From: a virus
IMG/VR virus record: IMGVR_UViG_3300035696_000013
Location: 1-64,000 of that record
DNA length: 64,000 nt
Direction: 5' to 3' (one strand)
Below the pieces are notes generated by a model that worked only from the letters and a program-made list of their open reading frames with translations, was not told the DNA's origin and did no database searches. The position numbers were made by a program, and so were the translations under genes. Below are positions 1-64,000 of this stretch, piece by piece. Within the stretch, counting starts at the first letter, position 1. Every line of letters begins with the position of its first letter.

Positions 1-333
1 CTTCACCAACATGGTGCGATAATCTAAGTCGCTCTGCGTTGGTGAAGGGTATTGACTACTGATGAATAGAGAATCCGCCCAACGACGTTTGATATCTGCT
101 GGAGTCAGATACTGCGACTGTTTAGCCATAAGATCATAGGCGTAAGCGTATTCCAATTTTGCTATCTCTTGTGCAAAGGCACGCAAGAAAGCTCCCCATA
201 GTGATTGGTCATTCCGAACTAGATAAAAATTAGGAACACCATTCAGCAATGAATAGAAACGAGCATCCTCGTACAGCAGAAGATCTTCTCTTGACTTTTG
301 GTACAAAATGTCGGGGTTAACCTGTGTAGTCAT
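1..333 (-). CDS. Baseplate/tail protein I-like, N-terminal part (runs off window start)
   Basis: Hand-translated from ATG at 333: MTTQVNPDILYQKSREDLLLYEDARFYSLLNGVPNFY...SDLDYRTMLVK, open to the window edge. It follows the baseplate J-like gene, and the 'DLDYRTML' segment resembles gpI-type wedge proteins. Confidence 0.5.
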   Translation of the reverse strand, partial: MTTQVNPDILYQKSREDLLLYEDARFYSLLNGVPNFYLVRNDQSLWGAFLRAFAQEIAKLEYAYAYDLMAKQSQYLTPADIKRRWADSLFISSQYPSPTQSDLDYRTMLVK

Positions 334-335
334 AG

Positions 336-3300
336 TTAACTCCCAGTGGTGATATAGTTGATTGTAATGTGACCAGGAACTAAATACTCTGTGCTGCTCA
401 TTACTATATCTTTTGTTCCGCCCTCGTTAAACACTTGATATGTAACGAAATAGCTACGTTGTCCAGGATTGGGAACTTGTGGTTCAGTAATCATAACCTT
501 CAATGCATAAGTTGGAATTGGAACAGAGGGATTAATCTCATCGTTCAAACCGATTATGTAGAAGGAAGGTGTGGTACCTGAATTAATCAAGAAATCCTGC
601 ACCGAACTGGCACGACGATACGCCTGTCCTTGATACAGCATACCTACAAAACTATCGGGCAAACCACCCGAAGGAATTGTGTTGTCAGGTAGGACAGCAG
701 CAGATGTGATAAAAGCAAATTGTGGAATTTGTTGTCCAACAAAAGCCGAATCCGTTGCGAGAGGAATCCAAGTTGTTCCCTCTGTAATTACGATTCCAAT
801 GTCATACGCACCATCACTCTTAGCAAACTTAATTAGAGGTTGATCCACGTTGCTAACTCCGGTAACAGCCATGACATTTTGAATCACAGAAGCTTGCTTC
901 AATTTCTTTTCAGCATTGTTCATGGTGATGCTAATCACAGTACGGATGTTAGGATCTACAGTCTCAGGAGCAGCATTGCTGTCTAATTCAACCGTCATAG
1001 TGACATCCACTTGATTCTGTACCATGGCTTTAATTAGAACATCAGCATCAGCGTGTTTGGTAGCATCGATAGTATTTGTGAGCAATTGTACAAAGGATGG
1101 ATACTCTGTGGAAATTGTAAATGTTTCGGTCGTGAAATAACTGACCAGCACTACACCGCCGTCAGGAATTGTGCCTGTAAGAATTCTAGCAAGCGTAGCT
1201 GTTCCCGAAGTTGGATCTACTGTAAGAGTAAAATCAATTCCCTCACGCTTTACAAGATTTGTTATGCCATTGTTGTAAGTGACTTTAATGTAACGAGAAT
1301 TATGAGGAACTTGTGCTCCTACCAACCCGGTTGAAGCAGCCACATTAATGCTACCATCTGCATTGAATACAGCACCATCTAAAGTCAATGTTGTGTTGTT
1401 GTAACTTTCGGGCAGCCAAGTGTTCTGTACAAAACCTGTATTATCAAGGGTAGAGGGCAAAGTGCCTACTAAGGTTTGTTGCTCTTGAGAAATGAAAGTC
1501 AATTGTTCACTTAAAACGAATTTGTTAAAAGCAACTACTACCGTTGCACCGTTAGCGATATTGCTGTAACTTCCGGCTCCTGAATCTGCTGCTGGTCCAT
1601 AAGTTCCCACATATGTATAAGCAGCGGTGAATTGACCCGCAGCACCTGTGGCCACTGTAACTGTAACACCATTCAAGAAAGTTGCCGTTTGAACATTAGA
1701 GAAAGTGATTTGTACGCCCGGTGTTAAGTGTACATTATTTGCTACTTGAACTGTAAGGACATTACCTGCAATGCCAATGTTCAAAATATTCACTTGCGAT
1801 GTTAAAACATTCAGACCATAAGTGTGGTATGGACCCATAGGAACAATTGTGTAATCTAAACCAAAAGTATACAATTGCGACAAATCCAGAGAACGAACCG
1901 AAAGAATGTTTTGAGGAATGCCATTAGCATTAATAGGAACATCCATAGCTGAACTTATAAGAACCGGAACCGTTGTAGAAGCAACAACATTGACCGTTGT
2001 AGCTGTAGATAAAGTTGTATTCACCGCAACAGTATCTCCAGCATCTTGCGAGAGACCATCAAGATAGAAATCCGATGTATGGATTAAACGAGTATCAGCA
2101 GGAGGAATTAGCCCGGTTGCTCCATTGCCTGTTATCGAATTAACTGAAGTAATCGGTTGTAACGCAGGAATATGACTCAAAGGAGATTGCTCGCGAACGA
2201 ATAAATTGAATGTGTAAGTTCCCGCTTGAGCCGAGGCCAAAGCATTCAAAGCTATGCGATTAGTGGCAGGAGAATTGTTAATCAACAAATTAACTCGCAC
2301 CATACTAACTGCATCACCCACAATTTGATAGGCAAGTTCGTTTGGATCTAAAACAATGGTTCCATTGACATTATCAAACTGCGCGTTATTCACACCAAAA
2401 TAGAAACTATTGGCTGCACGAGTCACTTGGAATTGAACAGCAGTGTAAGGGTCGTAAGTTAGACTAGCGAAATTGTTGATTTGAAACTTCAACTGATTGA
2501 TATCGGTTAATTGTGCAGTAAGATAAGAGCTAACAAGACTGAAGACCCCTGAATTTGCATATTCAAAAGCAACTTTTTCATCCTGCTCCGACGTATCGGT
2601 ACCTTCAACATAAATGTCTACGCATCCAAACACATGCTTTTGACGAATCGGATCCCAATCACGCAACATCTCAAGATCACCCGCTGCCACTACCAATGAA
2701 TTCACAACTCCCGGTGTTTCCTGTGCTGCCTTCTTGTAGCCGTTGCGTGTGCCAGAATCTACTCCTGTTACTTGAGCATCTCTTATGCGAGCCGCAAAAC
2801 TGGAATTACTTTCATCATCAGTGCCGAAAGCCGCCGCTGTTAAGTTTACAACGTTCCATCCCGAAGGACCACCCGAAGCTATAGTACGAATTGCTCCGGC
2901 TCCTACGTTGCCTATGGATCCTGCTGTTAGACATTCGCAAGGAACATTAACTCCCCACCATCCATTGGTAGGATCGTAGAAACTAGAAGCTGTTTGCGGA
3001 GTTATAACAGCTGAACCACGAGTCTGGAAAGTAAGTGAAGGAGTCTGCGCATCGGGTACAGTTGTTAATTGAATGCCTTGAGCAAAAGTTGTTGAAGTTG
3101 TAGGATTGACGTAAGTATAGAAAGTGCAAGTTACGACTGAATTCTGAGCACTTCCACGAACGAGACCTGCTTCTTCTCCTAAAATGTCAAATTGTTTATC
3201 GATTAGGGTCTGTGTATCTTGCGCACTAAGACCAAAAGCACGAGCTATTTGTTGCTTGAAAGGAGAAGTATTAAACGGATCGCTAACACCGTCGCCATTG

Positions 3301-4475
3301 GCATCGTCTATTTGATTTATCGCTGAAATTGAAGCTGAGCAACGAGCGAACCATTCACGCACAGATAGATTAGAAAGTTCTAGAGAGAAAGGATCAATCG
3401 ATGTATCACGAGCTTCTGAACGCGGCGTCAAATCCAATTGAGGATAGAGAGCAGTTATACTACCAATCAAACGACCTGCAATACCTTCTTTACGTTGTGG
3501 TCCTGGAAAATCTGTTGGACTAACTAGATTTAAATTGACAAAACCGCAAGTTACAGGACCATTCTGTTGTGATTCAAACACGGTCTGAGTGTTAGGATCC
3601 TGAATTACCGTACTGATTAGAGCGAAGAATTCTTGACTACCATTGAGTGGAGCATAGGAGATTGGGATGTCTACTGAACTGTAATTCACTGTTTGTGTAG
3701 TTTGAGTAGTTGTTATAACTGTACTGTTTCCATTAACTTGTGTCGCTTGCTCTTGAGCAATAACTACATTCGCTGTACGAGTAATGTTATTGATTACACC
3801 GCCAAATTGTGTGTAAGGTGTTGTAACACCGGATGAATCCGTACTTAGCATTACACGAACGCCTATGAATCCAGTGTATGTTGGTAACTGCCACTCCAAT
3901 CGGCAGGATGATTGCCCTTTGTATGCTTTTACGGCAGAAGGAGGAGCAATGACTAGAGCATCGCTAGTCTGGTAATAAATCAGAGAGAACTTAACAATTG
4001 GCGTAACAGCCAAAGGTCCTAGATTGCGCCAGATTACACCAGCAGCAGTAGGATCATTTGTGTAACCACCTATTGTGAGATTCCAAGTGGGTTGTGTTAC
4101 ACCACTAGTTCCTGCCTGTGTAACAATTTGAACATTGCCATTTGGATCTACATAACGTGTACCGACCGCGTAGAAAGTAGCTCCTGTCCAAACAACAGTC
4201 GGATCATAGTTGCGGCCAATAATCTGAATGGTGGCTTCGGATTGCGTAGGATCAACTGCAATGCTACCGGAGAACTGATTTTGAGTTCCATTGGGAAGTG
4301 CAACTGGAGATTGATTCACAAATGTCGAATTGTAAATGTTGACTTCAATCTGACTGGTTGCTATACTCGCGAGGATTACATACGGTAATACCGTTGTGTC
4401 AATGGACAGAACTTGCCCAGTTACCACAGGCGTGGTAAGAATCAATGGAGTCAATGTTGCTTGTGGCGTAGGCAT
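336..4475 (-). CDS. Baseplate J-like wedge protein, extended with beta-rich modules
   Basis: 1379 aa with baseplate-J motifs (ECLTAGSIGNV...GTDDESNSSFAARI...GTRNGYKKAAQETPGV), inside the structural operon. Confidence 0.8.
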   Translation of the reverse strand: MPTPQATLTPLILTTPVVTGQVLSIDTTVLPYVILASIATSQIEVNIYNSTFVNQSPVALPNGTQNQFSGSIAVDPTQSEATIQIIGRNYDPTVVWTGATFYAVGTRYVDPNGNVQIVTQAGTSGVTQPTWNLTIGGYTNDPTAAGVIWRNLGPLAVTPIVKFSLIYYQTSDALVIAPPSAVKAYKGQSSCRLEWQLPTYTGFIGVRVMLSTDSSGVTTPYTQFGGVINNITRTANVVIAQEQATQVNGNSTVITTTQTTQTVNYSSVDIPISYAPLNGSQEFFALISTVIQDPNTQTVFESQQNGPVTCGFVNLNLVSPTDFPGPQRKEGIAGRLIGSITALYPQLDLTPRSEARDTSIDPFSLELSNLSVREWFARCSASISAINQIDDANGDGVSDPFNTSPFKQQIARAFGLSAQDTQTLIDKQFDILGEEAGLVRGSAQNSVVTCTFYTYVNPTTSTTFAQGIQLTTVPDAQTPSLTFQTRGSAVITPQTASSFYDPTNGWWGVNVPCECLTAGSIGNVGAGAIRTIASGGPSGWNVVNLTAAAFGTDDESNSSFAARIRDAQVTGVDSGTRNGYKKAAQETPGVVNSLVVAAGDLEMLRDWDPIRQKHVFGCVDIYVEGTDTSEQDEKVAFEYANSGVFSLVSSYLTAQLTDINQLKFQINNFASLTYDPYTAVQFQVTRAANSFYFGVNNAQFDNVNGTIVLDPNELAYQIVGDAVSMVRVNLLINNSPATNRIALNALASAQAGTYTFNLFVREQSPLSHIPALQPITSVNSITGNGATGLIPPADTRLIHTSDFYLDGLSQDAGDTVAVNTTLSTATTVNVVASTTVPVLISSAMDVPINANGIPQNILSVRSLDLSQLYTFGLDYTIVPMGPYHTYGLNVLTSQVNILNIGIAGNVLTVQVANNVHLTPGVQITFSNVQTATFLNGVTVTVATGAAGQFTAAYTYVGTYGPAADSGAGSYSNIANGATVVVAFNKFVLSEQLTFISQEQQTLVGTLPSTLDNTGFVQNTWLPESYNNTTLTLDGAVFNADGSINVAASTGLVGAQVPHNSRYIKVTYNNGITNLVKREGIDFTLTVDPTSGTATLARILTGTIPDGGVVLVSYFTTETFTISTEYPSFVQLLTNTIDATKHADADVLIKAMVQNQVDVTMTVELDSNAAPETVDPNIRTVISITMNNAEKKLKQASVIQNVMAVTGVSNVDQPLIKFAKSDGAYDIGIVITEGTTWIPLATDSAFVGQQIPQFAFITSAAVLPDNTIPSGGLPDSFVGMLYQGQAYRRASSVQDFLINSGTTPSFYIIGLNDEINPSVPIPTYALKVMITEPQVPNPGQRSYFVTYQVFNEGGTKDIVMSSTEYLVPGHITINYITTGS

Positions 4476-4479
4476 CTAC

Positions 4480-5277
4480 TTAACCATTCCCTCCCGGAGA
4501 GTAGTATTGTGCAGACTTGGTAGTAGTTAAGCTAAACCCAATTGTTTGAGTAGTAGTCGTTCCATAGGAAGAAACCTGAGCCGTAACGTTTACACGAGTT
4601 GGATCAATTGGATCCGTTACTGCTACCACATTGGTTACATCCTTTAAAGTTTCTAGAGGATCCAGGGTTTGAATAGTCCGCTGAGAATTTTGAATCGATT
4701 GAATTTGTAACAATGATGTTACAATCGCATTACCAATGTCTGCATCTGTTATTGTTACCCCGAACTTTTTACCAAGATAATTCTTAATGGGACAAGTAAA
4801 TTGTGGATAGAAGGGACAAGTAGAAGTGAGTATGAATTTCAAGCTCTTTTGTACTAATTTGTCACTCTGAACAACATGAAGAAAAGCTCCATTTGCAGCT
4901 ATCTTCAAATCATTCAATTGGCCCATTCCATTACACTTGAGACAAAAAGTAATTGGACAGAAGTAAGAAACTTCTATCAATGGATTCACAAGTCGAACTT
5001 GTTTGTTAAACAGAATCTTATAGAATACATAACTTGTTGATTCCAAACGTCCGCTATCTATGATAAAACTGTAGCCATACACAGGATCCGTAGGATTGAC
5101 CAATTTACCCGAAATATAAAGCTCTACCTGAGAGGTACCGTTAATGGGTGCTCGCATGTTGATTGCAGTATTTGCAGCAAGATGCAGAGTACGGAAATCT
5201 TTAGAATCGATGACGTATCGTTCTTTAGAAATCTGATGATCGCAAGGTGCTTGTTGAACATCGAGATCGTATGACAT
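4480..5277 (-). CDS. Baseplate wedge protein, gp25/gpW-like C-terminal domain
   Basis: 265 aa directly upstream of baseplate J. The C-terminus 'IVTSLLQIQSIQ...LKDVTNVVAVTDPIDPTRVNVTAQV' is typical of a gp25-like fold, and there is a CxxC motif. Confidence 0.55.
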   Translation of the reverse strand: MSYDLDVQQAPCDHQISKERYVIDSKDFRTLHLAANTAINMRAPINGTSQVELYISGKLVNPTDPVYGYSFIIDSGRLESTSYVFYKILFNKQVRLVNPLIEVSYFCPITFCLKCNGMGQLNDLKIAANGAFLHVVQSDKLVQKSLKFILTSTCPFYPQFTCPIKNYLGKKFGVTITDADIGNAIVTSLLQIQSIQNSQRTIQTLDPLETLKDVTNVVAVTDPIDPTRVNVTAQVSSYGTTTTQTIGFSLTTTKSAQYYSPGGNG

Positions 5278-5951
5278 TAGACTACTGCATCCTGTGCTTC
5301 TTTAATTTGAATCGGCGTCTGTGGACTGGAATGATTCATTCGCTCCAATTCCCACTGCGTCGGGAAATCAAACTGATGAACACGGAATCGTGGTCCAGCT
5401 GCGGCTCCTGAGCCGTATTGATCGGTCTGATCCTTCACTAAAACTGCTTGGTATTCGTTCTTGGCGAATAGACCATCGATATCGGACAACAACTGAGTGA
5501 CATTGTTAACTGCTGTAGAGCTAACCGCATCGTTTGCATACTGTGCCGCATCTTCATGCTTTTCAATGATGGTCCGAACAAGATTCATGTAAAAAACACC
5601 TTCATCATCTCGTTGGAATTGCGCTTGCATAGCTGTCTTCAATTTTGCCACTGTAACCATTGGAATGTGATCGTCACGATAAGCGTAATTGAAATGTCCA
5701 TAAGGACCCGGCTGCCAAGCTTCCTTTTGGAAAGTGGGAGTTAATTTCTGGTCATTCGTATTGGCATAGAATTGCTCTAATACACCAGCTGTTTTACGCA
5801 ATTGCTGCGCTCTAATTTGATGATGCAATTGTATAGCAGCAAATTTACTCTTCCGAGCATTTACCCATGCTTTCAGATTATCTCGTTGAGTTTCGGAGAA
5901 ATTGCCCAGAAAATTGAAAGGCGGTCCAGGTAGTGCATATTTATAGGCCAT
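5277..5951 (-). CDS. Hypothetical virion protein
   Basis: 224 aa ORF translationally coupled to its neighbours. Confidence 0.6.
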   Translation of the reverse strand: MAYKYALPGPPFNFLGNFSETQRDNLKAWVNARKSKFAAIQLHHQIRAQQLRKTAGVLEQFYANTNDQKLTPTFQKEAWQPGPYGHFNYAYRDDHIPMVTVAKLKTAMQAQFQRDDEGVFYMNLVRTIIEKHEDAAQYANDAVSSTAVNNVTQLLSDIDGLFAKNEYQAVLVKDQTDQYGSGAAAGPRFRVHQFDFPTQWELERMNHSSPQTPIQIKEAQDAVV

Positions 5952-7206
5952 AATTCCTCGCTGTCGCGTATAATGTTGGCCAAGCTAATAGAAGATCGCC
6001 AAATTGCCGAATTCTATCACGGAAAGAGGAAAGAGGAAGACCTAGTGGTGTAACAAAAGGAGCGCCATTTTTCAACTCAGTACGAACTTTCTCAATCTCT
6101 TGTATGATAAAGTCAGGAAGACCCAGAGACCAGATCTCTAATTTCAAAGCAACTCGCTGCCGCCAACGAGCAACTAGATTCGCTGTATATTCTGAGAAAT
6201 TAGAAGCCGAACTAATGCTCTTTAAAGTCAATCCAAATTCTTCAAGAGAACTGGGATTATCTTCGTAAAGTATCTTGATAATGAATTCTCCAAAGTTGGG
6301 AATCGGAAACGTCTTTTGTTCTTCCTCAAGATTGGCTTCCCGTTCGGCTGTGTGTAGCATAGCATAATTGCAATAAGCTGACCGTTCTAGAAAACAATTC
6401 CGCAACATCAATCCAAAAAGAATATCCTCTCCTCGTTGGACAGGAAGGAAAGGGGGAGTCAATTTTTCTGCATTAATTCCCATGCTCATACCTGAGCCAC
6501 AAATCCAATTTACTATCGTAGGATTAGAAGTGTATCTAAGAATTTTACGATGTTGAAGAGCAGTTCTCATTGCTTCAAGAGACTTTATTCTGTTTAAGAA
6601 TTCTAGGTCTCCCAGAAAATGATAAGAATTACTCACACCTGAATCTCCTACCGAACCACCTACAGTTAGAACTACACCTTCTTGCATGAGTCTTTGATGG
6701 CAAGATATGAAATCTTCATCGATTAATTCGCATTCTTTTTCTAGAATCTGTGTAGTTGGGAACTCTATGGAAGGTCCAAGAATATGATCGATTTCATCAT
6801 TCTTATCGGGTATAGGAGCAAATTTGCATTTCATGTCGTCGTCTAGCATGATAAATCGTTTTCCAGCTAAAAGAAGAAGGAAGAAATTTCTAACCGCACC
6901 CATAGCAACAGGATCATCAGGGAGTAAAGCAAAATTTGCGACATCAAGAGAACAACCAGATTCTAGAACTAAATCTCGAACAAACGAAGCTCTAAATTTT
7001 CGATCAAAATGGGAAAATGGCAATTTAGATTCTTCCAATACAGATCGGTTCTGAGGTACTATAGAGTCGTCTGAATCATCAGCAACTATTAGATAGACTT
7101 CTTTTCCAAATTTGTTAGTGTTAGCTCGAAGACTTTCTACGCATTGTCGAAGATTAGCCGTTCTATTCTTTGTCAGAATAGTCAGGATTGGGAGGGAAGT
7201 TTCCAT
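5941..7206 (-). CDS. GT-A fold (family 2-like) glycosyltransferase
   Basis: N-terminal 'ILTILTKNRTANLRQCVESL', 'IVADDS', 'GAVRNF', DxD motif 'FIMLDDDM' and 'RGEDILFG'. Confidence 0.7.
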   Translation of the reverse strand: METSLPILTILTKNRTANLRQCVESLRANTNKFGKEVYLIVADDSDDSIVPQNRSVLEESKLPFSHFDRKFRASFVRDLVLESGCSLDVANFALLPDDPVAMGAVRNFFLLLLAGKRFIMLDDDMKCKFAPIPDKNDEIDHILGPSIEFPTTQILEKECELIDEDFISCHQRLMQEGVVLTVGGSVGDSGVSNSYHFLGDLEFLNRIKSLEAMRTALQHRKILRYTSNPTIVNWICGSGMSMGINAEKLTPPFLPVQRGEDILFGLMLRNCFLERSAYCNYAMLHTAEREANLEEEQKTFPIPNFGEFIIKILYEDNPSSLEEFGLTLKSISSASNFSEYTANLVARWRQRVALKLEIWSLGLPDFIIQEIEKVRTELKNGAPFVTPLGLPLSSFRDRIRQFGDLLLAWPTLYATARNYGL

Positions 7207-7207
7207 T

Positions 7208-9874
7208 TTATTTCACAATTGCGCCTGAGTTGTGAGTGTAGATGTATTTTCCTGGCTCTACACCTGCAGCAAAGTTACGTCCTCCACAATTCAGATGCGC
7301 AACCCGGCGCACGCCTAAACATTGAACTTCTACCAGCGGAGACCATTCAGGTTCATTACCCAAATCAGTTATAACATGCATTCCCGGTTCAAGGATATAA
7401 GCCAAGGCTGGAATTCGAGTTGGATCTTCGTTCCGTAGCCACATAGCAAGATTCTCTTGAGTGGGCACAGGGGTGCTTCCCGATACAACAACTTGTGCCC
7501 CGTTTTCTGCTCTAAGATGGTAACAAATCTCATCACTGTATTCCACCTTAACAATCTCCGTCAATTCTGTAGAAGGAAGAGCCGTAAGATATTGATTTAC
7601 TTCTCCTTCTAGAACTTGAACCAACATGTCAGGAATAGCATTAGCTACTTGATGATATTCACTGATATACATCTCCACAGCTGGGCATCCGCCACCACCA
7701 CCTGAAGTCGTATAAGTGTAAACAGTGCTGCCCCAATACACAGGCGACATAGAAAGACTATTCTGATCCACGCAAGAGAATCCGAGATTGTAGCTAGGCG
7801 GAAGGCTAGATTCAACAACGCTTATTTGATATGTCTTAAAGAAAACTGTTTGACCATTCACGATTCCTGTAGAAGAGCTAGTCGGCACACTTGAAGTTCC
7901 CAGTGTACTTTGACTAGATGAATTAGCTACACGCAACAAGAAGGATACTGTGTTGCTGACGTTTGTAGGATTGTAAACTGTAGCACTTATATTAATATTC
8001 ACAGTACCCGAAGTACCGCTAACCGAAGGACTAAAGCTGTAAAAAACCGGAGGTGCTAAAGCTTGACCTTGCAAAGTGATAGTCGCGATAGTTAGGTTGT
8101 TTACATAGACCACATTTCCTACTGTAAATGTTGTTCCATTCAAATAAGTCAAGTTACCCTGAATAGTAGCATTCAAAGAAGCACTAACGTTGACCGAAGA
8201 AACAGGAACTGAAGCTGTGACATTCCAGCCCGTTAACCATCCTTGAGCATCAAGAATTGGACTTGGAGTTCCAACTGTAGTTACTCCACCACTCCAAGAA
8301 GTTGTAATAGCAATTGTATTGCCTGTATTGAAAGCTCCTTGCTGTTGTGGAGAAATTGGTTTTGTGAGATTGATTGTGAAAATATGCTGCTGTCCATCTG
8401 CTGGAACAGTTGTCGGAGTAACAGAAGCAACAAACGGATTAGGATTGACCATATAGTCAATTTCAATGGTGGACTGGATACCTCCTCCGCTTACCGAAGC
8501 AGCAAACACATCATACGCTTTGTTAGTCGAATCAAACCAGGCAATATCGTTGTTTGTAATTGTCAGTTGTGTGGTATCGGAGTGAGAAATGAAACCCCCA
8601 CCATTATAGCTCAGATCAAAATTCGTACCATCATAAGTGATGGATAACAGTCCTTGCCAAGAAGTGTTGTTTCCCGTAAGAGCAAATGTAGCTCCCGCTG
8701 CTGTAGGTTTGTCTACAGGATTTCCATTGTAAAGAGGGAAGTTAAATACGTTACTCGAAGGACTGTTGTAGACAAAAATCTTACCTATGGTTCCTTCGAG
8801 AAGTGGAATGTAAGACTTGGTTGCATAATGAATGCCGTTAACATTGACATTCAACGTAACTGTATCTCCTACAATGTGGAAATTGCCATTTGCTAGTGAA
8901 AGTTGCAAATTACCCGAAGGAGTCGTCGCCGATGGAGCTGCTTGAGCAGCGACAGGAAGAATTACTCCACCCAATGCAGGGCCAAATTGCCCAGTTGGAA
9001 TCTGAGCAGATCCTGGTGTGTAAGTCATCTGATGAAAAGTAGTAGCATCAGGGTTATTGATCCACCAAATCATGAAAGGATAGATACCAACAGTTGGGAA
9101 GTTGATATAGATGTAATCAGTAGAACCAATGTTGCTTAAACCCCCTGTATTACGAGTACCAATCAATGGCCACGCTGGAAGTGTACCAATAACCAAATTT
9201 GCACTCGCCGGAGCATCTAGATTGCCGCCGTTGATTACCATGGTTCCTTGTGAACGCGCAGGGGTTTGACCATCAATGACATTCGGACCCATGTAAAGTG
9301 CCCATGAATCGTCCACCAACCAATAGAAAGTATGAACACCCGGAGTAGAAACTACGATGCTACCCTGGAATGTACAAATGAATGAATTCTGAAAAGGTAA
9401 CGGAGAGTCTGATGCCCAAGTTCCTGTGGCTGTGACTAAGTTAACATGCGGAGGAACAACTTCGTATTCTCCCGAATGGCCATCGGGAGATACTAATCCC
9501 GAGATTGGTGTATTGTTAAATGGCTGATTCACGATTACTGTATTAAAAGGACCAATTAAACTTGAAATAGGAGCACCAATACCATCCCAGTTTGAATGGC
9601 CACCAGGATTGGTGTAGCCTTGAATCATCAAGTTATTGAGTAAAGAAACAGCACCATTCGTTGCTTGCCACGCCAGGTTAGCTGCATTCGAAGTATAGGG
9701 ACTTCCAGCAATAGTTGCGGTAGCTTGAGCCGTATCCAATCCACCATGTGCACCTGTAAACGAAACGGTACCCGATCCCGAACCAGCAACCGGATCCACA
9801 TTAATCTGGATCTGTTTGGATTGAGGATTTGCGCTTCCTGCGCCGATCGTTATGGTAATGGTCTCAACTGGCAT
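7208..9874 (-). CDS. Virion protein with PA14-like domain and C-terminal Hint (intein-like) domain
   Basis: PA14-like 'FQGSIVVSTPGVHTFYWLVDDSWALY'. The C-terminus has a Gly linker then Cys (GGGGG-C) and ends in THN-SGAIVK. Confidence 0.65.
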   Translation of the reverse strand: MPVETITITIGAGSANPQSKQIQINVDPVAGSGSGTVSFTGAHGGLDTAQATATIAGSPYTSNAANLAWQATNGAVSLLNNLMIQGYTNPGGHSNWDGIGAPISSLIGPFNTVIVNQPFNNTPISGLVSPDGHSGEYEVVPPHVNLVTATGTWASDSPLPFQNSFICTFQGSIVVSTPGVHTFYWLVDDSWALYMGPNVIDGQTPARSQGTMVINGGNLDAPASANLVIGTLPAWPLIGTRNTGGLSNIGSTDYIYINFPTVGIYPFMIWWINNPDATTFHQMTYTPGSAQIPTGQFGPALGGVILPVAAQAAPSATTPSGNLQLSLANGNFHIVGDTVTLNVNVNGIHYATKSYIPLLEGTIGKIFVYNSPSSNVFNFPLYNGNPVDKPTAAGATFALTGNNTSWQGLLSITYDGTNFDLSYNGGGFISHSDTTQLTITNNDIAWFDSTNKAYDVFAASVSGGGIQSTIEIDYMVNPNPFVASVTPTTVPADGQQHIFTINLTKPISPQQQGAFNTGNTIAITTSWSGGVTTVGTPSPILDAQGWLTGWNVTASVPVSSVNVSASLNATIQGNLTYLNGTTFTVGNVVYVNNLTIATITLQGQALAPPVFYSFSPSVSGTSGTVNINISATVYNPTNVSNTVSFLLRVANSSSQSTLGTSSVPTSSSTGIVNGQTVFFKTYQISVVESSLPPSYNLGFSCVDQNSLSMSPVYWGSTVYTYTTSGGGGGCPAVEMYISEYHQVANAIPDMLVQVLEGEVNQYLTALPSTELTEIVKVEYSDEICYHLRAENGAQVVVSGSTPVPTQENLAMWLRNEDPTRIPALAYILEPGMHVITDLGNEPEWSPLVEVQCLGVRRVAHLNCGGRNFAAGVEPGKYIYTHNSGAIVK

Positions 9875-9888
9875 CTGTTATCCTTAAG

Positions 9889-12800
9889 TTATAATGCTAA
9901 CTGTGTCGGAAGATTTCCCGAACTTGGAGCCAAACGAAGCACTCCGTCGTTATAAACTGTCCATGTAAATGTGGCATTAGCGTTTACACCTGAATCCGTT
10001 ACTGAAATTGTTAGATTGTTAGATCCTACAATACCACTGGCAAAACCAATGCCATCTAACTTAATCAGAGCCACGCCCGAGATAATGGATTCTACTACTG
10101 CTGCCACGTTAGGATTACCTACAGTCACTGCCAACTGAGAAGGCAGAGTCGAAATCACTCCTGTAGCAACAACATAGAACGAAAGATTAGGACGCGGATT
10201 AATAGAATCCGGGGATCCTGCATCTATGTAACCCAAAATGTTGGTAGCAGTGCTATCTTCATAATCAATACCCGTTTGTAGAGCAAGACCTTGGCCAACT
10301 GTAAATGTAAATGTGGCCTCGGCAAAGGCTCCAATATTATCCGTTACACGAAGTGTAATCGGCTTACTGAATCCGACCAGAATTGTGGTTCCCGAAACTG
10401 CTCCTGTTATCGGATTTAATGCTAGTCCTGTTGGTAGCTGATTTGCTGAAGCAGGAGAAATAGACCATGTGTAAGGAGTATTGGGATCTCCTCCTGCTGC
10501 AAATGTGAATATGTAAGCACGGCCACCTACAGGTTGATTCAAATTTAGTTGCGCCTGAGTTGTTGTAATTGCTAACCCGGCTGCCTGTGATGTCAATGTT
10601 AGTGGTGTAGCAACAGAGCTATTTAGCAATGTATCAGTTGCTGTAAAGTTGAACAATTGAGAGAACAAAATAGTTGCGCTACCCGTAATCAAACCACTAC
10701 TTGAAAGCGATAGACCATTGAATGGGAAAGTTGGACTACTGCCCCAAACATACGGCGGTACACCACCCGAAGCTGTCAATTGGTAGCTGTACGATCCACC
10801 AACCGTAGCATTAGGCAATGATGTAGTTGTAACAACCACACTATTGGCAACTGTACTCAAACTGACTAAAGCTGCTGCTGATTGACCAGAATTATCCACA
10901 GCAACTACACGGACCAAATATCCAACAAGTGCTGGACCAGAGTATGTGCCAGAGATTACAGCCTGTACACCTAATGTTGAAGCATCGGCTGCCAATGATA
11001 ATCCTGCAGGCAAGAAATTGGGATCTGTTGCTGTAGGCGAAACTTGCCAATTAATTGGTGTCACATAGGGTCCATCAACAACGAGACGACCTTGGTATGT
11101 TTGACCACGTGGAATTGGTCCAATGCCCGATTGATCAATTGTTAGAACCGGAGTTCCAGTCTTAACTGTAAAGATTCCAGATGCTGTATTAGCAGCTGAA
11201 TCCGTCACAGTAATTGAAACTGTTTGGTTGTAGCCAACTACGCTAGTTGCGCCAGAGAATTTACCACCAGCAGGTTCTTCTGCTGGAGGAGTTGGACTTG
11301 TAGCATCAAAGACGATACCTGTTGGCAAAGTTCCCGCAGTCATTTGCCACTTGTAGAAACCACCAGCAAAGGGAACTCCTCCTGTTGCTTGCATAGCAAA
11401 CGAGTAGGCTGAAGTATCTGCCGGAATAGTTGCAATGCCATTTGTTGGAGTCAAGATACGCAATGTATTGTTATAGACAAGATCCAGCACGCTTGTAGCA
11501 GCTGAATTTACTCCACGAGTATCAGTGAGAGTTAGACTGATGTTGCCCAAATCAGTTGGACTAGTACCTGGAGGAGAAGTCAAAGTTCCTGAAATAGTTC
11601 CCGTTCCATCCACGTTAGTAATCAGAGACAAACCAGCAAAGTTACCTGTGCCGATTCCATGTGTAGGTGTCCAACCTACGCCTTGGAATTGTGGTGAAGT
11701 CCAAGAAGCATAAGGCGGAATACCACCAAATCCTTGCAAGTTTGTTGAATATGCTTGAGCACTGATAGCTGGCAATGAAGTTGTTAGAATAACCAACGGA
11801 ATAATGTAATCAACTGAAATTCGGTAATGAACATACGAATTCCGAGGACCTGCTGTAACACGGAACCAAGCATCAAAATATCCAGCTTCAGTAGCTAGAC
11901 CAGAAACAACTACATGAGTTCCATCTGTACTGACAGAGAAACCAGTGGGTAGATTGCCCGCAAAAAGTGTAGCAGTAGAAAGAGTGACACCAGTAGGAGC
12001 AGTGAATGCGTTAACTGTGTAAGTAGTGCCTGTCTGCAAATCATCCAATCCACCGTTATTGATTAGTTGGAAATCGCTACCTAGTGTCAACCAGTTAACT
12101 GTAACTGTACCATGAACTAATCCAGAAGAATCTACATACTCAAGAACACTGCTACTAGAAGCCGGGGCAAGCAAGTAACCGTAGATTAATCCTGTATTAG
12201 CATCTAATGACAATCCTGTTGGTAGAGAAGAAGCGGCCTGAACACGCACTGTTAATGCAATTGCCGATGGTGTTGGAGTAAATGATGGAATAACGGTGCC
12301 ATCAGGAGAATTCCAATAAGGCTTGCGCGGATTTAGTCCAACAAAATCTCCTACGATATAGGGACGAGTGTAAGTTGCAATAGTACCAACTTCCCCTGGA
12401 GCTGCACTGTCATCATGAGTATCCAATGTGTAAGGACGAGAGATCTGAGCAACTTGATTCGTTCCTTGATAAATCTGTAGAGGGAATCGTAATTCTGCGT
12501 TACGGAAAGTTGTTGCTGGACCTGTGACTTCAGCATCCGGAACTACAGGATTAATATCAGCCGATAGACCATTGAATGGTGACAGAGTTACAGGATTCAA
12601 TGTGAATCCTGATAGATTTCCAAGGATGGCAATTGTAACTTCTTCCACATCGATTGCTGTTCCTGTATCGGAGGCCAATGTGTAAGTAGCATGAGTGAAA
12701 TTAGCTGTGAATCCAGTATAAATTGGACCGGGACCAATTAGAGAAGTCACTACAACCGTTTGTCCATTTAAGAAAGTCGCGGTTGTTAGACCATTCAGCA

Positions 12801-15800
12801 AAACCGATTGTCCTACTGAAAGAACGTTGTTAGCAGTAACAGATAGCACGTTGCTGCCATTAATCGCAATTGCTGTAATCTTAACTGTATTCGACCAGTA
12901 ATGAGCAAAGAAGGCATTCTGCATTCGTACATCACTAATGCGTTGTCCTGCTGTAAAATTGAAAGACGTAGGATTTGGCAATGTGAACGAAGTGCTATCG
13001 GTAATATTCAAAGTAAAAGCTCGAACACCCACAGCAGTTGTAGGAATGTCCAACTTAATTTCGGCTCTTCCATCTTGCAGCGTATGAGTTGCTGGAGGAA
13101 CAGAAGTTCCATCATCTGTGTAAAGCAAATTTGAGTAAGGCGATTGTCCACCAAAAATTGGGACGCCGAGAATAAAGTCTTGCTGACAGAAGATGCGCGG
13201 CTGATCTATTGGACCAAACTGAAGAGCCGCTGGGAATAAGTGGATTGTATAAACCTTGCTAGCTTTAGCTCCAATAGCATCTGTGATTTGGATAGTAGCA
13301 GAAAATGGAGTGCTAAAATCTCCTGGTTGTGAAGGATTAATTCCTACCGAATTGTATGTACAAGGCACTCCGGAGAGAGCGCCTGTATTAGGATCGATAG
13401 TGATTCCAATAGGTAGTGCTCCAGCTGCAATCTCCCAAGTATACGGAGGCAGACCGCCGCTAGAAATCAATTGCACATTGTACGGCGTCAAGACAGTAGC
13501 GTTAGGAATTGACACAGTGTTGATGGACAAATCCGTTTGAATTGTAAACGGCAGAGTAGTCTCAGCAATGAAAGCAGGACTGCTAGAATCAATGACTGCA
13601 AAATTGGTGTTGAAAGTTCCCAATGCAGTTGGAATTCCACTAATCGTTCCATCCACACTCATTTGTAGACCAGGAGGCAAGGTATCATCATTGGCCCATT
13701 CGTATGGAGGCAAGCCGCCGCTTGCCTGCATCTTGAATTGAGTCATAGTCTTGCCTACAATAGCATTGGGCAATGTAGTTGTTGTAATTCTAACAGGAAT
13801 AGCTGAGGTTGCCGAAGTAACGGTTAGAATATTGCTTGGGACAATGAGTTCTTTTGCATGTGGACGACCTTCTACAGGGAAGACATCCAGAGCCATTGTT
13901 CCTAACTCAGAACTTGCGTTTGAGAAACGGGAAGTCAGAACTAATAGCTTCAATTCATTGGTAATCGTATCGCGAACCATAGCGCGAGCTACAACAGAGT
14001 AAGGCTGTGGTGTGGCAACAGTAGTCGTTGCATCAACGATTTCGAATCCTTCAGGACCACCAAAACCCAGTGTTCCAGTAAGAGAACTTTGCGCTGCTGC
14101 CTGTGGATTGAACTGTTGGTCCATAACAAAAATTGGAATGGCCAACGAACGATACAATTTAACAGGTGGCGTGGCATTGGAGAAATCCATAATAGTTTCA
14201 ACAATAATGTTGAAAGCACCTGGTACAGAGAATGATTTTGCAACCGAGCGAGATGAAAGTGGTAATGCGCCTGTACTGGTGTTATCGGGCCAAATAACTT
14301 GCCAACCTGTGGCTCCCGCAATAGTTCCAGGATAGGTGTTCAACAGAGTCACAGTGACTGTTTGGCCTAGCAAAAGTGTAGCGTTATCAAGAGATACCTG
14401 TGCTGCAACCAAAGGTGAAGGGAAAGTGTGCTGATTGTCCCAATACGGTGAATTCAATGCTATTGTTAAATCTGACGATTCGGCTTGCATGTTGATGCCG
14501 TAATCGCCAGTTGTTAATTGCTCTTGGAAAATACGAGAGTCTGGAGATGAACCAGAGAATTCAAGACCTGTTGGTTTTGAGCCATTCAATAATTGAATAA
14601 CAGGAGTTGCTGTAGGTGGTGTAGCTAGAGTGATATTCCAGTCTTTGTAAATTCCATAACCACCATTTACAGAAAGAGGATTCCAATTCAAAACAAGAAA
14701 ATTAGTGCTATCAATAGTTCCAACTGCTGGAGCAGGACGCAAAGGTTGCAATGTTTCGATAGAACTACTCACAACGATTACAGGTACAGAATACGAAGTG
14801 CCATAGAAACTCGTACCATACACACTGTAGATATTCGTTCCTGTCTGACTAAGTGCCCAGCTGACCGATCCAGCCACATTACGAACAATTCCTGTTGGTT
14901 GTTGTTCTAGATCTAAGGTAAAGCTTGGATCGTTAGTGCCACCAACAATACTCCAATTGATTATAAATTGAGCGCCATCAGGTGACTGTGAAACACTGGA
15001 AGTCGGATTTGTAATGGCCAAAGGAAGAGCAAGAGCCGTAACTGTTAGAGTTACAGTAGAGCTATAACCACGTGTATATCCAGTCTTAGATGCAGAAACT
15101 AGGAATGTGTAGATCCCTGGCTTCAAATTATTGCCAGCAATTTGTCCAGCATTGTTAATGTAAACTCCATCGGGAGCGCCGTAGAGTTCAAATGTAACTC
15201 CAGTAACTGGATTACCAAAACTAGGAGAGGCAGGATCATTGTTAGTTGCTGCCAATGTTACAGGAGTCATTAAAGCTCCTGTATTGGTTGCAATCGAATT
15301 ACCTCCTGTCAAAGCTACTGCTAGAGGTGGCAATCCATTTGTCATATAGATTACTTCAGCAAAACCACTACGACCACCAGAAACCGCTGAAGCTTGTATT
15401 GTCCACTTTTCTCCAATAGCTCCCGTAGGAAATGTTACGCTAACCGGGGCAGTCCAGCTGTTACCACTATTGAGGTGTATAGAAGATGGAGGTGTTAAAG
15501 TACCTTCTAAAGCGGATCCTTTTACTACCGCAAATGACACTAAGAAATCTTCAACTCCCGATCCATCAGCTGTAAGTGTAAACGGAACGACATCTCCCGT
15601 GCAAGCTTGTTTGGTATCGGCGTCTAATTTAATCTTTGCAGAAGTGGTAGCTGTCCAAGAACCTACCACAGCAGCCGGAATAGCAGGCAGGATTACTTGA
15701 CCAACTGTGTTTATTCCGAACGTGATAGTTAGTACAACTGCAAATGTTGTTGTAGCAGTAGCCGTAACTTCTAAAGTTGGAATCACACCGTTGCTTGGAA

Positions 15801-16665
15801 CTGTACCAGTAAGAGAGCCACCCACAACATTGTAGGTTCCTGCGCCAGGAGTGATTGTGTAAGTATAAGTCAATGGAGCAGAAGCACGACCTTGTAGATA
15901 ATGGACTAAACCATCCAGATGTAGATAGCTAGTTACTGGATCTACATAGGAACCCACTGCTAGATCTACTGTGCCTAGTTTCTGAGTTAGAGATTCAATC
16001 GTTAGATTTAAACTGTAAGCACGATCTGGTGTATCGTAGAAAGATCCTACTTGATAGCCTTGAATAGTAAGAGGAACACTGACTGGGCTAGAAGTGTAAA
16101 TCTGGATTCCTCCAGCAAGATTTGCAAAAGAAGGATCTGATCCTCGTAAAACTAATTGATTCTCATCTGATGTAACAAATTCAAGACCTGTAGGCATCGA
16201 ACCGGGCAGAATGAAATTTACACCACTTTGCACAACGTTGCCCAATCCCAATCCTTGGATGATGGAATCGGGAATTGTACTATCATAAGATTGCAGACTG
16301 ATTGTTGTTCCACCACCTAGATACGCAAGCACAAGAGGTTGTTTAACTTCCAAGAAGAATGGGAAATAAACCGTTGTGACTCCATCAGTACAAGAAACAT
16401 AAAATTCATACGGGGTGGGTTGAAAAGTTGCGCCCGAAAAATTAAGAGTGGCTACAAGACTGTTAGGACTGATGTTCATTGTAACAAATCCAGGGGCATC
16501 TACTAATTGCCACGCTGGAGTTGCTACTGGATTCAAAGCAGTAAGAGTACCTAATGTTCCTGTTCCTAGAGAAACAACACGGACCGATAGACCACTGGAA
16601 TTTTGAGCCAGAGGTAACACAAGATCGGTTACTGATGAAAAGCTTGGTGAAAGCGTTAGTGCCAT
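9889..16665 (-). CDS. Large virion adhesin with putative Ig (He_PIG-like) repeats
   Basis: 2258 aa with repeated 'ITTTTLPNA.VG..Y...L.ASGG.PPY.W....LP.GL.....G.ISG.P' units. Confidence 0.75.
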   Translation of the reverse strand: MALTLSPSFSSVTDLVLPLAQNSSGLSVRVVSLGTGTLGTLTALNPVATPAWQLVDAPGFVTMNISPNSLVATLNFSGATFQPTPYEFYVSCTDGVTTVYFPFFLEVKQPLVLAYLGGGTTISLQSYDSTIPDSIIQGLGLGNVVQSGVNFILPGSMPTGLEFVTSDENQLVLRGSDPSFANLAGGIQIYTSSPVSVPLTIQGYQVGSFYDTPDRAYSLNLTIESLTQKLGTVDLAVGSYVDPVTSYLHLDGLVHYLQGRASAPLTYTYTITPGAGTYNVVGGSLTGTVPSNGVIPTLEVTATATTTFAVVLTITFGINTVGQVILPAIPAAVVGSWTATTSAKIKLDADTKQACTGDVVPFTLTADGSGVEDFLVSFAVVKGSALEGTLTPPSSIHLNSGNSWTAPVSVTFPTGAIGEKWTIQASAVSGGRSGFAEVIYMTNGLPPLAVALTGGNSIATNTGALMTPVTLAATNNDPASPSFGNPVTGVTFELYGAPDGVYINNAGQIAGNNLKPGIYTFLVSASKTGYTRGYSSTVTLTVTALALPLAITNPTSSVSQSPDGAQFIINWSIVGGTNDPSFTLDLEQQPTGIVRNVAGSVSWALSQTGTNIYSVYGTSFYGTSYSVPVIVVSSSIETLQPLRPAPAVGTIDSTNFLVLNWNPLSVNGGYGIYKDWNITLATPPTATPVIQLLNGSKPTGLEFSGSSPDSRIFQEQLTTGDYGINMQAESSDLTIALNSPYWDNQHTFPSPLVAAQVSLDNATLLLGQTVTVTLLNTYPGTIAGATGWQVIWPDNTSTGALPLSSRSVAKSFSVPGAFNIIVETIMDFSNATPPVKLYRSLAIPIFVMDQQFNPQAAAQSSLTGTLGFGGPEGFEIVDATTTVATPQPYSVVARAMVRDTITNELKLLVLTSRFSNASSELGTMALDVFPVEGRPHAKELIVPSNILTVTSATSAIPVRITTTTLPNAIVGKTMTQFKMQASGGLPPYEWANDDTLPPGLQMSVDGTISGIPTALGTFNTNFAVIDSSSPAFIAETTLPFTIQTDLSINTVSIPNATVLTPYNVQLISSGGLPPYTWEIAAGALPIGITIDPNTGALSGVPCTYNSVGINPSQPGDFSTPFSATIQITDAIGAKASKVYTIHLFPAALQFGPIDQPRIFCQQDFILGVPIFGGQSPYSNLLYTDDGTSVPPATHTLQDGRAEIKLDIPTTAVGVRAFTLNITDSTSFTLPNPTSFNFTAGQRISDVRMQNAFFAHYWSNTVKITAIAINGSNVLSVTANNVLSVGQSVLLNGLTTATFLNGQTVVVTSLIGPGPIYTGFTANFTHATYTLASDTGTAIDVEEVTIAILGNLSGFTLNPVTLSPFNGLSADINPVVPDAEVTGPATTFRNAELRFPLQIYQGTNQVAQISRPYTLDTHDDSAAPGEVGTIATYTRPYIVGDFVGLNPRKPYWNSPDGTVIPSFTPTPSAIALTVRVQAASSLPTGLSLDANTGLIYGYLLAPASSSSVLEYVDSSGLVHGTVTVNWLTLGSDFQLINNGGLDDLQTGTTYTVNAFTAPTGVTLSTATLFAGNLPTGFSVSTDGTHVVVSGLATEAGYFDAWFRVTAGPRNSYVHYRISVDYIIPLVILTTSLPAISAQAYSTNLQGFGGIPPYASWTSPQFQGVGWTPTHGIGTGNFAGLSLITNVDGTGTISGTLTSPPGTSPTDLGNISLTLTDTRGVNSAATSVLDLVYNNTLRILTPTNGIATIPADTSAYSFAMQATGGVPFAGGFYKWQMTAGTLPTGIVFDATSPTPPAEEPAGGKFSGATSVVGYNQTVSITVTDSAANTASGIFTVKTGTPVLTIDQSGIGPIPRGQTYQGRLVVDGPYVTPINWQVSPTATDPNFLPAGLSLAADASTLGVQAVISGTYSGPALVGYLVRVVAVDNSGQSAAALVSLSTVANSVVVTTTSLPNATVGGSYSYQLTASGGVPPYVWGSSPTFPFNGLSLSSSGLITGSATILFSQLFNFTATDTLLNSSVATPLTLTSQAAGLAITTTQAQLNLNQPVGGRAYIFTFAAGGDPNTPYTWSISPASANQLPTGLALNPITGAVSGTTILVGFSKPITLRVTDNIGAFAEATFTFTVGQGLALQTGIDYEDSTATNILGYIDAGSPDSINPRPNLSFYVVATGVISTLPSQLAVTVGNPNVAAVVESIISGVALIKLDGIGFASGIVGSNNLTISVTDSGVNANATFTWTVYNDGVLRLAPSSGNLPTQLAL

Positions 16666-16677
16666 CTATCTATCCTA

Positions 16678-19600
16678 TTATAAATTCGTCACCACACTTG
16701 AAGAAGCATCCACTTGGATTCCTCCCAAGAATGGGTTAATCGAAACAGTGCGTGAAAGAGCCGAATTCACAGATACCGTTGCTTGCCCATTAGATTGCCA
16801 ATCCGAATTGCAAACGATACTGGAACTGATTTCTGCAATCGCAACGACTGTTGTTGCTAGAACATTTGTCTCTTCTTCCGAAGTGATTCCATGCGTTTGC
16901 AACGTCAAGTTCGACTGGCGTTCAGCTACAAAGAAAACGCCCGGTGTTGCTCCTGCATCTACAATTAAAATTGGACTTGCAACTGTCAATTGTGAAGAAG
17001 ACAAAATGATTCCCGTTCCACCTGTGCCCATCTGAACTGTACAATCAGAAAGAACTACAGTGCAACCGTCTTCAAATGAACCCGCTGTTATATTATCTTG
17101 CCAAATGCAATTTACAAATTCGATATCGGAATCAATAGCTTTGATAGCAGGATTTGTAAATCCTTTGAAAGTTAAATTGTTGAAAATTACACGAGTAGAA
17201 TCGATAAAGAATGCCGATGTAGGACCGTCTCCGAATCCAGTAAAACCAGTACCATCGATTATAGCATTAGTAGTTGCCCCAGCTTGAGTGGTGATGACGA
17301 AACGGCCCGAAGCCTGAACTGAAAAAGCGATATTTGCCAATGCATACCACTTAGTCGCAATGATAGTTCCATCGCCCAATGGGACTGTAACCAGAGATGA
17401 AGCCAATTGTGTAATAGAATAAGGCTGCCCCGTAGGAATAAGTTGAATGTCACAAGGATGACGTAAAACAGGAGGCAAAGCCGACATAGCTGCCGAGATA
17501 GTGGCCTTGGGAGTGTTTGCAGTCAAACCATCGTTGCTATCATTACCATTTAAGTTGTTTACATACAATGTGATAGGAGCCGTTGTTGCCTGCAAATTTT
17601 GACCCAATACAGTACGAGGAACTGGAGGTCGAATAGCATATCCCAAGTGAGGAATTGCCACTGAAAATCCTCGTCCCCCGGCTGTAACAAATTGAACCTC
17701 TCTTCGAAGATCTCGATTAACTGGAGGAATGAAATCGTTCGTGTGCAAAGGAACTAAGAAAGTATCTTCTACGTTGTTCATACGCATTGCTTCATAATTG
17801 CTATCAAAGAATGAAGCCAATGGCGAATTGTTTAGAGTAGCATCATTCCAAGAAGCCTGTGATGGCAAAGTGGTAACAATGGGCAATTCACGATTATATG
17901 GATAAACATCCTGAAGACCAATAATAGGCGCGGCTCCCGTACCATTAGTAGTAACTAAAGCATTGTCTTCGTTGTGAATAAGCTCATAATTACGTTGAGT
18001 AACGCCTTCTCCCTGGTAAGGAACATAGTGCATTGAAACTACAAAAGTGCTCGTGGAAGAAAGAGCAGGAAGAATTGAACCCACAAAGAAGAAAGCTTGA
18101 GTAATTAAATTAACACTTGCCGGACAGACCACAGTGATCAATCCATTACTGAAATTTACACTATTCAAAAGAACAGCATCGAAATTTCCCGAAGTGTCTT
18201 GCACAAACACAAATTGATTGACATCGTCACCACTGACGCCTTTAATCGTGCAATTATTAGCAGCCAGAACAACAGTATTGGTCAAAGCAATAGGATCGTA
18301 AGCAATAGAAACTATGGAGACTCGAGAATCCATGTTGAACTTACTGTTCCCTACATAGTTTCCGAATAAGACTGTTTCCTCCAAGGCAGTTATTCCTTTG
18401 ACAGGAGCATTGTAAGCCACCTGACAAGTATCCTGCGCAAGGAATGAAAAAACAACAGTAGAGGAAGGATCGACCGCACCTTGGATTGTGATGATACAAT
18501 TATCAGTTCCTGAGGTAGTAATGATGCGCGAAGAAATGGTATAGAAATTTCCTGTCGCATAGTCCCAAGCACGAGTGCAATACCAACCATTAACCTTGTT
18601 ATTCATTGCAGTACGAGGAATCGTAAAGGTTGTGATTGTCGTACCGCCTACAATTTGTTGCACTCCTTGAGAACCTGGAACCTGAATCCAAATGCGAGTA
18701 CCAAATATCACATTGCTGTAAAGTGGACTTATAGCCCAAACTTGATAAGCATTCAAAGCTGTCTGTGAAGCTTGCAAATCGTATTCCGAAACTCCATAAA
18801 CAGGAAGAGTTTTACCTGCAACAGTATCCTGGAGATAGCCGCCGTCTATTACGAATGGAATCTTTCGAAGATCAATTCCTGAACCAGCCGGATATTCAAC
18901 TCCCATTGTGATATAGAGATTGTTTGAGCCAGGATCAAATTGTGTTCCGTGTAAATCTTTACTGAATACTACAGTGACTGATTTGGAACCAAGACCACTA
19001 ATAGCAATCTGACCTGCCAACAAATTAACCGGAAGTTTGGTGCCGTTTTGTGTGTTGCTGACCAAAGCTTGAACATTTATCTGTGAAATAGTCGCATTCG
19101 AAATAGATGGCAAAGAAACCGTAAAGGCATCGTTCAATGTCCAAGCTACCCCTAATTGACCAACTGATTTTTGATTGACTGAGATAGCTTGTGTAGTAAA
19201 GAAAGTACGTTGATCAGAACTAAATCCATTTGCGAAACCATCCCAAGTACCAATCGTATTGGTATCCCCCACAGCTGTAGGAGCCATAGCTATAATGTAA
19301 GCGAGAGTTGAACCCAATGCCGAAGAAGAATAACCCGGCGTCTCTCCACGACTGATTGCTAAACGAGTGTTGCCCGTAATCACATCGGTAAAACCTTCCC
19401 GCATGATCTTGTCAATATCCCAACCCGAGAGATCAATTGTGCTACGTGTGTCAACAGCATTATCTGAAAAAATTTGATCTGCTAAACGAGAGTCAAAACG
19501 TCCAGAGATACGATATTGTAACAGACCAGAATTTGGATTCAAAGGATCGGCACAGCCAAACAAGTTGTTTACAAGATCAAAGGGACCTGAATTACGTTGG

Positions 19601-20433
19601 AAAACTACAGCAACTGGAAAAGCGTAGCTGTATCCATCCATAGTTCCCAAAGAATTATTTACATTGCCATCTCCGGCTCGCCATACAGCTGTGTCTCCAT
19701 TGATAGAACCCATATTGGTCCATTGCATAGCAGGAATCCGAATTGGAGCAGACTGTCCCGCTTGAGCATAAACTATTTCTTGTGGAATAGCGCCAGGGTC
19801 AAGACCGAATTTGTACTTGGTGAAATCGTAAGTTAAAGCAACACGCTGTACATTGAAACGCCATTGTATCTGTGCTCTCTCTGTGGTGAATAACCCTTGG
19901 AAAGGATCCACAGAATCGTCGGGGAGATTTTCAGCGTTACTTGAATCTGGTTTGACACAACCATAAGGATAGAAATACTTCAGATTTGTGACTGGATCTA
20001 TGTAGTAACCTTGTCCAGTAATTGGATTTAATGCTTGGTACCAGAGTTCCAAGAACACAACATAGATACGAGCAGGTTCATCCGTAACACCCAATGTCCA
20101 AAAAGCCGGGGCAGGAACAAGAACACGATTCAGAGTTTGATCTGCCGATTGAAATCCTGCGATTGTAATCACTTCGCCGTTAAACAAGACATCGTACTGT
20201 GGAACATAGAAAACATTTTCCAAGAAAGGCTGAAATTGTATGGCAAAATAAGTCAAGGCTCCTGAGGTTGTTTGGTCGGCGAGAAGCCGCTGATGTTTTG
20301 AGTCTTGTAGGTCTTGGATTAAATTGATATCGGCATCGGTAATTTGTTTATCATGAAGGCCGACAATGGTAATAAGAGATTTTCCCGAGGGGTCAAGAGT
20401 CCGGGACACATTCGTGGGATAAGTTTTTGGCAT
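16678..20433 (-). CDS. Baseplate-associated fibre protein with C-terminal beta-helix
   Basis: 1251 aa. The N-terminus resembles baseplate/fibre proteins (ITDADINLIQD...VVFLELWYQ), followed by 'LYVNNLNGNDSNDGLTANTPKATISAA' and beta-helix-like repeats. Confidence 0.6.
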   Translation of the reverse strand: MPKTYPTNVSRTLDPSGKSLITIVGLHDKQITDADINLIQDLQDSKHQRLLADQTTSGALTYFAIQFQPFLENVFYVPQYDVLFNGEVITIAGFQSADQTLNRVLVPAPAFWTLGVTDEPARIYVVFLELWYQALNPITGQGYYIDPVTNLKYFYPYGCVKPDSSNAENLPDDSVDPFQGLFTTERAQIQWRFNVQRVALTYDFTKYKFGLDPGAIPQEIVYAQAGQSAPIRIPAMQWTNMGSINGDTAVWRAGDGNVNNSLGTMDGYSYAFPVAVVFQRNSGPFDLVNNLFGCADPLNPNSGLLQYRISGRFDSRLADQIFSDNAVDTRSTIDLSGWDIDKIMREGFTDVITGNTRLAISRGETPGYSSSALGSTLAYIIAMAPTAVGDTNTIGTWDGFANGFSSDQRTFFTTQAISVNQKSVGQLGVAWTLNDAFTVSLPSISNATISQINVQALVSNTQNGTKLPVNLLAGQIAISGLGSKSVTVVFSKDLHGTQFDPGSNNLYITMGVEYPAGSGIDLRKIPFVIDGGYLQDTVAGKTLPVYGVSEYDLQASQTALNAYQVWAISPLYSNVIFGTRIWIQVPGSQGVQQIVGGTTITTFTIPRTAMNNKVNGWYCTRAWDYATGNFYTISSRIITTSGTDNCIITIQGAVDPSSTVVFSFLAQDTCQVAYNAPVKGITALEETVLFGNYVGNSKFNMDSRVSIVSIAYDPIALTNTVVLAANNCTIKGVSGDDVNQFVFVQDTSGNFDAVLLNSVNFSNGLITVVCPASVNLITQAFFFVGSILPALSSTSTFVVSMHYVPYQGEGVTQRNYELIHNEDNALVTTNGTGAAPIIGLQDVYPYNRELPIVTTLPSQASWNDATLNNSPLASFFDSNYEAMRMNNVEDTFLVPLHTNDFIPPVNRDLRREVQFVTAGGRGFSVAIPHLGYAIRPPVPRTVLGQNLQATTAPITLYVNNLNGNDSNDGLTANTPKATISAAMSALPPVLRHPCDIQLIPTGQPYSITQLASSLVTVPLGDGTIIATKWYALANIAFSVQASGRFVITTQAGATTNAIIDGTGFTGFGDGPTSAFFIDSTRVIFNNLTFKGFTNPAIKAIDSDIEFVNCIWQDNITAGSFEDGCTVVLSDCTVQMGTGGTGIILSSSQLTVASPILIVDAGATPGVFFVAERQSNLTLQTHGITSEEETNVLATTVVAIAEISSSIVCNSDWQSNGQATVSVNSALSRTVSINPFLGGIQVDASSSVVTNL

Positions 20434-20500
20434 TACAATCTAGACTCCGAAAGCGACTATTTATCCTTCTTATAGGTAGCGCAAAGTCCGGAGAACATGA

Positions 20501-21019
20501 ATGGCTATAATTCCTTACGATTTTATCGATCAAGATATTGTTTCGACTGAACTCATCAATCCTTTGGACATGGATTCTTTCTATAACCCCACAACTCAAG
20601 GACATACGGGTTTTGCTGCCGATGGAATTCATTACACTGCTGGAGTACAAGATCCAGGACCTATCTTTGCATCTTGGTACACAGAATACGACCCAAATAC
20701 TTTCAATCCATACAGAGGGAACCAAGCTGCTTTCCCTGCTGCTGGCCTGATATTGCTCTCAAAAGTATCTCTCACTATTCTCAATGAAACTGAGAATACT
20801 ATACCTTTGTGGATGCAATTTCTTTTGAATGACGAATTTATGCTCGCTAATAATTTCAATCAAGGATTAGATGGCTGGACTCCTAATGGACTAAGTTATG
20901 CAGATGGGATTGTGTCGGTACTTTACACTCCTGATGCAGGAAATGTAACTATCGTGTCCCCTATGATAGTGTCGATAGATTTTGGACAAGATCTGGCCTA
21001 TCTGGATGTAGCCACATAA
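20501..21019 (+). CDS. Hypothetical protein
   Basis: 172 aa with GGAG SD-like sequence upstream, divergent from the structural operon. Confidence 0.6.
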   Translation: MAIIPYDFIDQDIVSTELINPLDMDSFYNPTTQGHTGFAADGIHYTAGVQDPGPIFASWYTEYDPNTFNPYRGNQAAFPAAGLILLSKVSLTILNETENTIPLWMQFLLNDEFMLANNFNQGLDGWTPNGLSYADGIVSVLYTPDAGNVTIVSPMIVSIDFGQDLAYLDVAT

Positions 21020-21023
21020 GGAG

Positions 21024-21815
21024 ATGATTATGTTAGACGATAAGAGTTTGCTGGAACTTTGCGTTAGTGTTTCGGGAAAATTCGAAGACGACGCTGGGGC
21101 TAGTTACACTGATTTGACAGGAAACGAAGACGGAGAAGGCATAAGTGTAGGCGTACTACAATGGTGCGCTGGCCAAGGCTCTCTTCAGACTCTCTTGAAG
21201 GCAATTGCAGCCCAAATGGGCTGGCCTAAAGCACAGTCATTTTTCAAGAGTGACATACAACAGTTGGCCAATTCTTCTACTACAGATGCTGTTCAATTCT
21301 GTAAAGACCATTATCTGATTGCAGGAAGCACTAAGATCGATCCTGGAGCCGCTGCTAAATGGGTTTCTTTTTTGAGTCAGCCGGAGTCTATCTCTGCCCA
21401 AGTAGCTCTTGCAGCTAACACGGTGCTTGCTCATGCAAAGCGAGAGGTAACAGCATTCACTCCTGATTATACCGATCGTGTTCGACCTTATGCTTTCTTC
21501 TTTGATGTGTGTACACAGGAAGGTGGCATGGCAGTTGGACAGACAGTAGTTCCAGCCGTGCCTTCTGGTCAGGTACCCGATGTTTCTAGCATCGTAGCCT
21601 ACGCCAGCACACAGAACGCTGCTTGTAGTGCTATTTGGGCTTCAAAACTACCAGGAGATTCGCTTGCTAGTCTCTTGTTACACTACGCCTATGCTCGTGC
21701 ATCGATGGCGCGACCTGAGTATCTGTGGGATGCTTGTTCACGACGTGGAACAATTGCCTGTCGCGGAGGAGTGGTTCACGGCTCTACGATTGACTTGACG
21801 GCACTTCTGGATTAG
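21024..21815 (+). CDS. Lysozyme-like peptidoglycan hydrolase (probable endolysin)
   Basis: 'GKFE...TGNEDGEGISVGVLQWCAGQGSLQTLL' matches the E...DG.G.S.G.LQW..G.G.L signature of lysozyme-like hydrolases; TAAGGAG SD upstream. Confidence 0.6.
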   Translation: MIMLDDKSLLELCVSVSGKFEDDAGASYTDLTGNEDGEGISVGVLQWCAGQGSLQTLLKAIAAQMGWPKAQSFFKSDIQQLANSSTTDAVQFCKDHYLIAGSTKIDPGAAAKWVSFLSQPESISAQVALAANTVLAHAKREVTAFTPDYTDRVRPYAFFFDVCTQEGGMAVGQTVVPAVPSGQVPDVSSIVAYASTQNAACSAIWASKLPGDSLASLLLHYAYARASMARPEYLWDACSRRGTIACRGGVVHGSTIDLTALLD

Positions 21816-21856
21816 GGTTGGGAGAAATTTCCTCTGCTGTTTTGTACGGCATTCGA

Positions 21857-22081
21857 CTATAATGGCGCAGCCACATTAGGATTAGGAGGAGTTTCTTCCG
21901 TTGTCTTATCTGTTGAAGGATCATCCGGATCCTTCAATTCCACATTTTTAGCCTTCAGTAAATCTCGATAAAGTGTGGCAGCAGGAGCTAATTCTTCTAG
22001 CGGAAGACCATTTGCCGCATACTCCTTCAAAGCGAACATCAAGTAATCGTACACATTGTCTTGCAGAATAATGACTTTCAT
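21857..22081 (-). CDS. Hypothetical protein
   Basis: 74 aa with an AGTATT motif 8 nt before the ATG. Confidence 0.55.
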   Translation of the reverse strand: MKVIILQDNVYDYLMFALKEYAANGLPLEELAPAATLYRDLLKAKNVELKDPDDPSTDKTTEETPPNPNVAAPL

Positions 22082-22099
22082 GTAGAAGTAATACTGGGA

Positions 22100-22726
22100 T
22101 TAGTGGGAGAACGGGGCATCAGGATGATTGATGTTAACGGCCACAAAATCCTTATGACGTCCGAAGATACGAGCCTGGTGTGCTGAACGAAAGAAGATGT
22201 CTACCACAACTTTCCCGGCAACAACTGGATTGGTTTGCGAAGTACGATCTACGAACCGGGCATAGATCATCTTCTTGGTTCTCTTGCTAATCAACAAAAT
22301 TCTATCGTTCAATTTCACATGCAATTTCTTTTCTGCAAGTGGTGACAAAGCTACATTTAGAACTGTGTCAGTAGGAAGTTCATGAGTAGGAACTGCGTAA
22401 GCAGCCTTAGCATGTTGAGTGTTGGCAAAAAGTGGATCAGTGCCAAAATCGGGTGTCAATGCATAAGCAGTTGCTTCGATACGAACATTATGTTTCTTTA
22501 TGTAACTTGCACGTTGTTCTGCATTCAATTGTAGCTGTTGAATATGGATCAAAGTAGCTTGTTCTTCTACATGACGAGCCAGCACAATGTTCTGTTGATG
22601 AACGTAGCAAAAGCTGACAATCAACATTGCAGCAACAATTGTCAACGCCGATATTGTTCGTTGTAGTATCATGTGTCTACTCCTAATATACGGTTGGATT
22701 TTGTATTTCGGGTACTGCGTAAACAT
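22100..22726 (-). CDS. Membrane-anchored 3D-domain-like cell-wall protein
   Basis: N-terminal transmembrane segment and coiled coil, then the 'IEATAY...VALS...RFVDRT...VVDIFF' 3D/MltA-like pattern. Confidence 0.55.
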   Translation of the reverse strand: MFTQYPKYKIQPYIRSRHMILQRTISALTIVAAMLIVSFCYVHQQNIVLARHVEEQATLIHIQQLQLNAEQRASYIKKHNVRIEATAYALTPDFGTDPLFANTQHAKAAYAVPTHELPTDTVLNVALSPLAEKKLHVKLNDRILLISKRTKKMIYARFVDRTSQTNPVVAGKVVVDIFFRSAHQARIFGRHKDFVAVNINHPDAPFSH

Positions 22727-22747
22727 CTGATTCTATTAGAGTTATGA

Positions 22748-25663
22748 CTAGAAAAGACTGATATAACGTGTTGGAATGTGTGGTTCGTATATGAAAGTAT
22801 CCACAGCCGATGCGCGACCAACGCACACAATCCAAGCCAAAGTTCCGTAAGTTCCTGCCACTAAACCATCGAAATCTTGTGTTAAAGTTCCATCAGGTTT
22901 TACATACAACAGGCCACCTACTATAAGAGGGGGAGATATTACAACTTGGAATTCTCCTCCGTAAGTTGTGGCCACATTCACTGTACTTCCCGTAACACCA
23001 GCAGAAGTCGAGATGCCATCAGGATATGGAGCTATGACCGCACCATTGCCTATATCGGTTATAACATTCACTACATCTATGGGAGAAACTCCTCCATCGC
23101 TTTCAACTTTTATAGCCGAGAAAACTGGAAAATCACTATCAGCAGTAAAAGTCTTAGTGTTAGACGAATTGCCACTCACTGGGGGAGGAGGAGAGGCAGT
23201 GGAAGCAGTTTGAATCATGCTAAAGAAACTTCCTGGTAGCACATTTTGCGCCAGGGACAAATTGTGCGATGCTATAACTTGAATGACATCACCTTGGCTG
23301 AATTGTCCAGTAGTCGCAAACTGCTCAATTACTGGTCCTGTCACAGCATCTGTTTCAATGGAGAAAATCGGAGTGCCATTCTGTATGACAGTTACAACTC
23401 GAACACCTATTCCGCCTGTGTCCCAATTCAACTGTCCTGCTAACGCATACTGACCTCCAGCTTGCAGTGTAAATGTAGTGGGATTGGTGACGTTGTTCGT
23501 AAAATCAAAATCGTTTATTCCTGTTTTAGAATCAAATCCAACAGCGATACCTGCAGGACCTACAGGTACACTAGTGGTTAAAGCGACCGCTGTAACATGG
23601 AAACCTATCTCACCCAAACTTTGTAACAAAGCTTGTGCTTGTTGGATTTGCGATTGAACCTCTGCCAATGCTTGTTGTTGAAATTTCTGAATCCCAGCAT
23701 AACTTAGATTGGTACGCAACATAGCAAGTTGAATTGGAATAGGCTGTCCTTGTATATCAGGACGACTCAGGAATGCTACCGGGTCCAAATCTAAGCCACT
23801 CCAGCCGTTACTGTTACTGTCGGGAACTGAGTTGTTGCTGTAGGTAACAATAGGAGCTACGGGTAGATTCAACAAAGGTGTCCCGGCTACCCAAGCACGA
23901 TTACGAGTTTGGCAATCGGACAAAAGTTGATTGTAATCTGTACTATCGGCTAATGGATTGATGGCCGAATTCAATGTTTCTGCATAGCTTACAGCACGTT
24001 GAACTATGTAAGGATCCTGAGCAAGCAATACGATCAAATTGTTATTGAACTCTCGCCAAAATTGCGAATAACGATCTACCAATTGCGCTTGAGCAAATTG
24101 ATCATAGACGAATCGATACTGCGGATGCGGAGATTGATAGCCTGGAGTATTAGCAATATTCTCTGTTGCTAGAGTAATCACTTCGTTCATAATTGTAGCA
24201 ATTGACGTTGGGTATGAACAAGGCACAGGATATTGAGCCGTACCTGCTCCTAAAGTTACACTAGCAAGCGTTACGCTGATTGGCGTAACACTATAGTCAA
24301 GATCGGAACCTGTAAAAGAAGACAGATACAAAGGATCTGCTCCATTATCCCAATCTTGAGTTCGGGTATAGCCCAATAACGAAGCTTCGACATAAGAAAG
24401 TTTCCACAGTAAATTCTCTAGCAGAGCAGCGGGAAGATTTTTAGCTAAATCTACGAAAGGAATATCAGTTGGGGTATCCACTACAGTCCCTGAATAATTG
24501 TTGTAAGGAACTGCTGTCAGTGTTAGGGAATTGATTGAAGGTTGAATTGCATCTGTGTATATTTGTTGAAAATTGGGCAACCAATTTCCCGTGCGACCTG
24601 CGCCTGTTCTGTTTAGATTCAAGTAGAAAAGCCAAGCTGAAGTCACATAAGGATCGTAATTTGAAGCTACTACTTGCTTCAAAGTTATGAAATGAATCAG
24701 AGCTTTGCGTTCGTTAGCTTGACGAGTAACTAGATCAGGATTGTTATAATCAGGATCCGTTGGTTCTATAACCAAATTACGAGTAGCCGGAATCAGCGTC
24801 AAAATATTGTCTTGATATGTTTGCGCAGGAAGTTGATAATTGCTGATGATAGTTGATGGATCCGGTAAACTACCAAGCATAGATGAATTAGGATTGAATG
24901 CCGGACCATAAACCGGGACCGATGTGTTACTGAGATTCTGACCTGTATTCGGCAGAACACCACCTAGAGGTGGAACAAAAAACGGCGTACCGTAAGTCAA
25001 TCCGCTGTACGTGTTAACCGTAGAAGGATAGTTACGGAATATGTTGATATTTGGCACATGGACTATACACTGATTGAATGCAAAATTGAAATCAAATCCC
25101 ACGTGAGGCTGGAAGGCCGAAAGTGGGAAAAAATTAAAGCCATTCCAATTCCAAATAGTATCGCTAAAGAAATTCGGGATGGCAGGTAAATCAGGTAGTC
25201 CCCAATTACAAACTTGATTTAACAGATTTGCAATGGCATTCAAATTCTGTTGAACCATGCCAAGCATATTTTGTTCGATAGAAGAAAGCACTCCAATATT
25301 GTGAGTAACTGCAGAAATCAATCCAGTGATCTCCTGTTGAAAACTACTAACTGCCTGTAAGATACGAATGGAGTCAGCAATGTATTTGAAAGCACGAGGT
25401 CTGTGTTTCAATTGACCATCAACAGCAAGGCTGTTCATGTTCGTGTACATTGAGATCTTTTCTATCAAATCTTGTTTCTTTTCTTGCAACCAAAAATTAG
25501 CATCAGCAATAGAGCACTCAAGAAAGCGACCTTGCTCCATTGATTTATGATAGAAATGTTCAATAGCTGGATCACTGAGAGGATTCAGACGTGTTACTGC
25601 TCCCTTAGCCTTAATGGGCCAAAGTTCAGCATTCTGGAGATCAGTTGTGAGCGTATCGGTCAT
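22748..25663 (-). CDS. Virion structural protein
   Basis: 971 aa in the baseplate operon with C-terminal beta-sandwich-like regions. Confidence 0.6.
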   Translation of the reverse strand: MTDTLTTDLQNAELWPIKAKGAVTRLNPLSDPAIEHFYHKSMEQGRFLECSIADANFWLQEKKQDLIEKISMYTNMNSLAVDGQLKHRPRAFKYIADSIRILQAVSSFQQEITGLISAVTHNIGVLSSIEQNMLGMVQQNLNAIANLLNQVCNWGLPDLPAIPNFFSDTIWNWNGFNFFPLSAFQPHVGFDFNFAFNQCIVHVPNINIFRNYPSTVNTYSGLTYGTPFFVPPLGGVLPNTGQNLSNTSVPVYGPAFNPNSSMLGSLPDPSTIISNYQLPAQTYQDNILTLIPATRNLVIEPTDPDYNNPDLVTRQANERKALIHFITLKQVVASNYDPYVTSAWLFYLNLNRTGAGRTGNWLPNFQQIYTDAIQPSINSLTLTAVPYNNYSGTVVDTPTDIPFVDLAKNLPAALLENLLWKLSYVEASLLGYTRTQDWDNGADPLYLSSFTGSDLDYSVTPISVTLASVTLGAGTAQYPVPCSYPTSIATIMNEVITLATENIANTPGYQSPHPQYRFVYDQFAQAQLVDRYSQFWREFNNNLIVLLAQDPYIVQRAVSYAETLNSAINPLADSTDYNQLLSDCQTRNRAWVAGTPLLNLPVAPIVTYSNNSVPDSNSNGWSGLDLDPVAFLSRPDIQGQPIPIQLAMLRTNLSYAGIQKFQQQALAEVQSQIQQAQALLQSLGEIGFHVTAVALTTSVPVGPAGIAVGFDSKTGINDFDFTNNVTNPTTFTLQAGGQYALAGQLNWDTGGIGVRVVTVIQNGTPIFSIETDAVTGPVIEQFATTGQFSQGDVIQVIASHNLSLAQNVLPGSFFSMIQTASTASPPPPVSGNSSNTKTFTADSDFPVFSAIKVESDGGVSPIDVVNVITDIGNGAVIAPYPDGISTSAGVTGSTVNVATTYGGEFQVVISPPLIVGGLLYVKPDGTLTQDFDGLVAGTYGTLAWIVCVGRASAVDTFIYEPHIPTRYISLF

Positions 25664-28011
25664 TAGCTATTCTCATCCGATTGGTAGAGACCTTGGTTGT
25701 GAACAATATCGGGAGCTTCAGTTGTGTGTCTAACTAATGAAGCCTCTATAGACTTTTGATCTGTAAAGATTCGATCCGTCTTGGTAACATGACGCCACGT
25801 GGTGCATTCAGTAATCCAATCACCCGTTGTCTGCCAGTGCAAGTTACCCTTGTGGACAACATCTATATCGCCAACAAGTTCAATCTGTAGAGCTTTGCCT
25901 ATCTTATTGGGTTGGATGGTGATAACTGCTCCGCCATCTAACGATGCAGTTATTGAACGACCTTGTTTATCGGCACCAAGAGTTGCAACTAAACCTCCAT
26001 CTGTATCGATCAAAATGGATTGGCCCGACGTAGGATTGCCTCCTACACGGACCAACATATCTCGCACCGTATGCAATTCCAACGACAAACCATGCTGATC
26101 CATAGCAGAGTTAGTCTGATTAGAATCACCCGGAACTGGAGTACCCAAAGCATCCCAAGCCGCTGTATTGAATGGAGGGAAATTTAGCTGAGGATGTCCA
26201 GCTTGTGTTAAGTCGTGGAAAGAATAATTCGATTCTCCAGCTGGATAAAAAGGACGACCCGGCGATTTTGAATCAATCCGATTCTGAGAGTAAAGTTGCT
26301 TGCCTTGTCCATCTCGATAACCATTGATCAAATGACGACGAAGTGCTCCCGGAGTACGAGCGCCAAAGCGAGCAATAACCGCTCCGTCAGCAGACATACG
26401 GAGAGAAACATTTTCTGCTCCCGTTTTCAAAACCGAGCTAGTAGGATCTCCATAGTTACCCGAGTCCTGATTAGGCTTCAGTTTTGGAGATGTCCAATAT
26501 TGTAGGGTCCGATTACCAAGAGCATCTTTCTGTCCACGAATTTGAGTTTGCAGTGTGCGACGCTCATTAGGAAGCGAAGCATCGTCTGCTCCTAGACGCA
26601 AAACTGATTGACCTAGAGCCTGAAGATCTATAGCATCTTCTTCATCACGATTTTTACCAACAACCAATTTCAAGGAGCCAACAAGATGTCCTTCCATGCT
26701 GCGACCTGCACCATGAGGATGTTCATATCCACCTTGAAGAGGTATGTTCTCTTTTGGTAAAGTAGCTCCAATTTCAAAATAGAGAGAACCTTCTTTTGTT
26801 ATGTCCCAACGAACAGAGTTGTATTCTTGTGGGAATCGAATCGCTTGAGCCGAGGCTGCCAAACGTGCTTCAGCATGATCGACTGAATCAACAACAGGAA
26901 GGTAGCCCGACTCTACATCTGCTCCAAACCGACCTTCAGTAGTGTAAGGAAATAGAATTGGCTTTAGAACTTGACCATAAGTGAGTTTGTCAAATCTATT
27001 GTAACCAACCAGGGTACCTTCACTCTTTTCTAGAATAAATCCACGACGACGCGGGGTGGGTCCTTCTTTTGTAGTGGGACCTACGGTTTGTGCTCCTCGT
27101 GTATATGGATGGTCCCAATCTTGATTGATAGCATAGGATTCATCATCGTAGGATACATTATTTCCAGTAGTTACGATCTGAGTTCGCTGCCAAGGATCCT
27201 GTGTAGTTCCCAGCACGAAATCAAATAAATCAGTTTCAAGAATTTCTTGTGGGAGAGTATAATCTAAAGCATATTCTTGAATGCGTTGTGTATTTTCAGA
27301 GAACGGAATAACATCTTGCTTTCCATTAACATAACGATCTTGCTCGCTAGCTCCTGGTTCTAAGAATAGGACATATTGTTGCGTGCCATCGGGCAGAGTG
27401 CTAGGCACAATATTCTGCGCATTAGGACGATTTACAGAGCCACGGAAACTGATACCCGCGTCTGAATATTCTACTCGACGACCACTGATTTCTGTCCAAG
27501 TACGACGATCTGAATCCAGATGGTCTCGGCTTAAATCTTTTCCACTGTAGTCCCAATCTGAATCGATCTTTTCAGTATATCCTGTTGTAGTCGCAACTGT
27601 CTTTTGACCAGGATAAGCCTTCCGATAAGAACCACGACGACGATTGCTATAACCTTCTACTCCTTCAACTGGACGAACTGCGATAGCATCTTCGGCTCGA
27701 CTAGCATCGGCAAATTGCCAAGATACGATAGCAATCTGCGTATAGCCGCCGCGCCACCAGACAGGAATAGCAACACAAGTGCTTCCTGCTTCGGGCATGT
27801 TAACATCAGAACTTTCAAAGGCAGAAGCATTAGCTGGAAAGATATTTACTTCAGTGTAGGGATTTCCTGTGCGAAGATCTTCAAGTGTACAGACTTTGCG
27901 TTCCCAATCGACAGTAAGGACACGAGCAGGAAATGCTTGATATTGCAAATCTCCGCGTTCCCAATCACTTGGTCCTCGCGCATACAATCTCGAATTATCT
28001 TTGATAGTCAT
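25663..28011 (-). CDS. Baseplate central spike (gpV/gp5-like)
   Basis: N-terminal OB-fold-like 'ARVLTVDWERKVCTL...MPEAGSTCV' and C-terminal beta-strand repeats; follows the hub gene. Confidence 0.55.
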   Translation of the reverse strand: MTIKDNSRLYARGPSDWERGDLQYQAFPARVLTVDWERKVCTLEDLRTGNPYTEVNIFPANASAFESSDVNMPEAGSTCVAIPVWWRGGYTQIAIVSWQFADASRAEDAIAVRPVEGVEGYSNRRRGSYRKAYPGQKTVATTTGYTEKIDSDWDYSGKDLSRDHLDSDRRTWTEISGRRVEYSDAGISFRGSVNRPNAQNIVPSTLPDGTQQYVLFLEPGASEQDRYVNGKQDVIPFSENTQRIQEYALDYTLPQEILETDLFDFVLGTTQDPWQRTQIVTTGNNVSYDDESYAINQDWDHPYTRGAQTVGPTTKEGPTPRRRGFILEKSEGTLVGYNRFDKLTYGQVLKPILFPYTTEGRFGADVESGYLPVVDSVDHAEARLAASAQAIRFPQEYNSVRWDITKEGSLYFEIGATLPKENIPLQGGYEHPHGAGRSMEGHLVGSLKLVVGKNRDEEDAIDLQALGQSVLRLGADDASLPNERRTLQTQIRGQKDALGNRTLQYWTSPKLKPNQDSGNYGDPTSSVLKTGAENVSLRMSADGAVIARFGARTPGALRRHLINGYRDGQGKQLYSQNRIDSKSPGRPFYPAGESNYSFHDLTQAGHPQLNFPPFNTAAWDALGTPVPGDSNQTNSAMDQHGLSLELHTVRDMLVRVGGNPTSGQSILIDTDGGLVATLGADKQGRSITASLDGGAVITIQPNKIGKALQIELVGDIDVVHKGNLHWQTTGDWITECTTWRHVTKTDRIFTDQKSIEASLVRHTTEAPDIVHNQGLYQSDENS

Positions 28012-30719
28012 TAGGGTTGCTTAACTGCAGGTGTTACTCCTATTGCTCGAATATTTGGATCTAATGCTATGTCTAATTCAGATTGTGTAGCTGGAGTTGG
28101 AGATGGAGTTCCGCTGAGGAATAGATCCACCTTCTGCTGCAATTCATCTTCAATTTGATTTGTTAAAGCCACATCGGACGTTGGAAGATTTTCTGGCTGA
28201 TCTAAGCTAAGAATTTGATTCTCAGTACCCGGCGCATTTGCTGTGGCCGAAGCTAATTCAAATGAATCGCTATTCTCAACCTGCGACTGCAAGGTAGATA
28301 ATGCATTCTGTAAAGCACTACCCGGCTCCAATGACGTTTGTGGTGTTCCTTCTCCCGTAAACAAGAATGTGTTTATTCCTGTTAATACCTGTAGATCCTG
28401 AGGATTGACATACTCCACAAGATTTCCAAGACGAGTTTCATAGTAAGCTTCTGTTAAAGTTTTCCAACGACCCCAAGGGAATGGAGTTATGACTTCATAT
28501 CCTTTCTCGTCAGTATAAGGCTGTTCCCAAAGAATGCGCTGGAAGTAATTAGAATCAATTCCGCTAGTTGTCTGTTGCACCATTTGTCCTGTAACAGGAT
28601 CTTTAGTTGGTGGTAGCGGATTGCCTTTAGAATCAAGAGCCGTTCGAGGAGTAATCCATCGTTCGCGAGAAAAGAAAGGTTGACCAGGATTTATATCCGA
28701 GTCCTTATCATTTTGCACACGAAAACTCTTTGAAGTTGTGTCCGCTTTAGTTCCCCAGGAAGTACCCAATTGTTCTCGGCGATAGTGCATAATCTGTATC
28801 TGCTCTGGATAAACAGGTTGTGTTGGCAATTGTTGCAGCGTTGCCGGATTGTTTACCAGATTGACTGCAGGATCATCCGAAGCTACATCACCCGTTCCGG
28901 CTGTGCCCTGCTTGGTAGAATTGGTGCTGCCCACTGGAACAGATGGCAAATTGGGTCCTGTAGCCACTCCTGGAAGACTAGGTCCGGTGGTTCCTACAGT
29001 CTTCTGCTGTGGGGTGGTCCACTTCATAACCAAATTTGGTTGCGTAGTGTAGATAGTGACTTCTTGAGGCTGTCCTGATGTTTGATCCGTTGTGTTATTC
29101 AACACATGAGTAGAAGGAAACATGGGACGTTTCCGCAATGTATCCAATAAGATGCTTGTACTGGCTTCACCGCCTTGCTGATAAGCAATGCTTACAGAAC
29201 GAATGTAGCCGTACATATCTCGATGAGGAAAATACATTGGAAAACCTAAGTGTAATTCAGGCCGAAGCGGAATTGTGATCTGATAAGTCCTGAATCCACG
29301 ATTAGCGCGATTCAATTCTGAAACAGCGTAAGTATAGGCAGCAAATTTATCCCCGCTAACCAACCAAGGCAGTGTACGAGCAGGTTCTTCGCGAAGTCCA
29401 AATTTAGCCAACTTGGGGATATCAATGTGCCAAACGGCTTCTCGCAATGAGCTTGTGCCATCGCCCAAGTGAAAGGTTTTAGACCAATCAGGTTGAATAG
29501 TTACACGAGTTGCTCGAATACCCTGCTCATCTTCGGTTTCACTCTCGGATATAATTTCAGCCAAATGCACTATGAAAGGATTGTTGTTTTGCGTAAAACG
29601 TTGGTTAGTACTTGTTTGCTTCGGCGCATTCGGAGACGATTGCGTCACAGGAATTGGCGTGGTGTCGGTGCAATCTAAATTGTACAACGGAGGCTTTACA
29701 ACAATTTCACCATTGATGTCTTGGAACCCTTCCATACCAATAGCCAAAATAATCTGACGGATGCGCTCCAGACGAGAAGTAATGTTTCCGTTCAATAATT
29801 GAATGGTTCCGATTTGAAAATCTGGAAGATAGCCTTTCAGGATGTTAACATACAAATCATGAGCCGGGTCACTCTCGAGAAGTTTACCTACTGTGTCATC
29901 TGAAATCTGAAAATACTCGGGACCCACTTTTCCTTTTTTAGAATTCGGGGTACTGATGCTATCTATATCCATGGGTAAAACAGAGCCAAAAGTGTAACCA
30001 AAAATATGGACATCTTTGCGTATTCCTAACAAGATAGTCTTCCACTTGCTGACATATCCGGCTTCTACCGCTTGTTGCTCATCACTACCCTGAACTCTTT
30101 GCTGTAGAATTGAATTAAGTTGGAAACCTTCAAATGAGATTCCTCGTAGGAATGTGTCGGCTAGTTGCTGATACGGATTCAAGTTAGCCTGGTTATTCTT
30201 TAAGACTTGAGCAGAACGATCGGCGTTTGTCAATAAAGCAGGATTCAATTCGATTTGCATCAATTCGAAAAAGCGTAATACACCCTGTCCTTGAATAGTA
30301 ATTTCTACGGATTTACCTGTATCTGTATGAACTAGATGAGATACAACTCCTTTGAATACACGGGTATACACTGTATTGCCATCAGCTGCAGGAAAATAAT
30401 TCTTAGCAAAAACTTGTAACTCCATCATGGTTTCAATAAGATTATTTCCACCCGGAGCCTGGAATAGATACTTTGCATAATTGGGGACCGATAGCACAAC
30501 ACTACAAGAAGGTTTCAAATTGTCTACATCATAAGTTGCACTGAAATTTTGAACATAATCATTGAAGTTAACCAATGTGTAATCTTGACCATTTTGACTT
30601 TGCAGATAAGGATTCAACAAGTAAGGTAGACCATCAAGATACACAACAATATCAGGAGCAGTCTTAACTATTTCTCTTTCCTGTGCTGTCTGCCGAATAT
30701 TGCGAATCATATTTGCCAT
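28011..30719 (-). CDS. Baseplate hub (gp27/gpD-like)
   Basis: 'VFKGVVSHL', 'KFGLR', 'YQITIPLRPELHLGFPMY...GYIRSVSIAY' hub-like motifs, positioned between the tube initiators and the spike. Confidence 0.6.
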   Translation of the reverse strand: MANMIRNIRQTAQEREIVKTAPDIVVYLDGLPYLLNPYLQSQNGQDYTLVNFNDYVQNFSATYDVDNLKPSCSVVLSVPNYAKYLFQAPGGNNLIETMMELQVFAKNYFPAADGNTVYTRVFKGVVSHLVHTDTGKSVEITIQGQGVLRFFELMQIELNPALLTNADRSAQVLKNNQANLNPYQQLADTFLRGISFEGFQLNSILQQRVQGSDEQQAVEAGYVSKWKTILLGIRKDVHIFGYTFGSVLPMDIDSISTPNSKKGKVGPEYFQISDDTVGKLLESDPAHDLYVNILKGYLPDFQIGTIQLLNGNITSRLERIRQIILAIGMEGFQDINGEIVVKPPLYNLDCTDTTPIPVTQSSPNAPKQTSTNQRFTQNNNPFIVHLAEIISESETEDEQGIRATRVTIQPDWSKTFHLGDGTSSLREAVWHIDIPKLAKFGLREEPARTLPWLVSGDKFAAYTYAVSELNRANRGFRTYQITIPLRPELHLGFPMYFPHRDMYGYIRSVSIAYQQGGEASTSILLDTLRKRPMFPSTHVLNNTTDQTSGQPQEVTIYTTQPNLVMKWTTPQQKTVGTTGPSLPGVATGPNLPSVPVGSTNSTKQGTAGTGDVASDDPAVNLVNNPATLQQLPTQPVYPEQIQIMHYRREQLGTSWGTKADTTSKSFRVQNDKDSDINPGQPFFSRERWITPRTALDSKGNPLPPTKDPVTGQMVQQTTSGIDSNYFQRILWEQPYTDEKGYEVITPFPWGRWKTLTEAYYETRLGNLVEYVNPQDLQVLTGINTFLFTGEGTPQTSLEPGSALQNALSTLQSQVENSDSFELASATANAPGTENQILSLDQPENLPTSDVALTNQIEDELQQKVDLFLSGTPSPTPATQSELDIALDPNIRAIGVTPAVKQP

Positions 30720-31795
30720 TAGTTAAATTGCCCCGGATTGGTCAAGAAAGCTGTACCTGCATTATATCCTAAATCATGTGCTGTAGGATCAAAGAATGTT
30801 GTTGTTGAATCATTTTGTTGAGCCGCTTGCTCAGCAGGTGATGGCGCAGACGTAAGAGAAGTCAGATTTGAACTAATTGGCAGATTCTGTACCATAGTGG
30901 TCTGATTGGAAATCTGAGTCAATTGTGTTGATCCTGCGTAAGCGTCATAAGAATGACCCCGCTGAATGTTGTTATGAATGTTGTCCCAATAGGGAGAACC
31001 GCTACGAAATCGTTCTTTCCATGCTATAAATGTGATATTGAAATCGTACAAAAATGGTTTCTCTGCATCCTTTGTGAAATTCATGCTATCAAACATTCCA
31101 CTCCAAATGAAATTGCCGACTATAAGTTGCACATCCTGATGCTTTTGAATACGACGACGGGCAAAGTCAGCAACTAGTGGTCCTTGTCCTGATTGTTCTC
31201 CTTCGAACCAATAGCCGTTGTTTTCAAATACCATAAGCAATTGCTGCAAATTACGATAAGATTCTGTAAACAGATGAAATTGATCAGTCAATCCGTAAGC
31301 AAAGTACTGCCCTGCTGTTTGTCCTTGAAGAGAAATTTGAAGAACGTCTTCTCCCCAAACGCCAAACTGCCATCCAGCACGAGTAAGTGCTTGTTGATCA
31401 ACTGTCTGACGGTTAACCGACACTGTGGTAGGATTAATCAAAAAGCGATATGTTGCTGCATAAGAAGGATCACGAACACCTTGAGTATTTACACCACGAT
31501 GTGGAATTACAACCGAAATAAAATCGACAAAAGGCGTCAATGCAGCAGAAATCACAAAGCTACTGTAATCAATCTGAGTGGTGCGCTTACTAGGATCTCC
31601 TCCTCCAGCCGCAATTCCTGAATCTATTTGATCCTGGGTAGATTCAATAGTAACGAAACTCGGGATGATTCGCTTCTCACCTCGAATGGGGAGTTGAACT
31701 GGAGACACTTCGGAGTAAGCAGGTGTGGTTAACCCAATATCAGAGAGATCGTTCTGATCGTCAGTACCCGGATTAGTTAGATATCCTTGTCCCAT
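30719..31795 (-). CDS. Tail tube initiator/baseplate protein
   Basis: 'FLINPTTVSV...WGEDVLQISLQGQT...WSGMFDSMNFTKDAEKPFLYDFNITF' tube-like fold, resembling the C-terminal half of the upstream gene. Confidence 0.55.
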   Translation of the reverse strand: MGQGYLTNPGTDDQNDLSDIGLTTPAYSEVSPVQLPIRGEKRIIPSFVTIESTQDQIDSGIAAGGGDPSKRTTQIDYSSFVISAALTPFVDFISVVIPHRGVNTQGVRDPSYAATYRFLINPTTVSVNRQTVDQQALTRAGWQFGVWGEDVLQISLQGQTAGQYFAYGLTDQFHLFTESYRNLQQLLMVFENNGYWFEGEQSGQGPLVADFARRRIQKHQDVQLIVGNFIWSGMFDSMNFTKDAEKPFLYDFNITFIAWKERFRSGSPYWDNIHNNIQRGHSYDAYAGSTQLTQISNQTTMVQNLPISSNLTSLTSAPSPAEQAAQQNDSTTTFFDPTAHDLGYNAGTAFLTNPGQFN

Positions 31796-31798
31796 AAG

Positions 31799-33205
31799 TT
31801 ACCTTGGATAATACAACAGTGTACTTGTGCGTTCCACTTGAAAAACAAAATTGAAAGTCCATTGGAATGGATTGTTTGCATCCTGTACCCAAGCTAGTGT
31901 TTTAAAGTAGCCTTGATAATTGCTGCCTTCGAGTTTCATAACAACAGAACCGCGTGTCATTACATCGTTGTTCCGAGCATTTGCCTGAGCCGTGGAAGCT
32001 CCTACCACCGGGGACCAAGCTGATGGTCCTGTTTGGTTATTTCCTACTAACGAACTATTGTAGTTCTGATTGTAAAACCAAACGGTTGCATTGTTCTTAA
32101 AGAGCAAAACAAATTCTACAAATGCATCCTGTGCAGCCACACGGAATGAACTAGGAAGTTGATTGGTTTGATTCTGCACCGTTTGAGTAAAAACACTAGG
32201 ACTTGTGTCAAGGACATTACCCGCTGCGTCAAAGGTGGGCTGAGAGACATCTGTATTAGACGTATGCTGAAAACCACTGGTCACTAAATCGATTAAATCT
32301 TGAGTAACCCCCGATACACTCATAAAATCCGTGATTCCTAACTGATTCATCATGACCCCGGTGGTACCTTGTCCAGTAATCAAATCAGCTTGCATTCCCC
32401 ACAGGGTAAGATGAAAACCAGTTCGGGAAGTTGTCTTGAAATAGATATGCTTCATAGCAATGTTGAAGTTCTTGAGCGAAGCTTCAAGTTGCAATTCTAT
32501 TGGTATACCGGATCTTCCTTCAGTTGACAATAGGAAGGGTCCTCGATTGTCGTTCAAGATAACATTGAATGCAACAGGAGTTATCTTGCTACGAGCCGGA
32601 CGATTGCCGACAACTAATCCTTGATCTTCAAACCAAGGCTGTTCATTCAGTCCTTGAAGAATGACAACATCAGGAGCTAGAGCAGAATATTGCGCGTTGC
32701 TAATGTCCTGATTATCCAAAGGCTGAACAGAGGCATCGGGTCTGCTAAGAGGATCTTGGATTGCCGTGTTAGAACCACTGACAGCAGGATTTGGCTGAGT
32801 TGAATTAACAGGTAACTGACCTCCCTGTATTTGCGCCACAGTATCAGCAACAGTTGTATCCGGCGTTACTCCCAGAGTCTTTGAAACATTGTTAGCCCAA
32901 TTTGGATCGCTGTTAGCATAGTGTGCTCCCACTTCGGACCAAGTCATACTCGGATTGTACAAAGTGTTCGATCCACCCGTTGTAATCAAGCCTACTTGAT
33001 GTTGAAGAGCCGCCCAACCAGCATCAGCCGAAGGAAAGATTATAACTCCCCGGCTATCTGTAGTGAAATTCGAGGCGGAACTAGGAGTTGGTTTTATGTC
33101 CCCTGGATTGTTATTGACTGTAGGAGCCGCATTAGGCACACCGTAACCTTCTGCTACAGCAATGGCATTTGAAATTGTGAGAATTGCATCCTGTTGGTCA
33201 GGCAT
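31799..33205 (-). CDS. Tail protein with N-terminal lysozyme-like domain
   Basis: 'AIAVAEGY...NNNPGDIK...FPSADAGWAAL...YA.SDPNWANNVSK' virion muramidase-like motif, followed by a tube-like domain. Confidence 0.6.
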   Translation of the reverse strand: MPDQQDAILTISNAIAVAEGYGVPNAAPTVNNNPGDIKPTPSSASNFTTDSRGVIIFPSADAGWAALQHQVGLITTGGSNTLYNPSMTWSEVGAHYANSDPNWANNVSKTLGVTPDTTVADTVAQIQGGQLPVNSTQPNPAVSGSNTAIQDPLSRPDASVQPLDNQDISNAQYSALAPDVVILQGLNEQPWFEDQGLVVGNRPARSKITPVAFNVILNDNRGPFLLSTEGRSGIPIELQLEASLKNFNIAMKHIYFKTTSRTGFHLTLWGMQADLITGQGTTGVMMNQLGITDFMSVSGVTQDLIDLVTSGFQHTSNTDVSQPTFDAAGNVLDTSPSVFTQTVQNQTNQLPSSFRVAAQDAFVEFVLLFKNNATVWFYNQNYNSSLVGNNQTGPSAWSPVVGASTAQANARNNDVMTRGSVVMKLEGSNYQGYFKTLAWVQDANNPFQWTFNFVFQVERTSTLLYYPR

Positions 33206-33208
33206 ATC

Positions 33209-36200
33209 TTATCTCTCCTGTCCAACTGAACTTGTAACCGTTCGACCGTCTAATGTAGTAATTGCGGGTCGTCCTTCACCAGGAGCTTGATTTGTCGCTG
33301 CTGGCGGAATTGCTTGCGAGCTAATGTGAGCACCAATATTTGTGGTATTCACATTTGTAATGGTTGTAGAACCAGGAAATTGCTTAGCACTTGCCAGTAA
33401 ATCTTCACCCGACATACTAAAATTCTTTATGGCATCAGAAGCATCCCCTTGAGTTTCTGCTGCTTTAGCCATATTTACAAATGCCATATCAGCTGCCTTT
33501 GCAAGTACTGGAGCATTGGCTAGAATACTATCAGCATTTATAACTTCCTCTTTTGTGGTTATGCCTTGAACACTAGTAGCACGTCGTTGAGTTTCTACCA
33601 ACTCATTCATGGTGTAGCCCAACCCCGTTTGACGATTTATTTCTTGAGTTTTCTCCATCTGCAATTTATTGTATTGAGCTGGATCTGTATCCTTCATGGT
33701 AGGATTATCATCCAACTGTCGCTGTATATCTCGCAAACGATTCTTTGACTCGTCTTTCAATTCGTCTATGTGCTGCGTTAATTTATCAAAAGCATCACCT
33801 TGATACTCTTGACGAACTCGTTCTGTTTCGGTACCAGAAATTCTGTTGCCAAATCTTTGACTCAAAAAGTCATAAATGGCTCCCAATGGAGCCGAAATTG
33901 TGTTGAAGAGATTATCAAAAGCATCAGCAAAAATCTCAGCTAACGGACGAGTTGCTGTAGCAACATCCTCAGCTTTTCGATCTTGATCCTGTCTATCTTG
34001 AATGCTGAGTTGATCTCGAGCGACTTCGTCAGCACCAGTTTCTGTCTTCAAAATATCTTCAAGAATATCTTCTGATCCTGCCAGACGAGCCGTTAATTTA
34101 TCAAATAATTTTGGCTGCTCTTTAAACAACTTCTGAATACGAGCACGATCTGTTTGTGCTCCACGCATTGCTTCGGGAGCACCTTGAATACCCGCTGCTA
34201 GAGTCACCAATCGGGAATAAGTTTTATCGTCTTTCAATGCTCCTGTAGCAGCCATTCCTGTGGTGGCTTGAGCTTGAGCTTGGAATACACGTTGCAGCTT
34301 TTGGAAAACCATCGGATCTGATTGCAATAATTCAGTGATCTTTACGAGAGCGGGATTTGTTAGGTCAACTTTACCTGTTGCTAATTGACCAACCGTTCCA
34401 GCCCCAGCAAGTTTTAAACTGTCTCGAATGAATTGAAATTGTTCAAAAGTGCTTTGTGTAAGATTACGACCCAATGTGGCTTGTCCTGCAGCATAAGCAA
34501 GACCTGCTTCTCCAAAGCGGCCTTGCCCAGCAAGAGATTGTACTCTCTTAGCAGCATCCAATCGAGCCATTTCTTGATCCAACTGATTTAATGCGCCAAG
34601 TGCTGCCTGACGTTCAACAGGAGTTCCATTTTGTGTACGAGCTAAATGAGCACGAGCGGCTGCGATGTCTTCACGATTATTTATAGTGCCTAAATCCAAT
34701 CCTTGAATAGCACTAAATGCTTCTTGAGCACGTTGTTTTGCTATACCAACATTCTGTTGCTGTAGTTCAACCTGCTCTCCACCACGACCTTGCTGAGCGG
34801 CTCTCATTCCGAGGAAAGTCTGAATTTCAAAACTGCGCTTTTGCCCTGCATTTGTAAGTGCAGAAAGAGCTTCACGAACATCCTCAGAAGATTGTACGCC
34901 TGTACGTCCCAGTACACGCATAATGTTGGTGGTCTGTTCTAGCGATTGGCCCATGCGGTCAAATTGCTTATTGAGTTCATCAATGATGCCGATGTACTTG
35001 GTAGTTGTAATGCCTGCTCGGATTGTATCACGATTGATATGTTGGAAAAAATCTTGAACACCAGTAAAAGATTCATGATACTGCTGAAGAACTTTCATGA
35101 TTTCTTTGGTGGCCGCGCCTTCATCCAAGAAACCAGCTAATTTGGCACCATGATAAGCTATATTCTTCACCATGCCAATTCCAGTTGCTTCTCCCGGTCT
35201 TACTCCAGTAGCAAGTTCAGGAAGATTGACACCGCCTTCTTTGATTGCTTCGGCGATTTTTAAGTTACGTTTGAAGGTTTCTCCTGTTAAGTTGAAACCC
35301 CAATTTTCCGATCCAAGAGCTTTACGAACGCTGAAAAGATTGGTTGCTCCCGAACCTGCTCCGCCAAAGATTCCTGCTTCTCCTAATTGTTCAGCAATAT
35401 CGCGGTTAGCTTTAGCATTGGCATCAATGAATTTCTCAAGCAATTCACCAATAGCAAACATAGGAGCCAGTTGAGCCACTCCTCCCATTACATTGCTCAT
35501 CATTCCTGCTTCGCCACCAGCCGCTAAACCACCAACTCCTTTTATAACCGACCCTTGACCCATTTCCATAGCTCGAGCGAGGAAAGTCGGTTTTGCTCCC
35601 GCAGGAGTCTCCACCATCTGTTTGAGAGCACGCTGGCCTAAATATCGATCCAGTAATCCGCCACCCCCGGCACCTTCTGCTAATTCGCGAGCCATGCCTT
35701 TAAAGTAAGCGGGTTTGAACTGCTTTATACGAACATCTCGTGTTCCGCCCATTAAACCCGCTCGTCGAGCCGAAGCAATGGTGTGAGCTTTCATCATTTC
35801 CATCTTTTGTTGTAATCCTGCTCGACCCTCATCTTTACGAGCCATCCGCAAACGATCAATACGGGAAGCAACTTCTCCATACTTAGCGTATTTCTCGAGC
35901 AATCCTGAACGACCCATTGCTTCATTCATCTGCAGCATTTCTTTAGTGAGAGGCTTAATGTGGACGTTGTTGAACAACTTCCGCATGTTATCAACTTCTT
36001 TGCTTGCTGTACGGAGATTTTTGCTCAACTGATCTATGAGATTGGGATCTATGGAATCTTCCATAGTTCGTCCCATACTGGCCATGTTAGTTTCTAGGTT
36101 CTTAACACCACGGGAGGTATGGTCAATCATACCTTGAATAGCTTTTTGTTCTTGCTTATCGAAGAAGCCTTTCTGAAGCAGTTGCTTTTGAGTATCAACA

Positions 36201-36550
36201 AGCTCTTCTAAATGAGCTTTCAATTCACGATAATTTTTTGCTTTAAAAATTCCTGAATCACCAAATTGACGACTAAGAGCGACTAATCGGGTAAAGGAGT
36301 CTTCATAGTCTTCAGTGTACTGAATAATGCTCTTCAACTTTGTTTGCCATTCAGTCAAATCAGTGCTGATAAGCCGACCTTCTTCAGCAATCTTAGAAAG
36401 AATTTCCACCTGCTTACCCAAATTAGCAAGTGTGTCGGATAACCCCTGATTCACAGCTGCGGGATTAGGCGGAGTTCCTGTTCCTGTCTGACCAAAGGTG
36501 GTAGTACCTTGAGTGGTTACTGGATTATTTCCTTGTGTACCATCTGGCAT
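33209..36550 (-). CDS. Tape measure protein
   Basis: 1113 aa, alpha-helical and Ala/Gln/Gly-rich, located between the chaperones and the baseplate genes. Confidence 0.7.
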   Translation of the reverse strand: MPDGTQGNNPVTTQGTTTFGQTGTGTPPNPAAVNQGLSDTLANLGKQVEILSKIAEEGRLISTDLTEWQTKLKSIIQYTEDYEDSFTRLVALSRQFGDSGIFKAKNYRELKAHLEELVDTQKQLLQKGFFDKQEQKAIQGMIDHTSRGVKNLETNMASMGRTMEDSIDPNLIDQLSKNLRTASKEVDNMRKLFNNVHIKPLTKEMLQMNEAMGRSGLLEKYAKYGEVASRIDRLRMARKDEGRAGLQQKMEMMKAHTIASARRAGLMGGTRDVRIKQFKPAYFKGMARELAEGAGGGGLLDRYLGQRALKQMVETPAGAKPTFLARAMEMGQGSVIKGVGGLAAGGEAGMMSNVMGGVAQLAPMFAIGELLEKFIDANAKANRDIAEQLGEAGIFGGAGSGATNLFSVRKALGSENWGFNLTGETFKRNLKIAEAIKEGGVNLPELATGVRPGEATGIGMVKNIAYHGAKLAGFLDEGAATKEIMKVLQQYHESFTGVQDFFQHINRDTIRAGITTTKYIGIIDELNKQFDRMGQSLEQTTNIMRVLGRTGVQSSEDVREALSALTNAGQKRSFEIQTFLGMRAAQQGRGGEQVELQQQNVGIAKQRAQEAFSAIQGLDLGTINNREDIAAARAHLARTQNGTPVERQAALGALNQLDQEMARLDAAKRVQSLAGQGRFGEAGLAYAAGQATLGRNLTQSTFEQFQFIRDSLKLAGAGTVGQLATGKVDLTNPALVKITELLQSDPMVFQKLQRVFQAQAQATTGMAATGALKDDKTYSRLVTLAAGIQGAPEAMRGAQTDRARIQKLFKEQPKLFDKLTARLAGSEDILEDILKTETGADEVARDQLSIQDRQDQDRKAEDVATATRPLAEIFADAFDNLFNTISAPLGAIYDFLSQRFGNRISGTETERVRQEYQGDAFDKLTQHIDELKDESKNRLRDIQRQLDDNPTMKDTDPAQYNKLQMEKTQEINRQTGLGYTMNELVETQRRATSVQGITTKEEVINADSILANAPVLAKAADMAFVNMAKAAETQGDASDAIKNFSMSGEDLLASAKQFPGSTTITNVNTTNIGAHISSQAIPPAATNQAPGEGRPAITTLDGRTVTSSVGQER

Positions 36551-36554
36551 CTAG

Positions 36555-37190
36555 TTAACTTGTAGTCTCCTTAACCGGGGCTGCAGCTGTTCCTTCAGCT
36601 TCAGGATTATCTTCTATTTTCAAAGCACTTAGATTCTCTTGAATGATTTCTCTGGCCTGTGCTTCAATATCTTGCAGTGCTAAATCAATGAATCGCTTTT
36701 CTACTTCTGTCATCACAGCTGAATCGGGAAAAGCATTCTTCAAACGATCTTCAATGCGTTGACTATGAACCATGAACACTTTCCACATCACATTCATGAC
36801 TTCTAATCCCCAAGTCAAAATGACATTGCGAAGTGCAGGTTGCCACATAGTTTGTTGACCAGTAGTAGGATCAATCACCATTCTTTTTTCAGGTGGCAGG
36901 TTCTTTAGATTAACACCGTCAATCCAAGAGATAGAACGAGACAGCACTTCTGCTTTGACCCGTTGCAACCAAGCGTAACCTTTGACATCATCCAATGCAA
37001 GTAGAGATTCTAGCTCTGCTTCTGTTGGAATATTGGAGATTCTAAGCCGATGCTGTCGACCTCCAGCTTTGATTGTGAGGATTTCTTCGTTCTCTTCGAT
37101 ACCAAATCCACGAAGTCCAGCTATGACTTCGTCTAAAGATTTTGGAGTTTCCTCAATTGGAGAAACTTCTACTTGTTTGTTCTCTTCCAT
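36555..37190 (-). CDS. Putative tail assembly chaperone
   Basis: Immediately upstream of the tape measure gene; 'LSRSISWIDG' pattern. Confidence 0.45.
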   Translation of the reverse strand: MEENKQVEVSPIEETPKSLDEVIAGLRGFGIEENEEILTIKAGGRQHRLRISNIPTEAELESLLALDDVKGYAWLQRVKAEVLSRSISWIDGVNLKNLPPEKRMVIDPTTGQQTMWQPALRNVILTWGLEVMNVMWKVFMVHSQRIEDRLKNAFPDSAVMTEVEKRFIDLALQDIEAQAREIIQENLSALKIEDNPEAEGTAAAPVKETTS

Positions 37191-37238
37191 AAAATGCTCC
37201 TTGTGAATGTAATGCTACAACCGTTGAAACCAAATTCG

Positions 37239-38375
37239 TTATCTGTAACGTTGAATCTTCTTTCCTGGAGATTCAAATACTTCCCGCTCTGCTACAGCTG
37301 GAGGTAATGGACGACCTTTCTTCAGATTTTGTTCACGCTGTTTAACTTCAGCATCTGTGAGGATCTTCATAGATTCAGTAAAGACCCCTGGTCCGCCGCG
37401 TCTCTCTAACATTGTATCGAATTCTCGTTTGCGAGCTTCAGCCGCTTCTTTTTGTTGCTGATAGAATCTCTCCATGAGTTTTTCATGCTTATCAGTGCCT
37501 TCTATCATGCCGCGCATTTCTCGTTGCAAACCTTCTCTAGAGTCATCTTGCATAGAATGACCCCAACCATCTTCTAAATTGATTTCTCTGTCAATACGAA
37601 TCACTTGTTCCCAAGGTTCAGAAGAATCCACCTGCATAGAACGCTGCGCTGCTTTCAATTCGTTACGAACGGGATCTGCATTCTTACCCGCCCAAGGTTG
37701 GATAATCAACAAGGCGTTAAAATTTGCATCCAATCTTAACTTAGAAGCTTCACGATAATTGCACAAAGTAGCCCAAAGTCGAGCATGATCGGGAGGAGTC
37801 AAAATCTTCATGATTTGCCCGTCTGGGAATTTTATCTCCCGATTTTCATAAGAGGCTAACTGTGTACCCCGACTGTACCAAAGGTTTTCAGATGAGGAAG
37901 TGGAAGTATACGCTGAAAGATACGGATAGAGAGACAAATCAAATTCACTCATTTTAGTCACAAGCTGCACTAAACGACGAGTCTCTATTCCTGAAAAATC
38001 TTCAACTTCATCCGGTTTAAAAGTTGTACAAACAGAGAGCACTGCTTTGATGAAATCATTAGTGTCAAATATCCATCGCGATAGCAGTTTTCGTTCAGAA
38101 ATATGAAGTCCTCGAACCCAACCCAGTTGCTTGCCATCTACTATGAGAGGACGAATCCGAGCACCTTGTTCAATAATTTCCTCACAATTTTGAGTGATTT
38201 TGTAACGGACTTCTTTGATTTGATCTGAAGTGGCTTTCTGCGCAAGACCATCGTTTATCTTGCGCATTAGGTCTATGCCTGAGATCCCCAAAGTATTGTT
38301 GCCTCGATTACTATATGGTTTTACTAAACGTGCTCCCGCGCCAAATACTGTTGGGTTTGTTTTATCATTCGGCAT
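37239..38375 (-). CDS. Hypothetical protein (tail assembly region)
   Basis: 378 aa ORF overlapping the upstream gene. Confidence 0.55.
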   Translation of the reverse strand: MPNDKTNPTVFGAGARLVKPYSNRGNNTLGISGIDLMRKINDGLAQKATSDQIKEVRYKITQNCEEIIEQGARIRPLIVDGKQLGWVRGLHISERKLLSRWIFDTNDFIKAVLSVCTTFKPDEVEDFSGIETRRLVQLVTKMSEFDLSLYPYLSAYTSTSSSENLWYSRGTQLASYENREIKFPDGQIMKILTPPDHARLWATLCNYREASKLRLDANFNALLIIQPWAGKNADPVRNELKAAQRSMQVDSSEPWEQVIRIDREINLEDGWGHSMQDDSREGLQREMRGMIEGTDKHEKLMERFYQQQKEAAEARKREFDTMLERRGGPGVFTESMKILTDAEVKQREQNLKKGRPLPPAVAEREVFESPGKKIQRYR

Positions 38376-38874
38376 GGTTTGCAGGTACCTTTACTGCACC
38401 ACGTAGCTTTGAGGCGTCGGCAATTTGGTGACTGATTTCTGTTGCTTCTTTGATTTCTTTTTCAGAGAATCTGCTGGATAAAACTTGTTGAGCTTGCTCA
38501 GCTATTTTATCACGTTCTTCTTCATCTATGTCCAATTGCATCTTGTATTTAGCAGGTTCAGGAGCCTTAAAGAGAGCAGCTGTAGTGAAATTTCTGTTAG
38601 AACGAAGTTGTCCTTTGTAAATTCGAAACACACGAGAAGCGATGGCTGTAGGCAGAGCACTTATTACGCGAGTTGCTTCAGCTAACGATTCAATTTTTAG
38701 GCCGGATACTTCTACCAGAGCGTAAGCTAGATAGATCCTTGTTTGGTCCTTATTTTTAGGAAATTTTATGGCAAATTCTTCTTCCCATTTTAGCCGTTTG
38801 AATCGAAAGACATAATTTAAGAGTTTGACTTCAACTTGCTGTTCCATACACCTTTCGCTAGAAAGCGTAACCAC
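38365..38874 (-). CDS. Putative tail assembly chaperone
   Basis: 169 aa; 'FRFKRLKWEEE...LAYALVEVSG' resembles 36555..37190. The true start may be the internal ATG (MEQQVEV). Confidence 0.45.
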   Translation of the reverse strand: MVTLSSERCMEQQVEVKLLNYVFRFKRLKWEEEFAIKFPKNKDQTRIYLAYALVEVSGLKIESLAEATRVISALPTAIASRVFRIYKGQLRSNRNFTTAALFKAPEPAKYKMQLDIDEEERDKIAEQAQQVLSSRFSEKEIKEATEISHQIADASKLRGAVKVPANHAE

Positions 38875-38905
38875 CAGAGTTCACTATCATTCGGTATTAG
38901 ACAAC

Positions 38906-39181
38906 ATGAGACATGAACTTAAGATTACGCACCAAGACTTTAGCGACATCATCAATCAGATTAAAACTTATATGATCCAAAAGGATCAAGGATTCAAAGT
39001 AAGGGATAAACTTCACCTTCAAGAATGGAATTTTACAGCGGGGCATCCAACAAATCGTCATTGCATCGTCGTAATCACACATATCAGTAAAGGAGAGGGA
39101 GATCTCTATCTCACTAAAGATACAGTAGTAATGGCTATTAGATTGGCGAAATGGGCTTACGACGGCTCAAGACTTAGCTAG
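38906..39181 (+). CDS. Hypothetical protein
   Basis: Start moved to ATG 38906, which has a GGTATT motif 7 nt upstream and avoids overlap with the minus-strand gene. Confidence 0.5.
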   Translation: MRHELKITHQDFSDIINQIKTYMIQKDQGFKVRDKLHLQEWNFTAGHPTNRHCIVVITHISKGEGDLYLTKDTVVMAIRLAKWAYDGSRLS

Positions 39182-39814
39182 TCTTTCGGTTCTTTCAATC
39201 TCTTCCATCATCAGAGCAATTTCCGCTTTCACTTGTTTTGAACATTCTATAGGCGTAAGATGTTCGTAGAGACAAACAAAACGAACAGGCTTCCGTTTAT
39301 AGTTCTGTTTGGCAGCTGCCCAAACATTTGCTGCCCGTTCACGAAAAGCTAGCATATTCTGATAAGTCTTTTCACCAAGAGTAGTCTTACCATTTGCCTC
39401 TCGTCGCTGTACAAGCCGTCTTAGATTCTCTTCCAAGGAAAGATCCAAATAGACATACACGGCAGCAATTTCTCGCGGGTTAGATTGAATCCAATCTACA
39501 TCCCACTTCTTGCTTGAACGTACTGGATCTGTTATCACAAATTGAACTTCTTTTTGATCTAAGAGCCAATTAATGATTTTGGCTCTTGCTTCCATATTTT
39601 GGATGGCATCCGAACTATTTTTGATGTTTCCTGCAATAGCAGAACCATTGGGGAATAGAGTATACTTAGCCTTTTCAATTCGTTGTTCTCCTAAGTGCTG
39701 ATCTAAACATTGAAAAGTCTTAATGTACTCAACTCCTCCAACACCACAAAGTTGCCGTGTAAGAGTAGATTTTCCGGAGGCTCCAGAGCCAAGAATTATG
39801 ATTAAAACTTTCAT
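39167..39814 (-). CDS. P-loop kinase, probable 5-hydroxymethyluridine DNA kinase (5-HMUDK)
   Basis: Walker A 'GSGASGKST', 'SDAI' motif and lid 'RRLVQRR'; clustered with AADT and PLP genes as in known thymidine hypermodification loci. Confidence 0.65.
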   Translation of the reverse strand: MKVLIIILGSGASGKSTLTRQLCGVGGVEYIKTFQCLDQHLGEQRIEKAKYTLFPNGSAIAGNIKNSSDAIQNMEARAKIINWLLDQKEVQFVITDPVRSSKKWDVDWIQSNPREIAAVYVYLDLSLEENLRRLVQRREANGKTTLGEKTYQNMLAFRERAANVWAAAKQNYKRKPVRFVCLYEHLTPIECSKQVKAEIALMMEEIERTERLAKS

Positions 39815-39816
39815 TT

Positions 39817-40607
39817 TTATCTAATACCTAGTTTTTCACGACTAATTGCCTGCAATCTTTTTTGTGCTAAGATTGTGTATTCTGCCCTGTTATCATTCAA
39901 TAAAAAATCGCGTTTTAATTTCAAAGCCGCGACACCAGTAGTGCCACTTCCACAAAAAGGATCTACGATGAGATCGTTAAAATTAGTTGATGCCCGTAAA
40001 CATCGTTCTACTAAAGCCAAAGGTTTCTGAGTAGGATGTTTTCCTTCTAGCTTCTCTCCTTTCCCAGGAGACAGAAATCTCCAAACATTCTTCATCTGTT
40101 TTCCTTCGTTTTCCTGTTTCATATCTTCATAATTGAAAGAATAACTCTCTTTTCCTGGACGAGCCTTAGTAGCCCAAAAAGAGTCTCTGTAGCATGAGTA
40201 AAAGAACGGCAACCAAGATTAGGAGTAGGATTAGGAACTTCCCAAATTATGTCATTCAAAATGCGAAATCCAAATTCCTGCAAAGCTAAACCCACAGCCG
40301 GGCACACATGATACGTTCCGCTTGCCCAAATAGTACCAGTAGGTTTTAAAATACGGTAGCACTCTTTAATCCAAGAACGATGAAATTCATAGTCTATTTT
40401 CCAGCCTTGGCTTTTATCCCAATCTCCTTTATGAACCTTAGCTCTTTTACCTGCCACACAAGTGAATCCACCATTAGATAAGAAATATGGAGGATCTGTC
40501 CAAACACAATCTACACTATTACTCGCGATGCTTTGTAAAAATACCAGAGCATCCAGAGTAAAGATTCTATGAGTAAAATCAATTTCTATCATAAACCAAC
40601 AACCCAA
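39817..40607 (-). pseudogene. Beta-class N6-adenine DNA methyltransferase (DpnB-like), split by a 1-nt frameshift
   Basis: Motif IV 'TDPPY' is in 40119..40607 and 'HPTQKP'/motif I 'DPFCGSGTT' in 39817..40212. One extra T in the T5 run (A5 at 40176-40180 on + strand) restores ...THATETLFWATK...KQMKNVW. Confidence 0.75.
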
Positions 40608-40625
40608 GAATTGTAATGAGAGTTT

Positions 40626-40871
40626 TCACTGTTTCTTAAGCCTTTTGATGATTTCATTGATTTCAGTTAATTGATGCTCTGCATGAGAACGCCACGGATG
40701 TTCGTCGTCAAATACTTGAGTACAAGCGCAAGTTACGACTTCTTTTCCATCAATTCTTTGAATACTAATTGCATCGTGTTCGTGCAATTCAAAGATATTG
40801 AGACCTATCTTAACTCCATTCTCAATACCTCCTAGTGCATCGTGCGAATTTTTCATAGATCGACAACCCAA
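40626..40871 (-). CDS. Hypothetical protein (possible metal-binding CxC...H...H)
   Basis: 81 aa ORF in the operon. Confidence 0.5.
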   Translation of the reverse strand: MGCRSMKNSHDALGGIENGVKIGLNIFELHEHDAISIQRIDGKEVVTCACTQVFDDEHPWRSHAEHQLTEINEIIKRLKKQ

Positions 40872-41488
40872 GGTTTGTGTACTAATTTGTACGATTCATC
40901 TGACATCGAAGCATTGTAACAAACCGTTCCAAACTTAGTCTCATGTCGTCCGTATCCGCCATGAATATGTCCAAAAACATGTATCTTGGGACGAATTCTG
41001 AGAATGGCCATCAGAAGTTCTCCACAACCCAAATGTTCTGTATTTCCAAGAGAAGAAACCTGATCTAAAACTCCTATCGGCGGTCCATGAGTAATCAAAA
41101 CATCTGTATCAGAAGGAATAGCATCCCAAAAAGGACGAATCGCTGTGCTGCCTCGAATATTAAATGCCCAATCGTTAAACCAAGGAGTAACCGGGCTACC
41201 GTAAAACTTTAGACCTTCAACCGTAACACTTGAATTTTCCAGATAGATAATTCCTCGCCCCAAAGCATTAACAGCATCAAATCGACTTCTTTCAAAAAGC
41301 CAATCGTGATTACCAGCAATGACAATCTTATGTTTATGCGGCAAAGAACGCAGCCAATTACCGACATCTTCAATCTGATAAGTTCTACCCATCATTGTTA
41401 AATCTCCTGCATGGATTAAAATATCTCCATCAGGAATGAAGGGACGACCCAAGCCGTGTGTATCAGAGATGAGAACTAATCTTGGCAT
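40853..41488 (-). CDS. Calcineurin-like metallophosphoesterase
   Basis: Motifs SDTH, HAGD, AGNHD, THGPP and FGHIH. Confidence 0.9.
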   Translation of the reverse strand: MPRLVLISDTHGLGRPFIPDGDILIHAGDLTMMGRTYQIEDVGNWLRSLPHKHKIVIAGNHDWLFERSRFDAVNALGRGIIYLENSSVTVEGLKFYGSPVTPWFNDWAFNIRGSTAIRPFWDAIPSDTDVLITHGPPIGVLDQVSSLGNTEHLGCGELLMAILRIRPKIHVFGHIHGGYGRHETKFGTVCYNASMSDESYKLVHKPWVVDL

Positions 41489-41496
41489 ATTGATTT

Positions 41497-42714
41497 CTAA
41501 TACTCGCGAGGACCGTAGTATTTCTCTTGAAAGGCATTCTGAAAAACTGGATCGAATTCTCTCATCATAACAACTTGTCCTGTCTCTCGATAGTGATTTT
41601 GCTTTTCAGGCTTTAAGCCGGGATCGTTAGGGTTATCTTCTAAGCGTAATTGAACAGGTAACACTGCCCGTCGCATCTTCCAAAAGACCGAGAAATCTTC
41701 TTCTGGCCATCGCTGTTCTGCTTTCTTTATGCGTTGATAGAACATGTCGGCATAGACACCAGGATAACGACGATTAGGTCTGTGCCAGCTTTTGTAAGTG
41801 CAGAGTTCCGATTCTAATGTGAAATAAGTCACATCCCAAATGAAGTCTCGACTCTTGAAGCGTTCTTTAGCTTCAGAGAGCAAATTAGCTCCTTCCCTCT
41901 GCAGCCACAGCATCATCTCAGGAGTATATTTGCCTTCAAATCCAGTGTTATTTTCTGGTCCAGTCCAATCTAAATCATCTCGACCTAGAACTTTAGCCAA
42001 TCCATTTCGCAGTGATTTACTTCCCGAAATGTCTTCTAGAAACAAAGAGTTAGGTTCAATGTTGAGCTTGGCAATTCGGAGATACTCCAAGTAACTGAAG
42101 GTAGACATTCGTCCAAAAGAGTAGAAATCCTCTCGTACCTTATCCCACATTTTTTGAAAATTGACTAACGGATCTTCTTCTGTTGCAATTGTGTTAAAGA
42201 ATTCTGTCTGATCATTACCACACAACTCTTTATATTGCAAAACTGATTTTATGAAATCTCGTTTCTGATGTCTACGATCAGTGTCAAATTCCAAGCGTGG
42301 CCATTCTTTATTGTACCAAGCATACAATGCCGGAAGATCAAGCTCAGCGAAATCAGGAAAATGTTTGAAGATAATCCAAGAGGTTAACGGATGTTGTGTA
42401 TTGCCATTGATGAAAATAAACCACAATAGTTGTTCTCTCGACCATCCAAATTCTTTTCGTAAAAAGGGAAAGGTCATATAAGGTAAACTAGCTCCAGCAT
42501 GAATTCTATAACGGAGACAGAATTCGTAGAAACGTAGAAATACCTCACGACGGAATTCAGGCAGACGAAAATCCATTCCCTCTTCGAGATCTTGGATTTC
42601 ATTCAAACCCAGCAATTGACAATAACGACCCGGTGTTGTATGGTCACAGGTAGTTAAAACTTTGTCTAGGCCGATGACTTGTTGCCCGAAAGGGCTGTAA
42701 AAGAGTTTATTCAT
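41497..42714 (-). CDS. Amino acid:DNA transferase (aGPT-Pplase2/AADT family)
   Basis: 'FDTDRRHQK', 'FYSFGRMSTFSYLEYL', 'FTLESELCTYKS...RRYPGVYADM' are characteristic of this HhH-derived family; context with kinase and PLP enzyme. Confidence 0.75.
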   Translation of the reverse strand: MNKLFYSPFGQQVIGLDKVLTTCDHTTPGRYCQLLGLNEIQDLEEGMDFRLPEFRREVFLRFYEFCLRYRIHAGASLPYMTFPFLRKEFGWSREQLLWFIFINGNTQHPLTSWIIFKHFPDFAELDLPALYAWYNKEWPRLEFDTDRRHQKRDFIKSVLQYKELCGNDQTEFFNTIATEEDPLVNFQKMWDKVREDFYSFGRMSTFSYLEYLRIAKLNIEPNSLFLEDISGSKSLRNGLAKVLGRDDLDWTGPENNTGFEGKYTPEMMLWLQREGANLLSEAKERFKSRDFIWDVTYFTLESELCTYKSWHRPNRRYPGVYADMFYQRIKKAEQRWPEEDFSVFWKMRRAVLPVQLRLEDNPNDPGLKPEKQNHYRETGQVVMMREFDPVFQNAFQEKYYGPREY

Positions 42715-42880
42715 GCTCTTCTTCGTTCTCTACATCTTCATCAGAAGACATGACAGTCCCTTTCCAATCTGGGCAAGAACTGCTGGCAATTGCTATTGCT
42801 TTCTTAACAGCTTCTTCGTCATTGTCAGCATCTACATTAACAAAATCTTCAGCTTCCACTAAAACAATGTAATTTTTCAT
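42707..42880 (-). CDS. Small acidic hypothetical protein (57 aa)
   Basis: Hand-translated MKNYIVLVEAEDFVNVDADNDEEAVKKAIAIA...; fills the gap and overlaps the start of the next gene. Confidence 0.55.
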   Translation of the reverse strand: MKNYIVLVEAEDFVNVDADNDEEAVKKAIAIASSSCPDWKGTVMSSDEDVENEEEHE

Positions 42881-42881
42881 G

Positions 42882-43046
42882 TTATATATTCTGACTTAAG
42901 ACCAGTCCTCTTTCAATCATTCTATCGACAACTTGTTCAACAATTTGATCCAGAAGCTCGTCAGGAAGAGAGATAATGCGCCCTTTTTCGTCTACTTTTA
43001 TACAATTATCCTGACTGTCTGTAATTCCGATTTCATTTTGATTCAT
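42882..43046 (-). CDS. Small hypothetical protein (54 aa)
   Basis: Hand-translated MNQNEIGITDSQDNCIKVDEKGRIISLPDELLDQIVEQVVDRMIERGLVLSQNI; tightly packed between neighbours. Confidence 0.5.
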   Translation of the reverse strand: MNQNEIGITDSQDNCIKVDEKGRIISLPDELLDQIVEQVVDRMIERGLVLSQNI

Positions 43047-44151
43047 GCAATTCTCCAAACCTTTGTTTCAATACTGGAACCATAGCTTCAGCAGAAGGTT
43101 TGCTGCCTACGATCCAAAACAAAGATCGCTCGTTTAGGTAGGGACGAAAAATGTCCAAATTATCCTTCATATAATGCATCATCTTACCCTCATAACGAGG
43201 GTGAAACTCTATATCTTTATAGGAGTAAGGCATGAGATCGTTGTATTCGCAATAGCCTGTGCCATTCAGATTATAGTGCTCAAGAATGTAAGGAGCTATC
43301 TTTGAAGATTCTGGTTCAAGATCCTGATTGTGCTTAAATCTCCATCTAAAACAATCGGTCAAGCGAGCGTTCCAAGGCGTTCTCTCTTCTATTGATACTT
43401 GCTCTATCACCTGCAATCGACGATAAATATAAGCAGGATCTGTACTGCCAAAAGAACCGATTCCCAAAAGAATCACTCTCTTAAGGTTTTTGGGTCTAAA
43501 ACGTGTAATCCCATACAAAACGGAGGTCACACTGTTGCAACTACCCGCTGGAACGATAATTGTTTCAATCTCAGCAGGAAGATTTCGAACTTGTTCGCTG
43601 CCTACTTTATGGAAAGCTTCTACTCGTTCGGGAGAGTTCTTTTCTTGATCAACAGTGATATTGGTCTCTAAGTGAAAATAGCCAGGAAATTCTGTTTCTG
43701 TCAATTCCTTAGCCTTACTATTCAAAGTAGCAGCATATCCAGGGTTAAAACTTCTAAACTGAGCACCCAACCATTTTGCTGCTGCAAGTGTCTCGTGCTC
43801 TTCGGGACGTTTAGTACCAATACAATCTACAACAGGAAGACCAAAATGCACCCCAATACAAGCAGTCATAGGATGTTGGGGACTCCCGGTAACGGCTCCA
43901 TGAGAAATTCCAACTGCACCTTGTTTGATAGCTTCGGAGACTAACCAGATACACTGTCGTAGCTTAGAACCATTAATGCCGCCATAACCCAGCGGAGCAA
44001 ATTTATCTTCTCGCTTGAACCACATGCCGCCAATCTTTTCGCATGGCGAGAGGTCTAAAATGTGATCTTCCCAATGTATCAAATCACGATCTATGCTCTG
44101 TATCTGGAAGATGCTATCGTTCATAATTTCCCTTGTAGTATGATACTGCAA
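43033..44151 (-). CDS. PLP-dependent (PALP fold) enzyme, probable DNA-base decarboxylase
   Basis: 'WFKREDKFAPLGYGGINGSKLRQC', 'SPQ', 'VPAGSCNS', 'HPRYEGK', 'LFWIVG'; adjacent to AADT. Confidence 0.75.
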   Translation of the reverse strand: MQYHTTREIMNDSIFQIQSIDRDLIHWEDHILDLSPCEKIGGMWFKREDKFAPLGYGGINGSKLRQCIWLVSEAIKQGAVGISHGAVTGSPQHPMTACIGVHFGLPVVDCIGTKRPEEHETLAAAKWLGAQFRSFNPGYAATLNSKAKELTETEFPGYFHLETNITVDQEKNSPERVEAFHKVGSEQVRNLPAEIETIIVPAGSCNSVTSVLYGITRFRPKNLKRVILLGIGSFGSTDPAYIYRRLQVIEQVSIEERTPWNARLTDCFRWRFKHNQDLEPESSKIAPYILEHYNLNGTGYCEYNDLMPYSYKDIEFHPRYEGKMMHYMKDNLDIFRPYLNERSLFWIVGSKPSAEAMVPVLKQRFGELHESK

Positions 44152-44260
44152 AGTTGGTAGGAAAACAAGCTTTTCGCTCGATTTTTCCTGTTTACTTGTA
44201 AGTCCCGGTATTATACAGACCTAAAACCTAAGTCGCGGCTCCTGGAAAGTATTGACTATT

Positions 44261-45766
44261 ATGACCGAAGCTCCAAAAACCACAAAAGAAAGCTACGCTT
44301 ACAACTTTTGGCGTCTTTTTCATTGTTTCTTGCGTCATTCTCGTACAGAGGAAGAACTGTCTCGTACAAAAGATACTTGGACTTGGATGATGGACAATGT
44401 GGTCAGTTTACGCAAAATTTGTGTGGACGTGCAACTTGATTTATTGAATGTCATTTGGTCCGTTGCTACCGAAACTCAGGATCTACCCGGCTACAATCTT
44501 GTCCTTGAAACCGTTCAGGGAATGGAAAAGAACGATGCTCTCCTAGATGCCTTAAAAGAATACTGCAGTTTTGAACCTCAGCTAACAATACACGATCCTG
44601 AGGATTTGGCAGGAGTTTTTCGCGAATTAGCTACCGATTGGGAAAAAGAACGAATTTCAAGTTTGCTAAGGACCACATTCAGAATAGTCAATAAAAACAT
44701 TGAAGAAAACAAAGTAAAGTGGTCTGGTCCTCGAGATGGGATTCATTATTTGATGAAAGGACTAGAAAGCGGTCTTCTTGTGGGAGAAGCCGAATCAACT
44801 CATCCCATAGATGTAAAAAACGAGGCTGAAGGAATCATGGAATACTATGAAGAACAGGGACGTCGAGGATTTATAGATTCCGGTTTTCCCCAGTTTAAAT
44901 TTCAAGCCAGCAACTTCGTAGGAATTTTAGGTTATGCAGGAGATGGCAAATCCGTAACAGGACGATATTTCCTGTACAACATGGCTGTACAGGGGAAACG
45001 AGTTATCCATATTTCTCTTGAGAATAGTTCAACCGTGGAGCGCAATAAGTTCATTATCATGCACGCTCATAATCCAAAGTTTGGAGACGAATTCAAGAGC
45101 ATCTCGTACGAAAGGTTCAAACACCATCTTTTGTCCTATCGAGAACGCGGCTATCTTGAAGAAGTTGCCAAAGACTTTAGAGCGAATGTAAGTGGAAACA
45201 TCATAATCCATCAGCCTCTAATCGCCAGCTGGCCGCACTGTAAGAACTTTATCGAGGCACAAGACCTTATTGAAAACATAGAGGCAGTGCAGATAGATTA
45301 TCTTCAGTTAATCGACCCACCTACGTCTAAAAATGAACCGGATCAAAGAACTCGAATGACTACCATGGTTAAAGATGTACGGCAGTACGCTCTGACCTTT
45401 GGAGGCAGCCGAAAGCTAGTTATTATTTCTCCTGTTCAATCAAACGAAGAGGGAATCACACGTGCTCGTAATGAAGAGGGAGTTTGGAACTTAAGCGGGA
45501 TCAACAACGATAAAGAACTGGGCCGCAGCATGGACTTCATTGTAGGCGTCTGTAACCGAGGCAAGGCGAACATTGCTCATTATGGAGAAGTTCAAGATTT
45601 AGTTTTCTCCTGCGTCAAAGAACGCGATGGTATCGGCTTTTCTCCTTTCTTTGCACAACTAACCGGGGCAGGATGGCTCATCCCTTCATCTCGTTTTGGT
45701 CCACAAGTTGCTTCTACAGAGACAGAAACTTTGAATGACAATGTTGATCCGGAAATGGAACAGTAA
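44261..45766 (+). CDS. dnaB: DnaB-like (SF4) replicative helicase
   Basis: Walker A 'GYAGDGKS', 'ISLEN', Walker B 'IDYLQL', 'SPVQSN', 'VKERDG'. Start placed at ATG 44261. Confidence 0.7.
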   Translation: MTEAPKTTKESYAYNFWRLFHCFLRHSRTEEELSRTKDTWTWMMDNVVSLRKICVDVQLDLLNVIWSVATETQDLPGYNLVLETVQGMEKNDALLDALKEYCSFEPQLTIHDPEDLAGVFRELATDWEKERISSLLRTTFRIVNKNIEENKVKWSGPRDGIHYLMKGLESGLLVGEAESTHPIDVKNEAEGIMEYYEEQGRRGFIDSGFPQFKFQASNFVGILGYAGDGKSVTGRYFLYNMAVQGKRVIHISLENSSTVERNKFIIMHAHNPKFGDEFKSISYERFKHHLLSYRERGYLEEVAKDFRANVSGNIIIHQPLIASWPHCKNFIEAQDLIENIEAVQIDYLQLIDPPTSKNEPDQRTRMTTMVKDVRQYALTFGGSRKLVIISPVQSNEEGITRARNEEGVWNLSGINNDKELGRSMDFIVGVCNRGKANIAHYGEVQDLVFSCVKERDGIGFSPFFAQLTGAGWLIPSSRFGPQVASTETETLNDNVDPEMEQ

Positions 45767-46296
45767 TGACAAAAGTAACTGAGAGTCAACCCGTATATCT
45801 CGAAATTAAAAACTGGGAGAAGTATCAAGCTGACAATAAAGGTCAAGTTCGAGAAGGTCCTTCACCCTGGATTAAGGACTGGACTGATAAGGAATCTGAT
45901 TACGAATATAGTAAATTAACTTACTACCAACGCTATGTATATGACGCCTTGCGTAGGCTAAAAGGGAAGACTGGAAAGAATCCTCCGAATGATCCTTTGT
46001 ACATAGCACGAGCCACGCACGCACTACCTAGAGATAGCGCACACATAGCGCACGCCATACGCACACTCATCGATTTAGGGCTTGTGCGTATAGTGTGGGT
46101 GGCGAATTCGAACTCACACACTACGCACGCACTACCTACCCCCTCGGGAAGTCCACTAGAATCAGGAGATAGAAGCTCTTCAGATATAGATATAGAAAGA
46201 GATAGAGTAGATATAGATATATCTACGAATGGATCAACAGAGAATAGCGAGAGTGTTACAGTAGGCAAAGGGTTCCAAGAGGAGAGTGCACTCTAA
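45766..46296 (+). CDS. Phage replication initiator-like protein, N-terminal part, with internal repeats
   Basis: 'IKNWEKYQ' motif, HTH-like segment and low-complexity 'DIDIERDRVDIDI' tail typical of replisome organisers. Confidence 0.5.
   Translation: MTKVTESQPVYLEIKNWEKYQADNKGQVREGPSPWIKDWTDKESDYEYSKLTYYQRYVYDALRRLKGKTGKNPPNDPLYIARATHALPRDSAHIAHAIRTLIDLGLVRIVWVANSNSHTTHALPTPSGSPLESGDRSSSDIDIERDRVDIDISTNGSTENSESVTVGKGFQEESAL
46001..46222 (+). repeat. Iteron-like repeats (candidate replication origin)
   Basis: 16-bp direct repeat ACGCACGCACTACCTA at 46015-46030 and 46123-46138, shorter ATAGCGCAC repeats between them, then a GATATA-rich tract. Confidence 0.45.
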
Positions 46297-46850
46297 TGGC
46301 GGATCTCCCAGCAAAAGAAAGACTGGCAAATAAGTTATGGACTCTGGTGGGTCGTCCTGCAAAGGCTGACTACCAGGGATGGGCTTCTCAATTTTCCCGT
46401 TTGCTCGAATCACATCCATTAGAAGAAATCGCCGATGTAATGACTTTTGCTCTTGAGCAGAATCCTTACTCCGCCGAATACTTGAGAGCCGCTAACGATC
46501 CCGCTGCCTCGTTCGCAAAGAATTATGATGATCTGTTGCGTCGTCGTAAAGCAAAGCAAAAAGCTGACCAGATTGCTATCCGTAATGAGGAAGACGACTT
46601 AATTCCTCTCCCTTACCGTTGCCCTCACAATATACATCTGTGCCCTTTTCAATGCCTAAAGTGTTTACGTTTGGCTCGTCTTATCGGTCGTAGTGCAAAG
46701 GAGATTAAACTCATTTGGCAGAGCTTGCACGTGGCGGAAATTGAAGCCGATTTGAAAGAACTGGAACAAAATCGTGCTTATCAGAAAAATTATTTTGAGC
46801 AGCGAACGAAGAAGTCTCCTTTTCCCAAGAAGACTGAGAAAACTAAGTAA
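46296..46850 (+). CDS. Replication initiator C-terminal-like protein
   Basis: TAATG-coupled to the upstream gene; 'WASQFSRLL...EIADVMTFAL...FAKNYDDLL' resembles the C-terminal domain of phage initiators. Confidence 0.4.
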   Translation: MADLPAKERLANKLWTLVGRPAKADYQGWASQFSRLLESHPLEEIADVMTFALEQNPYSAEYLRAANDPAASFAKNYDDLLRRRKAKQKADQIAIRNEEDDLIPLPYRCPHNIHLCPFQCLKCLRLARLIGRSAKEIKLIWQSLHVAEIEADLKELEQNRAYQKNYFEQRTKKSPFPKKTEKTK

Positions 46851-47003
46851 CTTGTCTTTTTTATCATAGTGCTGAAACCTTCATAAATACAGTATTAATT
46901 CCCTATCGTCGCGAAAATCGCCAATGAAAATTTAGGTCAATTTCAAACCCAGAAGAGTACCCTGACTGTTACTAATTTCTCTTCTTTTAAGGATCAACAT
47001 TTC

Positions 47004-48959
47004 ATGATGTCAAGTCGCATGTCCCCCTTTCAACAGTATATTCACAAATCGAGATATGCACGCTGGCTTCCGGATCAAAATCGAAGGGAAAATTGGGAAG
47101 AAACAGTACATCGGTACATAGAATTCTTTACTCCCCGCATTCCTGAAGTGGATCGCGAGAAGATTTCCACAGACCTAGAAAAGGCTATCCTCTCCTTGGA
47201 AGTTATGCCTTCCATGAGAGCTTTGATGACAGCTGGCCCTGCTCTAAAGAAGGACAATGCAGCCGGGTACAACTGCTCTTTCCTAATTGTGGACGATCCT
47301 CGCGCTTTCGACGAAGCAATGTATCTTAGCATGTGTAGCGCAGGAGTAGGGTTTTCGGTTGAACGACAGTTTGTGGCGATGTTGCCGACGATTGCAGAGA
47401 ACTTTTATCCGACTGATACGACCATCAAAGTTATGGACAGCAAGATTGGATGGGCAACGGGATTCCGCCAACTCATTCAGCTTTTGTACGGCGGTTTGAT
47501 ACCTAAATGGGATCTTAGCGCCGTTCGTCCTGCTGGTGCTCCGCTCAGAACCTTTGGTGGTCGTGCTTCGGGTCCTGCTCCGTTGGATCGTCTCTTCAAA
47601 TTCACAGTAAACCTTTTCCGTCGCGCTGCTGGTCGTAAATTCAATTCCATTGAGTGTCATGATTTGATGTGTAAGGTTGCCGATGTAGTTGTCTCGGGTG
47701 GCGTAAGACGATCAGCAATGATTTCGCTTTCTAACCTATCTGATGATCGCATGCGGAATGCCAAGAATGGAAAGTGGTGGGAAGACAACGGCCATCGCGC
47801 ACTGAGCAATAATTCTGTGGCTTACACAGAAAAACCTGAAATGGAAATTTTCCTTCGCGAATGGCTCACTCTGGTAGAAAGTAAATCGGGTGAGCGCGGT
47901 ATTTTCAATCGCGAAGCTGCTCAATTACAAGCAAAGAAAAATGGCCGTCGTAAATACAAAGGAATCAACTTTGGAACCAATCCTTGTTCTGAAATTATTC
48001 TTCGTTCTAAAGGATTGTGCAATTTAACCGAGGTAGTTGTCCGTCCTGAAGATTCAGTAAACACTTTGAAACGCAAGATTCGTCTAGCAGTCATTATGGG
48101 CTGCTTGCAATCTACCCTGACTGACTTTCGCTATTTAAGAAAAGAATGGCAAAAGAATGCAGAGGAAGAACGATTGCTAGGAGTTTCTCTAACCGGAATA
48201 GCCGACAACGTTTTGTTATCAACGAATGGCCCTGAATTGGAGAAACTCCTAGACGAGCTACATGACTATGCTGTGAATGTCTGTAAGGATTGGTCCAAGC
48301 GGCTGAATATTAAACTTGCTACCGCCATTACTTGCGTAAAGCCATCCGGGACTGTCTCGCAGCTTGTGAACAGCGCGTCCGGAATTCATGGACGATGGTC
48401 CGATTATTATCTTCGTGCCGTTCGAGGGGATAAGAAGGACCCTCTAGGCCAATTCTTAAAGGCTATGGGCATTCCTAATGAACCGGACATCACTAAACCA
48501 AACGATGTAGATATTTTCTATTTTCCAATGGAGTCTCCCAAGAGCAGTGTAAAGCGAAATGATACCTCAGCCATTGAGCAGCTTGAATTGTATCTGACCT
48601 ACTATCGCCATTGGTGCGAACACAATGTCAGCATCACAATTTATGTTAAAGAAAACGAATGGTTGAAGGTCGCTGCTTGGGTATATGAGCATTTTAATGA
48701 AGTCGGAGGAATCAGCTTCCTGCCCTATTCGGATCATGTCTATCAACAAGCTCCTTATACCGAAATCACAGAAGAAGAGTATCAGACTAGGAAAGCTGCA
48801 TTTCCGGAAATAGATTGGTCCAGACTTCCTGAGTTTGAAAAGGAAGACAATACCGTAGGCACCAAGGAGCTAGCTTGCTCTGCTGGCGTTTGCGAGTTAG
48901 TTGATATCACAGGCGTTCGCGATACAACTAATACTGACAACATTTCTAATTTGCAGTAG
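47004..48959 (+). CDS. nrdJ: Class II (adenosylcobalamin) ribonucleotide reductase
   Basis: 'PSMRAL', 'GYNCSF', 'GGVRRSA', 'GTNPCSEI', 'CNLTEV', 'TCVKPSGT' and C-terminal 'ACSAGVCE'. Confidence 0.93.
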   Translation: MMSSRMSPFQQYIHKSRYARWLPDQNRRENWEETVHRYIEFFTPRIPEVDREKISTDLEKAILSLEVMPSMRALMTAGPALKKDNAAGYNCSFLIVDDPRAFDEAMYLSMCSAGVGFSVERQFVAMLPTIAENFYPTDTTIKVMDSKIGWATGFRQLIQLLYGGLIPKWDLSAVRPAGAPLRTFGGRASGPAPLDRLFKFTVNLFRRAAGRKFNSIECHDLMCKVADVVVSGGVRRSAMISLSNLSDDRMRNAKNGKWWEDNGHRALSNNSVAYTEKPEMEIFLREWLTLVESKSGERGIFNREAAQLQAKKNGRRKYKGINFGTNPCSEIILRSKGLCNLTEVVVRPEDSVNTLKRKIRLAVIMGCLQSTLTDFRYLRKEWQKNAEEERLLGVSLTGIADNVLLSTNGPELEKLLDELHDYAVNVCKDWSKRLNIKLATAITCVKPSGTVSQLVNSASGIHGRWSDYYLRAVRGDKKDPLGQFLKAMGIPNEPDITKPNDVDIFYFPMESPKSSVKRNDTSAIEQLELYLTYYRHWCEHNVSITIYVKENEWLKVAAWVYEHFNEVGGISFLPYSDHVYQQAPYTEITEEEYQTRKAAFPEIDWSRLPEFEKEDNTVGTKELACSAGVCELVDITGVRDTTNTDNISNLQ

Positions 48960-48969
48960 TGAGGATTGA

Positions 48970-49593
48970 ATGATCATAGGTATTTCGGGAGTCTCTTCTA
49001 CGGGAAAGTCTTCCCTGGCAAAAGCCGCAGCAGAAAAGTTGAATCTTCCCGTTCTCCTTGATACAGACTGGCATGAGAGAGCTTGGAAATGGCTTGAAGA
49101 AAAAGGCTTGATGCCTCATACTAAGTTCTTTCCTGAACTAACACCAGAAGAACACATCAATTTTGAACGAGCCGCCGTTTCTTCTCGCATTGCTATGGAA
49201 AACGAACAGTCAGAATTTATCGGGGATGAAACGCCACTCGAATACATAAATTATCTGTACCTCACTTGTGCTCCGTATCCCAATTTGATTTCTCCAACTG
49301 AATTGAATGTCATGATTGATGCTCTGCGTTCTCAGTTGCGTCGATACGATCTAATTTGGTATCTACCTTTTGGACAATTGCCTGTAGTAGACGATGGCCG
49401 CCGTCTCACTAATGAGCATCTCTTAAAAGGATTGGATTATCGACTACGGGGAATGATGCAAGAACTAATAGAGTTGCAACATCCCATTATTGGGATTATC
49501 AATGACATTACGGATTTGGAAACACGTGTAAAGATTGTGTTGACTTCGCCTGAGATCATAAAGCAGAATAAACAGAGGAAGAAAATTAATTAG
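48970..49593 (+). CDS. P-loop kinase (AAA_28/dNMP kinase-like)
   Basis: 'IGISGVSSTGKSSLA', 'YDLIWYLP', 'DDGRR'; next to the RNR gene. Confidence 0.65.
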   Translation: MIIGISGVSSTGKSSLAKAAAEKLNLPVLLDTDWHERAWKWLEEKGLMPHTKFFPELTPEEHINFERAAVSSRIAMENEQSEFIGDETPLEYINYLYLTCAPYPNLISPTELNVMIDALRSQLRRYDLIWYLPFGQLPVVDDGRRLTNEHLLKGLDYRLRGMMQELIELQHPIIGIINDITDLETRVKIVLTSPEIIKQNKQRKKIN

Positions 49594-49606
49594 AGAGACT
49601 TATAAC

Positions 49607-49795
49607 ATGAGCGAAAGTGCAACAGAGCAATTCTTAACGTGGTACGAACAAGCTAAAGCGAAAGGCTTGAAAAGCATAAATTTCTGCCCAGCAGATACTT
49701 CTATGTCTACGGTTGAATCTTTCTTAGAGGAAGTTAATGCCGTGCGTCGTGCAGTAGACAGAGGGGAATTTCAAGAATTATCTGACGAAATTTAG
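49607..49795 (+). CDS. Hypothetical protein
   Basis: 62 aa ORF following in the operon. Confidence 0.5.
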   Translation: MSESATEQFLTWYEQAKAKGLKSINFCPADTSMSTVESFLEEVNAVRRAVDRGEFQELSDEI

Positions 49796-50133
49796 AGTTT
49801 CTGAATTTTGGCTTGTATTTCTTTTGCTAGATCAAAGTATATCGAGAAGTATCTTACTGGCTCTCCCCACCGTTGAAATTCCATATGGAACACCAAGGCT
49901 ATGATGTGAGCAATGGCTGTGACTCCCACTTTTTTGTATCCTTCACTCACAATTTCTTTGGCTATGTAACGAGATTCAGGGTCGTATTCATCGCTCGGAG
50001 CACCCACCTTGAGTAGCTGCTCTAAATCGGCCTTGTCAACGAGATGCTTAACTACGATAAATACTCTCTGTTCAAGGGCTTCCAGTTTTTCAGGAGGGGC
50101 AATTCGATCTTCAGAATTCTTTTTATTAGCCAT
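49792..50133 (-). CDS. Hypothetical protein
   Basis: Likely start at ATG 50133 (MANKKNSE); contains 'GAPSDEYDPE' motif. Confidence 0.55.
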   Translation of the reverse strand: MANKKNSEDRIAPPEKLEALEQRVFIVVKHLVDKADLEQLLKVGAPSDEYDPESRYIAKEIVSEGYKKVGVTAIAHIIALVFHMEFQRWGEPVRYFSIYFDLAKEIQAKIQKL

Positions 50134-50188
50134 GTTAAATAATGCCGGAAAACTCCTTTTGTGTAGTAGATTATAAGTGGAGAGATAA

Positions 50189-51133
50189 ATGAGCATCCCT
50201 GCCACAGACAAGATTGTCGCAACCGCCGCCACCAAGCACATCACTCACTCTTTCGATGTTTCTCGATTCAAAGGGGCTTTGCGTTCTCTTGAAATTGGGC
50301 AGCAAATGGGTAAGATCTACAACATGGAATTTGAAAATGCAAAGTACTGGATTGCCCAAGGAACCGAGCATGCTCAACATATAGCAGCCGAAAAAGCACG
50401 TACCGATAAAGTCTACTCCGACGCAGATCCACGTGGAGATATTGGCTACGCCTTTTGTATGAATCAGGCTGCTTCTCTGGCTCGTCGTCTTAGGAAGCTG
50501 GATTCGAAACTTATCACGCCGGGGATACAATCGTACCTGGAAACCTTGGATCAGATTGCTGCAGTTTACATCTGGTTGAAATCGTTTAAGCCCATTATCG
50601 TTAAGGGTAGAAAGCCTAATCCGAATGCTCCTCCGCCGGATTTGACTAATATGGCAACTTGTGCCATTTGTTTCAGACAGCAAAAATTAGTCAAAGAAAA
50701 CAATGAATTGGTTATGGTGCATCATGGCTTTCACATTAGCGATGGAGCAGGACGATACTACGGGTACCGTGCTGGGTCCTGCCAAGGTGTTGGTTTTCAG
50801 CCTTATGAATTGAGCAGCGAAGCAAACGAGGCATACAAAAAGCTTCTCGGAGCACAACTGCTTTGTCAACAGGAATTTCTTCAGAAATTAAACAAGGGAG
50901 AGATTACAACCCTTCAATATCGCGTTCGTTCTACTGGGGATATTACTGAGTGGAAAACCACTTCTCGAGGAGATTCTGACTGGGATAAAATTTTCAAGAA
51001 AGAATTGAATGAGGCAGAATCCAATATCAAGCAGATCAAAAGCGACATCTCTTGGCAAGACGATCTTATTGCTCGTTGGACTCCTCAATCGGTAGTTTTC
51101 GACGGAACAACGTATCAAGCTTCCAGAGGTTAA
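50189..51133 (+). CDS. Hypothetical protein with CxxC...H...C motif
   Basis: 314 aa with GGAG SD upstream; 'TCAICFR...VHHGF...GSCQG'. Confidence 0.65.
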   Translation: MSIPATDKIVATAATKHITHSFDVSRFKGALRSLEIGQQMGKIYNMEFENAKYWIAQGTEHAQHIAAEKARTDKVYSDADPRGDIGYAFCMNQAASLARRLRKLDSKLITPGIQSYLETLDQIAAVYIWLKSFKPIIVKGRKPNPNAPPPDLTNMATCAICFRQQKLVKENNELVMVHHGFHISDGAGRYYGYRAGSCQGVGFQPYELSSEANEAYKKLLGAQLLCQQEFLQKLNKGEITTLQYRVRSTGDITEWKTTSRGDSDWDKIFKKELNEAESNIKQIKSDISWQDDLIARWTPQSVVFDGTTYQASRG

Positions 51134-51374
51134 TTTTATGGAAGTTCTTTACACCAATCAAAGAGGTCTTGAATTCTTCCTCTCCTGCACAGGAACTGCT
51201 TTTGAAGGTCGCTATCCGGGTAAGATTAGTAATGTCGAAGAGGTTGCCATAGAAGTTATGAAACCTCATTGGATCTCGAATAAGCCTCCTGCTACTCCTA
51301 AGTCCTTGATTAACTAAGACTTAAAACTACCCGAATCTGCAAGTTTCTGCGTAGATTGTAATAGAGATACGACT

Positions 51375-51602
51375 ATGAAACGAGCACTTCAAAAAGCCAA
51401 ACGAGATGCAGTGAAGTGGGCCAAAGCGGAGCTAAAGCGGCTCCTTGCTGAAGGTCGAAATCCACAAGATGCAGCTGAAGAAATTCTGATTGCGGTTTCT
51501 CGTCGACTGTATGGAATTGGTTGTCAAGTGGCCGTTTCGAAGGAATTGAATTTGCACTTTCGGCAACAAGAGGAAGAAAATGGAAGAACCAAAACAGCCT
51601 GA
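51375..51602 (+). CDS. Hypothetical protein
   Basis: 75 aa ORF. Confidence 0.5.
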   Translation: MKRALQKAKRDAVKWAKAELKRLLAEGRNPQDAAEEILIAVSRRLYGIGCQVAVSKELNLHFRQQEEENGRTKTA

Positions 51603-51762
51603 ACTAGGAACTAAAGTCAGACATTCTTCCCATAAAGAGGAAGGAGTTGTAGAAGGCTACAACTCAAAAGGAACGCCGTTAGTGCGTTGGAGTTATGGAA
51701 ATCTGACTGCGACACCAGTTACTTCTCTAGAAACTGAACAGGAATTTTGCAGCGCAACTTAA
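51580..51762 (+). CDS. Small SH3-like hypothetical protein
   Basis: 60 aa 'LGTKVRH...EGVVEG...LVRW'; GAGGAAG SD upstream. Confidence 0.45.
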   Translation: MEEPKQPELGTKVRHSSHKEEGVVEGYNSKGTPLVRWSYGNLTATPVTSLETEQEFCSAT

Positions 51763-51916
51763 CTGGAAGAAGTAAAGAAATAACTACCTGATTTCTAATT
51801 GTTGATCGTAGTATCAATTGTGAAGCCGAGTATAGGAAGCGGCAAAGCCGCACAACGAAACTCGGAAGTCAAGGACTGACTGGCTGTACAGATGCATCGT
51901 CTACCTTGCAAAGTTT

Positions 51917-52019
51917 TGCACTGTGGTGCGATGGTTGCAACGCCATCTAACTGCGAGGAGCAGGGCCACAACTGGGATATCCCGGCAGGGAGAGTTAGGT
52001 TCAAATCCTAACAGTACAT
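51917..52019 (+). ncRNA. tRNA-like RNA with anticodon arm replaced by a multi-hairpin insert
   Basis: Acceptor TGCACTG/CAGTACA, D-like arm, T arm TTAGG-TTCAAAT-CCTAA; no anticodon loop and no encoded CCA. Confidence 0.5.
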
Positions 52020-52186
52020 TTGAGATGCCGTTCCGGACGGCGCTGGACCCATTTACGGCGAGGAGCCTAAACGGTGGGCAACCATCCGGAAAACTATTGG
52101 GAAGAAGTAAAAAAGTAGGCGGTGGGTGCTATCTGACAAGATCTTGCAAGGTTTTGTCAGGTAACGAGCCGCACCCACAAAGTTTT

Positions 52187-52274
52187 GTGTCTGTAGCTTA
52201 GAGGCAAAGCGGCAGCCATTAGCCCTTGGGCGCGTGGCAGCAGATCAGTGGTTCGAGTCCACTCGGATACACCA
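52187..52274 (+). ncRNA. Anticodon-less tRNA mimic with G3-U70 and CCA
   Basis: GTGTCTG/CGGATAC-ACCA, D arm GCTT-AGAGGC-AAAGC, T arm AGTGG-TTCGAGT-CCACT; extended anticodon arm capped by a CUUG loop. Confidence 0.65.
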
Positions 52275-52700
52275 GAATCAGGGTCCGTTACAAGGGTCCC
52301 TTCGTGCCCACTCTGTGATGGGGTGGGGACAGGGACCCTGCTGGGCGGATCCGGGGAAGGCGGACTAATCAACCGTCTGTCCCAAATTTTATGAGCGTGA
52401 ATTTGCCGCTTACACGATTTGATGAGGCCAAGCAGTTGGCTCTCTCTGGCAACTATACCCTAAATGCCATCGTGGATCCACGATGTAGGACGCCAGAGGA
52501 TGTGGATTCCGGGTCCACTGGAACTCATCAATCCTTTCGTTATAGAAGTATTAAGTAGAGACGTACAAGTTTGAATTGGTCAATGCCAATTCATGCGGAG
52601 TAAACGCAAGGTCCGGGTGCTGCTGAAAAGCTGCAGTCTGAGCGCAACCTAAATAGGCGACACGCGAAGTAAGATGCACCCGGCATCTAATTTTTGAGTT

Positions 52701-52831
52701 TTGTGGTGCAGTGGGGATGGCGACCCACACTTATGCTAATAGAGGAGCTATGATGCTTGGCCGTTTTCGGTCGGTGAATAAACCGTGGCTGTAACTCCTC
52801 CAGCACCCGCGTTCGAATCCGGGCACCACAA
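52701..52831 (+). ncRNA. tRNA-like RNA with large central insert
   Basis: TTGTGGTGC/GCACCACAA closing stem, GTGGG/CCCAC D-like stem, GAGGAG/CTCCTC central helix and GTTCGAATC T loop. Confidence 0.5.
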
Positions 52832-53110
52832 TCAAGTTCCTAATTGCTGTGGCATTAGCGGCCAAGGCTCGATGGAATACCCAAGCGATGACAACCTGCT
52901 CCTAGTACGGCTACTATATCGCTAGAAGGTCGGAAGAGGGTCAGTAATTAGGATTCAAGTTTAGCAGCTGGATATTATGAGCAGCACCGGGTGGATAAAA
53001 TCAGAAGGCTGAACGCCGAGACTGGACCATCTGAAGCCGAAAGCTAGGTTGCTAAATTGATTTTTTCGCTTGTTTACCCGAAATTGGGAAATACGGAGTA
53101 TAATAGCAAT

Positions 53111-53215
53111 ATGAAGAACGCAGCACAAGTAGAACGAGATTGTAACGGAGCCACTGAACCTGGCGTCGCAGACGCGGGGACGGTGTCCTCGGACGTAATT
53201 GTGGAGGGCGGTTAG
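53111..53215 (+). CDS. Putative attenuator leader peptide (34 aa, GNN-codon rich)
   Basis: MKNAAQVERDCNGATEPGVADAGTVSSDVIVEGG*. TATAAT at 53099-53104 lies 6 nt before the ATG; 21 of 34 codons are GNN; the ORF overlaps the antiterminator strand. Confidence 0.65.
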   Translation: MKNAAQVERDCNGATEPGVADAGTVSSDVIVEGG

Positions 53216-53251
53216 CAACCGATTCAAACCACAAGATCGACCGAGGACGCC
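53182..53251 (+). promoter_or_regulatory. Antiterminator hairpin
   Basis: GGTGTCCTCGG (53182-53192) pairs with CCGAGGACGCC (53241-53251), with inner pairs TTGTGG/CCACAA and CGGTT/AACCG; it overlaps the terminator 5' arm. Confidence 0.7.
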
Positions 53252-53278
53252 CATTAAACCGGGCGTCCTTTTTGTTTT
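53244..53278 (+). terminator. Rho-independent terminator of the attenuator
   Basis: AGGACGCCC/GGGCGTCCT 9-bp stem followed by TTTTGTTTT. Confidence 0.85.
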
Positions 53279-53294
53279 ATAGTATTGTTTTACT

Positions 53295-53699
53295 ATGGGT
53301 CATGTGGAAAAATTTAATGAAAAAGAAAAGTGGTGTCCAAAGTGTGAGAAATGGATATTACTCAATGATTTCTATACGGATACTGATAGAAAAAGTGGAC
53401 GACGAACATATTGCAAGCTTTGCGAACGCTTAAAGAAAGCAGAATATGGTACAAATTCTCGAGATAAACTTTTAAATCCTGAAGAAATCAAAGTTCTTTG
53501 GGAAAATCAAGATCGTAAATGTGCCATATGTCGTAAAGAGATTGATTATTTAAGTGGTCATTTAGATCACGATCATGCAACAGGTCAAGCACGTGGGCTG
53601 CTTTGTAAGTGGTGTAATCTTGGATTAGGATGGTTTAAAGACAATTCTGAACTCTTAAAAGCAGCCATAGATTACTTGAAAAGATTTTCGCGCTGTTAG
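53295..53699 (+). CDS. Endonuclease VII-type HNH (free-standing homing) endonuclease
   Basis: 'CPKC...CKLC', 'CAIC...HLDHDHATGQARGLLCKWCNLGLGWFKDN'. Confidence 0.85.
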   Translation: MGHVEKFNEKEKWCPKCEKWILLNDFYTDTDRKSGRRTYCKLCERLKKAEYGTNSRDKLLNPEEIKVLWENQDRKCAICRKEIDYLSGHLDHDHATGQARGLLCKWCNLGLGWFKDNSELLKAAIDYLKRFSRC

Positions 53700-53765
53700 C
53701 TTAGTGGCAAAAGCATCTGCTTTACACGCAGGGGAACGGAGGTTCGAGTCCTCCACGGCGCACCA
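53690..53765 (+). tRNA. tRNA-Val(TAC)
   Basis: Cloverleaf GCGCTGT/ACGGCGC, loop TT-TAC-AC, encoded CCA. Confidence 0.92.
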
Positions 53766-53770
53766 AGATT

Positions 53771-53871
53771 GTTAGCAGCTGTAGAACTTAGTTTAACTGG
53801 CTAGAACTCCGGCCTTGGCCGGAGGCGGGAGGTTCGAGTCCTTCCAGTTCATTACATGTACCGCTGCTGAC
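53771..53871 (+). ncRNA. tRNA-like RNA with CUUG-capped anticodon stem and extended closing stem
   Basis: GTTAGCAGC/GCTGCTGAC outer stem, GAACT/AGTTC, D arm, TCCGGC-CTTG-GCCGGA, T arm GGAGG-TTCGAGT-CCTTC. Confidence 0.55.
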
Positions 53872-53937
53872 AGACAGGAGAGGCGGGTCTGATTCCGAGT
53901 CATGTCCGGGATATGACCCGCGCTCCCAAAAAGATTT

Positions 53938-54012
53938 GCGGCTTTCGTATAGTGGCTCGTATGTAGCCTTGCCAAGGCTGAGGCGCGGGTTCGATTCCCG
54001 CAAGCCGCTCCA
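53938..54012 (+). tRNA. tRNA-Gly(GCC)
   Basis: GCGGCTT/AAGCCGC, loop TT-GCC-AA, U73, CCA. Confidence 0.92.
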
Positions 54013-54031
54013 AGAGAGATTTAGATTTTTA

Positions 54032-54106
54032 GGTGACGTAGCATAATGGGAGTGCGCTTCCCCGTCACGGAAGAGTGTGGGGGTTCGAGTCCCCTCGTCA
54101 TCGCCA
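54032..54106 (+). tRNA. tRNA-Asp(GTC), C33 variant
   Basis: GGTGACG/CGTCATC, loop CC-GTC-AC, G73, CCA. Confidence 0.88.
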
Positions 54107-54113
54107 AGTTTAG

Positions 54114-54192
54114 GGTCTCATAGAGGAGTCCGGCTGTCCTCGTTTCCCTGTCACGGAAAAGATCGCGGGTTCAAATCCCGCTGGGACCGCCA
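54114..54192 (+). tRNA. tRNA-Asp(GTC)
   Basis: GGTCTCA/TGGGACC, loop CT-GTC-AC, G73, CCA. Confidence 0.92.
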
Positions 54193-54232
54193 AATTTAGA
54201 CCGGGCATTTATACTAGACCGCCCAATAATGT

Positions 54233-54255
54233 GGCCGTCTTCGGACGGCCTTTTT
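54233..54255 (+). terminator. Rho-independent terminator inside the tRNA array
   Basis: GGCCGTC-TTCG-GACGGCC followed by TTTTT. Confidence 0.8.
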
Positions 54256-54270
54256 ATCTAGAAAGTTTTT

Positions 54271-54347
54271 GGACTGGTAGCCAAGACGGTAAGGTGATCG
54301 CCTGCAAAGCGATTAATGCGTGAGTTCGATTCTCACCCAGTCCTCCA
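54271..54347 (+). tRNA. tRNA-Cys(GCA)
   Basis: GGACTGG/CCAGTCC, loop CT-GCA-AA, U73, CCA. Confidence 0.9.
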
Positions 54348-54353
54348 GAGTTT

Positions 54354-54427
54354 GGGGTTATAGTTCAGTGGGAGAACAGATGCATGGCATGCATCAGACC
54401 GGGGTTCGAATCCCCGTAGCTCCACCA
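54354..54427 (+). tRNA. tRNA-Ala(GGC)
   Basis: GGGGTTA/TAGCTCC with G3-U70, loop AT-GGC-AT, CCA. Confidence 0.92.
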
Positions 54428-54434
54428 AGTTTGT

Positions 54435-54508
54435 GGGGTCATCGTTCAACGGGAGGATGATTGGTTTGCACCCAGTAGATAGGGGTTCGATTCCCCTTGG
54501 CTCCACCA
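54435..54508 (+). tRNA. tRNA-Ala(TGC)
   Basis: GGGGTCA/TGGCTCC with G3-U70, loop TT-TGC-AC, CCA. Confidence 0.92.
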
Positions 54509-54514
54509 AAAGTT

Positions 54515-54875
54515 TACACAAGGCCGGACGATCGCGTAGTCTGTACGATGCGAGGAAAGTCAGGACAACACAGAGCAACGTGCCGGAGAAAGACCGGGCA
54601 TCCAGCAATGGATGACAGCTAGCGCAACAGAAAATAAACCGCCATGGTAATCCGTAAGGATTGCTGATGGTAAGGGTGAAAAGGCGGTGTAAGAGACCAC
54701 CGGGTCGTCAGTAATGACGGTCGCATGGCAAGCCTCACGTGTTGCAACTCTAAATAGGCAGAGAGAACCTGCTCGGTTCGTTATAATCTGCGGGTTAGGG
54801 GCTAGAGCCATCCGGTAACGGCTGGCCAAGATGAATGATCGTCCTTGACAAAATCCTGCTTACAGGTCTTGTGTA
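54515..54875 (+). ncRNA. rnpB: Bacterial-type RNase P RNA
   Basis: P1 TACACAAGGCC/GGTCTTGTGTA; CR-I GAGGAAAGTCAGGAC; AGCGCAACAGAAA; GGGTGAAAAGGCGGTGTAAGAGACCACC; CR-V ACAAAATCCTGCTTA, with compensatory P4 pairing (CAGG/CCTG). Confidence 0.92.
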
Positions 54876-54882
54876 CTAGAAT

Positions 54883-55010
54883 TTGCCGTGGTGAGAGTTG
54901 ACGGTTACTTCTCTTATAAAGAAGAGATGCGTGGTTCGAATCCCGCTACCCTCCGGGGTATAGTTCAATGGCAGAACGCTAAAAACACTGTTAACGTTTG
55001 TTCCCGGCAA
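54883..55010 (+). ncRNA. yrlA: YrlA-type Y RNA (permuted tRNA mimic)
   Basis: Terminal stem TTGCCG/CGGCAA and GTTGACGG/CTGTTAAC; T arm GGTTCGAATCC, loop-closed acceptor TACCC-TCCG-GGGTA, then D arm TAGTTCAATGGCAGAAC, in YrlA order. Confidence 0.8.
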
Positions 55011-55014
55011 TAAT

Positions 55015-55088
55015 GCGGGGTTGGCATATTGGCAGTGCGCCAGCCTTCCAAGCTGGATAAGCGCGTTCGATTCGCGTACCCCGCTCCA
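55015..55088 (+). tRNA. tRNA-Gly(TCC) copy 1
   Basis: GCGGGGT/ACCCCGC, loop CT-TCC-AA, CCA. Confidence 0.9.
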
Positions 55089-55162
55089 AGTTTATGCTTT
55101 TGCTCGTGTAGTTTAAGGGAAGAACGCTAAAAACACTGTTAACGTTTGTTCCCGGCAATAAT

Positions 55163-55236
55163 GCGGGGTTGGCATATTGGCAGTGCGCCAGCCTTCCAAG
55201 CTGGATAAGCGCGTTCGATTCGCGTACCCCGCTCCA
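55163..55236 (+). tRNA. tRNA-Gly(TCC) copy 2
   Basis: Identical copy within the tandem duplication. Confidence 0.85.
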
Positions 55237-55248
55237 AGTTTATGCTTT

Positions 55249-55352
55249 TGCTCGTGTAGTTTAAGGGAAGAACGCCGGAAGACCGAGACACCTACAAGGT
55301 GGAGTAGGCATTCAAATGTCGGGATGTTGGCTTCGAGTTCCAACCACGAGCA
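55249..55352 (+). ncRNA. tRNA-like RNA with anticodon arm replaced by three small hairpins
   Basis: TGCTCGTG/CACGAGCA, D arm GTTT-AAGGGAA-GAAC, T arm GTTGG/CCAAC; insert CGG/CCG, CACCT/AGGTG, GCATT/AATGT. Confidence 0.55.
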
Positions 55353-55361
55353 TTTAAGTTT

Positions 55362-55434
55362 GCACTGGTAGTTCAGTGGCAAGAATATCCGCTTCACATG
55401 CGGAAGACCGCTGGTTCGAATCCAGCCCAGTGTA
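55362..55434 (+). tRNA. tRNA-Val(CAC), no encoded CCA
   Basis: GCACTGG/CCAGTGT, loop TT-CAC-AT; 1 nt from the next tRNA. Confidence 0.88.
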
Positions 55435-55435
55435 C

Positions 55436-55511
55436 GCACTGTTAGATTAGTGGCTAAATCATTCGCTCGACACGCGAAAGAACATAGGTTCAACTCCTAT
55501 ACAGTGCACCA
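55436..55511 (+). tRNA. tRNA-Val(GAC), C33 variant
   Basis: GCACTGT/ACAGTGC, loop TC-GAC-AC, CCA. Confidence 0.88.
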
Positions 55512-55518
55512 AGATTAA

Positions 55519-55594
55519 GGGTCTATAGCTCAATTGGGAGAGCGTTCCCTTCGCATGGGAGAGGTTGTGAGTTCAAATCTCATTAGATCCACCA
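55519..55594 (+). tRNA. tRNA-Ala(CGC)
   Basis: GGGTCTA/TAGATCC with G3-U70, loop TT-CGC-AT, CCA. Confidence 0.92.
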
Positions 55595-55601
55595 AGTTTA
55601 T

Positions 55602-55674
55602 GGGCGGGTTGCATCTGGTAGAAAGGACATGCCTTTCTTTGCGATGCGTAAAATCCTAGGTCTCCTGTCCACCA
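55602..55674 (+). ncRNA. Non-cloverleaf RNA with Ala-type acceptor stem and CCA
   Basis: GGGCGGG/CCTGTCC-ACCA (G3-U70, A73); the body is a GCATC/GATGC plus AGAAAGG/CCTTTCT rod with no canonical D or T arm. Confidence 0.5.
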
Positions 55675-55679
55675 AGTTT

Positions 55680-55832
55680 GGGCTTGTCGTGGTGAACTAG
55701 CATGCCGAAAGCCGATAGCTGAGGTCAGCACATTAGGCCAATGTTGCCTCTGCTCAGCATGAACAGCCGCAAGGCACGTTCTTCAGGAAGGCCGAGATGC
55801 ATAGTAGGGGTTCGATTCCCCTCAAGTCCACC
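55680..55832 (+). ncRNA. Miniature tmRNA-like RNA
   Basis: GGGCTTG/CAAGTCC-A (G3-U70), stemless D loop, ATGC/GCAT connector, T arm AGGGG-TTCGATT-CCCCT; only about 150 nt long. Confidence 0.55.
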
Positions 55833-55838
55833 TAGTTT

Positions 55839-55913
55839 GGCACGTTCGTCTACTGGCTAGGACGCTGGCCCTTCAAGCCGGAAAAGCGGGATCGATACCC
55901 GCACGTGCTACCA
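55839..55913 (+). tRNA. tRNA-Glu(TTC), C33 variant
   Basis: GGCACGT/ACGTGCT, loop CC-TTC-AA, atypical T loop ATCGATA, CCA. Confidence 0.85.
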
Positions 55914-55918
55914 AATTT

Positions 55919-55992
55919 GGCCCTGTCGTTTATTGGTAGGACATCACTCTCTCAAGGTGGAGGAGACGGTTCGATTCCGTTCAGGGCTACCA
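55919..55992 (+). tRNA. tRNA-Glu(CTC)
   Basis: GGCCCTG/CAGGGCT, loop CT-CTC-AA, CCA. Confidence 0.9.
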
Positions 55993-56022
55993 AATCTTAA
56001 ATCTTACAGTATTAAATTCATT

Positions 56023-56274
56023 ATGGCAAAGAAACTTACTGAGAATAAAGAACGACCTGAACTCACTGATGTTGGCGAAAGATGGAATCGACAGCTTTTT
56101 GAACGTAGCGAAGTTACTTCCCTGTTAACTTGGCTCGTAATTCATTTTCAGGAATGCAAGTGTAAGGGAATTGTTATTGCTCAATCTTCTGCTAGTGGTA
56201 TAGGTACGAATACAGTAATTCGTTGCACCACTTGTAACAAGAGTAAAGATATAACAGATTACACGCTTTGGTAA
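56023..56274 (+). CDS. Small Cys-containing hypothetical protein
   Basis: Start moved to ATG 56023 because the upstream frame overlaps a tRNA; 'SGIGTNTVIRCTTCNKSKDITDY..W'. Confidence 0.6.
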   Translation: MAKKLTENKERPELTDVGERWNRQLFERSEVTSLLTWLVIHFQECKCKGIVIAQSSASGIGTNTVIRCTTCNKSKDITDYTLW

Positions 56275-56275
56275 A

Positions 56276-56896
56276 ATGATAGATCCATACGACTTGAGCC
56301 ATCCTTGGGATCGCAATCGATTAGAAGAGTGGATATTGTTTGGTATTTGTGTTGCCAACAAACCTGCTGATCCAACCGCTGTAAAAGTTGACGCTGTTTT
56401 AAATACTCTTCGTGAAGAAATAGTCAATGTCTGTAGTTTCTTTCCGGAATGCGAAACTCCTCCCACTCCTTTTGAACTTGTTGGAATGGCTGCTGAATCA
56501 AACATGTTGAGAAAAATCCTTAAAAAGCATAAGGTCGGTCAATATACAAGAATAGAAAGAGCATTTCGAGAAGTTGTTGAAAAAATCAAAGATCCATTGA
56601 ATACAACTGTAGAAGAATTAGAAACTGTTCACGGAATAGGTCCTAAAACAGCACGGATGATAATGCTCTATTACAAACCTGAGACGGCTTGTGTTCCATT
56701 GGATACTCATGTTCTCAAGTGGCTCAGAGCACAGGGTTATGATGCTCCAAAAGGAACTCCTAGCGGAAAGAAATATCTTGAGTTAGAAAATATCTTCATT
56801 CTTGAAGCTTACAAGCGGGGCATGTCGGTAAAAGATCTGGATAGTCAAGTTTGGGCTTACTACGCTCTTCCTCAGAAACAATCTAAACCTAAATAG
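56276..56896 (+). CDS. HhH-GPD superfamily DNA glycosylase-like protein
   Basis: HhH 'LETVHGIGPKTARM' and 'VPLDTHVLKWL'; no FeS cluster motif. Confidence 0.75.
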   Translation: MIDPYDLSHPWDRNRLEEWILFGICVANKPADPTAVKVDAVLNTLREEIVNVCSFFPECETPPTPFELVGMAAESNMLRKILKKHKVGQYTRIERAFREVVEKIKDPLNTTVEELETVHGIGPKTARMIMLYYKPETACVPLDTHVLKWLRAQGYDAPKGTPSGKKYLELENIFILEAYKRGMSVKDLDSQVWAYYALPQKQSKPK

Positions 56897-57099
56897 GGAA
56901 GGCCGGAATGGTTCTCCCGGCCTTCAGGTATCTCAAGGAATAACGATCGCGGTCGTCTATTCACGGTGAGACTTTGTCACCACAAGAGTGGCGACTTATA
57001 CATTTACCAAAGCACCTCTATAGGCACCCCCGATGAAGTGTCATCATGTAAATGGGGTCTACAGCTAAAAAGTCACTTCTCAAAATCATATAGAGGCTC

Positions 57100-57714
57100 G
57101 TGATGCTCCTTCGAACGCCAACTTGCAGTCTTCTTAAACGACAAGATTCCACTTGGTCCCGAGAAGCCAGTGATCTTGGTAAAATTTACACAGACATTCG
57201 TCAAATTTGGAAATCTGCTTCTTCTGTAAAACAACGATATGCAGCTGTAAAACCACGATTGGAAGAGTTAATTTTGACCGCACGAGAGATTTCTAATCAG
57301 CGAATAGGGTCTGCAGATTTATACAAATCGACTGAACGAGCTGGATATGCTGCTCAATCGGCTGAAGAATACGCCATAGCGGGGCAGTATCCCGAAGCTC
57401 TTGAGCGTCAAGCTTCTGCTTTGACTCAGATCTACAATATGCTAGCTTCTTTAGCAGAAGAAAACAATCGGCATACGGCCAGTTTTCTTGTAAAAAAGGG
57501 CTACGGATACGATGTTAGTGGGGAAGTTCAAGAAGGGGTTGGAACGAACGCAGATCAGACTAATCTATGGGATAAGGGCGGTCCTACACCTGACGCAGAT
57601 AAGACTTCTAGACCTATGCAGAATATTACTGTAGATACAGATGCTGAGACCGAATTTCCTGATCTTGCTGAAAAGAAACATAAGAGAGTTCATTTTCCAC
57701 CGAGGACTGATTAA
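57100..57714 (+). CDS. Hypothetical protein
   Basis: 204 aa, TAATG-coupled to the tailspike gene. Confidence 0.55.
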   Translation: MMLLRTPTCSLLKRQDSTWSREASDLGKIYTDIRQIWKSASSVKQRYAAVKPRLEELILTAREISNQRIGSADLYKSTERAGYAAQSAEEYAIAGQYPEALERQASALTQIYNMLASLAEENNRHTASFLVKKGYGYDVSGEVQEGVGTNADQTNLWDKGGPTPDADKTSRPMQNITVDTDAETEFPDLAEKKHKRVHFPPRTD

Positions 57715-60329
57715 TGGCTACACAAGTCTGTATATTTAACCAAACTTCAAAGTTGATCGACATAATTCCAGGAGCAAGTTCAGCGCCTGGTACACCGGGA
57801 GCACCTGTTGTCCTAAATGGATCAGGCATCTTGGATCCATCATTTTTAGGTACAGGCAACACAGTAAAGATTGGAGGTTCCTCACCTTTAATTGCAGGTG
57901 AATTGGTGAATCTCTATGAAACTTCTGGAACACTATATGCTCAACCTGCTTATGCAGCTACTGGTGCGGGTCAATTCTTAGCTCAGGGTTTTGTCACTGA
58001 GGCGGGTAGTGTGGGTGCCACAGTGCCCTTGTATTACACTGGAGTCAGCAATTACATAGATACATTAAGTGAATTCTCTTCAGGAGATGTTGGAGCAGTA
58101 GTTTATCTCTCGTCTGTACTTCCTGGAGCAATCACTAAAACACCTCCTTTTAGTGTTGCTACGATTACTGAAATTGCTTGGGCTTCGAATGTCATTACAG
58201 TCACAGCAAACAATAGCCTCGGCGTGGGAACGTATGTTCATTTTACTGGTCTTTCTTTAACAGCGGCTGCAGCAGTTTTGAATGGAAATTATTATCCTGT
58301 GGCTTCTTCAACTTCTACAACTTTTACAATCCACACCGCAATTTCAGGAATTCAAACAACAACGCCAGAAACAGGATCAGCTTCCCAGCCCGTAGTTTTG
58401 GATCAAGCGGTTGGTTATGTAGTGGCTGTTGTAGGTTCAACAGTAACCGTTCTATTCAATTTTGCCTTCCCTTCTCACTCGATAATGATTTCTGACTTAT
58501 TTGGTGGAATAAACGCTTCGTCTTCAACAGTATTGTTCGGAGATGGAACTTGGCGTCCTCCTGTCAATTCCTATCTTATAGACGTGAAGAATTTTGGTGC
58601 CAAAGGAAGCGGTAAGTTTGCGCAAAATGGACATATTTTTGGCACTCTGAATGCATTAACACTTGCTACCCCTTCATTGAATGTTTTTTCCGCAAACGAC
58701 GTTGGAGCTACTATTCTTGTTCGTGGAGCGGGAACAGCAGGAGCAGATCTTTGGACAACAATCTCTGCTTACTCAAATCCTCATGCAGTTACCTTGACTG
58801 ACCCGGCAGGTACAGATGCTTTTATTGCTGATATTTATTGGGGAATGGTTGATGATACAGCTGCTATTACAGCTGCTATAAATTCTATCTCATCGAACAG
58901 CGCAGCAACTCTCTATGCTCCCGCTGGTGTTTATATGTATTCGGCATTGTTGCCAAATAACTATAATCTAGCGGGAATTACTGGGGACGGTCCGTATGCT
59001 ACCGTTTTTCTAGCTGCAAATTCTACTCCTGCAGGATTTATCGATTGTTCTCCTCTTTCTCCTTTTACTTTGAGTGATTGCCAAGTTTCGGGGCCAGGAG
59101 ATACAGCTTCGATTTCATATACAGCAGAAATTTCATTACATGGAAGTGGTGTGATTGAAAATTTCCAACTCACACATACTCCAGCTGAATTTTCTACAGA
59201 CAACTATGTAACGGCTCTTTCGGAAACGCTGTCTTCTGTTGTGTGGACTATCGACCAAGCAATTTTTCCGTCTTTTAATACTTACAGTCCTACTTCAACT
59301 ATAAATCTTCGTTATTTTGTTACTAATTCTGTGGCAACTTTAGGCTGGAGTATCAGTGATGCACTAGAGGCAGAATTCACTAACTGTATTGCTGGCCTTC
59401 CAGGGACAACTATCCCAAGAGGTTTTATTATAGCAGCTTCAAAATTGGCGACAGTGCGAAATTGTAGTATTGCGGCGTCTAGTATTACAGGAAGCGGAAG
59501 TTTTATTTTTGATACTCCCACTTCTTTAACCTTAGAGGGTTGCGAGAGTTTAGCTACTCTTCCTTCTTTTGGATATGCTTTTTACATTAGTGGTTGGAAT
59601 ATGCATCTTCGCAACTTGCATGCTACAAATTGCGACATTGGACTATTTATAGCCTCCACAACAAACTTGACAGTAAAGGGAAATATTCTAGTTGAAAACT
59701 GCCGTATGGAGCCTACAGCAACTTCTCATTCTGTAGGTTACGATCTTCAGAATACTCCGCAAGATCCTCCGTCAGGTATGACTTTTATCAATTGTTCAAC
59801 CTCTGGAATGGGAGATCCTGGTGGTATTCCATTTTCAGTAGGTCAGAATGGGCCGTTTACTTTAATTGGATGCTTTGCAGAAACAGGAAGCCAAACGAAT
59901 GATGTTGTTACTGGAAATGCTCCTACCATCATAGCTATTGATTGCAGTTTTCCAGCAAATTATAACATTGTCGGAACAGTTGTTCCTAATGTTCAAGGAG
60001 TGCAGGTTGTTGGGCCGTTTGCAACAACAGTTCTTTCTTCCTTAGCTACAACATCAACATCAGGTTTCGCAACTGCCATCAAGGAAGTATCTTCGGATTA
60101 TCCCGTCACGATTCTGGATGGCACAATTGAGTGCAATGGTACATTGACAGTTACGTTGCCTACAACAGGACTTATGCTTGGTCAGACTTTTAGAATTAAG
60201 AATATTGGTTCGGGTACAGTTACAGTGACTTCAGCTGTAAATATCGATGATGCACTAACCCAATATCTTACTGTTCATAATGACAGTTTTGATGTTCAAT
60301 GGAATGGCACTCAATACATCATTTTGTAA
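57714..60329 (+). CDS. Tailspike/fibre with pectate-lyase-like beta-helix
   Basis: 'IDVKNFGAKG', 'DDTAAITAAI...LYAPAGVY...ITGDG', followed by beta-helix repeats. Confidence 0.75.
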   Translation: MATQVCIFNQTSKLIDIIPGASSAPGTPGAPVVLNGSGILDPSFLGTGNTVKIGGSSPLIAGELVNLYETSGTLYAQPAYAATGAGQFLAQGFVTEAGSVGATVPLYYTGVSNYIDTLSEFSSGDVGAVVYLSSVLPGAITKTPPFSVATITEIAWASNVITVTANNSLGVGTYVHFTGLSLTAAAAVLNGNYYPVASSTSTTFTIHTAISGIQTTTPETGSASQPVVLDQAVGYVVAVVGSTVTVLFNFAFPSHSIMISDLFGGINASSSTVLFGDGTWRPPVNSYLIDVKNFGAKGSGKFAQNGHIFGTLNALTLATPSLNVFSANDVGATILVRGAGTAGADLWTTISAYSNPHAVTLTDPAGTDAFIADIYWGMVDDTAAITAAINSISSNSAATLYAPAGVYMYSALLPNNYNLAGITGDGPYATVFLAANSTPAGFIDCSPLSPFTLSDCQVSGPGDTASISYTAEISLHGSGVIENFQLTHTPAEFSTDNYVTALSETLSSVVWTIDQAIFPSFNTYSPTSTINLRYFVTNSVATLGWSISDALEAEFTNCIAGLPGTTIPRGFIIAASKLATVRNCSIAASSITGSGSFIFDTPTSLTLEGCESLATLPSFGYAFYISGWNMHLRNLHATNCDIGLFIASTTNLTVKGNILVENCRMEPTATSHSVGYDLQNTPQDPPSGMTFINCSTSGMGDPGGIPFSVGQNGPFTLIGCFAETGSQTNDVVTGNAPTIIAIDCSFPANYNIVGTVVPNVQGVQVVGPFATTVLSSLATTSTSGFATAIKEVSSDYPVTILDGTIECNGTLTVTLPTTGLMLGQTFRIKNIGSGTVTVTSAVNIDDALTQYLTVHNDSFDVQWNGTQYIIL

Positions 60330-60341
60330 CATAGGAGTAAG

Positions 60342-62498
60342 TTGATGTCTTTTAAACCTACAGGCTTTACCGATTATGTGAATGCACAAAGCTACGGATT
60401 AACTCCCGTTGCGATGATTGCTACTCCTCCTAATAACTACATTGCATTTCCTATTGGTTCAACTACGATAACAGCAATGCCAGATGTTTTTTCAGCTATA
60501 GATGTGGGAAGAGCTTTGGTAGCATTTTCGGCAAATACTAATTTTGGTGATCTCTGGACTACTATTGCTTCTTACAATCCTCAATCTACAGGCACTGTTA
60601 CGAGTGTTGCCGTCAACGGTTCAAATCAAGTTACAATTCTTGTTTCCAATTCATTTGTGGTAGGTCAACAGGTAACATTTGCTGTAACAACAGCTACTTT
60701 TTTGAACACAGTACAACTTTCTATTGTTTCTCGTACAGGTTCACAAATTGTTTGCGCTGCAACGGCGGGTGATGGATCAACAAATCCTCCTTTTACAAAT
60801 TCTCCCTATGGTCCTACGGCGGATACCGGAACTGTAACTGGCTTGGCGTATATCGCAGTGGCCAATGCTGCCGTAGCCGATATGAATGACAGCGTTTCTG
60901 GCAAAGCATTTGTGGCTTGGGGTCCTAATGCGAACACCGGAGGTCATCCTTCTTTTACCGATTGTATCCCTGCAATGACTGCTGCTATAACGGCAGCTGC
61001 GGATGCAGGAGTGTCACTTTATATCCCTTCTGGCACATACGCATACAATAATGTTCTAACACTTGACAATGGTGCCCTTGATCCTTTGGATACGATACCT
61101 GCTTTGATTGGTGCTGGTTCAGGCGTTGTGACATTTATTGCCAATAATCCAGCTTCAGCTGCTCCTCAGGGATTTTTGAACGTCGACTATCCGGGCAGAA
61201 ATTTGAGTGTTTCTGGTCTTGCTGTTTATGGCAATGCTTTGCCTGTTGGTACTGCTCCAACTTCTTCCCCTTATGCAGAAGTTACTATCTGGACTTTGCG
61301 TGGAACTGTTGATGATATTCTTATTGGGGATACTCCATTTCAATATGGTCTACATGTTCGCGCTTCACAGGGATCTTGTAGAAACATTTACGATTATGCA
61401 GTGAGTTATTATGAATTAGATGGAGCTTTTGTCGATAATTGTACTGCAACTGCAATGGAATTTTCGCTTACTGTTCCAGCAGGATTTACAGGTCAAGGTG
61501 AAGGCGGTATTGTGCGTCAAGGTGTATGCAACGCTTTTAGCGCGGCGCACGCAAATGGCGTTCTTAGTTGCTTCAACTTTGAAGGCAATCCCAGTGTCAA
61601 CAATTCAGTAATGTTTGAAAATTGTTTAGCTTCAGGTGGTTCGACAAATCTTCTCATTCCTGTAGGATTTTCAATTGAAAATAGTGTTCTTGTTGATTGC
61701 ACAGCTGAAGATTTGCAAACTGGATTCCTCTTGAGTGGAGGAATTGGTTCGGGTAACGCAGCTTTGTACGGTTGTGTAGCAAACAACACTAGTTCAGGCT
61801 GCACACTGGCTTGTTTTGTGGCTAGCGGAGGAGATGTTCCTTGGTTGCATGGTGTCCAATATTTTGTGGGACAAACTACAATAGATCCTGCGGGACACAC
61901 ACAAAAGGTAACGGTTGCGGGAGTTTCCGGAGGTTCTTTGCCAGCTTGGAATGACGCTGGTGGAAACACAACTGATGGTGGTGTAACCTGGCATGATGAA
62001 GGAACACTTATCTCTCATATGGCAACGGGCGTGAAATTCAGTGGTTGCATTGTGAATGGCACTGCTCCAGGTTATATCTTGTGGAACACTGGATTTAACA
62101 TAGATATTGACATCCTCAGTCCTGCAGTTGCAACTGTTCCAATGTATTCTTCTCATGCGCCTATTATTTTGTCTGGTTTGAATTCAACCCAATCCAACTT
62201 AGTTGTGTATAGTATTGGTTTTGCTGGGGAAGAATATATGCTTCCCATAAAGTACTATCTTGAAACCACACAAGCAGGTACGGGCGGTACTGTAACACTT
62301 TCTTTCAATTGGAAAGATCCTGCAGGTCATGCCCAATCTTATTCAGTCCCAACTACACTTAGTTTGACTTCAACAACAGGTTTTGTTAGCGGAACACTGC
62401 CGATCTTCGCTGGTGGTGCTACGGATGTAACTGCTACAATGACTGTTGCTGGGGCAACGGGTACGCCACTTTATGGTGCGTATGTTGGAGTAAAATAG
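60342..62498 (+). CDS. Second tailspike/depolymerase with beta-helix
   Basis: 'VNAQSYG', 'DCIPAMTAAITAA...LYIPSGTY...LIGAG'; AGGAG SD upstream. Confidence 0.7.
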   Translation: MMSFKPTGFTDYVNAQSYGLTPVAMIATPPNNYIAFPIGSTTITAMPDVFSAIDVGRALVAFSANTNFGDLWTTIASYNPQSTGTVTSVAVNGSNQVTILVSNSFVVGQQVTFAVTTATFLNTVQLSIVSRTGSQIVCAATAGDGSTNPPFTNSPYGPTADTGTVTGLAYIAVANAAVADMNDSVSGKAFVAWGPNANTGGHPSFTDCIPAMTAAITAAADAGVSLYIPSGTYAYNNVLTLDNGALDPLDTIPALIGAGSGVVTFIANNPASAAPQGFLNVDYPGRNLSVSGLAVYGNALPVGTAPTSSPYAEVTIWTLRGTVDDILIGDTPFQYGLHVRASQGSCRNIYDYAVSYYELDGAFVDNCTATAMEFSLTVPAGFTGQGEGGIVRQGVCNAFSAAHANGVLSCFNFEGNPSVNNSVMFENCLASGGSTNLLIPVGFSIENSVLVDCTAEDLQTGFLLSGGIGSGNAALYGCVANNTSSGCTLACFVASGGDVPWLHGVQYFVGQTTIDPAGHTQKVTVAGVSGGSLPAWNDAGGNTTDGGVTWHDEGTLISHMATGVKFSGCIVNGTAPGYILWNTGFNIDIDILSPAVATVPMYSSHAPIILSGLNSTQSNLVVYSIGFAGEEYMLPIKYYLETTQAGTGGTVTLSFNWKDPAGHAQSYSVPTTLSLTSTTGFVSGTLPIFAGGATDVTATMTVAGATGTPLYGAYVGVK

Positions 62499-62531
62499 AT
62501 AGTGTAGTATTACTAGAGTAGAGAATCCATA

Positions 62532-62684
62532 GTGATTGATTCAAAAATGGAACCGATTGATGATGTCTGCGTCGCTTGCGACGGAGAAGGTGAGATCGAC
62601 GGTCATCTCTGTAAGTCCTGCAACGGTAAAGGCTACATCAGTAATGAAGATCGAAATCGAGAATCTGGGGATCCCGCAACGTGA
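62532..62684 (+). CDS. Small DnaJ-type zinc-finger protein
   Basis: Hand-translated ...MEPIDDVCVACDGEGEIDGHLCKSCNGKGYIS... with two CxxCxGxG motifs; not in the ORF track. Confidence 0.65.
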   Translation: MIDSKMEPIDDVCVACDGEGEIDGHLCKSCNGKGYISNEDRNRESGDPAT

Positions 62685-62706
62685 TTTTCATTTAGTTAGA
62701 GAGGCT

Positions 62707-63309
62707 TTGATAGCCCAGAATAAGAAATTTGATGCAATTACTCTTCCTCAAATTCCCTACAATCAACTCATTCTCTGCTGTACAGGTGTTGCTGGTTCTA
62801 CTGCTTGCCCTCCTCAATTGATTCGAAAAGAAAAACAACATCGTCGCGAACGATTTTTAGATCTAGAAGAACAGGAATTTCAAGAGTGCATTAACTTTCT
62901 TCAAATCGAACGAATGTACGAGGATGTACAGTTCGCTCTTGCTCAACGTGCCGCTCCCGCTTGGAATAGTTTAGCTTCTCGCCAAAAAGTTTGGTTCAAA
63001 CTAAATTGTCTCTTTAATCATATTGATGCTCCGCAACGACGAATAGGAGAAACAATTTTACTTTTACGAACTTGTGCAGAGGAACCAAATTCTGGACTTC
63101 CTCGTGAGGTTTGTGAACATTACATTGACAAATTGCAGACGTTATTCAGCAGTTGTATGGAGATTTCACAAGTTGAATTCCGGCAGAAGATCTGGGATAT
63201 TGCTGAGATTATATTGGATTTTCTGCCTGATTCAGAACGCAGTATTTGTACAAGAGAAGAGTTACAAGATTACAGCTGCACAAGTGATTGTTTTCGTGTT
63301 CTTTCGTAG
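62707..63309 (+). CDS. Hypothetical protein
   Basis: 3' part of ORF 62536..63309; the start is uncertain and placed after the zinc-finger gene. Confidence 0.5.
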   Translation: MIAQNKKFDAITLPQIPYNQLILCCTGVAGSTACPPQLIRKEKQHRRERFLDLEEQEFQECINFLQIERMYEDVQFALAQRAAPAWNSLASRQKVWFKLNCLFNHIDAPQRRIGETILLLRTCAEEPNSGLPREVCEHYIDKLQTLFSSCMEISQVEFRQKIWDIAEIILDFLPDSERSICTREELQDYSCTSDCFRVLS

Positions 63310-63352
63310 CTGAATTGTAGCAGATTCAAGTAGAATATAACTGGAGAGAAGA

Positions 63353-64000
63353 ATGGACTCTGCTACCGACACGCCGCTGGTACAAATTGAGCAACCAAAA
63401 CTGAATCTGCAAAATAATCCTTCCACTCAGATCCGAGATCATTTTCCGTTTCCAACAATGCGTGCTGCTCAAGATAAGGCGTTAACTGCAGTTGAGAACG
63501 CCTATCAAAATAACAAAAAATTCATCATCATCGAAGCACCAACAGGCATTGGTAAAAGTGGCATTGCTATAGCAGCTGCTAGCCACGCGCAAACAGTTAT
63601 TCCTAATGGTGGACGACGGCCAGGAGGCTATATTCTGTCTCCTCAGAAGACCTTGACGGCTCAGTATATGAATGACTTCTCTAACTTAGGTTTGTTGGAG
63701 ATGAAAGGCAAGGCTAATTACTGGTGCGCGGAGCATAATGTTGATTGCGACACAGGAGCATTGATCAATAATTCAGAACATCAGGGTGATGATCGTGAAG
63801 TTTGCCCGTTTTGCCCCTACAAAATAGCCAAAAAGGCTACGATTGAATCCATGGTTTCGACCATGAACTTTGCTTATTTCCTAAACGAAACACAGTATGC
63901 GGGGCAGTTGGGCGAACGCAACATGCTGGTTCTGGATGAAGGTCATAATACGGAGTCACAAGTTCTAGGTTTCACTGATACGGAAATTACTCGCAAGCGT
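63353..64000 (+). CDS. DinG/XPD-like SF2 helicase (runs off window end)
   Basis: Hand-translated 'FPFPTMRAAQ' Q motif, 'IEAPTGIGKS', 'MKGKANYWC', Cys cluster and 'VLDEGHN'; GGAG SD upstream. Confidence 0.8.
   Translation, partial: MDSATDTPLVQIEQPKLNLQNNPSTQIRDHFPFPTMRAAQDKALTAVENAYQNNKKFIIIEAPTGIGKSGIAIAAASHAQTVIPNGGRRPGGYILSPQKTLTAQYMNDFSNLGLLEMKGKANYWCAEHNVDCDTGALINNSEHQGDDREVCPFCPYKIAKKATIESMVSTMNFAYFLNETQYAGQLGERNMLVLDEGHNTESQVLGFTDTEITRKR

What the first reader, a model, noticed from the sequence alone, without database searches (positions are those of the whole stretch)
52187..55832. Three anticodon-less RNAs carrying the alanine identity set (G3-U70, A73)
Seen: 52187-52274 (full D and T arms, CUUG-capped arm, ACCA), 55602-55674 (rod-shaped body, ACCA) and 55680-55832 (tmRNA-like) all have 7-bp acceptor stems with G3-U70 and A73 but no usable anticodon loop. 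Established: AlaRS charges on G3-U70 without reading the anticodon. Inference: these are alanylatable tRNA mimics acting as decoys for aa-tRNA-targeting toxins, EF-Tu/SmpB ligands or non-ribosomal Ala donors. Three unrelated bodies sharing the same determinant argues against random pseudogene decay.
Basis: partly seen in the sequence, partly recalled or inferred. Interest (0 to 1): 0.75.

Follow-up and report, generated by a model that had tools for sequence, protein, structure and literature searches.

The report
Anticodon-less alanine-type tRNA mimics in phage
A large uncultured peat phage carries, among its ordinary tRNA genes, three small tRNA-shaped RNA genes that keep the mark read by the alanine-charging enzyme but cannot read a codon; one resembles the tag-less mini-tmRNA known from a mycobacteriophage, and what they do is untested.

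Summary
All three stretches have perfect 7-bp acceptor stems with G3-U70 and A73, and none has a 7-nt anticodon loop. They lie in the tRNA / RNase P RNA array of a jumbo phage (132.6-kb record, 41% complete) and are framed like the real tRNAs. E3 ends ACC-T, not ACCA.

G3-U70 is more than chance: 0 of 42 non-Ala tRNAs in three related arrays have it, against 10 of 11 Ala tRNAs. It is not universal, though: at least three other anticodon-less units in the window lack it.

- **E3 (153 nt)** has tmRNA tRNA-like-domain architecture but no tag. It fails the tmRNA models and my model of the DS6A "TLD-only" family.
- **E1** is a full L-shaped tRNA. Its anticodon loop is replaced by a CUUG-capped hairpin.
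- **E2** is an acceptor-stem hairpin with no T arm.

Conservation is patchy. A distant relative (463 kb) has two short G3-U70/A73/CCA elements at the same site, and a low-depth relative keeps E3's 5' strand. The closest relative has none.

No RNA data exist. The reading as alanine-chargeable, non-decoding mimics is plausible but unproven, and decoy or donor roles have no support. This scan has noted the same kind in other phages.

The parts
52187..52274 (+). E1: an L-shaped tRNA-like RNA with acceptor G3-U70, A73 and CCA. D and T arms are intact. The anticodon loop is replaced by a 20-nt closed arm capped by GCC-CUUG-GGC.
   Evidence: Rfam tRNA 45.0 bits with a 19-nt unaligned stretch in the anticodon loop; acceptor scan; fold. 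The best identity to any tRNA of the three arrays is only 60% (45 of 75, Val-tac).
55602..55674 (+). E2: a 73-nt hairpin-type RNA with a 7-bp acceptor stem (G3-U70, G5-U68), A73 and CCA. It has no T arm and no D arm.
   Evidence: Acceptor scan; fold z = -1.90; no Rfam match; flanks identical in type to tRNA flanks.
55680..55832 (+). E3: a 153-nt tmRNA-TLD-like RNA. It has acceptor G3-U70, A73 and CC (then T), a stemless D-loop analogue, a predicted P2-like helix, an internal ~92-nt domain with two hairpins, and a canonical T arm. No tag frame is recognised.
   Evidence: Fold; weak partial tmRNA-model hits on the T arm and acceptor only; no tmRNA called by ARAGORN. A low-depth related contig keeps the 5' strand and part of the interior.
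53784..53851 (+). A second tRNA-like unit whose anticodon arm is a 7-bp stem capped by CUUG. It has a 5-bp acceptor with A3-U70 and no CCA. It shows that the CUUG-capped design recurs without the alanine mark.
   Evidence: Rfam tRNA 33.7 bits with alignment; fold z = -2.45.
55519..55594 (+). Canonical tRNA-Ala(CGC), directly upstream of E2 and E3. It is the syntenic anchor shared with L001 and L002.
   Evidence: ARAGORN; Rfam 63.3 bits; blastn to L002 7737-7900.
54516..54878 (+). Phage-encoded class A RNase P RNA inside the array. It is the likely 5' processing enzyme for all units.
   Evidence: Rfam RF00010, 266.9 bits against a cut-off of 100. It is also present in L001 and L002.

Best explanation
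E1, E2 and E3 are non-decoding, tRNA-derived small RNAs. They are transcribed with the phage's tRNA array and cut out like tRNAs: each has a U-rich leader with U at -1, a 7-bp acceptor helix, and A73 followed by CCA or CC. Because each keeps G3-U70 and A73 on an intact acceptor helix, host alanyl-tRNA synthetase can probably charge them. The steps from charging onwards are inferred, not shown.

E3 works like a tag-less tmRNA. Its tRNA-like domain would bind host SmpB, and EF-Tu once alanylated. It would then either soak up SmpB and dampen host trans-translation, or enter stalled ribosomes without adding a degradation tag.

E1, and perhaps E2, are alanine-type 'shells' whose lower half is closed by a rigid hairpin. 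They would occupy tRNA-binding proteins without being decoded or cut in an anticodon loop. The specific partner is unknown.
For: (1) Anatomy. The acceptor stems are perfect with G3-U70 and A73. E1 and E3 have canonical T arms, and E1 has an intact D arm with the GG of the elbow.

(2) Punctuation. E2 and E3 are framed by the same '...CCA-AGTTT-' spacers as the real tRNAs. E1 has the same T-rich leader but no AGTTT after its CCA. An RNase P RNA lies in the array.

(3) Beyond chance. G3-U70 occurs in 0 of 42 non-Ala tRNAs and in 10 of 11 Ala tRNAs of the three arrays; P = 0.0016-0.008.

(4) Recurrence.
- L002, a 463-kb relative, has two short G3-U70/A73/CCA elements right after the orthologous tRNA-Ala(CGC). 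These are 8035-8096 with a T arm, and about 8135-8190.
- My E3 model's best non-self hit in three whole phage records is that L002 element: 30.6 bits, above tRNA-Ala at 26.8 and 25.2.
- A related low-depth contig in two peat runs puts an element starting with the same 7-nt 5' strand directly after a tRNA-Ala-type 3' end. Its interior matches 55708-55790 with 10 differing letters and 1 gap over 83 nt.

(5) Precedent.
- DS6A 'TLD only' tmRNA is in print (passages of PMC4131195 and PMC11915505).
- I confirmed a structured family around DS6A: 7 sequences, 100% of cells paired, 14 of 21 pairs with changes on both sides, and G3-U70 in 7 of 7. Four of the seven were picked with a pattern that fixes U70; the other three were not.

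(6) Identity rules. AlaRS identity rests on the acceptor stem, not the anticodon (table row and reference list in PMC9976931).
Against: - No expression or charging data exist.
- The closest relative, L001 (neighbouring protein 77% identical), has only 34 nt between tRNA-Ala(CGC) and tRNA-Glu. It has no match to E1, E2 or E3 by blastn or by the E3 model across its 265-kb record. The elements are therefore dispensable or very young.
- None of the three reaches the tmRNA or TLD-only models. E3 scores 18.8 bits on RF00023 (cut-off 47), below tRNA-Ala(GGC) at 33.2.
- Folding energies do not differ from shuffles for E1 and E3.
- G4-C69 of the bacterial Ala set is absent in all three, and E1 also lacks G2-C71 and G20.
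- E2 has no elbow.
- Neither SmpB nor AlaRS is encoded in the three phage records.
- The array contains clear rearrangement debris.
Confidence: 0.4

Rival explanations
1. Evolutionary debris. E1-E3 are decaying or rearranged copies of tRNA-Ala or tmRNA-TLD genes. They still carry the ancestral acceptor stem (hence G3-U70/A73) and the array's processing signals, but have no function of their own.
For: - The array is visibly unstable. It has a 148-nt tandem duplication (54958-55253, 97% identical) that leaves tRNA 5' halves. It has a degenerate tRNA-like unit at 54893-54954 (25.9 bits, below the cut-off). Homing-endonuclease ORFs sit inside the arrays (L001 sequence).
- L001 lacks all three elements.
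- E2 has lost any T arm.
- Descent from Ala-type ancestors alone explains the G-U enrichment.
- Relative G002 has a real permuted tmRNA that could seed TLD fragments.
Against: - All three keep 7 of 7 acceptor pairs, and E1 and E3 keep flawless T arms, whereas the clear debris has broken stems.
- E1 is not a recent copy of any tRNA; its best identity is 60%.
- E1's loop replacement is a self-complementary, tetraloop-capped arm, and the same CUUG-capped design occurs in a second unit.
- G3-U70 elements persist at the same site in a relative whose neighbouring protein is only 50% identical.
Confidence: 0.3
2. Processing punctuation. The units are tRNA-shaped cleavage signals, comparable to 't-elements' or tRNA punctuation. 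They direct RNase P and 3' trimming within the long array transcript. The acceptor helix plus RCCA serves RNase P recognition, not aminoacylation.
For: - The flanks are the same as those of true tRNAs.
- A phage RNase P RNA lies in the array and is itself bracketed by tRNA and tRNA-like units.
- A73-CCA fits the known RCCA contact of bacterial RNase P RNA (recalled knowledge, not tested here).
- A follow-up note on another phage reached this reading for a tRNA top-half mimic (e1-5737495; not checked by me).
Against: - Punctuation does not need G3-U70, yet it is enriched.
- E2 and E3 lie between units that are themselves self-sufficient RNase P substrates, so no extra signal is needed there.
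- E3's 92-nt inner domain is unnecessary for a cleavage signal.
Confidence: 0.15
3. This rival applies to E1 only. E1 is an interrupted tRNA gene whose 11-nt hairpin is removed after transcription, giving a working tRNA. Depending on the excision register, the anticodon would be UAC (Val) or UGC (Ala).
For: - ARAGORN with the intron option and a lowered threshold calls tRNA-Val(tac) with an 11-nt intron.
- Read directly from the sequence, removing 11 nt one base to the left leaves AUUGCGU, i.e. anticodon UGC, which would match G3-U70/A73.
- Phage tRNAs with 'enigmatic introns' are reported for Lak megaphages (passages of PMC6784885).
Against: - No register puts the insert at the canonical 37/38 site.
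- The resulting stem would have 6 bp with an A-A mismatch.
- The bulges face each other, so there is no bulge-helix-bulge motif.
- No RtcB-type ligase is found in the three records.
- The phage already has intact Val(UAC) and Ala(UGC) genes.
- A second unit has the same CUUG cap with no anticodon-like remainder.
Confidence: 0.08

Closest known systems
'TLD only' tmRNA of mycobacteriophage DS6A (JN698994 28478-28560; Hudson, Lau & Williams 2014, PMC4131195; Mao et al. 2009 as cited there)
   Same: It is a phage-encoded, tag-less RNA with a G3-U70/A73 acceptor, a stemless D-loop analogue, a P2 helix and a T arm. E3 shares this architecture, and its D-loop analogue contains the same GGUG motif.
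   Different: DS6A is 83 nt and scores 43.2 bits on RF00023; E3 is 153 nt and scores 18.8. E1-E3 all fail a covariance model built from seven DS6A-type members. E1 has a D arm and a closed anticodon arm. E2 has no T arm.
tmRNA tRNA-like domain, including the two-piece (permuted) tmRNA of the related 463-kb phage G002
   Same: Alanine identity on the acceptor stem, no anticodon, and processing like a tRNA. The G002 tmRNA 5' piece and the short L002 element both continue with TCACGGC right after the acceptor strand, and E3 continues with TCGTGG.
   Different: E3 has no recognised tag frame and ARAGORN calls no tmRNA; I did not look for pseudoknots. The G002 tmRNA has the tag ATAPKALAMAAAA and scores 73.4 bits on RF04321. 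No SmpB gene is found in any of the three phages.
CDS-less tmRNAs of jakobid mitochondria and Mallomonadaceae plastids (as described in passages of PMC11915505)
   Same: A tmRNA reduced to the alanine-accepting tRNA-like part.
   Different: These are organellar, about 65 bp in the plastid cases, and are homologous to neighbouring tmRNAs. Homology of E3 to any tmRNA is not shown.
Alanine minihelix / microhelix substrates of AlaRS (Francklyn & Schimmel 1989, seen only in the reference list of PMC9976931)
   Same: An acceptor helix with G3-U70 and A73-CCA, without an anticodon, is enough for charging in vitro. E2 is essentially such a helix with an unrelated body.
   Different: Those are laboratory constructs. 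E2 and E3 have C4-G69 instead of G4-C69, and E1 has U2-A71 and U4-A69.
tRNAs with 'enigmatic introns' in Lak megaphages (Devoto et al. 2019, PMC6784885)
   Same: These are huge-phage tRNA genes with an extra insert in the anticodon region and an unknown removal mechanism. E1 can be read that way.
   Different: E1's insert is only 11-13 nt, is not at the canonical site, and leaves no clean anticodon stem-loop.

Membership tests
tmRNA (Rfam RF00023 / RF04321; ARAGORN) | Acceptor stem with G3-U70 and discriminator A73 | tested here: met
   E3 has GGGCUUG/CAAGUCC with A73. CCA is only partly encoded (ACC-T).
tmRNA (Rfam RF00023 / RF04321; ARAGORN) | T arm plus a stemless D-loop analogue, joined by a long-range P2 helix | tested here: inconclusive
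   The T arm is canonical. P2 (8 pairs with one bulge) appears in the minimum-energy fold, but only 3 of its pairs remain in the centroid, and z = -0.47. No homologue with both strands is visible for covariation.
tmRNA (Rfam RF00023 / RF04321; ARAGORN) | mRNA-like domain with a resume codon and a tag reading frame ending in a stop | tested here: not met
   ARAGORN finds no tmRNA in the window or in the 132.6-kb record. By eye there are only short or atypical frames (4, 2 and 14 codons), none ending like a known tag.
tmRNA (Rfam RF00023 / RF04321; ARAGORN) | Score at or above the family's gathering cut-off | tested here: not met
   E3 scores 18.8 bits on RF00023 (cut-off 47), below tRNA-Ala(GGC) at 33.2. 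RF04321 gives 19.4 bits, at a different place.
TLD-only tmRNA (DS6A type) | About 80 nt: acceptor, D-loop analogue, short P2 hairpin and T arm, matching a covariance model of known and inferred members | tested here: not met
On model R3 (7 members) E1 scores 23.8, E3 17.0 (partial, 55772-55833) and E2 9.0 bits, against 34.3 for tRNA-Ala(GGC).
TLD-only tmRNA (DS6A type) | Binds SmpB and inhibits trans-translation | not testable with these tools
   This needs gel-shift and reporter assays. The claim for a similar molecule comes from Mao 2009, as cited in PMC4131195; I did not read Mao 2009.
Bacterial tRNA-Ala identity set (A73, G2-C71, G3-U70, G4-C69, G20; PMC9976931 table) | G3-U70 and A73 | tested here: met
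   3 of 3 elements.
Bacterial tRNA-Ala identity set (A73, G2-C71, G3-U70, G4-C69, G20; PMC9976931 table) | G2-C71, G4-C69 and G20 | tested here: not met
   G2-C71 is present in E2 and E3 but not in E1 (U2-A71). G4-C69 is present in 0 of 3: E1 has U-A, and E2 and E3 have C-G. E1 has C at position 20, and E2 and E3 have no D arm.
Canonical decoding tRNA (Rfam RF00005) | Cloverleaf scoring above the cut-off, with a 7-nt anticodon loop | tested here: not met
   E1 passes the score (45.0 against 29) but has a 20-nt closed 'loop'. E2 and E3 give no full-length tRNA hit.

The most novel reading that the evidence does not exclude
Jumbo-phage tRNA arrays carry a fast-evolving toolkit of alanine-chargeable, anticodon-less tRNA mimics: a tag-less tmRNA-like form, a minihelix-like form, and a full L-shape with a tetraloop-sealed anticodon arm. 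Once alanylated and bound by EF-Tu or SmpB, these would act as uncleavable sponges. They would either disable host trans-translation or soak up host defence enzymes that grip the tRNA body. Alanine identity would be used because it is the one identity readable without an anticodon.
Probability: 0.2. Interest if true: 0.75.

Novelty: new variant of a known kind. Interest (0 to 1): 0.45.

Why it matters
If these RNAs are made and charged, phages would have a cheap RNA-only way to tap or block host machinery that recognises the top half of a tRNA: AlaRS, EF-Tu, SmpB and the ribosome-rescue pathway, RNase P, and possibly tRNA-directed defence nucleases. In my four literature searches and the passages I read, only one such phage RNA (DS6A) is mentioned, and its role rests on a single heterologous experiment. 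This window offers three differently built versions in one operon, plus a second CUUG-sealed unit without the alanine mark as a natural control. That makes a compact test set for asking which feature matters. If they are debris, the locus is still a clear example of how phage tRNA arrays turn over.

Tried and rejected
**Homologue searches that gave little**
- blastn (distant mode) of 51800-56000 against 50,697 phage records matched 25 records. All matches lay on canonical tRNA segments; none lay on E1, E2 or E3.
- blastn against the L001 and L002 arrays gave 30 alignments, none on E1-E3.
- A protein-anchored search of viral contigs returned 6 loci, of which only L001 and L002 carry arrays.
- The same search of metagenome contigs returned 8 loci. 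L133 is the L002 contig again, L135 and L136 re-find L006 and L003, and the 5 short new contigs have no tRNA.
- An RNase P RNA pattern found only L001's contig.
- An exact 27-mer from the E3 interior found 0 stretches.

**Model tests**
- R1 (DS6A + L115) and R3 (7 members) do not recognise E1-E3 above tRNA background.
- R3 over 100 pattern-derived loci found only 4 hits, all training members. The short 44-58-nt elements (L009, L021, L026, L055) are therefore not DS6A-type by this test either.

**Readings rejected**
- E3 as a standard or permuted tmRNA: no tag, and scores below the cut-offs.
- E2 + E3 as a two-piece tmRNA: by eye, E3's 5' strand does not pair with E2's 3' strand.
- E1 as a recent duplicate of a tRNA: best identity 60%.
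- E1 as a bulge-helix-bulge intron: no such motif.

**Expression**
- No RNA holder was listed for the stretch, so expression could not be examined.
- The laid runs are DNA contigs only.

**Phage-encoded partners**
- SmpB, AlaRS and RtcB were each found in 0 of 3 records. A CCA-adding-type enzyme was found only in G002. G000 is 41% complete and G001 78% complete, so absence there is weak.

**Literature**
- Searches gave listings only, apart from the passages read in PMC4131195, PMC11915505, PMC9976931, PMC6784885 and PMC7191817.
- PMC7191817 has 0 occurrences of phage, virus or viral.
- I did not see Mao et al. 2009 or any supplement. The tmRNA database tables and the Lak intron tables may bear on the comparison.

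Full report
**Setting**

The window is the first 64 kb of a 132,623-bp IMG/VR virus record estimated at 41% complete, so it belongs to a jumbo phage. The only runs that hold it are peat metagenomes.

Positions 51.8-56.0 kb are a G+C-richer non-coding block: about 51% G+C against about 42% elsewhere. ARAGORN finds 15 tRNA genes there, Val x3, Ala x3, Gly x3, Asp x2, Glu x2, Cys and one odd unit. Rfam finds a class A RNase P RNA at 54516-54878 with 266.9 bits. An endonuclease VII/HNH-type ORF lies at 53295-53699. A second array, with Tyr, Leu, Pro, Ser, Met and Phe, lies at 84-92 kb.

**The observation**

All three stretches are as described.

- **E1 (52187-52274).** It has a mismatch-free 7-bp acceptor stem with G3-U70, then A73 and CCA, and perfect D and T arms. 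It scores 45.0 bits on the tRNA model. Nineteen bases are unaligned where the model has six in the anticodon loop, and the anticodon stem has an A-A mismatch. The extra bases pair into CA/UG, a 3x3 internal loop and GCC-CUUG-GGC.
- **E2 (55602-55674).** It has GGGCGGG/CCUGUCC with A73-CCA, no T arm and no Rfam match.
- **E3 (55680-55832).** It has GGGCUUG/CAAGUCC, A73 and CC followed by T, with a canonical T arm and no D stem. Its minimum-energy fold contains a P2-like long-range helix enclosing a roughly 92-nt domain with two hairpins. In the centroid structure only the acceptor, the T arm, three pairs of P2 and one GCAA-capped hairpin survive.

Folding energies do not stand out from shuffles: z = -0.98, -1.90 and -0.47.

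**Is G3-U70 chance?**

In the three related arrays, 0 of 42 non-Ala tRNAs have G3-U70. It is present in 10 of 11 ARAGORN-called Ala tRNAs; the eleventh is a degenerate gene in L002. G-U in that orientation fills 13 of 294 acceptor positions. Three or more hits among 6-10 odd units therefore has P of 0.0016-0.008. The mark is either inherited from Ala-type ancestors or selected.

It is not a property of every anticodon-less unit here:

- 53784-53851 is a tRNA-like RNA whose anticodon arm is a 7-bp stem capped by the same CUUG. It has a 5-bp acceptor with A3-U70 and no CCA.
- 52703-52829 has G3-C70.
- The unit starting at 51918 has A3-U70 and a C-A mismatch.

**Framing**

E2 and E3 sit between '...CCA-AGTTT...' spacers of exactly the type that separates the real tRNAs. 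E1 follows the same '...AAAGTTTT' leader. All three have T at -1. Together with the phage's own RNase P RNA, this makes excision as separate small RNAs likely. That step is inferred, not shown.

**Relatives**

The protein encoded just downstream (56276-56896) led to two jumbo-phage contigs with syntenic arrays. Both carry an RNase P RNA.

- **L001 (265 kb, 77% identical).** It has only 34 nt between tRNA-Ala(CGC) and tRNA-Glu(UUC). Nothing resembling E1-E3 appears by blastn or by a covariance model of E3 run over the whole record.
- **L002 (463 kb, 50% identical).** It has, right after the orthologous tRNA-Ala(CGC), a 62-nt element (8035-8096). This has the same 5' strand as E2, G3-U70, A73, CCA and a T arm, but no D or anticodon arm. 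A further short G3-U70/A73/CCA element lies at about 8135-8190. The 62-nt element is the best non-self hit of the E3 model: 30.6 bits, against 26.8 and 25.2 for tRNA-Ala genes.
- **A related low-depth contig.** Laying the DNA contigs of the peat runs on the array showed a 443-nt contig at depth 4.2 and 2.8. A tRNA-Ala-type 3' end is followed by an element that starts with E3's seven 5' bases. Its D-loop/P2 region differs, and it then matches 55708-55790 with 10 differing letters and one gap over 83 nt. Its 3' half was not aligned, so U70 and P2 covariation could not be read.

In short, conservation exists but is patchy.

**Comparison with what is known**

Hudson, Lau and Williams list mycobacteriophage DS6A as having a 'TLD only' tmRNA. 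They state that a similar molecule, chargeable or not, strongly inhibits tmRNA, perhaps by titrating SmpB, citing Mao et al. 2009 (passages). Nawrocki et al. 2025 repeat this and add CDS-less organellar forms (passages).

I located the DS6A element at JN698994 28478-28560; it scores 43.2 bits on RF00023.

Parsing them gave, besides ordinary tRNAs and tmRNA 3' ends, a set of short G3-U70 elements without an anticodon arm.

A model seeded with DS6A and L115 pulled out five further members at 41-67 bits. In the resulting 7-sequence alignment 100% of cells are paired, 14 of 21 pairs change on both sides, and G3-U70 is present in 7 of 7. Four of the seven had been selected by a pattern that fixes U70; DS6A and the L095 and L104 hits had not. 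The DS6A type is therefore a real, conserved phage RNA family.

E1-E3 do not belong to it by this test. On the 7-sequence model E1 scores 23.8 bits, E3 17.0 (partial) and E2 9.0, while tRNA-Ala(GGC) scores 34.3. On RF00023, E3 scores 18.8 against 33.2 for tRNA-Ala(GGC). E3 resembles a tmRNA tRNA-like domain in layout but is not a demonstrable member.

The complete relative G002 does encode a genuine two-piece tmRNA with tag ATAPKALAMAAAA, scoring 73.4 bits on RF04321. TLD-type sequences are therefore available in this clade. No SmpB or AlaRS gene is found in any of the three records, so any partner would be the host's.

**Alanine identity**

The bacterial set tabulated by Giege and Eriani is A73, G2-C71, G3-U70, G4-C69 and G20 (passage).

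| Element | A73 | G3-U70 | G2-C71 | G4-C69 | G20 |
|---|---|---|---|---|---|
| E1 | yes | yes | no (U2-A71) | no (U-A) | no (C at 20) |
| E2 | yes | yes | yes | no (C-G) | no D arm |
| E3 | yes | yes | yes | no (C-G) | no D arm |

Charging is therefore plausible, since the major determinant is present, but it may be inefficient, especially for E1.

**E1**

E1 is not a recent copy of any tRNA in the three arrays; the best identity is 45 of 75 aligned positions, to Val(UAC).

Shifting the cut by one base would give anticodon UGC. No register fits the canonical intron site, however. The stem would have 6 bp with a mismatch, no RtcB is found, and intact Val(UAC) and Ala(UGC) genes exist. Lak megaphage tRNAs with unexplained introns are the nearest precedent (passages).

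The recurrence of a CUUG-sealed arm in a second unit argues for a deliberately closed anticodon arm rather than an intron.

**Weighing**

For function:
- Flawless acceptor helices and T arms, in contrast to the array's evident debris.
- Non-chance G3-U70.
- tRNA-like framing.
- Recurrence at the same site in a distant relative, and the E3 homologue in a nearer one.
- A published precedent.

Against function:
- Absence from the closest relative.
- Failure of every family model.
- Unremarkable folding energies.
- An incomplete identity set.
- No expression data.
- An unstable array: a 148-nt tandem duplication at 54958-55253 with tRNA 5' halves, and homing-endonuclease ORFs.

I put 0.40 on functional, alanine-chargeable, non-decoding mimics, with E3 acting on the SmpB/trans-translation axis. 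I put 0.30 on debris, 0.15 on pure processing signals, and 0.08 on an intron-bearing E1.

**Relation to earlier notes**

This scan has flagged the same kind of element in other phages, for example e1-4035959, e1-4046740, e1-6078984 and e1-6091656. Those are AI notes that I did not verify on their DNA. They are not independent evidence, but they mean this instance is one more example of a recurring, barely published class rather than a singular find.

Noticed in passing
window 54516-54878; L001 6191-6568; L002 6389-6709: A class A RNase P RNA gene lies inside the tRNA array of this phage (266.9 bits) and of both relatives (170.3 and 208.2 bits). My literature searches turned up no paper describing phage-encoded RNase P RNA. 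Earlier notes of this scan report the same in other phages.
   Followed up: partly
window 53690-55992 and G000 84212-92079: The first array decodes almost only GNN codons (Val, Ala, Asp, Glu, Gly) plus Cys. The second array holds Tyr, Leu x4, Pro x3, Ser, Met x2 and Phe. The GNN set and its gene order are shared with L001 and L002.
   Followed up: partly
window 54958-55253: A 148-nt tandem duplication (97% identical) duplicates tRNA-Gly(UCC). It leaves two truncated tRNA 5' halves and, downstream, a roughly 100-nt tRNA-like unit (about 55250-55353) with an oversized insert and an odd T loop. Run contigs break at this repeat.
   Followed up: partly
window 53784-53851: A second tRNA-like unit has its anticodon arm sealed by a 7-bp stem and a CUUG tetraloop, the same cap as E1. 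It has a 5-bp acceptor and no G3-U70.
   Followed up: yes
window 51815-53060 (e.g. 51918-52012, 52124-52180, 52703-52833): Upstream of a strong terminator-like hairpin (53243-53270) lies about 1.2 kb of non-coding sequence. It holds several structured units preceded by the same AGTTTT leader. Positions 51852-51919 are 82% identical to L001 2763-2830. No Rfam family matches.
   Followed up: partly
L138 1352-1697 (G002 about 242.9-243.2 kb, minus strand): The 463-kb relative encodes a two-piece (permuted) tmRNA with tag ATAPKALAMAAAA (ARAGORN; RF04321 73.4 bits). It also encodes a 453-aa CCA-adding-type nucleotidyltransferase at 461 kb.
   Followed up: partly
L002 5089-5808: A 239-aa ORF sits between two tRNA genes of the relative's array. 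It resembles a class II aminoacyl-tRNA synthetase core, just under Pfam's cut-off (PF00587, 28.5 against 29.3 bits).
   Followed up: partly
window 53295-53699; L001 about 4940-5470 and 6718-7520: Endonuclease-type ORFs sit inside the arrays (endonuclease VII/HNH in the window). In L001 one such ORF appears to split a tRNA-Cys-like gene into a 5' fragment (about 4870) and a 3' gene (5579-5657). This was read only.
   Followed up: no
window 54233-54250: A strong terminator-like hairpin with a T run lies inside the array, between tRNA-Asp and tRNA-Cys. It suggests more than one transcription unit, or attenuation.
   Followed up: no

Follow-up and report, generated by a model that had tools for sequence, protein, structure and literature searches.

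An intrinsic terminator upstream of a phage tRNA array is, in our assessment, quite likely part of a ribosome-mediated transcription attenuator in the style of trp and his, one that gates a tRNA operon and whose regulated product is tRNA itself. The array lies in the window, the stretch of 64,000 nucleotides analyzed here (positions 1 to 64,000 of IMG/VR record IMGVR_UViG_3300035696_000013), and the features mapped here between 53074 and 55992 are on the + strand. An initial annotation had proposed a leader-peptide attenuator with codons mirroring the array that it gates; our comparative tests of the sequences support this proposal, and the phage probably makes the array tRNAs only when ribosomes read the matching codons slowly. 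The ORF, its codon match, the terminator and the competing helix are all found by computation, as are their conservation and their recurrence at other arrays. In the literature searched, leader-peptide control is not yet described for tRNA genes, and inducible codon-sensing control of phage tRNA genes was not found.

A Short ORF Rich in Codons Read by the Downstream Array

The leader ORF (53111-53215) has 34 sense codons, running from an ATG at 53111 to a TAG stop at 53213-53215. Every count given for it initially is reproduced: 21 of the 34 codons begin with G, 14 of the 16 GNN codons are represented (all but GCT and GTT), six GNN codons follow in succession at 53162-53179, and a TGT lies at 53141-53143. 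With the start codon set aside, 22 of the remaining 33 codons are cognate to array tRNAs (21 GNN plus the TGT; binomial P = 1.4e-4 relative to the coding background of the genome), and codon pattern and masked partition-function folds place the cognate, candidate regulatory run at 53120-53179, upstream of the antiterminator strand. The 132,623-bp genome contains 629 ORFs with lengths of 30-45 codons; none reaches 60% GNN, the highest value being 48%. Among all 34-codon segments in six frames, 72 of 265,048 hold at least 21 GNN codons, and no segment has more than 14 distinct ones; with TGY counted as well, 36 of 265,050 (7 loci) attain 22 of 33. The TGT is present as a matched codon but fails as a specific signal, Cys codons occurring in six leaders of arrays that have no tRNA-Cys and missing from one leader of an array that includes this tRNA.

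The TATAAT box reported 6 nt ahead of the ORF is found at 53099-53104, as the -10 element of a predicted promoter (53074-53104) with a degenerate -35-like region ~17-20 nt upstream. With the ATG only 6 nt past this box, the predicted transcript is a leaderless mRNA. Alignment of the seven homologous upstream regions shows TA at hexamer positions 1-2 in all seven and T at position 6 in five, together with a conserved GAATAC-CGAG-like block before the hexamer; TTGCAA or TTGTAA stands 17 nt upstream in L057, L060, and L063. The geometry of -10 box, 6 nt, and ATG recurs at the Tyr/Leu leader of this genome and at two leaders of the relative G001.

Downstream, ARAGORN places at 53690-55992 an array of three Val, three Gly, two Asp, three Ala, and two Glu tRNAs, a tRNA-Cys, and odd tRNA-like genes; its 15 tRNA genes comprise the 13 GNN-reading tRNAs and one Cys tRNA already annotated and one odd gene with a 2-nt anticodon. 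A full-length bacterial class A RNase P RNA (54516-54878; 266.9 bits, model positions 1-367) is embedded in the array and so presumably co-transcribed with it, and all seven homologous arrays contain an RNase P RNA. Two complications raised at the outset are both real. An HNH/Endonuclease VII-type gene (53295-53699; Endonuclease_7, PF02945, E = 4.7e-21) has been inserted after the terminator and ahead of tRNA-Val, overlaps that tRNA by its final 10 nt, and has its own promoter-like motif (TATTGT, 6 nt, ATG), the sole case of that leaderless geometry among 106 long ORFs. The second site, between tRNA-Asp and tRNA-Cys (54233-54260), is terminator-like, with a hairpin at 54233-54250 (7 pairs, 6 GC) and a T-run; it is lineage-specific, internal terminators being found in just two of the seven homologous arrays, those of this genome and L050.

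Competing Helices and the Position of the Ribosome

The terminator stem (53243-53270; 10 pairs, 7 GC; -19.3 kcal/mol) is followed by a T-run to 53278. Its 5' arm overlaps the 3' strand (53241-53251) of an antiterminator, the two together spanning 53241-53278, while the antiterminator 5' strand (53182-53192) lies inside leader codons 24-28. The 11-bp competitor of a strong terminator that had been proposed is thus present: 53182-53192 pairs with 53241-53251, with one G-U, as the MFE pairing of a transcript ending before the terminator 3' arm, and the duplex energy of -23.4 kcal/mol compares with -14.4 +/- 2.3 in 500 codon shuffles, none of which equals it. Nested helices in the antiterminator loop (53194-53240) enclose the stop codon, and an 11-mer inside them is common to the GNN and Tyr/Leu leaders, its only sites in the genome being 53213 and 84162. 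A small protector hairpin (GGGGAC/GTCCTC, 53176-53190) had also been suggested; it is unsupported, as no predicted MFE contains it and its 5' strand, on reading the sequences, is lost in the relatives.

The ribosome was placed along the leader and the terminator probability was computed from partition-function folds with its footprint masked, the folding check that the initial annotation had called for. This leader switches as predicted: the terminator probability is 0.64 without a ribosome, drops to ~0-0.2 when any of codons 11-20 (53141-53170) is in the A site, a placement that favors the antiterminator, and is at least 0.9 from codon 23 to the stop, the terminator being favored from codon 21 onward. 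The run of six GNN codons noted earlier is there, but a stall on its last codons would mask the antiterminator strand and, because these codons are so close to that strand, would favor termination. In some other leaders the equilibrium folds gave no clear switch, the terminator being favored at every ribosome position in G001_YL, G002_ITQ, and G002_WHRNQK; in G001_GNN the antiterminator is dominant nearly throughout.

Retention in Relatives and Recurrence at Other Arrays

Six other uncultured phage contigs (G001/L001, G002/L002, L050, L057, L060, and L063, this genome being G000) share the GNN and Cys array with its RNase P RNA, at 41-77% HhH-protein identity to the window. All six keep the leader frame, the GNN bias, and both helices, the conservation that the initial annotation had asked of related phages. 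Their leaders sit directly ahead of the first tRNA-Val, which follows the terminator by at most ~25 nt in five of the six and by ~95 nt in L050, and in none of them does a protein gene intervene. Cognate codons number 18 of 31 (G001/L001), 24 of 42 (G002/L002), 27 of 39 (L050), 24 of 42 (L057), 28 of 42 (L060), and 26 of 42 (L063). The leader peptides drift, but the nucleotides of the in-frame antiterminator strand are retained, and frame, GNN bias, and terminator persist. Terminator pairs are 100% retained in the seven homologues with four compensatory pairs, a covariation score that none of 500 shuffles matches. The 9-bp core of the antiterminator pairs in all seven; its covariation is thin, with one compensatory pair in seven sequences, equaled by 191 of 500 shuffles. 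In L063 a U-A to C-G change in the antiterminator accompanies A-U to G-C in the terminator, a three-way compensation in which the base common to both helices goes from A to G and both its partners from U to C.

Other tRNA clusters, in this genome, in two relatives, and in Tunturi_5, likewise have leaders matching their own anticodons, the comparison that had been suggested. In eight phage sequences, drawn from this genome, its relatives, and the cultured Tunturiibacter phage Tunturi_5, 20 leaders precede arrays of differing amino-acid make-up (GNN/Cys; Tyr/Leu; Pro/Met/Phe; Ile/Thr/Gln; Ser plus Leu-TAA; and Trp/His/Arg/Asn/Gln/Lys); Tunturi_5 has three arrays, each differently mixed and each with a leader. 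Every leader is enriched in codons of its own array (binomial P from 1e-5 to 0.03), and the true pairing of leaders with arrays is the single best of 6 permutations in G000, 24 in G001, 720 in G002, and 6 in Tunturi_5, the leaders of G000, G001, and G002 being homologous and hence not independent samples. The Ser leader contains all six Ser codons and TTA, its array consisting of four tRNA-Ser and tRNA-Leu(TAA), and in a Tunturi_5 leader 11 consecutive early codons and 3 more match its Leu/Cys/Tyr/Ser array. A hairpin and T-run terminator is present in 17 of the 20 leaders, 17-31 nt past the stop codon. In all 17, a transcript ending before the 3' arm folds so that the 3' part of the leader ORF is paired to the terminator 5' arm, and helices nested in this antiterminator hairpin surround the stop codon. 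Fifteen of these antiterminators are beaten by no more than 27 of 500 codon shuffles; two do not stand out from the shuffles (G000_YL, 61 of 500; T5_3, 158 of 500).

Discussion

In the mechanism that we favor, transcription would start at or just before the ATG of the 34-codon leader, two thirds of whose codons would be read by Val, Ala, Asp, Glu, Gly, and Cys tRNAs encoded downstream, and whose 3' third (53182-53192) could pair with the terminator 5' arm (53241-53251), leaving the stop codon enclosed by the nested helices. When GNN codons are decoded fast, the ribosome would cover the antiterminator strand and enter the nested helices while polymerase makes the terminator, which would then form and end transcription at 53278. 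When decoding is slow, the cognate tRNAs being scarce, damaged, or uncharged, the ribosome would stall within the first ~20 codons, the antiterminator would form first, and polymerase would go on to transcribe the HNH gene and then the tRNAs with their embedded RNase P RNA. New tRNA would relieve the stall, making each array a self-limiting supply on demand. Sensing of host defenses, also put forward initially, is a possible purpose. We infer here that the leader is translated, that the switch has this sign, and that it governs the array as a whole.

The same parts might serve another logic, in which leader translation controls something besides the classical read-through upon stalling. The cognate run ends just 3-10 nt short of the antiterminator strand in most leaders, and in this one an A site at codon 21 or beyond favors the terminator, so that a ribosome halted on the final cognate codons could mask the antiterminator and cause termination, tRNAs then being made only when translation works. 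Three Pro/Met/Phe leaders have a hairpin over the stop codon and no recognizable terminator, and in G002 the 3' strand of this hairpin extends into the first tRNA-Pro, which would suit control of precursor processing or stability instead of termination. We regard such schemes as rather improbable: the first hungry codon is where a ribosome stops, and the earliest cognate codons are already 30-45 nt ahead of the antiterminator strand; 17 of the 20 leaders have a canonical terminator shortly after the stop; and positive feedback, in which scarcity leads to less tRNA, would have no obvious benefit.

There is a somewhat more credible, still unlikely, prospect that the attenuator is largely bypassed in this genome and that the leader governs hardly more than the HNH gene plus the five leading tRNAs, if anything. 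The -10-like box directly after the terminator, which shares the geometry of the leader promoters, could drive the array independently, and the strong internal terminator could cut off the distal tRNAs; both features are missing from most relatives. The box, however, has no evident -35 element on reading the sequence, leader, antiterminator, and terminator all remain whole and match those of the relatives in strength, and the leader retains codons for Ala, Glu, and Cys, whose tRNAs lie beyond 54233. An ordinary explanation, that the terminator merely ends the structured-RNA cluster upstream of the leader (51815-53056) and that the GNN-rich ORF is fortuitous or a small-protein gene that senses nothing, is strongly disfavored. 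Any G-rich sequence that is coding or structured should show a degree of GNN excess, the region is G-rich and structured (GC skew +0.155 at 53001-54000) and so GNN-rich in some frame, and a generic sigma-70 consensus scan lists no promoter at 53099. This explanation nevertheless leaves unaccounted for the own-codon leaders of six array classes in four genomes with the best of 720 pairings in G002, the drift of the peptide alongside retention of its frame, its codon class, and the two helices, and the stop codon within the antiterminator hairpin in 17 of 17 cases.

The attenuator that we propose has close parallels in the enterobacterial leader-peptide attenuators trpL, hisL, leuL, and pheL and the multivalent thrL and ilvGMEDA leaders. 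Like these, it would have a short ORF between promoter and regulated genes with codons cognate to the pathway product, and an intrinsic terminator and an exclusive antiterminator set by ribosome position, as in the general leader-peptide attenuation model outlined in PMC1183508; as in leaders of the thrL and ilvGMEDA type, one leader would sense several amino acids. Unlike them, the phage leaders precede tRNAs and RNase P RNA, not biosynthetic enzymes, so that what is sensed would be what the genes directly yield, and one leader would sense up to five to nine amino-acid families. Their antiterminator 5' strand is within the ORF and their stop codon within the antiterminator hairpin, a conserved 1:2 pause/protector hairpin was not found in them, some are predicted to be leaderless mRNAs, and there is no sequence homology. 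The E. coli pheST (phenylalanyl-tRNA synthetase) attenuator, whose leader peptide has cognate codons, likewise controls a component of the translation apparatus and not a biosynthetic enzyme; it differs in controlling a synthetase, for one amino acid, in a cellular genome. T-box riboswitches similarly respond to the state of a specific tRNA by switching between terminator and antiterminator upstream of translation-related genes, but they bind uncharged tRNA directly via a specifier codon and work without a ribosome; no match to a T-box or other cis-regulatory family was found in 51300-56100 at E <= 1.

Phage tRNA sets are viewed as aids to codon usage or as substitutes for host tRNAs that anticodon nucleases have cut, and reportedly were the subject of a study by Bailly-Bechet in 2007. 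Such studies supply a rationale for extra tRNAs exactly when host decoding fails; they treat tRNA content, whereas the attenuator concerns regulation of the tRNA genes. Bailly-Bechet 2007 is cited in PMC11924767. The nearest published case of tRNA genes switched on by translational trouble appears to be the trn L-array of Anabaena sp. PCC 7120, described in PMC8421152 and PMC10272220 as a long, normally silent tRNA operon induced by impaired translation; the terms "leader peptide," "attenuat," and "terminator" have 0 occurrences each in PMC8421152. The L-array too is accessory and horizontally mobile, with transcription that rises when decoding is compromised, but it is controlled at the promoter, by the repressor TrcR on direct repeats, and its response is global, whereas that of the phage leaders would be resolved by codon.

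A GNN-rich leader ORF between a promoter and the tRNA array

The genome that holds the window is a 132,623-bp single-contig phage record, with the window as its first 64 kb. On the plus strand, a TATAAT -10 box (53099-53104) is followed after 6 nt by the ATG, at 53111, of a 34-codon ORF (53111-53215) that ends in a TAG stop at 53213-53215. As the initial annotation had described, G starts 21 of the 34 sense codons and 14 of the 16 GNN codons are represented; a GNN run of six lies at 53162-53179 and codon 11 is TGT. Counting the 21 GNN codons and TGT, 22 of 33 leader codons are cognate to the downstream array. This bias is no trivial by-product of composition, because such ORFs and windows are so rare genome-wide: the GNN share is at most 48% in all 629 genome ORFs of 30-45 codons, at least 21 GNN codons are found in 72 of the 265,048 34-codon windows in the six frames of the whole genome, and 22/33 cognate codons, with TGY added, are reached in 36 of 265,050 windows (7 loci). 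The leader is a short ORF placed, as in an attenuator, between a promoter and the genes it would regulate.

With the -10 box exactly 6 nt before the ATG, a leaderless mRNA is predicted for this leader and for three others described below; the rest have a short 5' UTR that in some cases contains a GAGG-like box. Leaderless starts are not the rule in this phage: a -10-like box 5-8 nt before the ATG was found in 1 of 106 long ORFs, the HNH gene discussed below. Recoding of TAG, by which the leader would extend past its stop, is unlikely, because TAG closes 22 of 88 long ORFs in this genome and the contig yielded no tRNA(CTA). Among the sequencing runs containing 52900-54300, no RNA run was listed, and the two runs listed were DNA runs labelled peat metagenome, possibly the origin of the record.

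Terminator and antiterminator helices of the leader

A strong intrinsic terminator begins 27 nt after the leader stop codon, between the leader and the putatively regulated genes. Its stem (53243-53270) has 10 pairs, 7 of them GC, and a T-run extends to 53278 (-19.3 kcal/mol). In the minimum free energy (MFE) structure of a transcript lacking the terminator 3' arm, 53182-53192 pairs with 53241-53251, an antiterminator that excludes the terminator, as had been proposed. Its 5' strand is formed by leader codons 24-28, its 3' strand overlaps the terminator 5' arm, and the leader stop codon is enclosed by helices nested within the antiterminator hairpin. The duplex has an energy of -23.4 kcal/mol, compared with -14.4 +/- 2.3 kcal/mol in 500 codon shuffles of the ORF, none of which (0/500) was as good.

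The full leader was also folded at equilibrium with a 28-nt ribosome footprint forced single-stranded, and the window leader switches as expected from the initial annotation. The terminator probability is ~0-0.2 with the A site at codons 11-20 and at least 0.9 from codon 23 to the stop; in these folds, a ribosome held at the last few cognate codons would cover the antiterminator strand. For the free RNA the value is 0.64, because the full-length MFE structure of the window leader holds a long-range pairing of ~53147-53156 with 53180-53188. The small protector hairpin suggested at 53176-53190, a candidate region 1:2 pause hairpin, is present in no MFE structure; its 5' strand is not kept in the related contigs G001 or G002, and we do not retain it.

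Conservation in related phages

Relatives were sought with the helix-hairpin-helix (HhH) protein gene directly after the array (56276-56896) as bait, which matched two IMG/VR contigs and 42 metagenome loci. tRNAs are present in seven of the 42 loci (L042, L046, L050, L057, L058, L060 and L063). L042 and L046 were counted as copies of G001 and G002, judged by identical tRNA coordinates, and L058, identical to L057 over 3900-7500, was set aside. The Val/Gly/Ala/Asp/Glu/Cys array is thus found in six contigs besides the window: G001/L001, G002/L002, L050, L057, L060 and L063. The order of array and bait gene is not universal, since five loci with ample upstream flank (8.6-10 kb each; L045, L053, L055, L062 and L072) carry no tRNA near the bait. 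The other 30 of the 42 loci, mostly short contigs, have upstream sequence too short to judge the presence of tRNAs; in the longer ones among them (L044, L059, L065 and L068) the bait lies within ~2.5 kb of the upstream contig end. The upstream protein (50189-51133), used as IMG/VR bait, yielded 0 relatives, and blastn of 53000-56100 against 50,697 phage records returned isolated tRNA genes only, with no record covering at least 80% of the query. In G001, the array-adjacent HhH gene lies in two overlapping frames (L001 10001-10592), by frameshift or assembly error.

In all six relatives the first tRNA-Val is immediately preceded by a small ORF, no protein gene intervening (0/6), and the array-cognate codons of these ORFs number 18/31, 24/42, 27/39, 24/42, 28/42 and 26/42; the leader frame and its GNN bias are conserved, as the attenuator proposal had anticipated. 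The leader peptides can barely be aligned across homologues; the in-frame antiterminator nucleotide block, the terminator and the promoter block are retained. In the promoter block, kept in 7/7 homologues, the -10 hexamer has TA at positions 1-2 in all seven and T at position 6 in five.

Across the seven homologues every terminator pair is kept (100%) and four pairs are compensatory, with a covariation score matched by 0 of 500 shuffles. The 9-bp core of the antiterminator is paired in 7/7, and its covariation taken alone is not significant. In L063, a base common to both helices has changed from A to G and its partners in the antiterminator and the terminator have both changed from U to C, and in G002 another base common to both has changed from A to G, with pairing maintained as a wobble in each helix.

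Leaders of other tRNA arrays

The comparison was extended to all tRNA clusters of G001 (26 tRNAs) and G002 (69 tRNAs) and to the 28-kb tRNA region (L087) of Tunturiibacter phage Tunturi_5 (PP885688.1), the nearest cultured phage, whose DnaB is 27% identical to that of the window. That other clusters might have leaders matching their own anticodons was borne out by 20 leaders in 8 phage sequences, covering six array make-ups and three mixed Tunturi_5 arrays. The window's own genome has two further verified leaders, at a Tyr/Leu array (84084-84155) and a Pro/Met/Phe array (88439-88501). All 20 are enriched in codons of their own array, with counts from 6/23 to 33/48 and binomial P values of 1e-5 to 0.03 against coding background, and the cognate codons are grouped in contiguous runs. 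In the genomes with three or more arrays, the true pairing of leaders with arrays is the single best permutation (1/6, 1/24, 1/720 and 1/6).

The leaders of the window's genome, G001 and G002 are homologous and therefore not independent samples; the informative cases are the six G002 classes and the regrouped arrays of Tunturi_5. The Ser leader of G002 has nine consecutive cognate codons, comprising all six Ser codons and TTA, and its array consists of four tRNA-Ser and a tRNA-Leu(TAA). Ile/Thr/Gln leaders are made of runs of Thr, Gln and Ile codons. One Tunturi_5 array groups Leu, Cys, Tyr and Ser, and its leader tracks this grouping with 11 consecutive early codons and 3 more that are cognate. 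The three codon-matched Tunturi_5 leaders with terminators lie before tRNA arrays at L087 1657-1755, 9723-9836 and 22074-22223; in the deposited record one is entered as hypothetical protein ORF308 and the other two carry no annotation. Across the wider set of leaders, the reading of TGT in the window leader as a specific Cys signal fails: Cys codons occur in six leaders whose arrays are without tRNA-Cys and, conversely, the G002 Trp/His/Arg leader is without Cys codons although its array has tRNA-Cys.

In 17 of the 20 leaders, a hairpin with a T-run (-11.5 to -20.0 kcal/mol) lies 17-31 nt beyond the stop codon. In all 17, when the transcript ends before the terminator 3' arm, the 5' arm is paired with the 3' portion of the ORF just past the cognate run, and the stop codon lies inside helices nested in the antiterminator hairpin. 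The pairing sequences differ among classes, so it is the topology that is conserved and not the sequence. The antiterminator was equalled or beaten by at most 27 of 500 codon shuffles in 15 of the 17 leaders; the exceptions are the Tyr/Leu leader of the window's genome (61 of 500) and the third Tunturi_5 leader (158 of 500). In masked equilibrium folds, at least 3 of the 17 leaders favour the terminator wherever the ribosome sits, and in one the antiterminator is dominant. The other three leaders, all of Pro/Met/Phe arrays (88439-88621 in the window's genome; L034 5520-5698 of the reverse complement, minus strand; L039 6142-6244), have a hairpin over the stop codon and no recognisable T-run terminator. 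They carry 5 Met, 3 different Pro and 1-2 Phe codons, and in G002 the 3' strand of the hairpin extends into the first tRNA-Pro. No leader was seen at the suppressor/Lys cluster of G002 (L038, ~5668, minus strand), where a promoter-like box is present.

Several further features were observed around these leaders. An 11-mer opening with the stop codon of the GNN leader (53213) recurs at 84162, 6 nt after the Tyr/Leu leader stop, and nowhere else in the genome; at both sites it forms a nested-helix strand within the antiterminator hairpin. Two G002 leaders share a spacer motif between stop and terminator. At 88019-88290, upstream of the promoter of the Pro/Met/Phe leader, there is another copy of the promoter type seen at the leaders, with ~230 ORF-free nt and then a terminator behind it, possibly encoding a small RNA. 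G002, a 463-kb relative, has three tRNA genes with the amber-suppressor-like anticodon CTA (L038 4748-5066, minus strand), a possible sign of TAG reassignment there. Its six leaders all end in TAA.

The downstream array, an inserted endonuclease gene and RNase P RNA

ARAGORN identifies 15 tRNA genes on the plus strand at 53690-55992, of which 13 read GNN codons, one is Cys and one is odd. Exactly between the terminator and tRNA-Val lies an Endonuclease VII/HNH-type gene (53295-53699, plus strand; 134 aa; PF02945, E 4.7e-21), the last 10 nt of which overlap the tRNA. Because the six relatives have no gene there, it is a lineage-specific insertion in the window's phage, and it looks like a homing endonuclease placed in the read-through path. 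ORFs of 100-220 codons also occur among the tRNAs in other clusters of this genome (e.g. 88832-89482).

Two elements bear on how far the leader would control the whole array. Right behind the terminator, the endonuclease gene has TATTGT, 6 nt and ATG, the sole such geometry among 106 long ORFs, and this promoter-like box of its own may drive the array independently of the leader. The internal terminator at 54233 may in turn take the distal tRNAs and the RNase P RNA out of the leader's control; such internal terminators are unusual, being found in 2 of 7 homologous arrays.

The RNase P RNA is full-length, of bacterial class A, and lies mid-array at 54516-54878 on the plus strand (266.9 bits). 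It is found within the GNN array of all seven related phages, at 167-267 bits over model positions 1-367 (L001 6191-6568, L002 6389-6709, L050 5868-6214, L057 5273-5652, L060 4558-4937 and L063 5792-6166 in the relatives). The 28-kb tRNA region of Tunturi_5 yielded none, blastn revealed no counterpart among 50,697 deposited phage records, and a literature search turned up no description of an RNase P RNA encoded by a phage.

Within the array, a 148-nt unit is duplicated in tandem at 54958-55253 (97% identity); tRNA-Gly(TCC) is thereby present twice, and tRNA-like halves on either side are split or rejoined. Standard tools give weak or odd calls for many structured RNAs of tRNA-like form, at 53783-53852, 54893-54954 and 55600-55832 and, immediately before the leader, in a cluster rich in GC and poor in ORFs (51815-53056). 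Among them are one tRNA whose anticodon has 2 nt, a tRNA match of 25.9 bits and another, 85 nt long, at 52187-52271. Elsewhere in the window, 41497-44151 and 47004-48959 hold genes for DNA hypermodification (of the amino acid:DNA transferase/thymine pyrophosphorylase type; PF18724, E 3.3e-20), a PLP enzyme and a class II-like ribonucleotide reductase.

Proposed mechanism and its implications

Conservation, recurrence and predicted structure support the core proposal of the initial annotation, a codon-matched attenuator that would gate a tRNA array. The leader would be translated as soon as it emerges from the polymerase. With ample cognate aminoacyl-tRNA, the ribosome would cover the antiterminator strand and melt the nested helices while the terminator is being synthesized, and transcription would end. 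When cognate tRNA is scarce, the ribosome would stall within the first two thirds of the leader, the antiterminator would form before the terminator 3' arm exists and the polymerase would enter the array. The array tRNAs would relieve the stall, and the circuit would therefore be one of negative feedback. We infer the sign of the switch, from stall to read-through, and the equilibrium folds are clear on it for the window leader.

What such a switch would serve can be read in two ways, plausibly as a sensor of host defences that destroy tRNA or as a plain homeostat, which accounts for the data equally well. A broader and more tentative reading, to which we give appreciable weight but less than an even share, is that this clade of soil and peat jumbo-type phages has a modular, codon-resolved network of tRNA supply on demand, in which each array, and with the GNN array the RNase P RNA, is gated by a leader and lost host tRNAs are sensed and replaced by family. 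The leader of each amino-acid-sorted array would then assay exactly the decoding capacity which that array supplies, and loss of host tRNA through anticodon nucleases or phage-induced host shut-off would be sensed and made good family by family. If true, the network would also explain why arrays are sorted by codon family.

Attenuation logic appears here to be turned on the tRNA genes themselves, in the shortest possible loop: slow decoding calls for more decoder. If this is so, it would explain why phage tRNA arrays are so strikingly sorted by amino acid or by codon row, and large phages would control a private translation apparatus, RNase P RNA included, per codon family. It would also offer a concrete route by which phages could respond to host tRNA-cleaving defences, as well as natural, compact sensors of single tRNA pools, open to reuse in synthetic biology. 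As Tunturi_5 and its host are available in culture and the phage has three such leaders, the idea is directly testable at the bench.

Comparison with known systems

The closest parallel in print is the trn array of Anabaena, which is induced by translational stress and controlled at its promoter by the TrcR repressor (PMC8421152; PMC10272220). In the accessible text of the Tunturi_5 paper, 43 tRNA genes and enzymes of tRNA processing are described, and 'leader', 'attenuat' and 'RNase P' each have 0 occurrences (PMC11924767). The T-box model of Rfam has no match in 51300-56100 at E <= 1, nor in the window at gathering score, and no other cis-regulatory Rfam family was found at the locus. A literature search, with subscription journals outside its scope, found no account of leader-peptide attenuation of tRNA genes. 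Leader-peptide attenuation is a textbook mechanism which, to our knowledge, has been described solely for genes of amino-acid synthesis or charging.

The same logic, in which a stall gives read-through, is established for the trp, his, leu, thr and ilv attenuators. Like these and the phe attenuator, the window leader combines a promoter-proximal short ORF, cognate codons, an intrinsic terminator and an exclusive antiterminator. The trp/his-type attenuators regulate biosynthesis or synthetase genes, whereas the phage leader precedes tRNAs, an RNase P RNA and an inserted endonuclease gene; the geometry differs and the regulated product is of a new kind. Since the genes that would be regulated are tRNAs and RNase P RNA, the phage leaders appear to act in an attenuator-like manner and yet to lie outside any described family.
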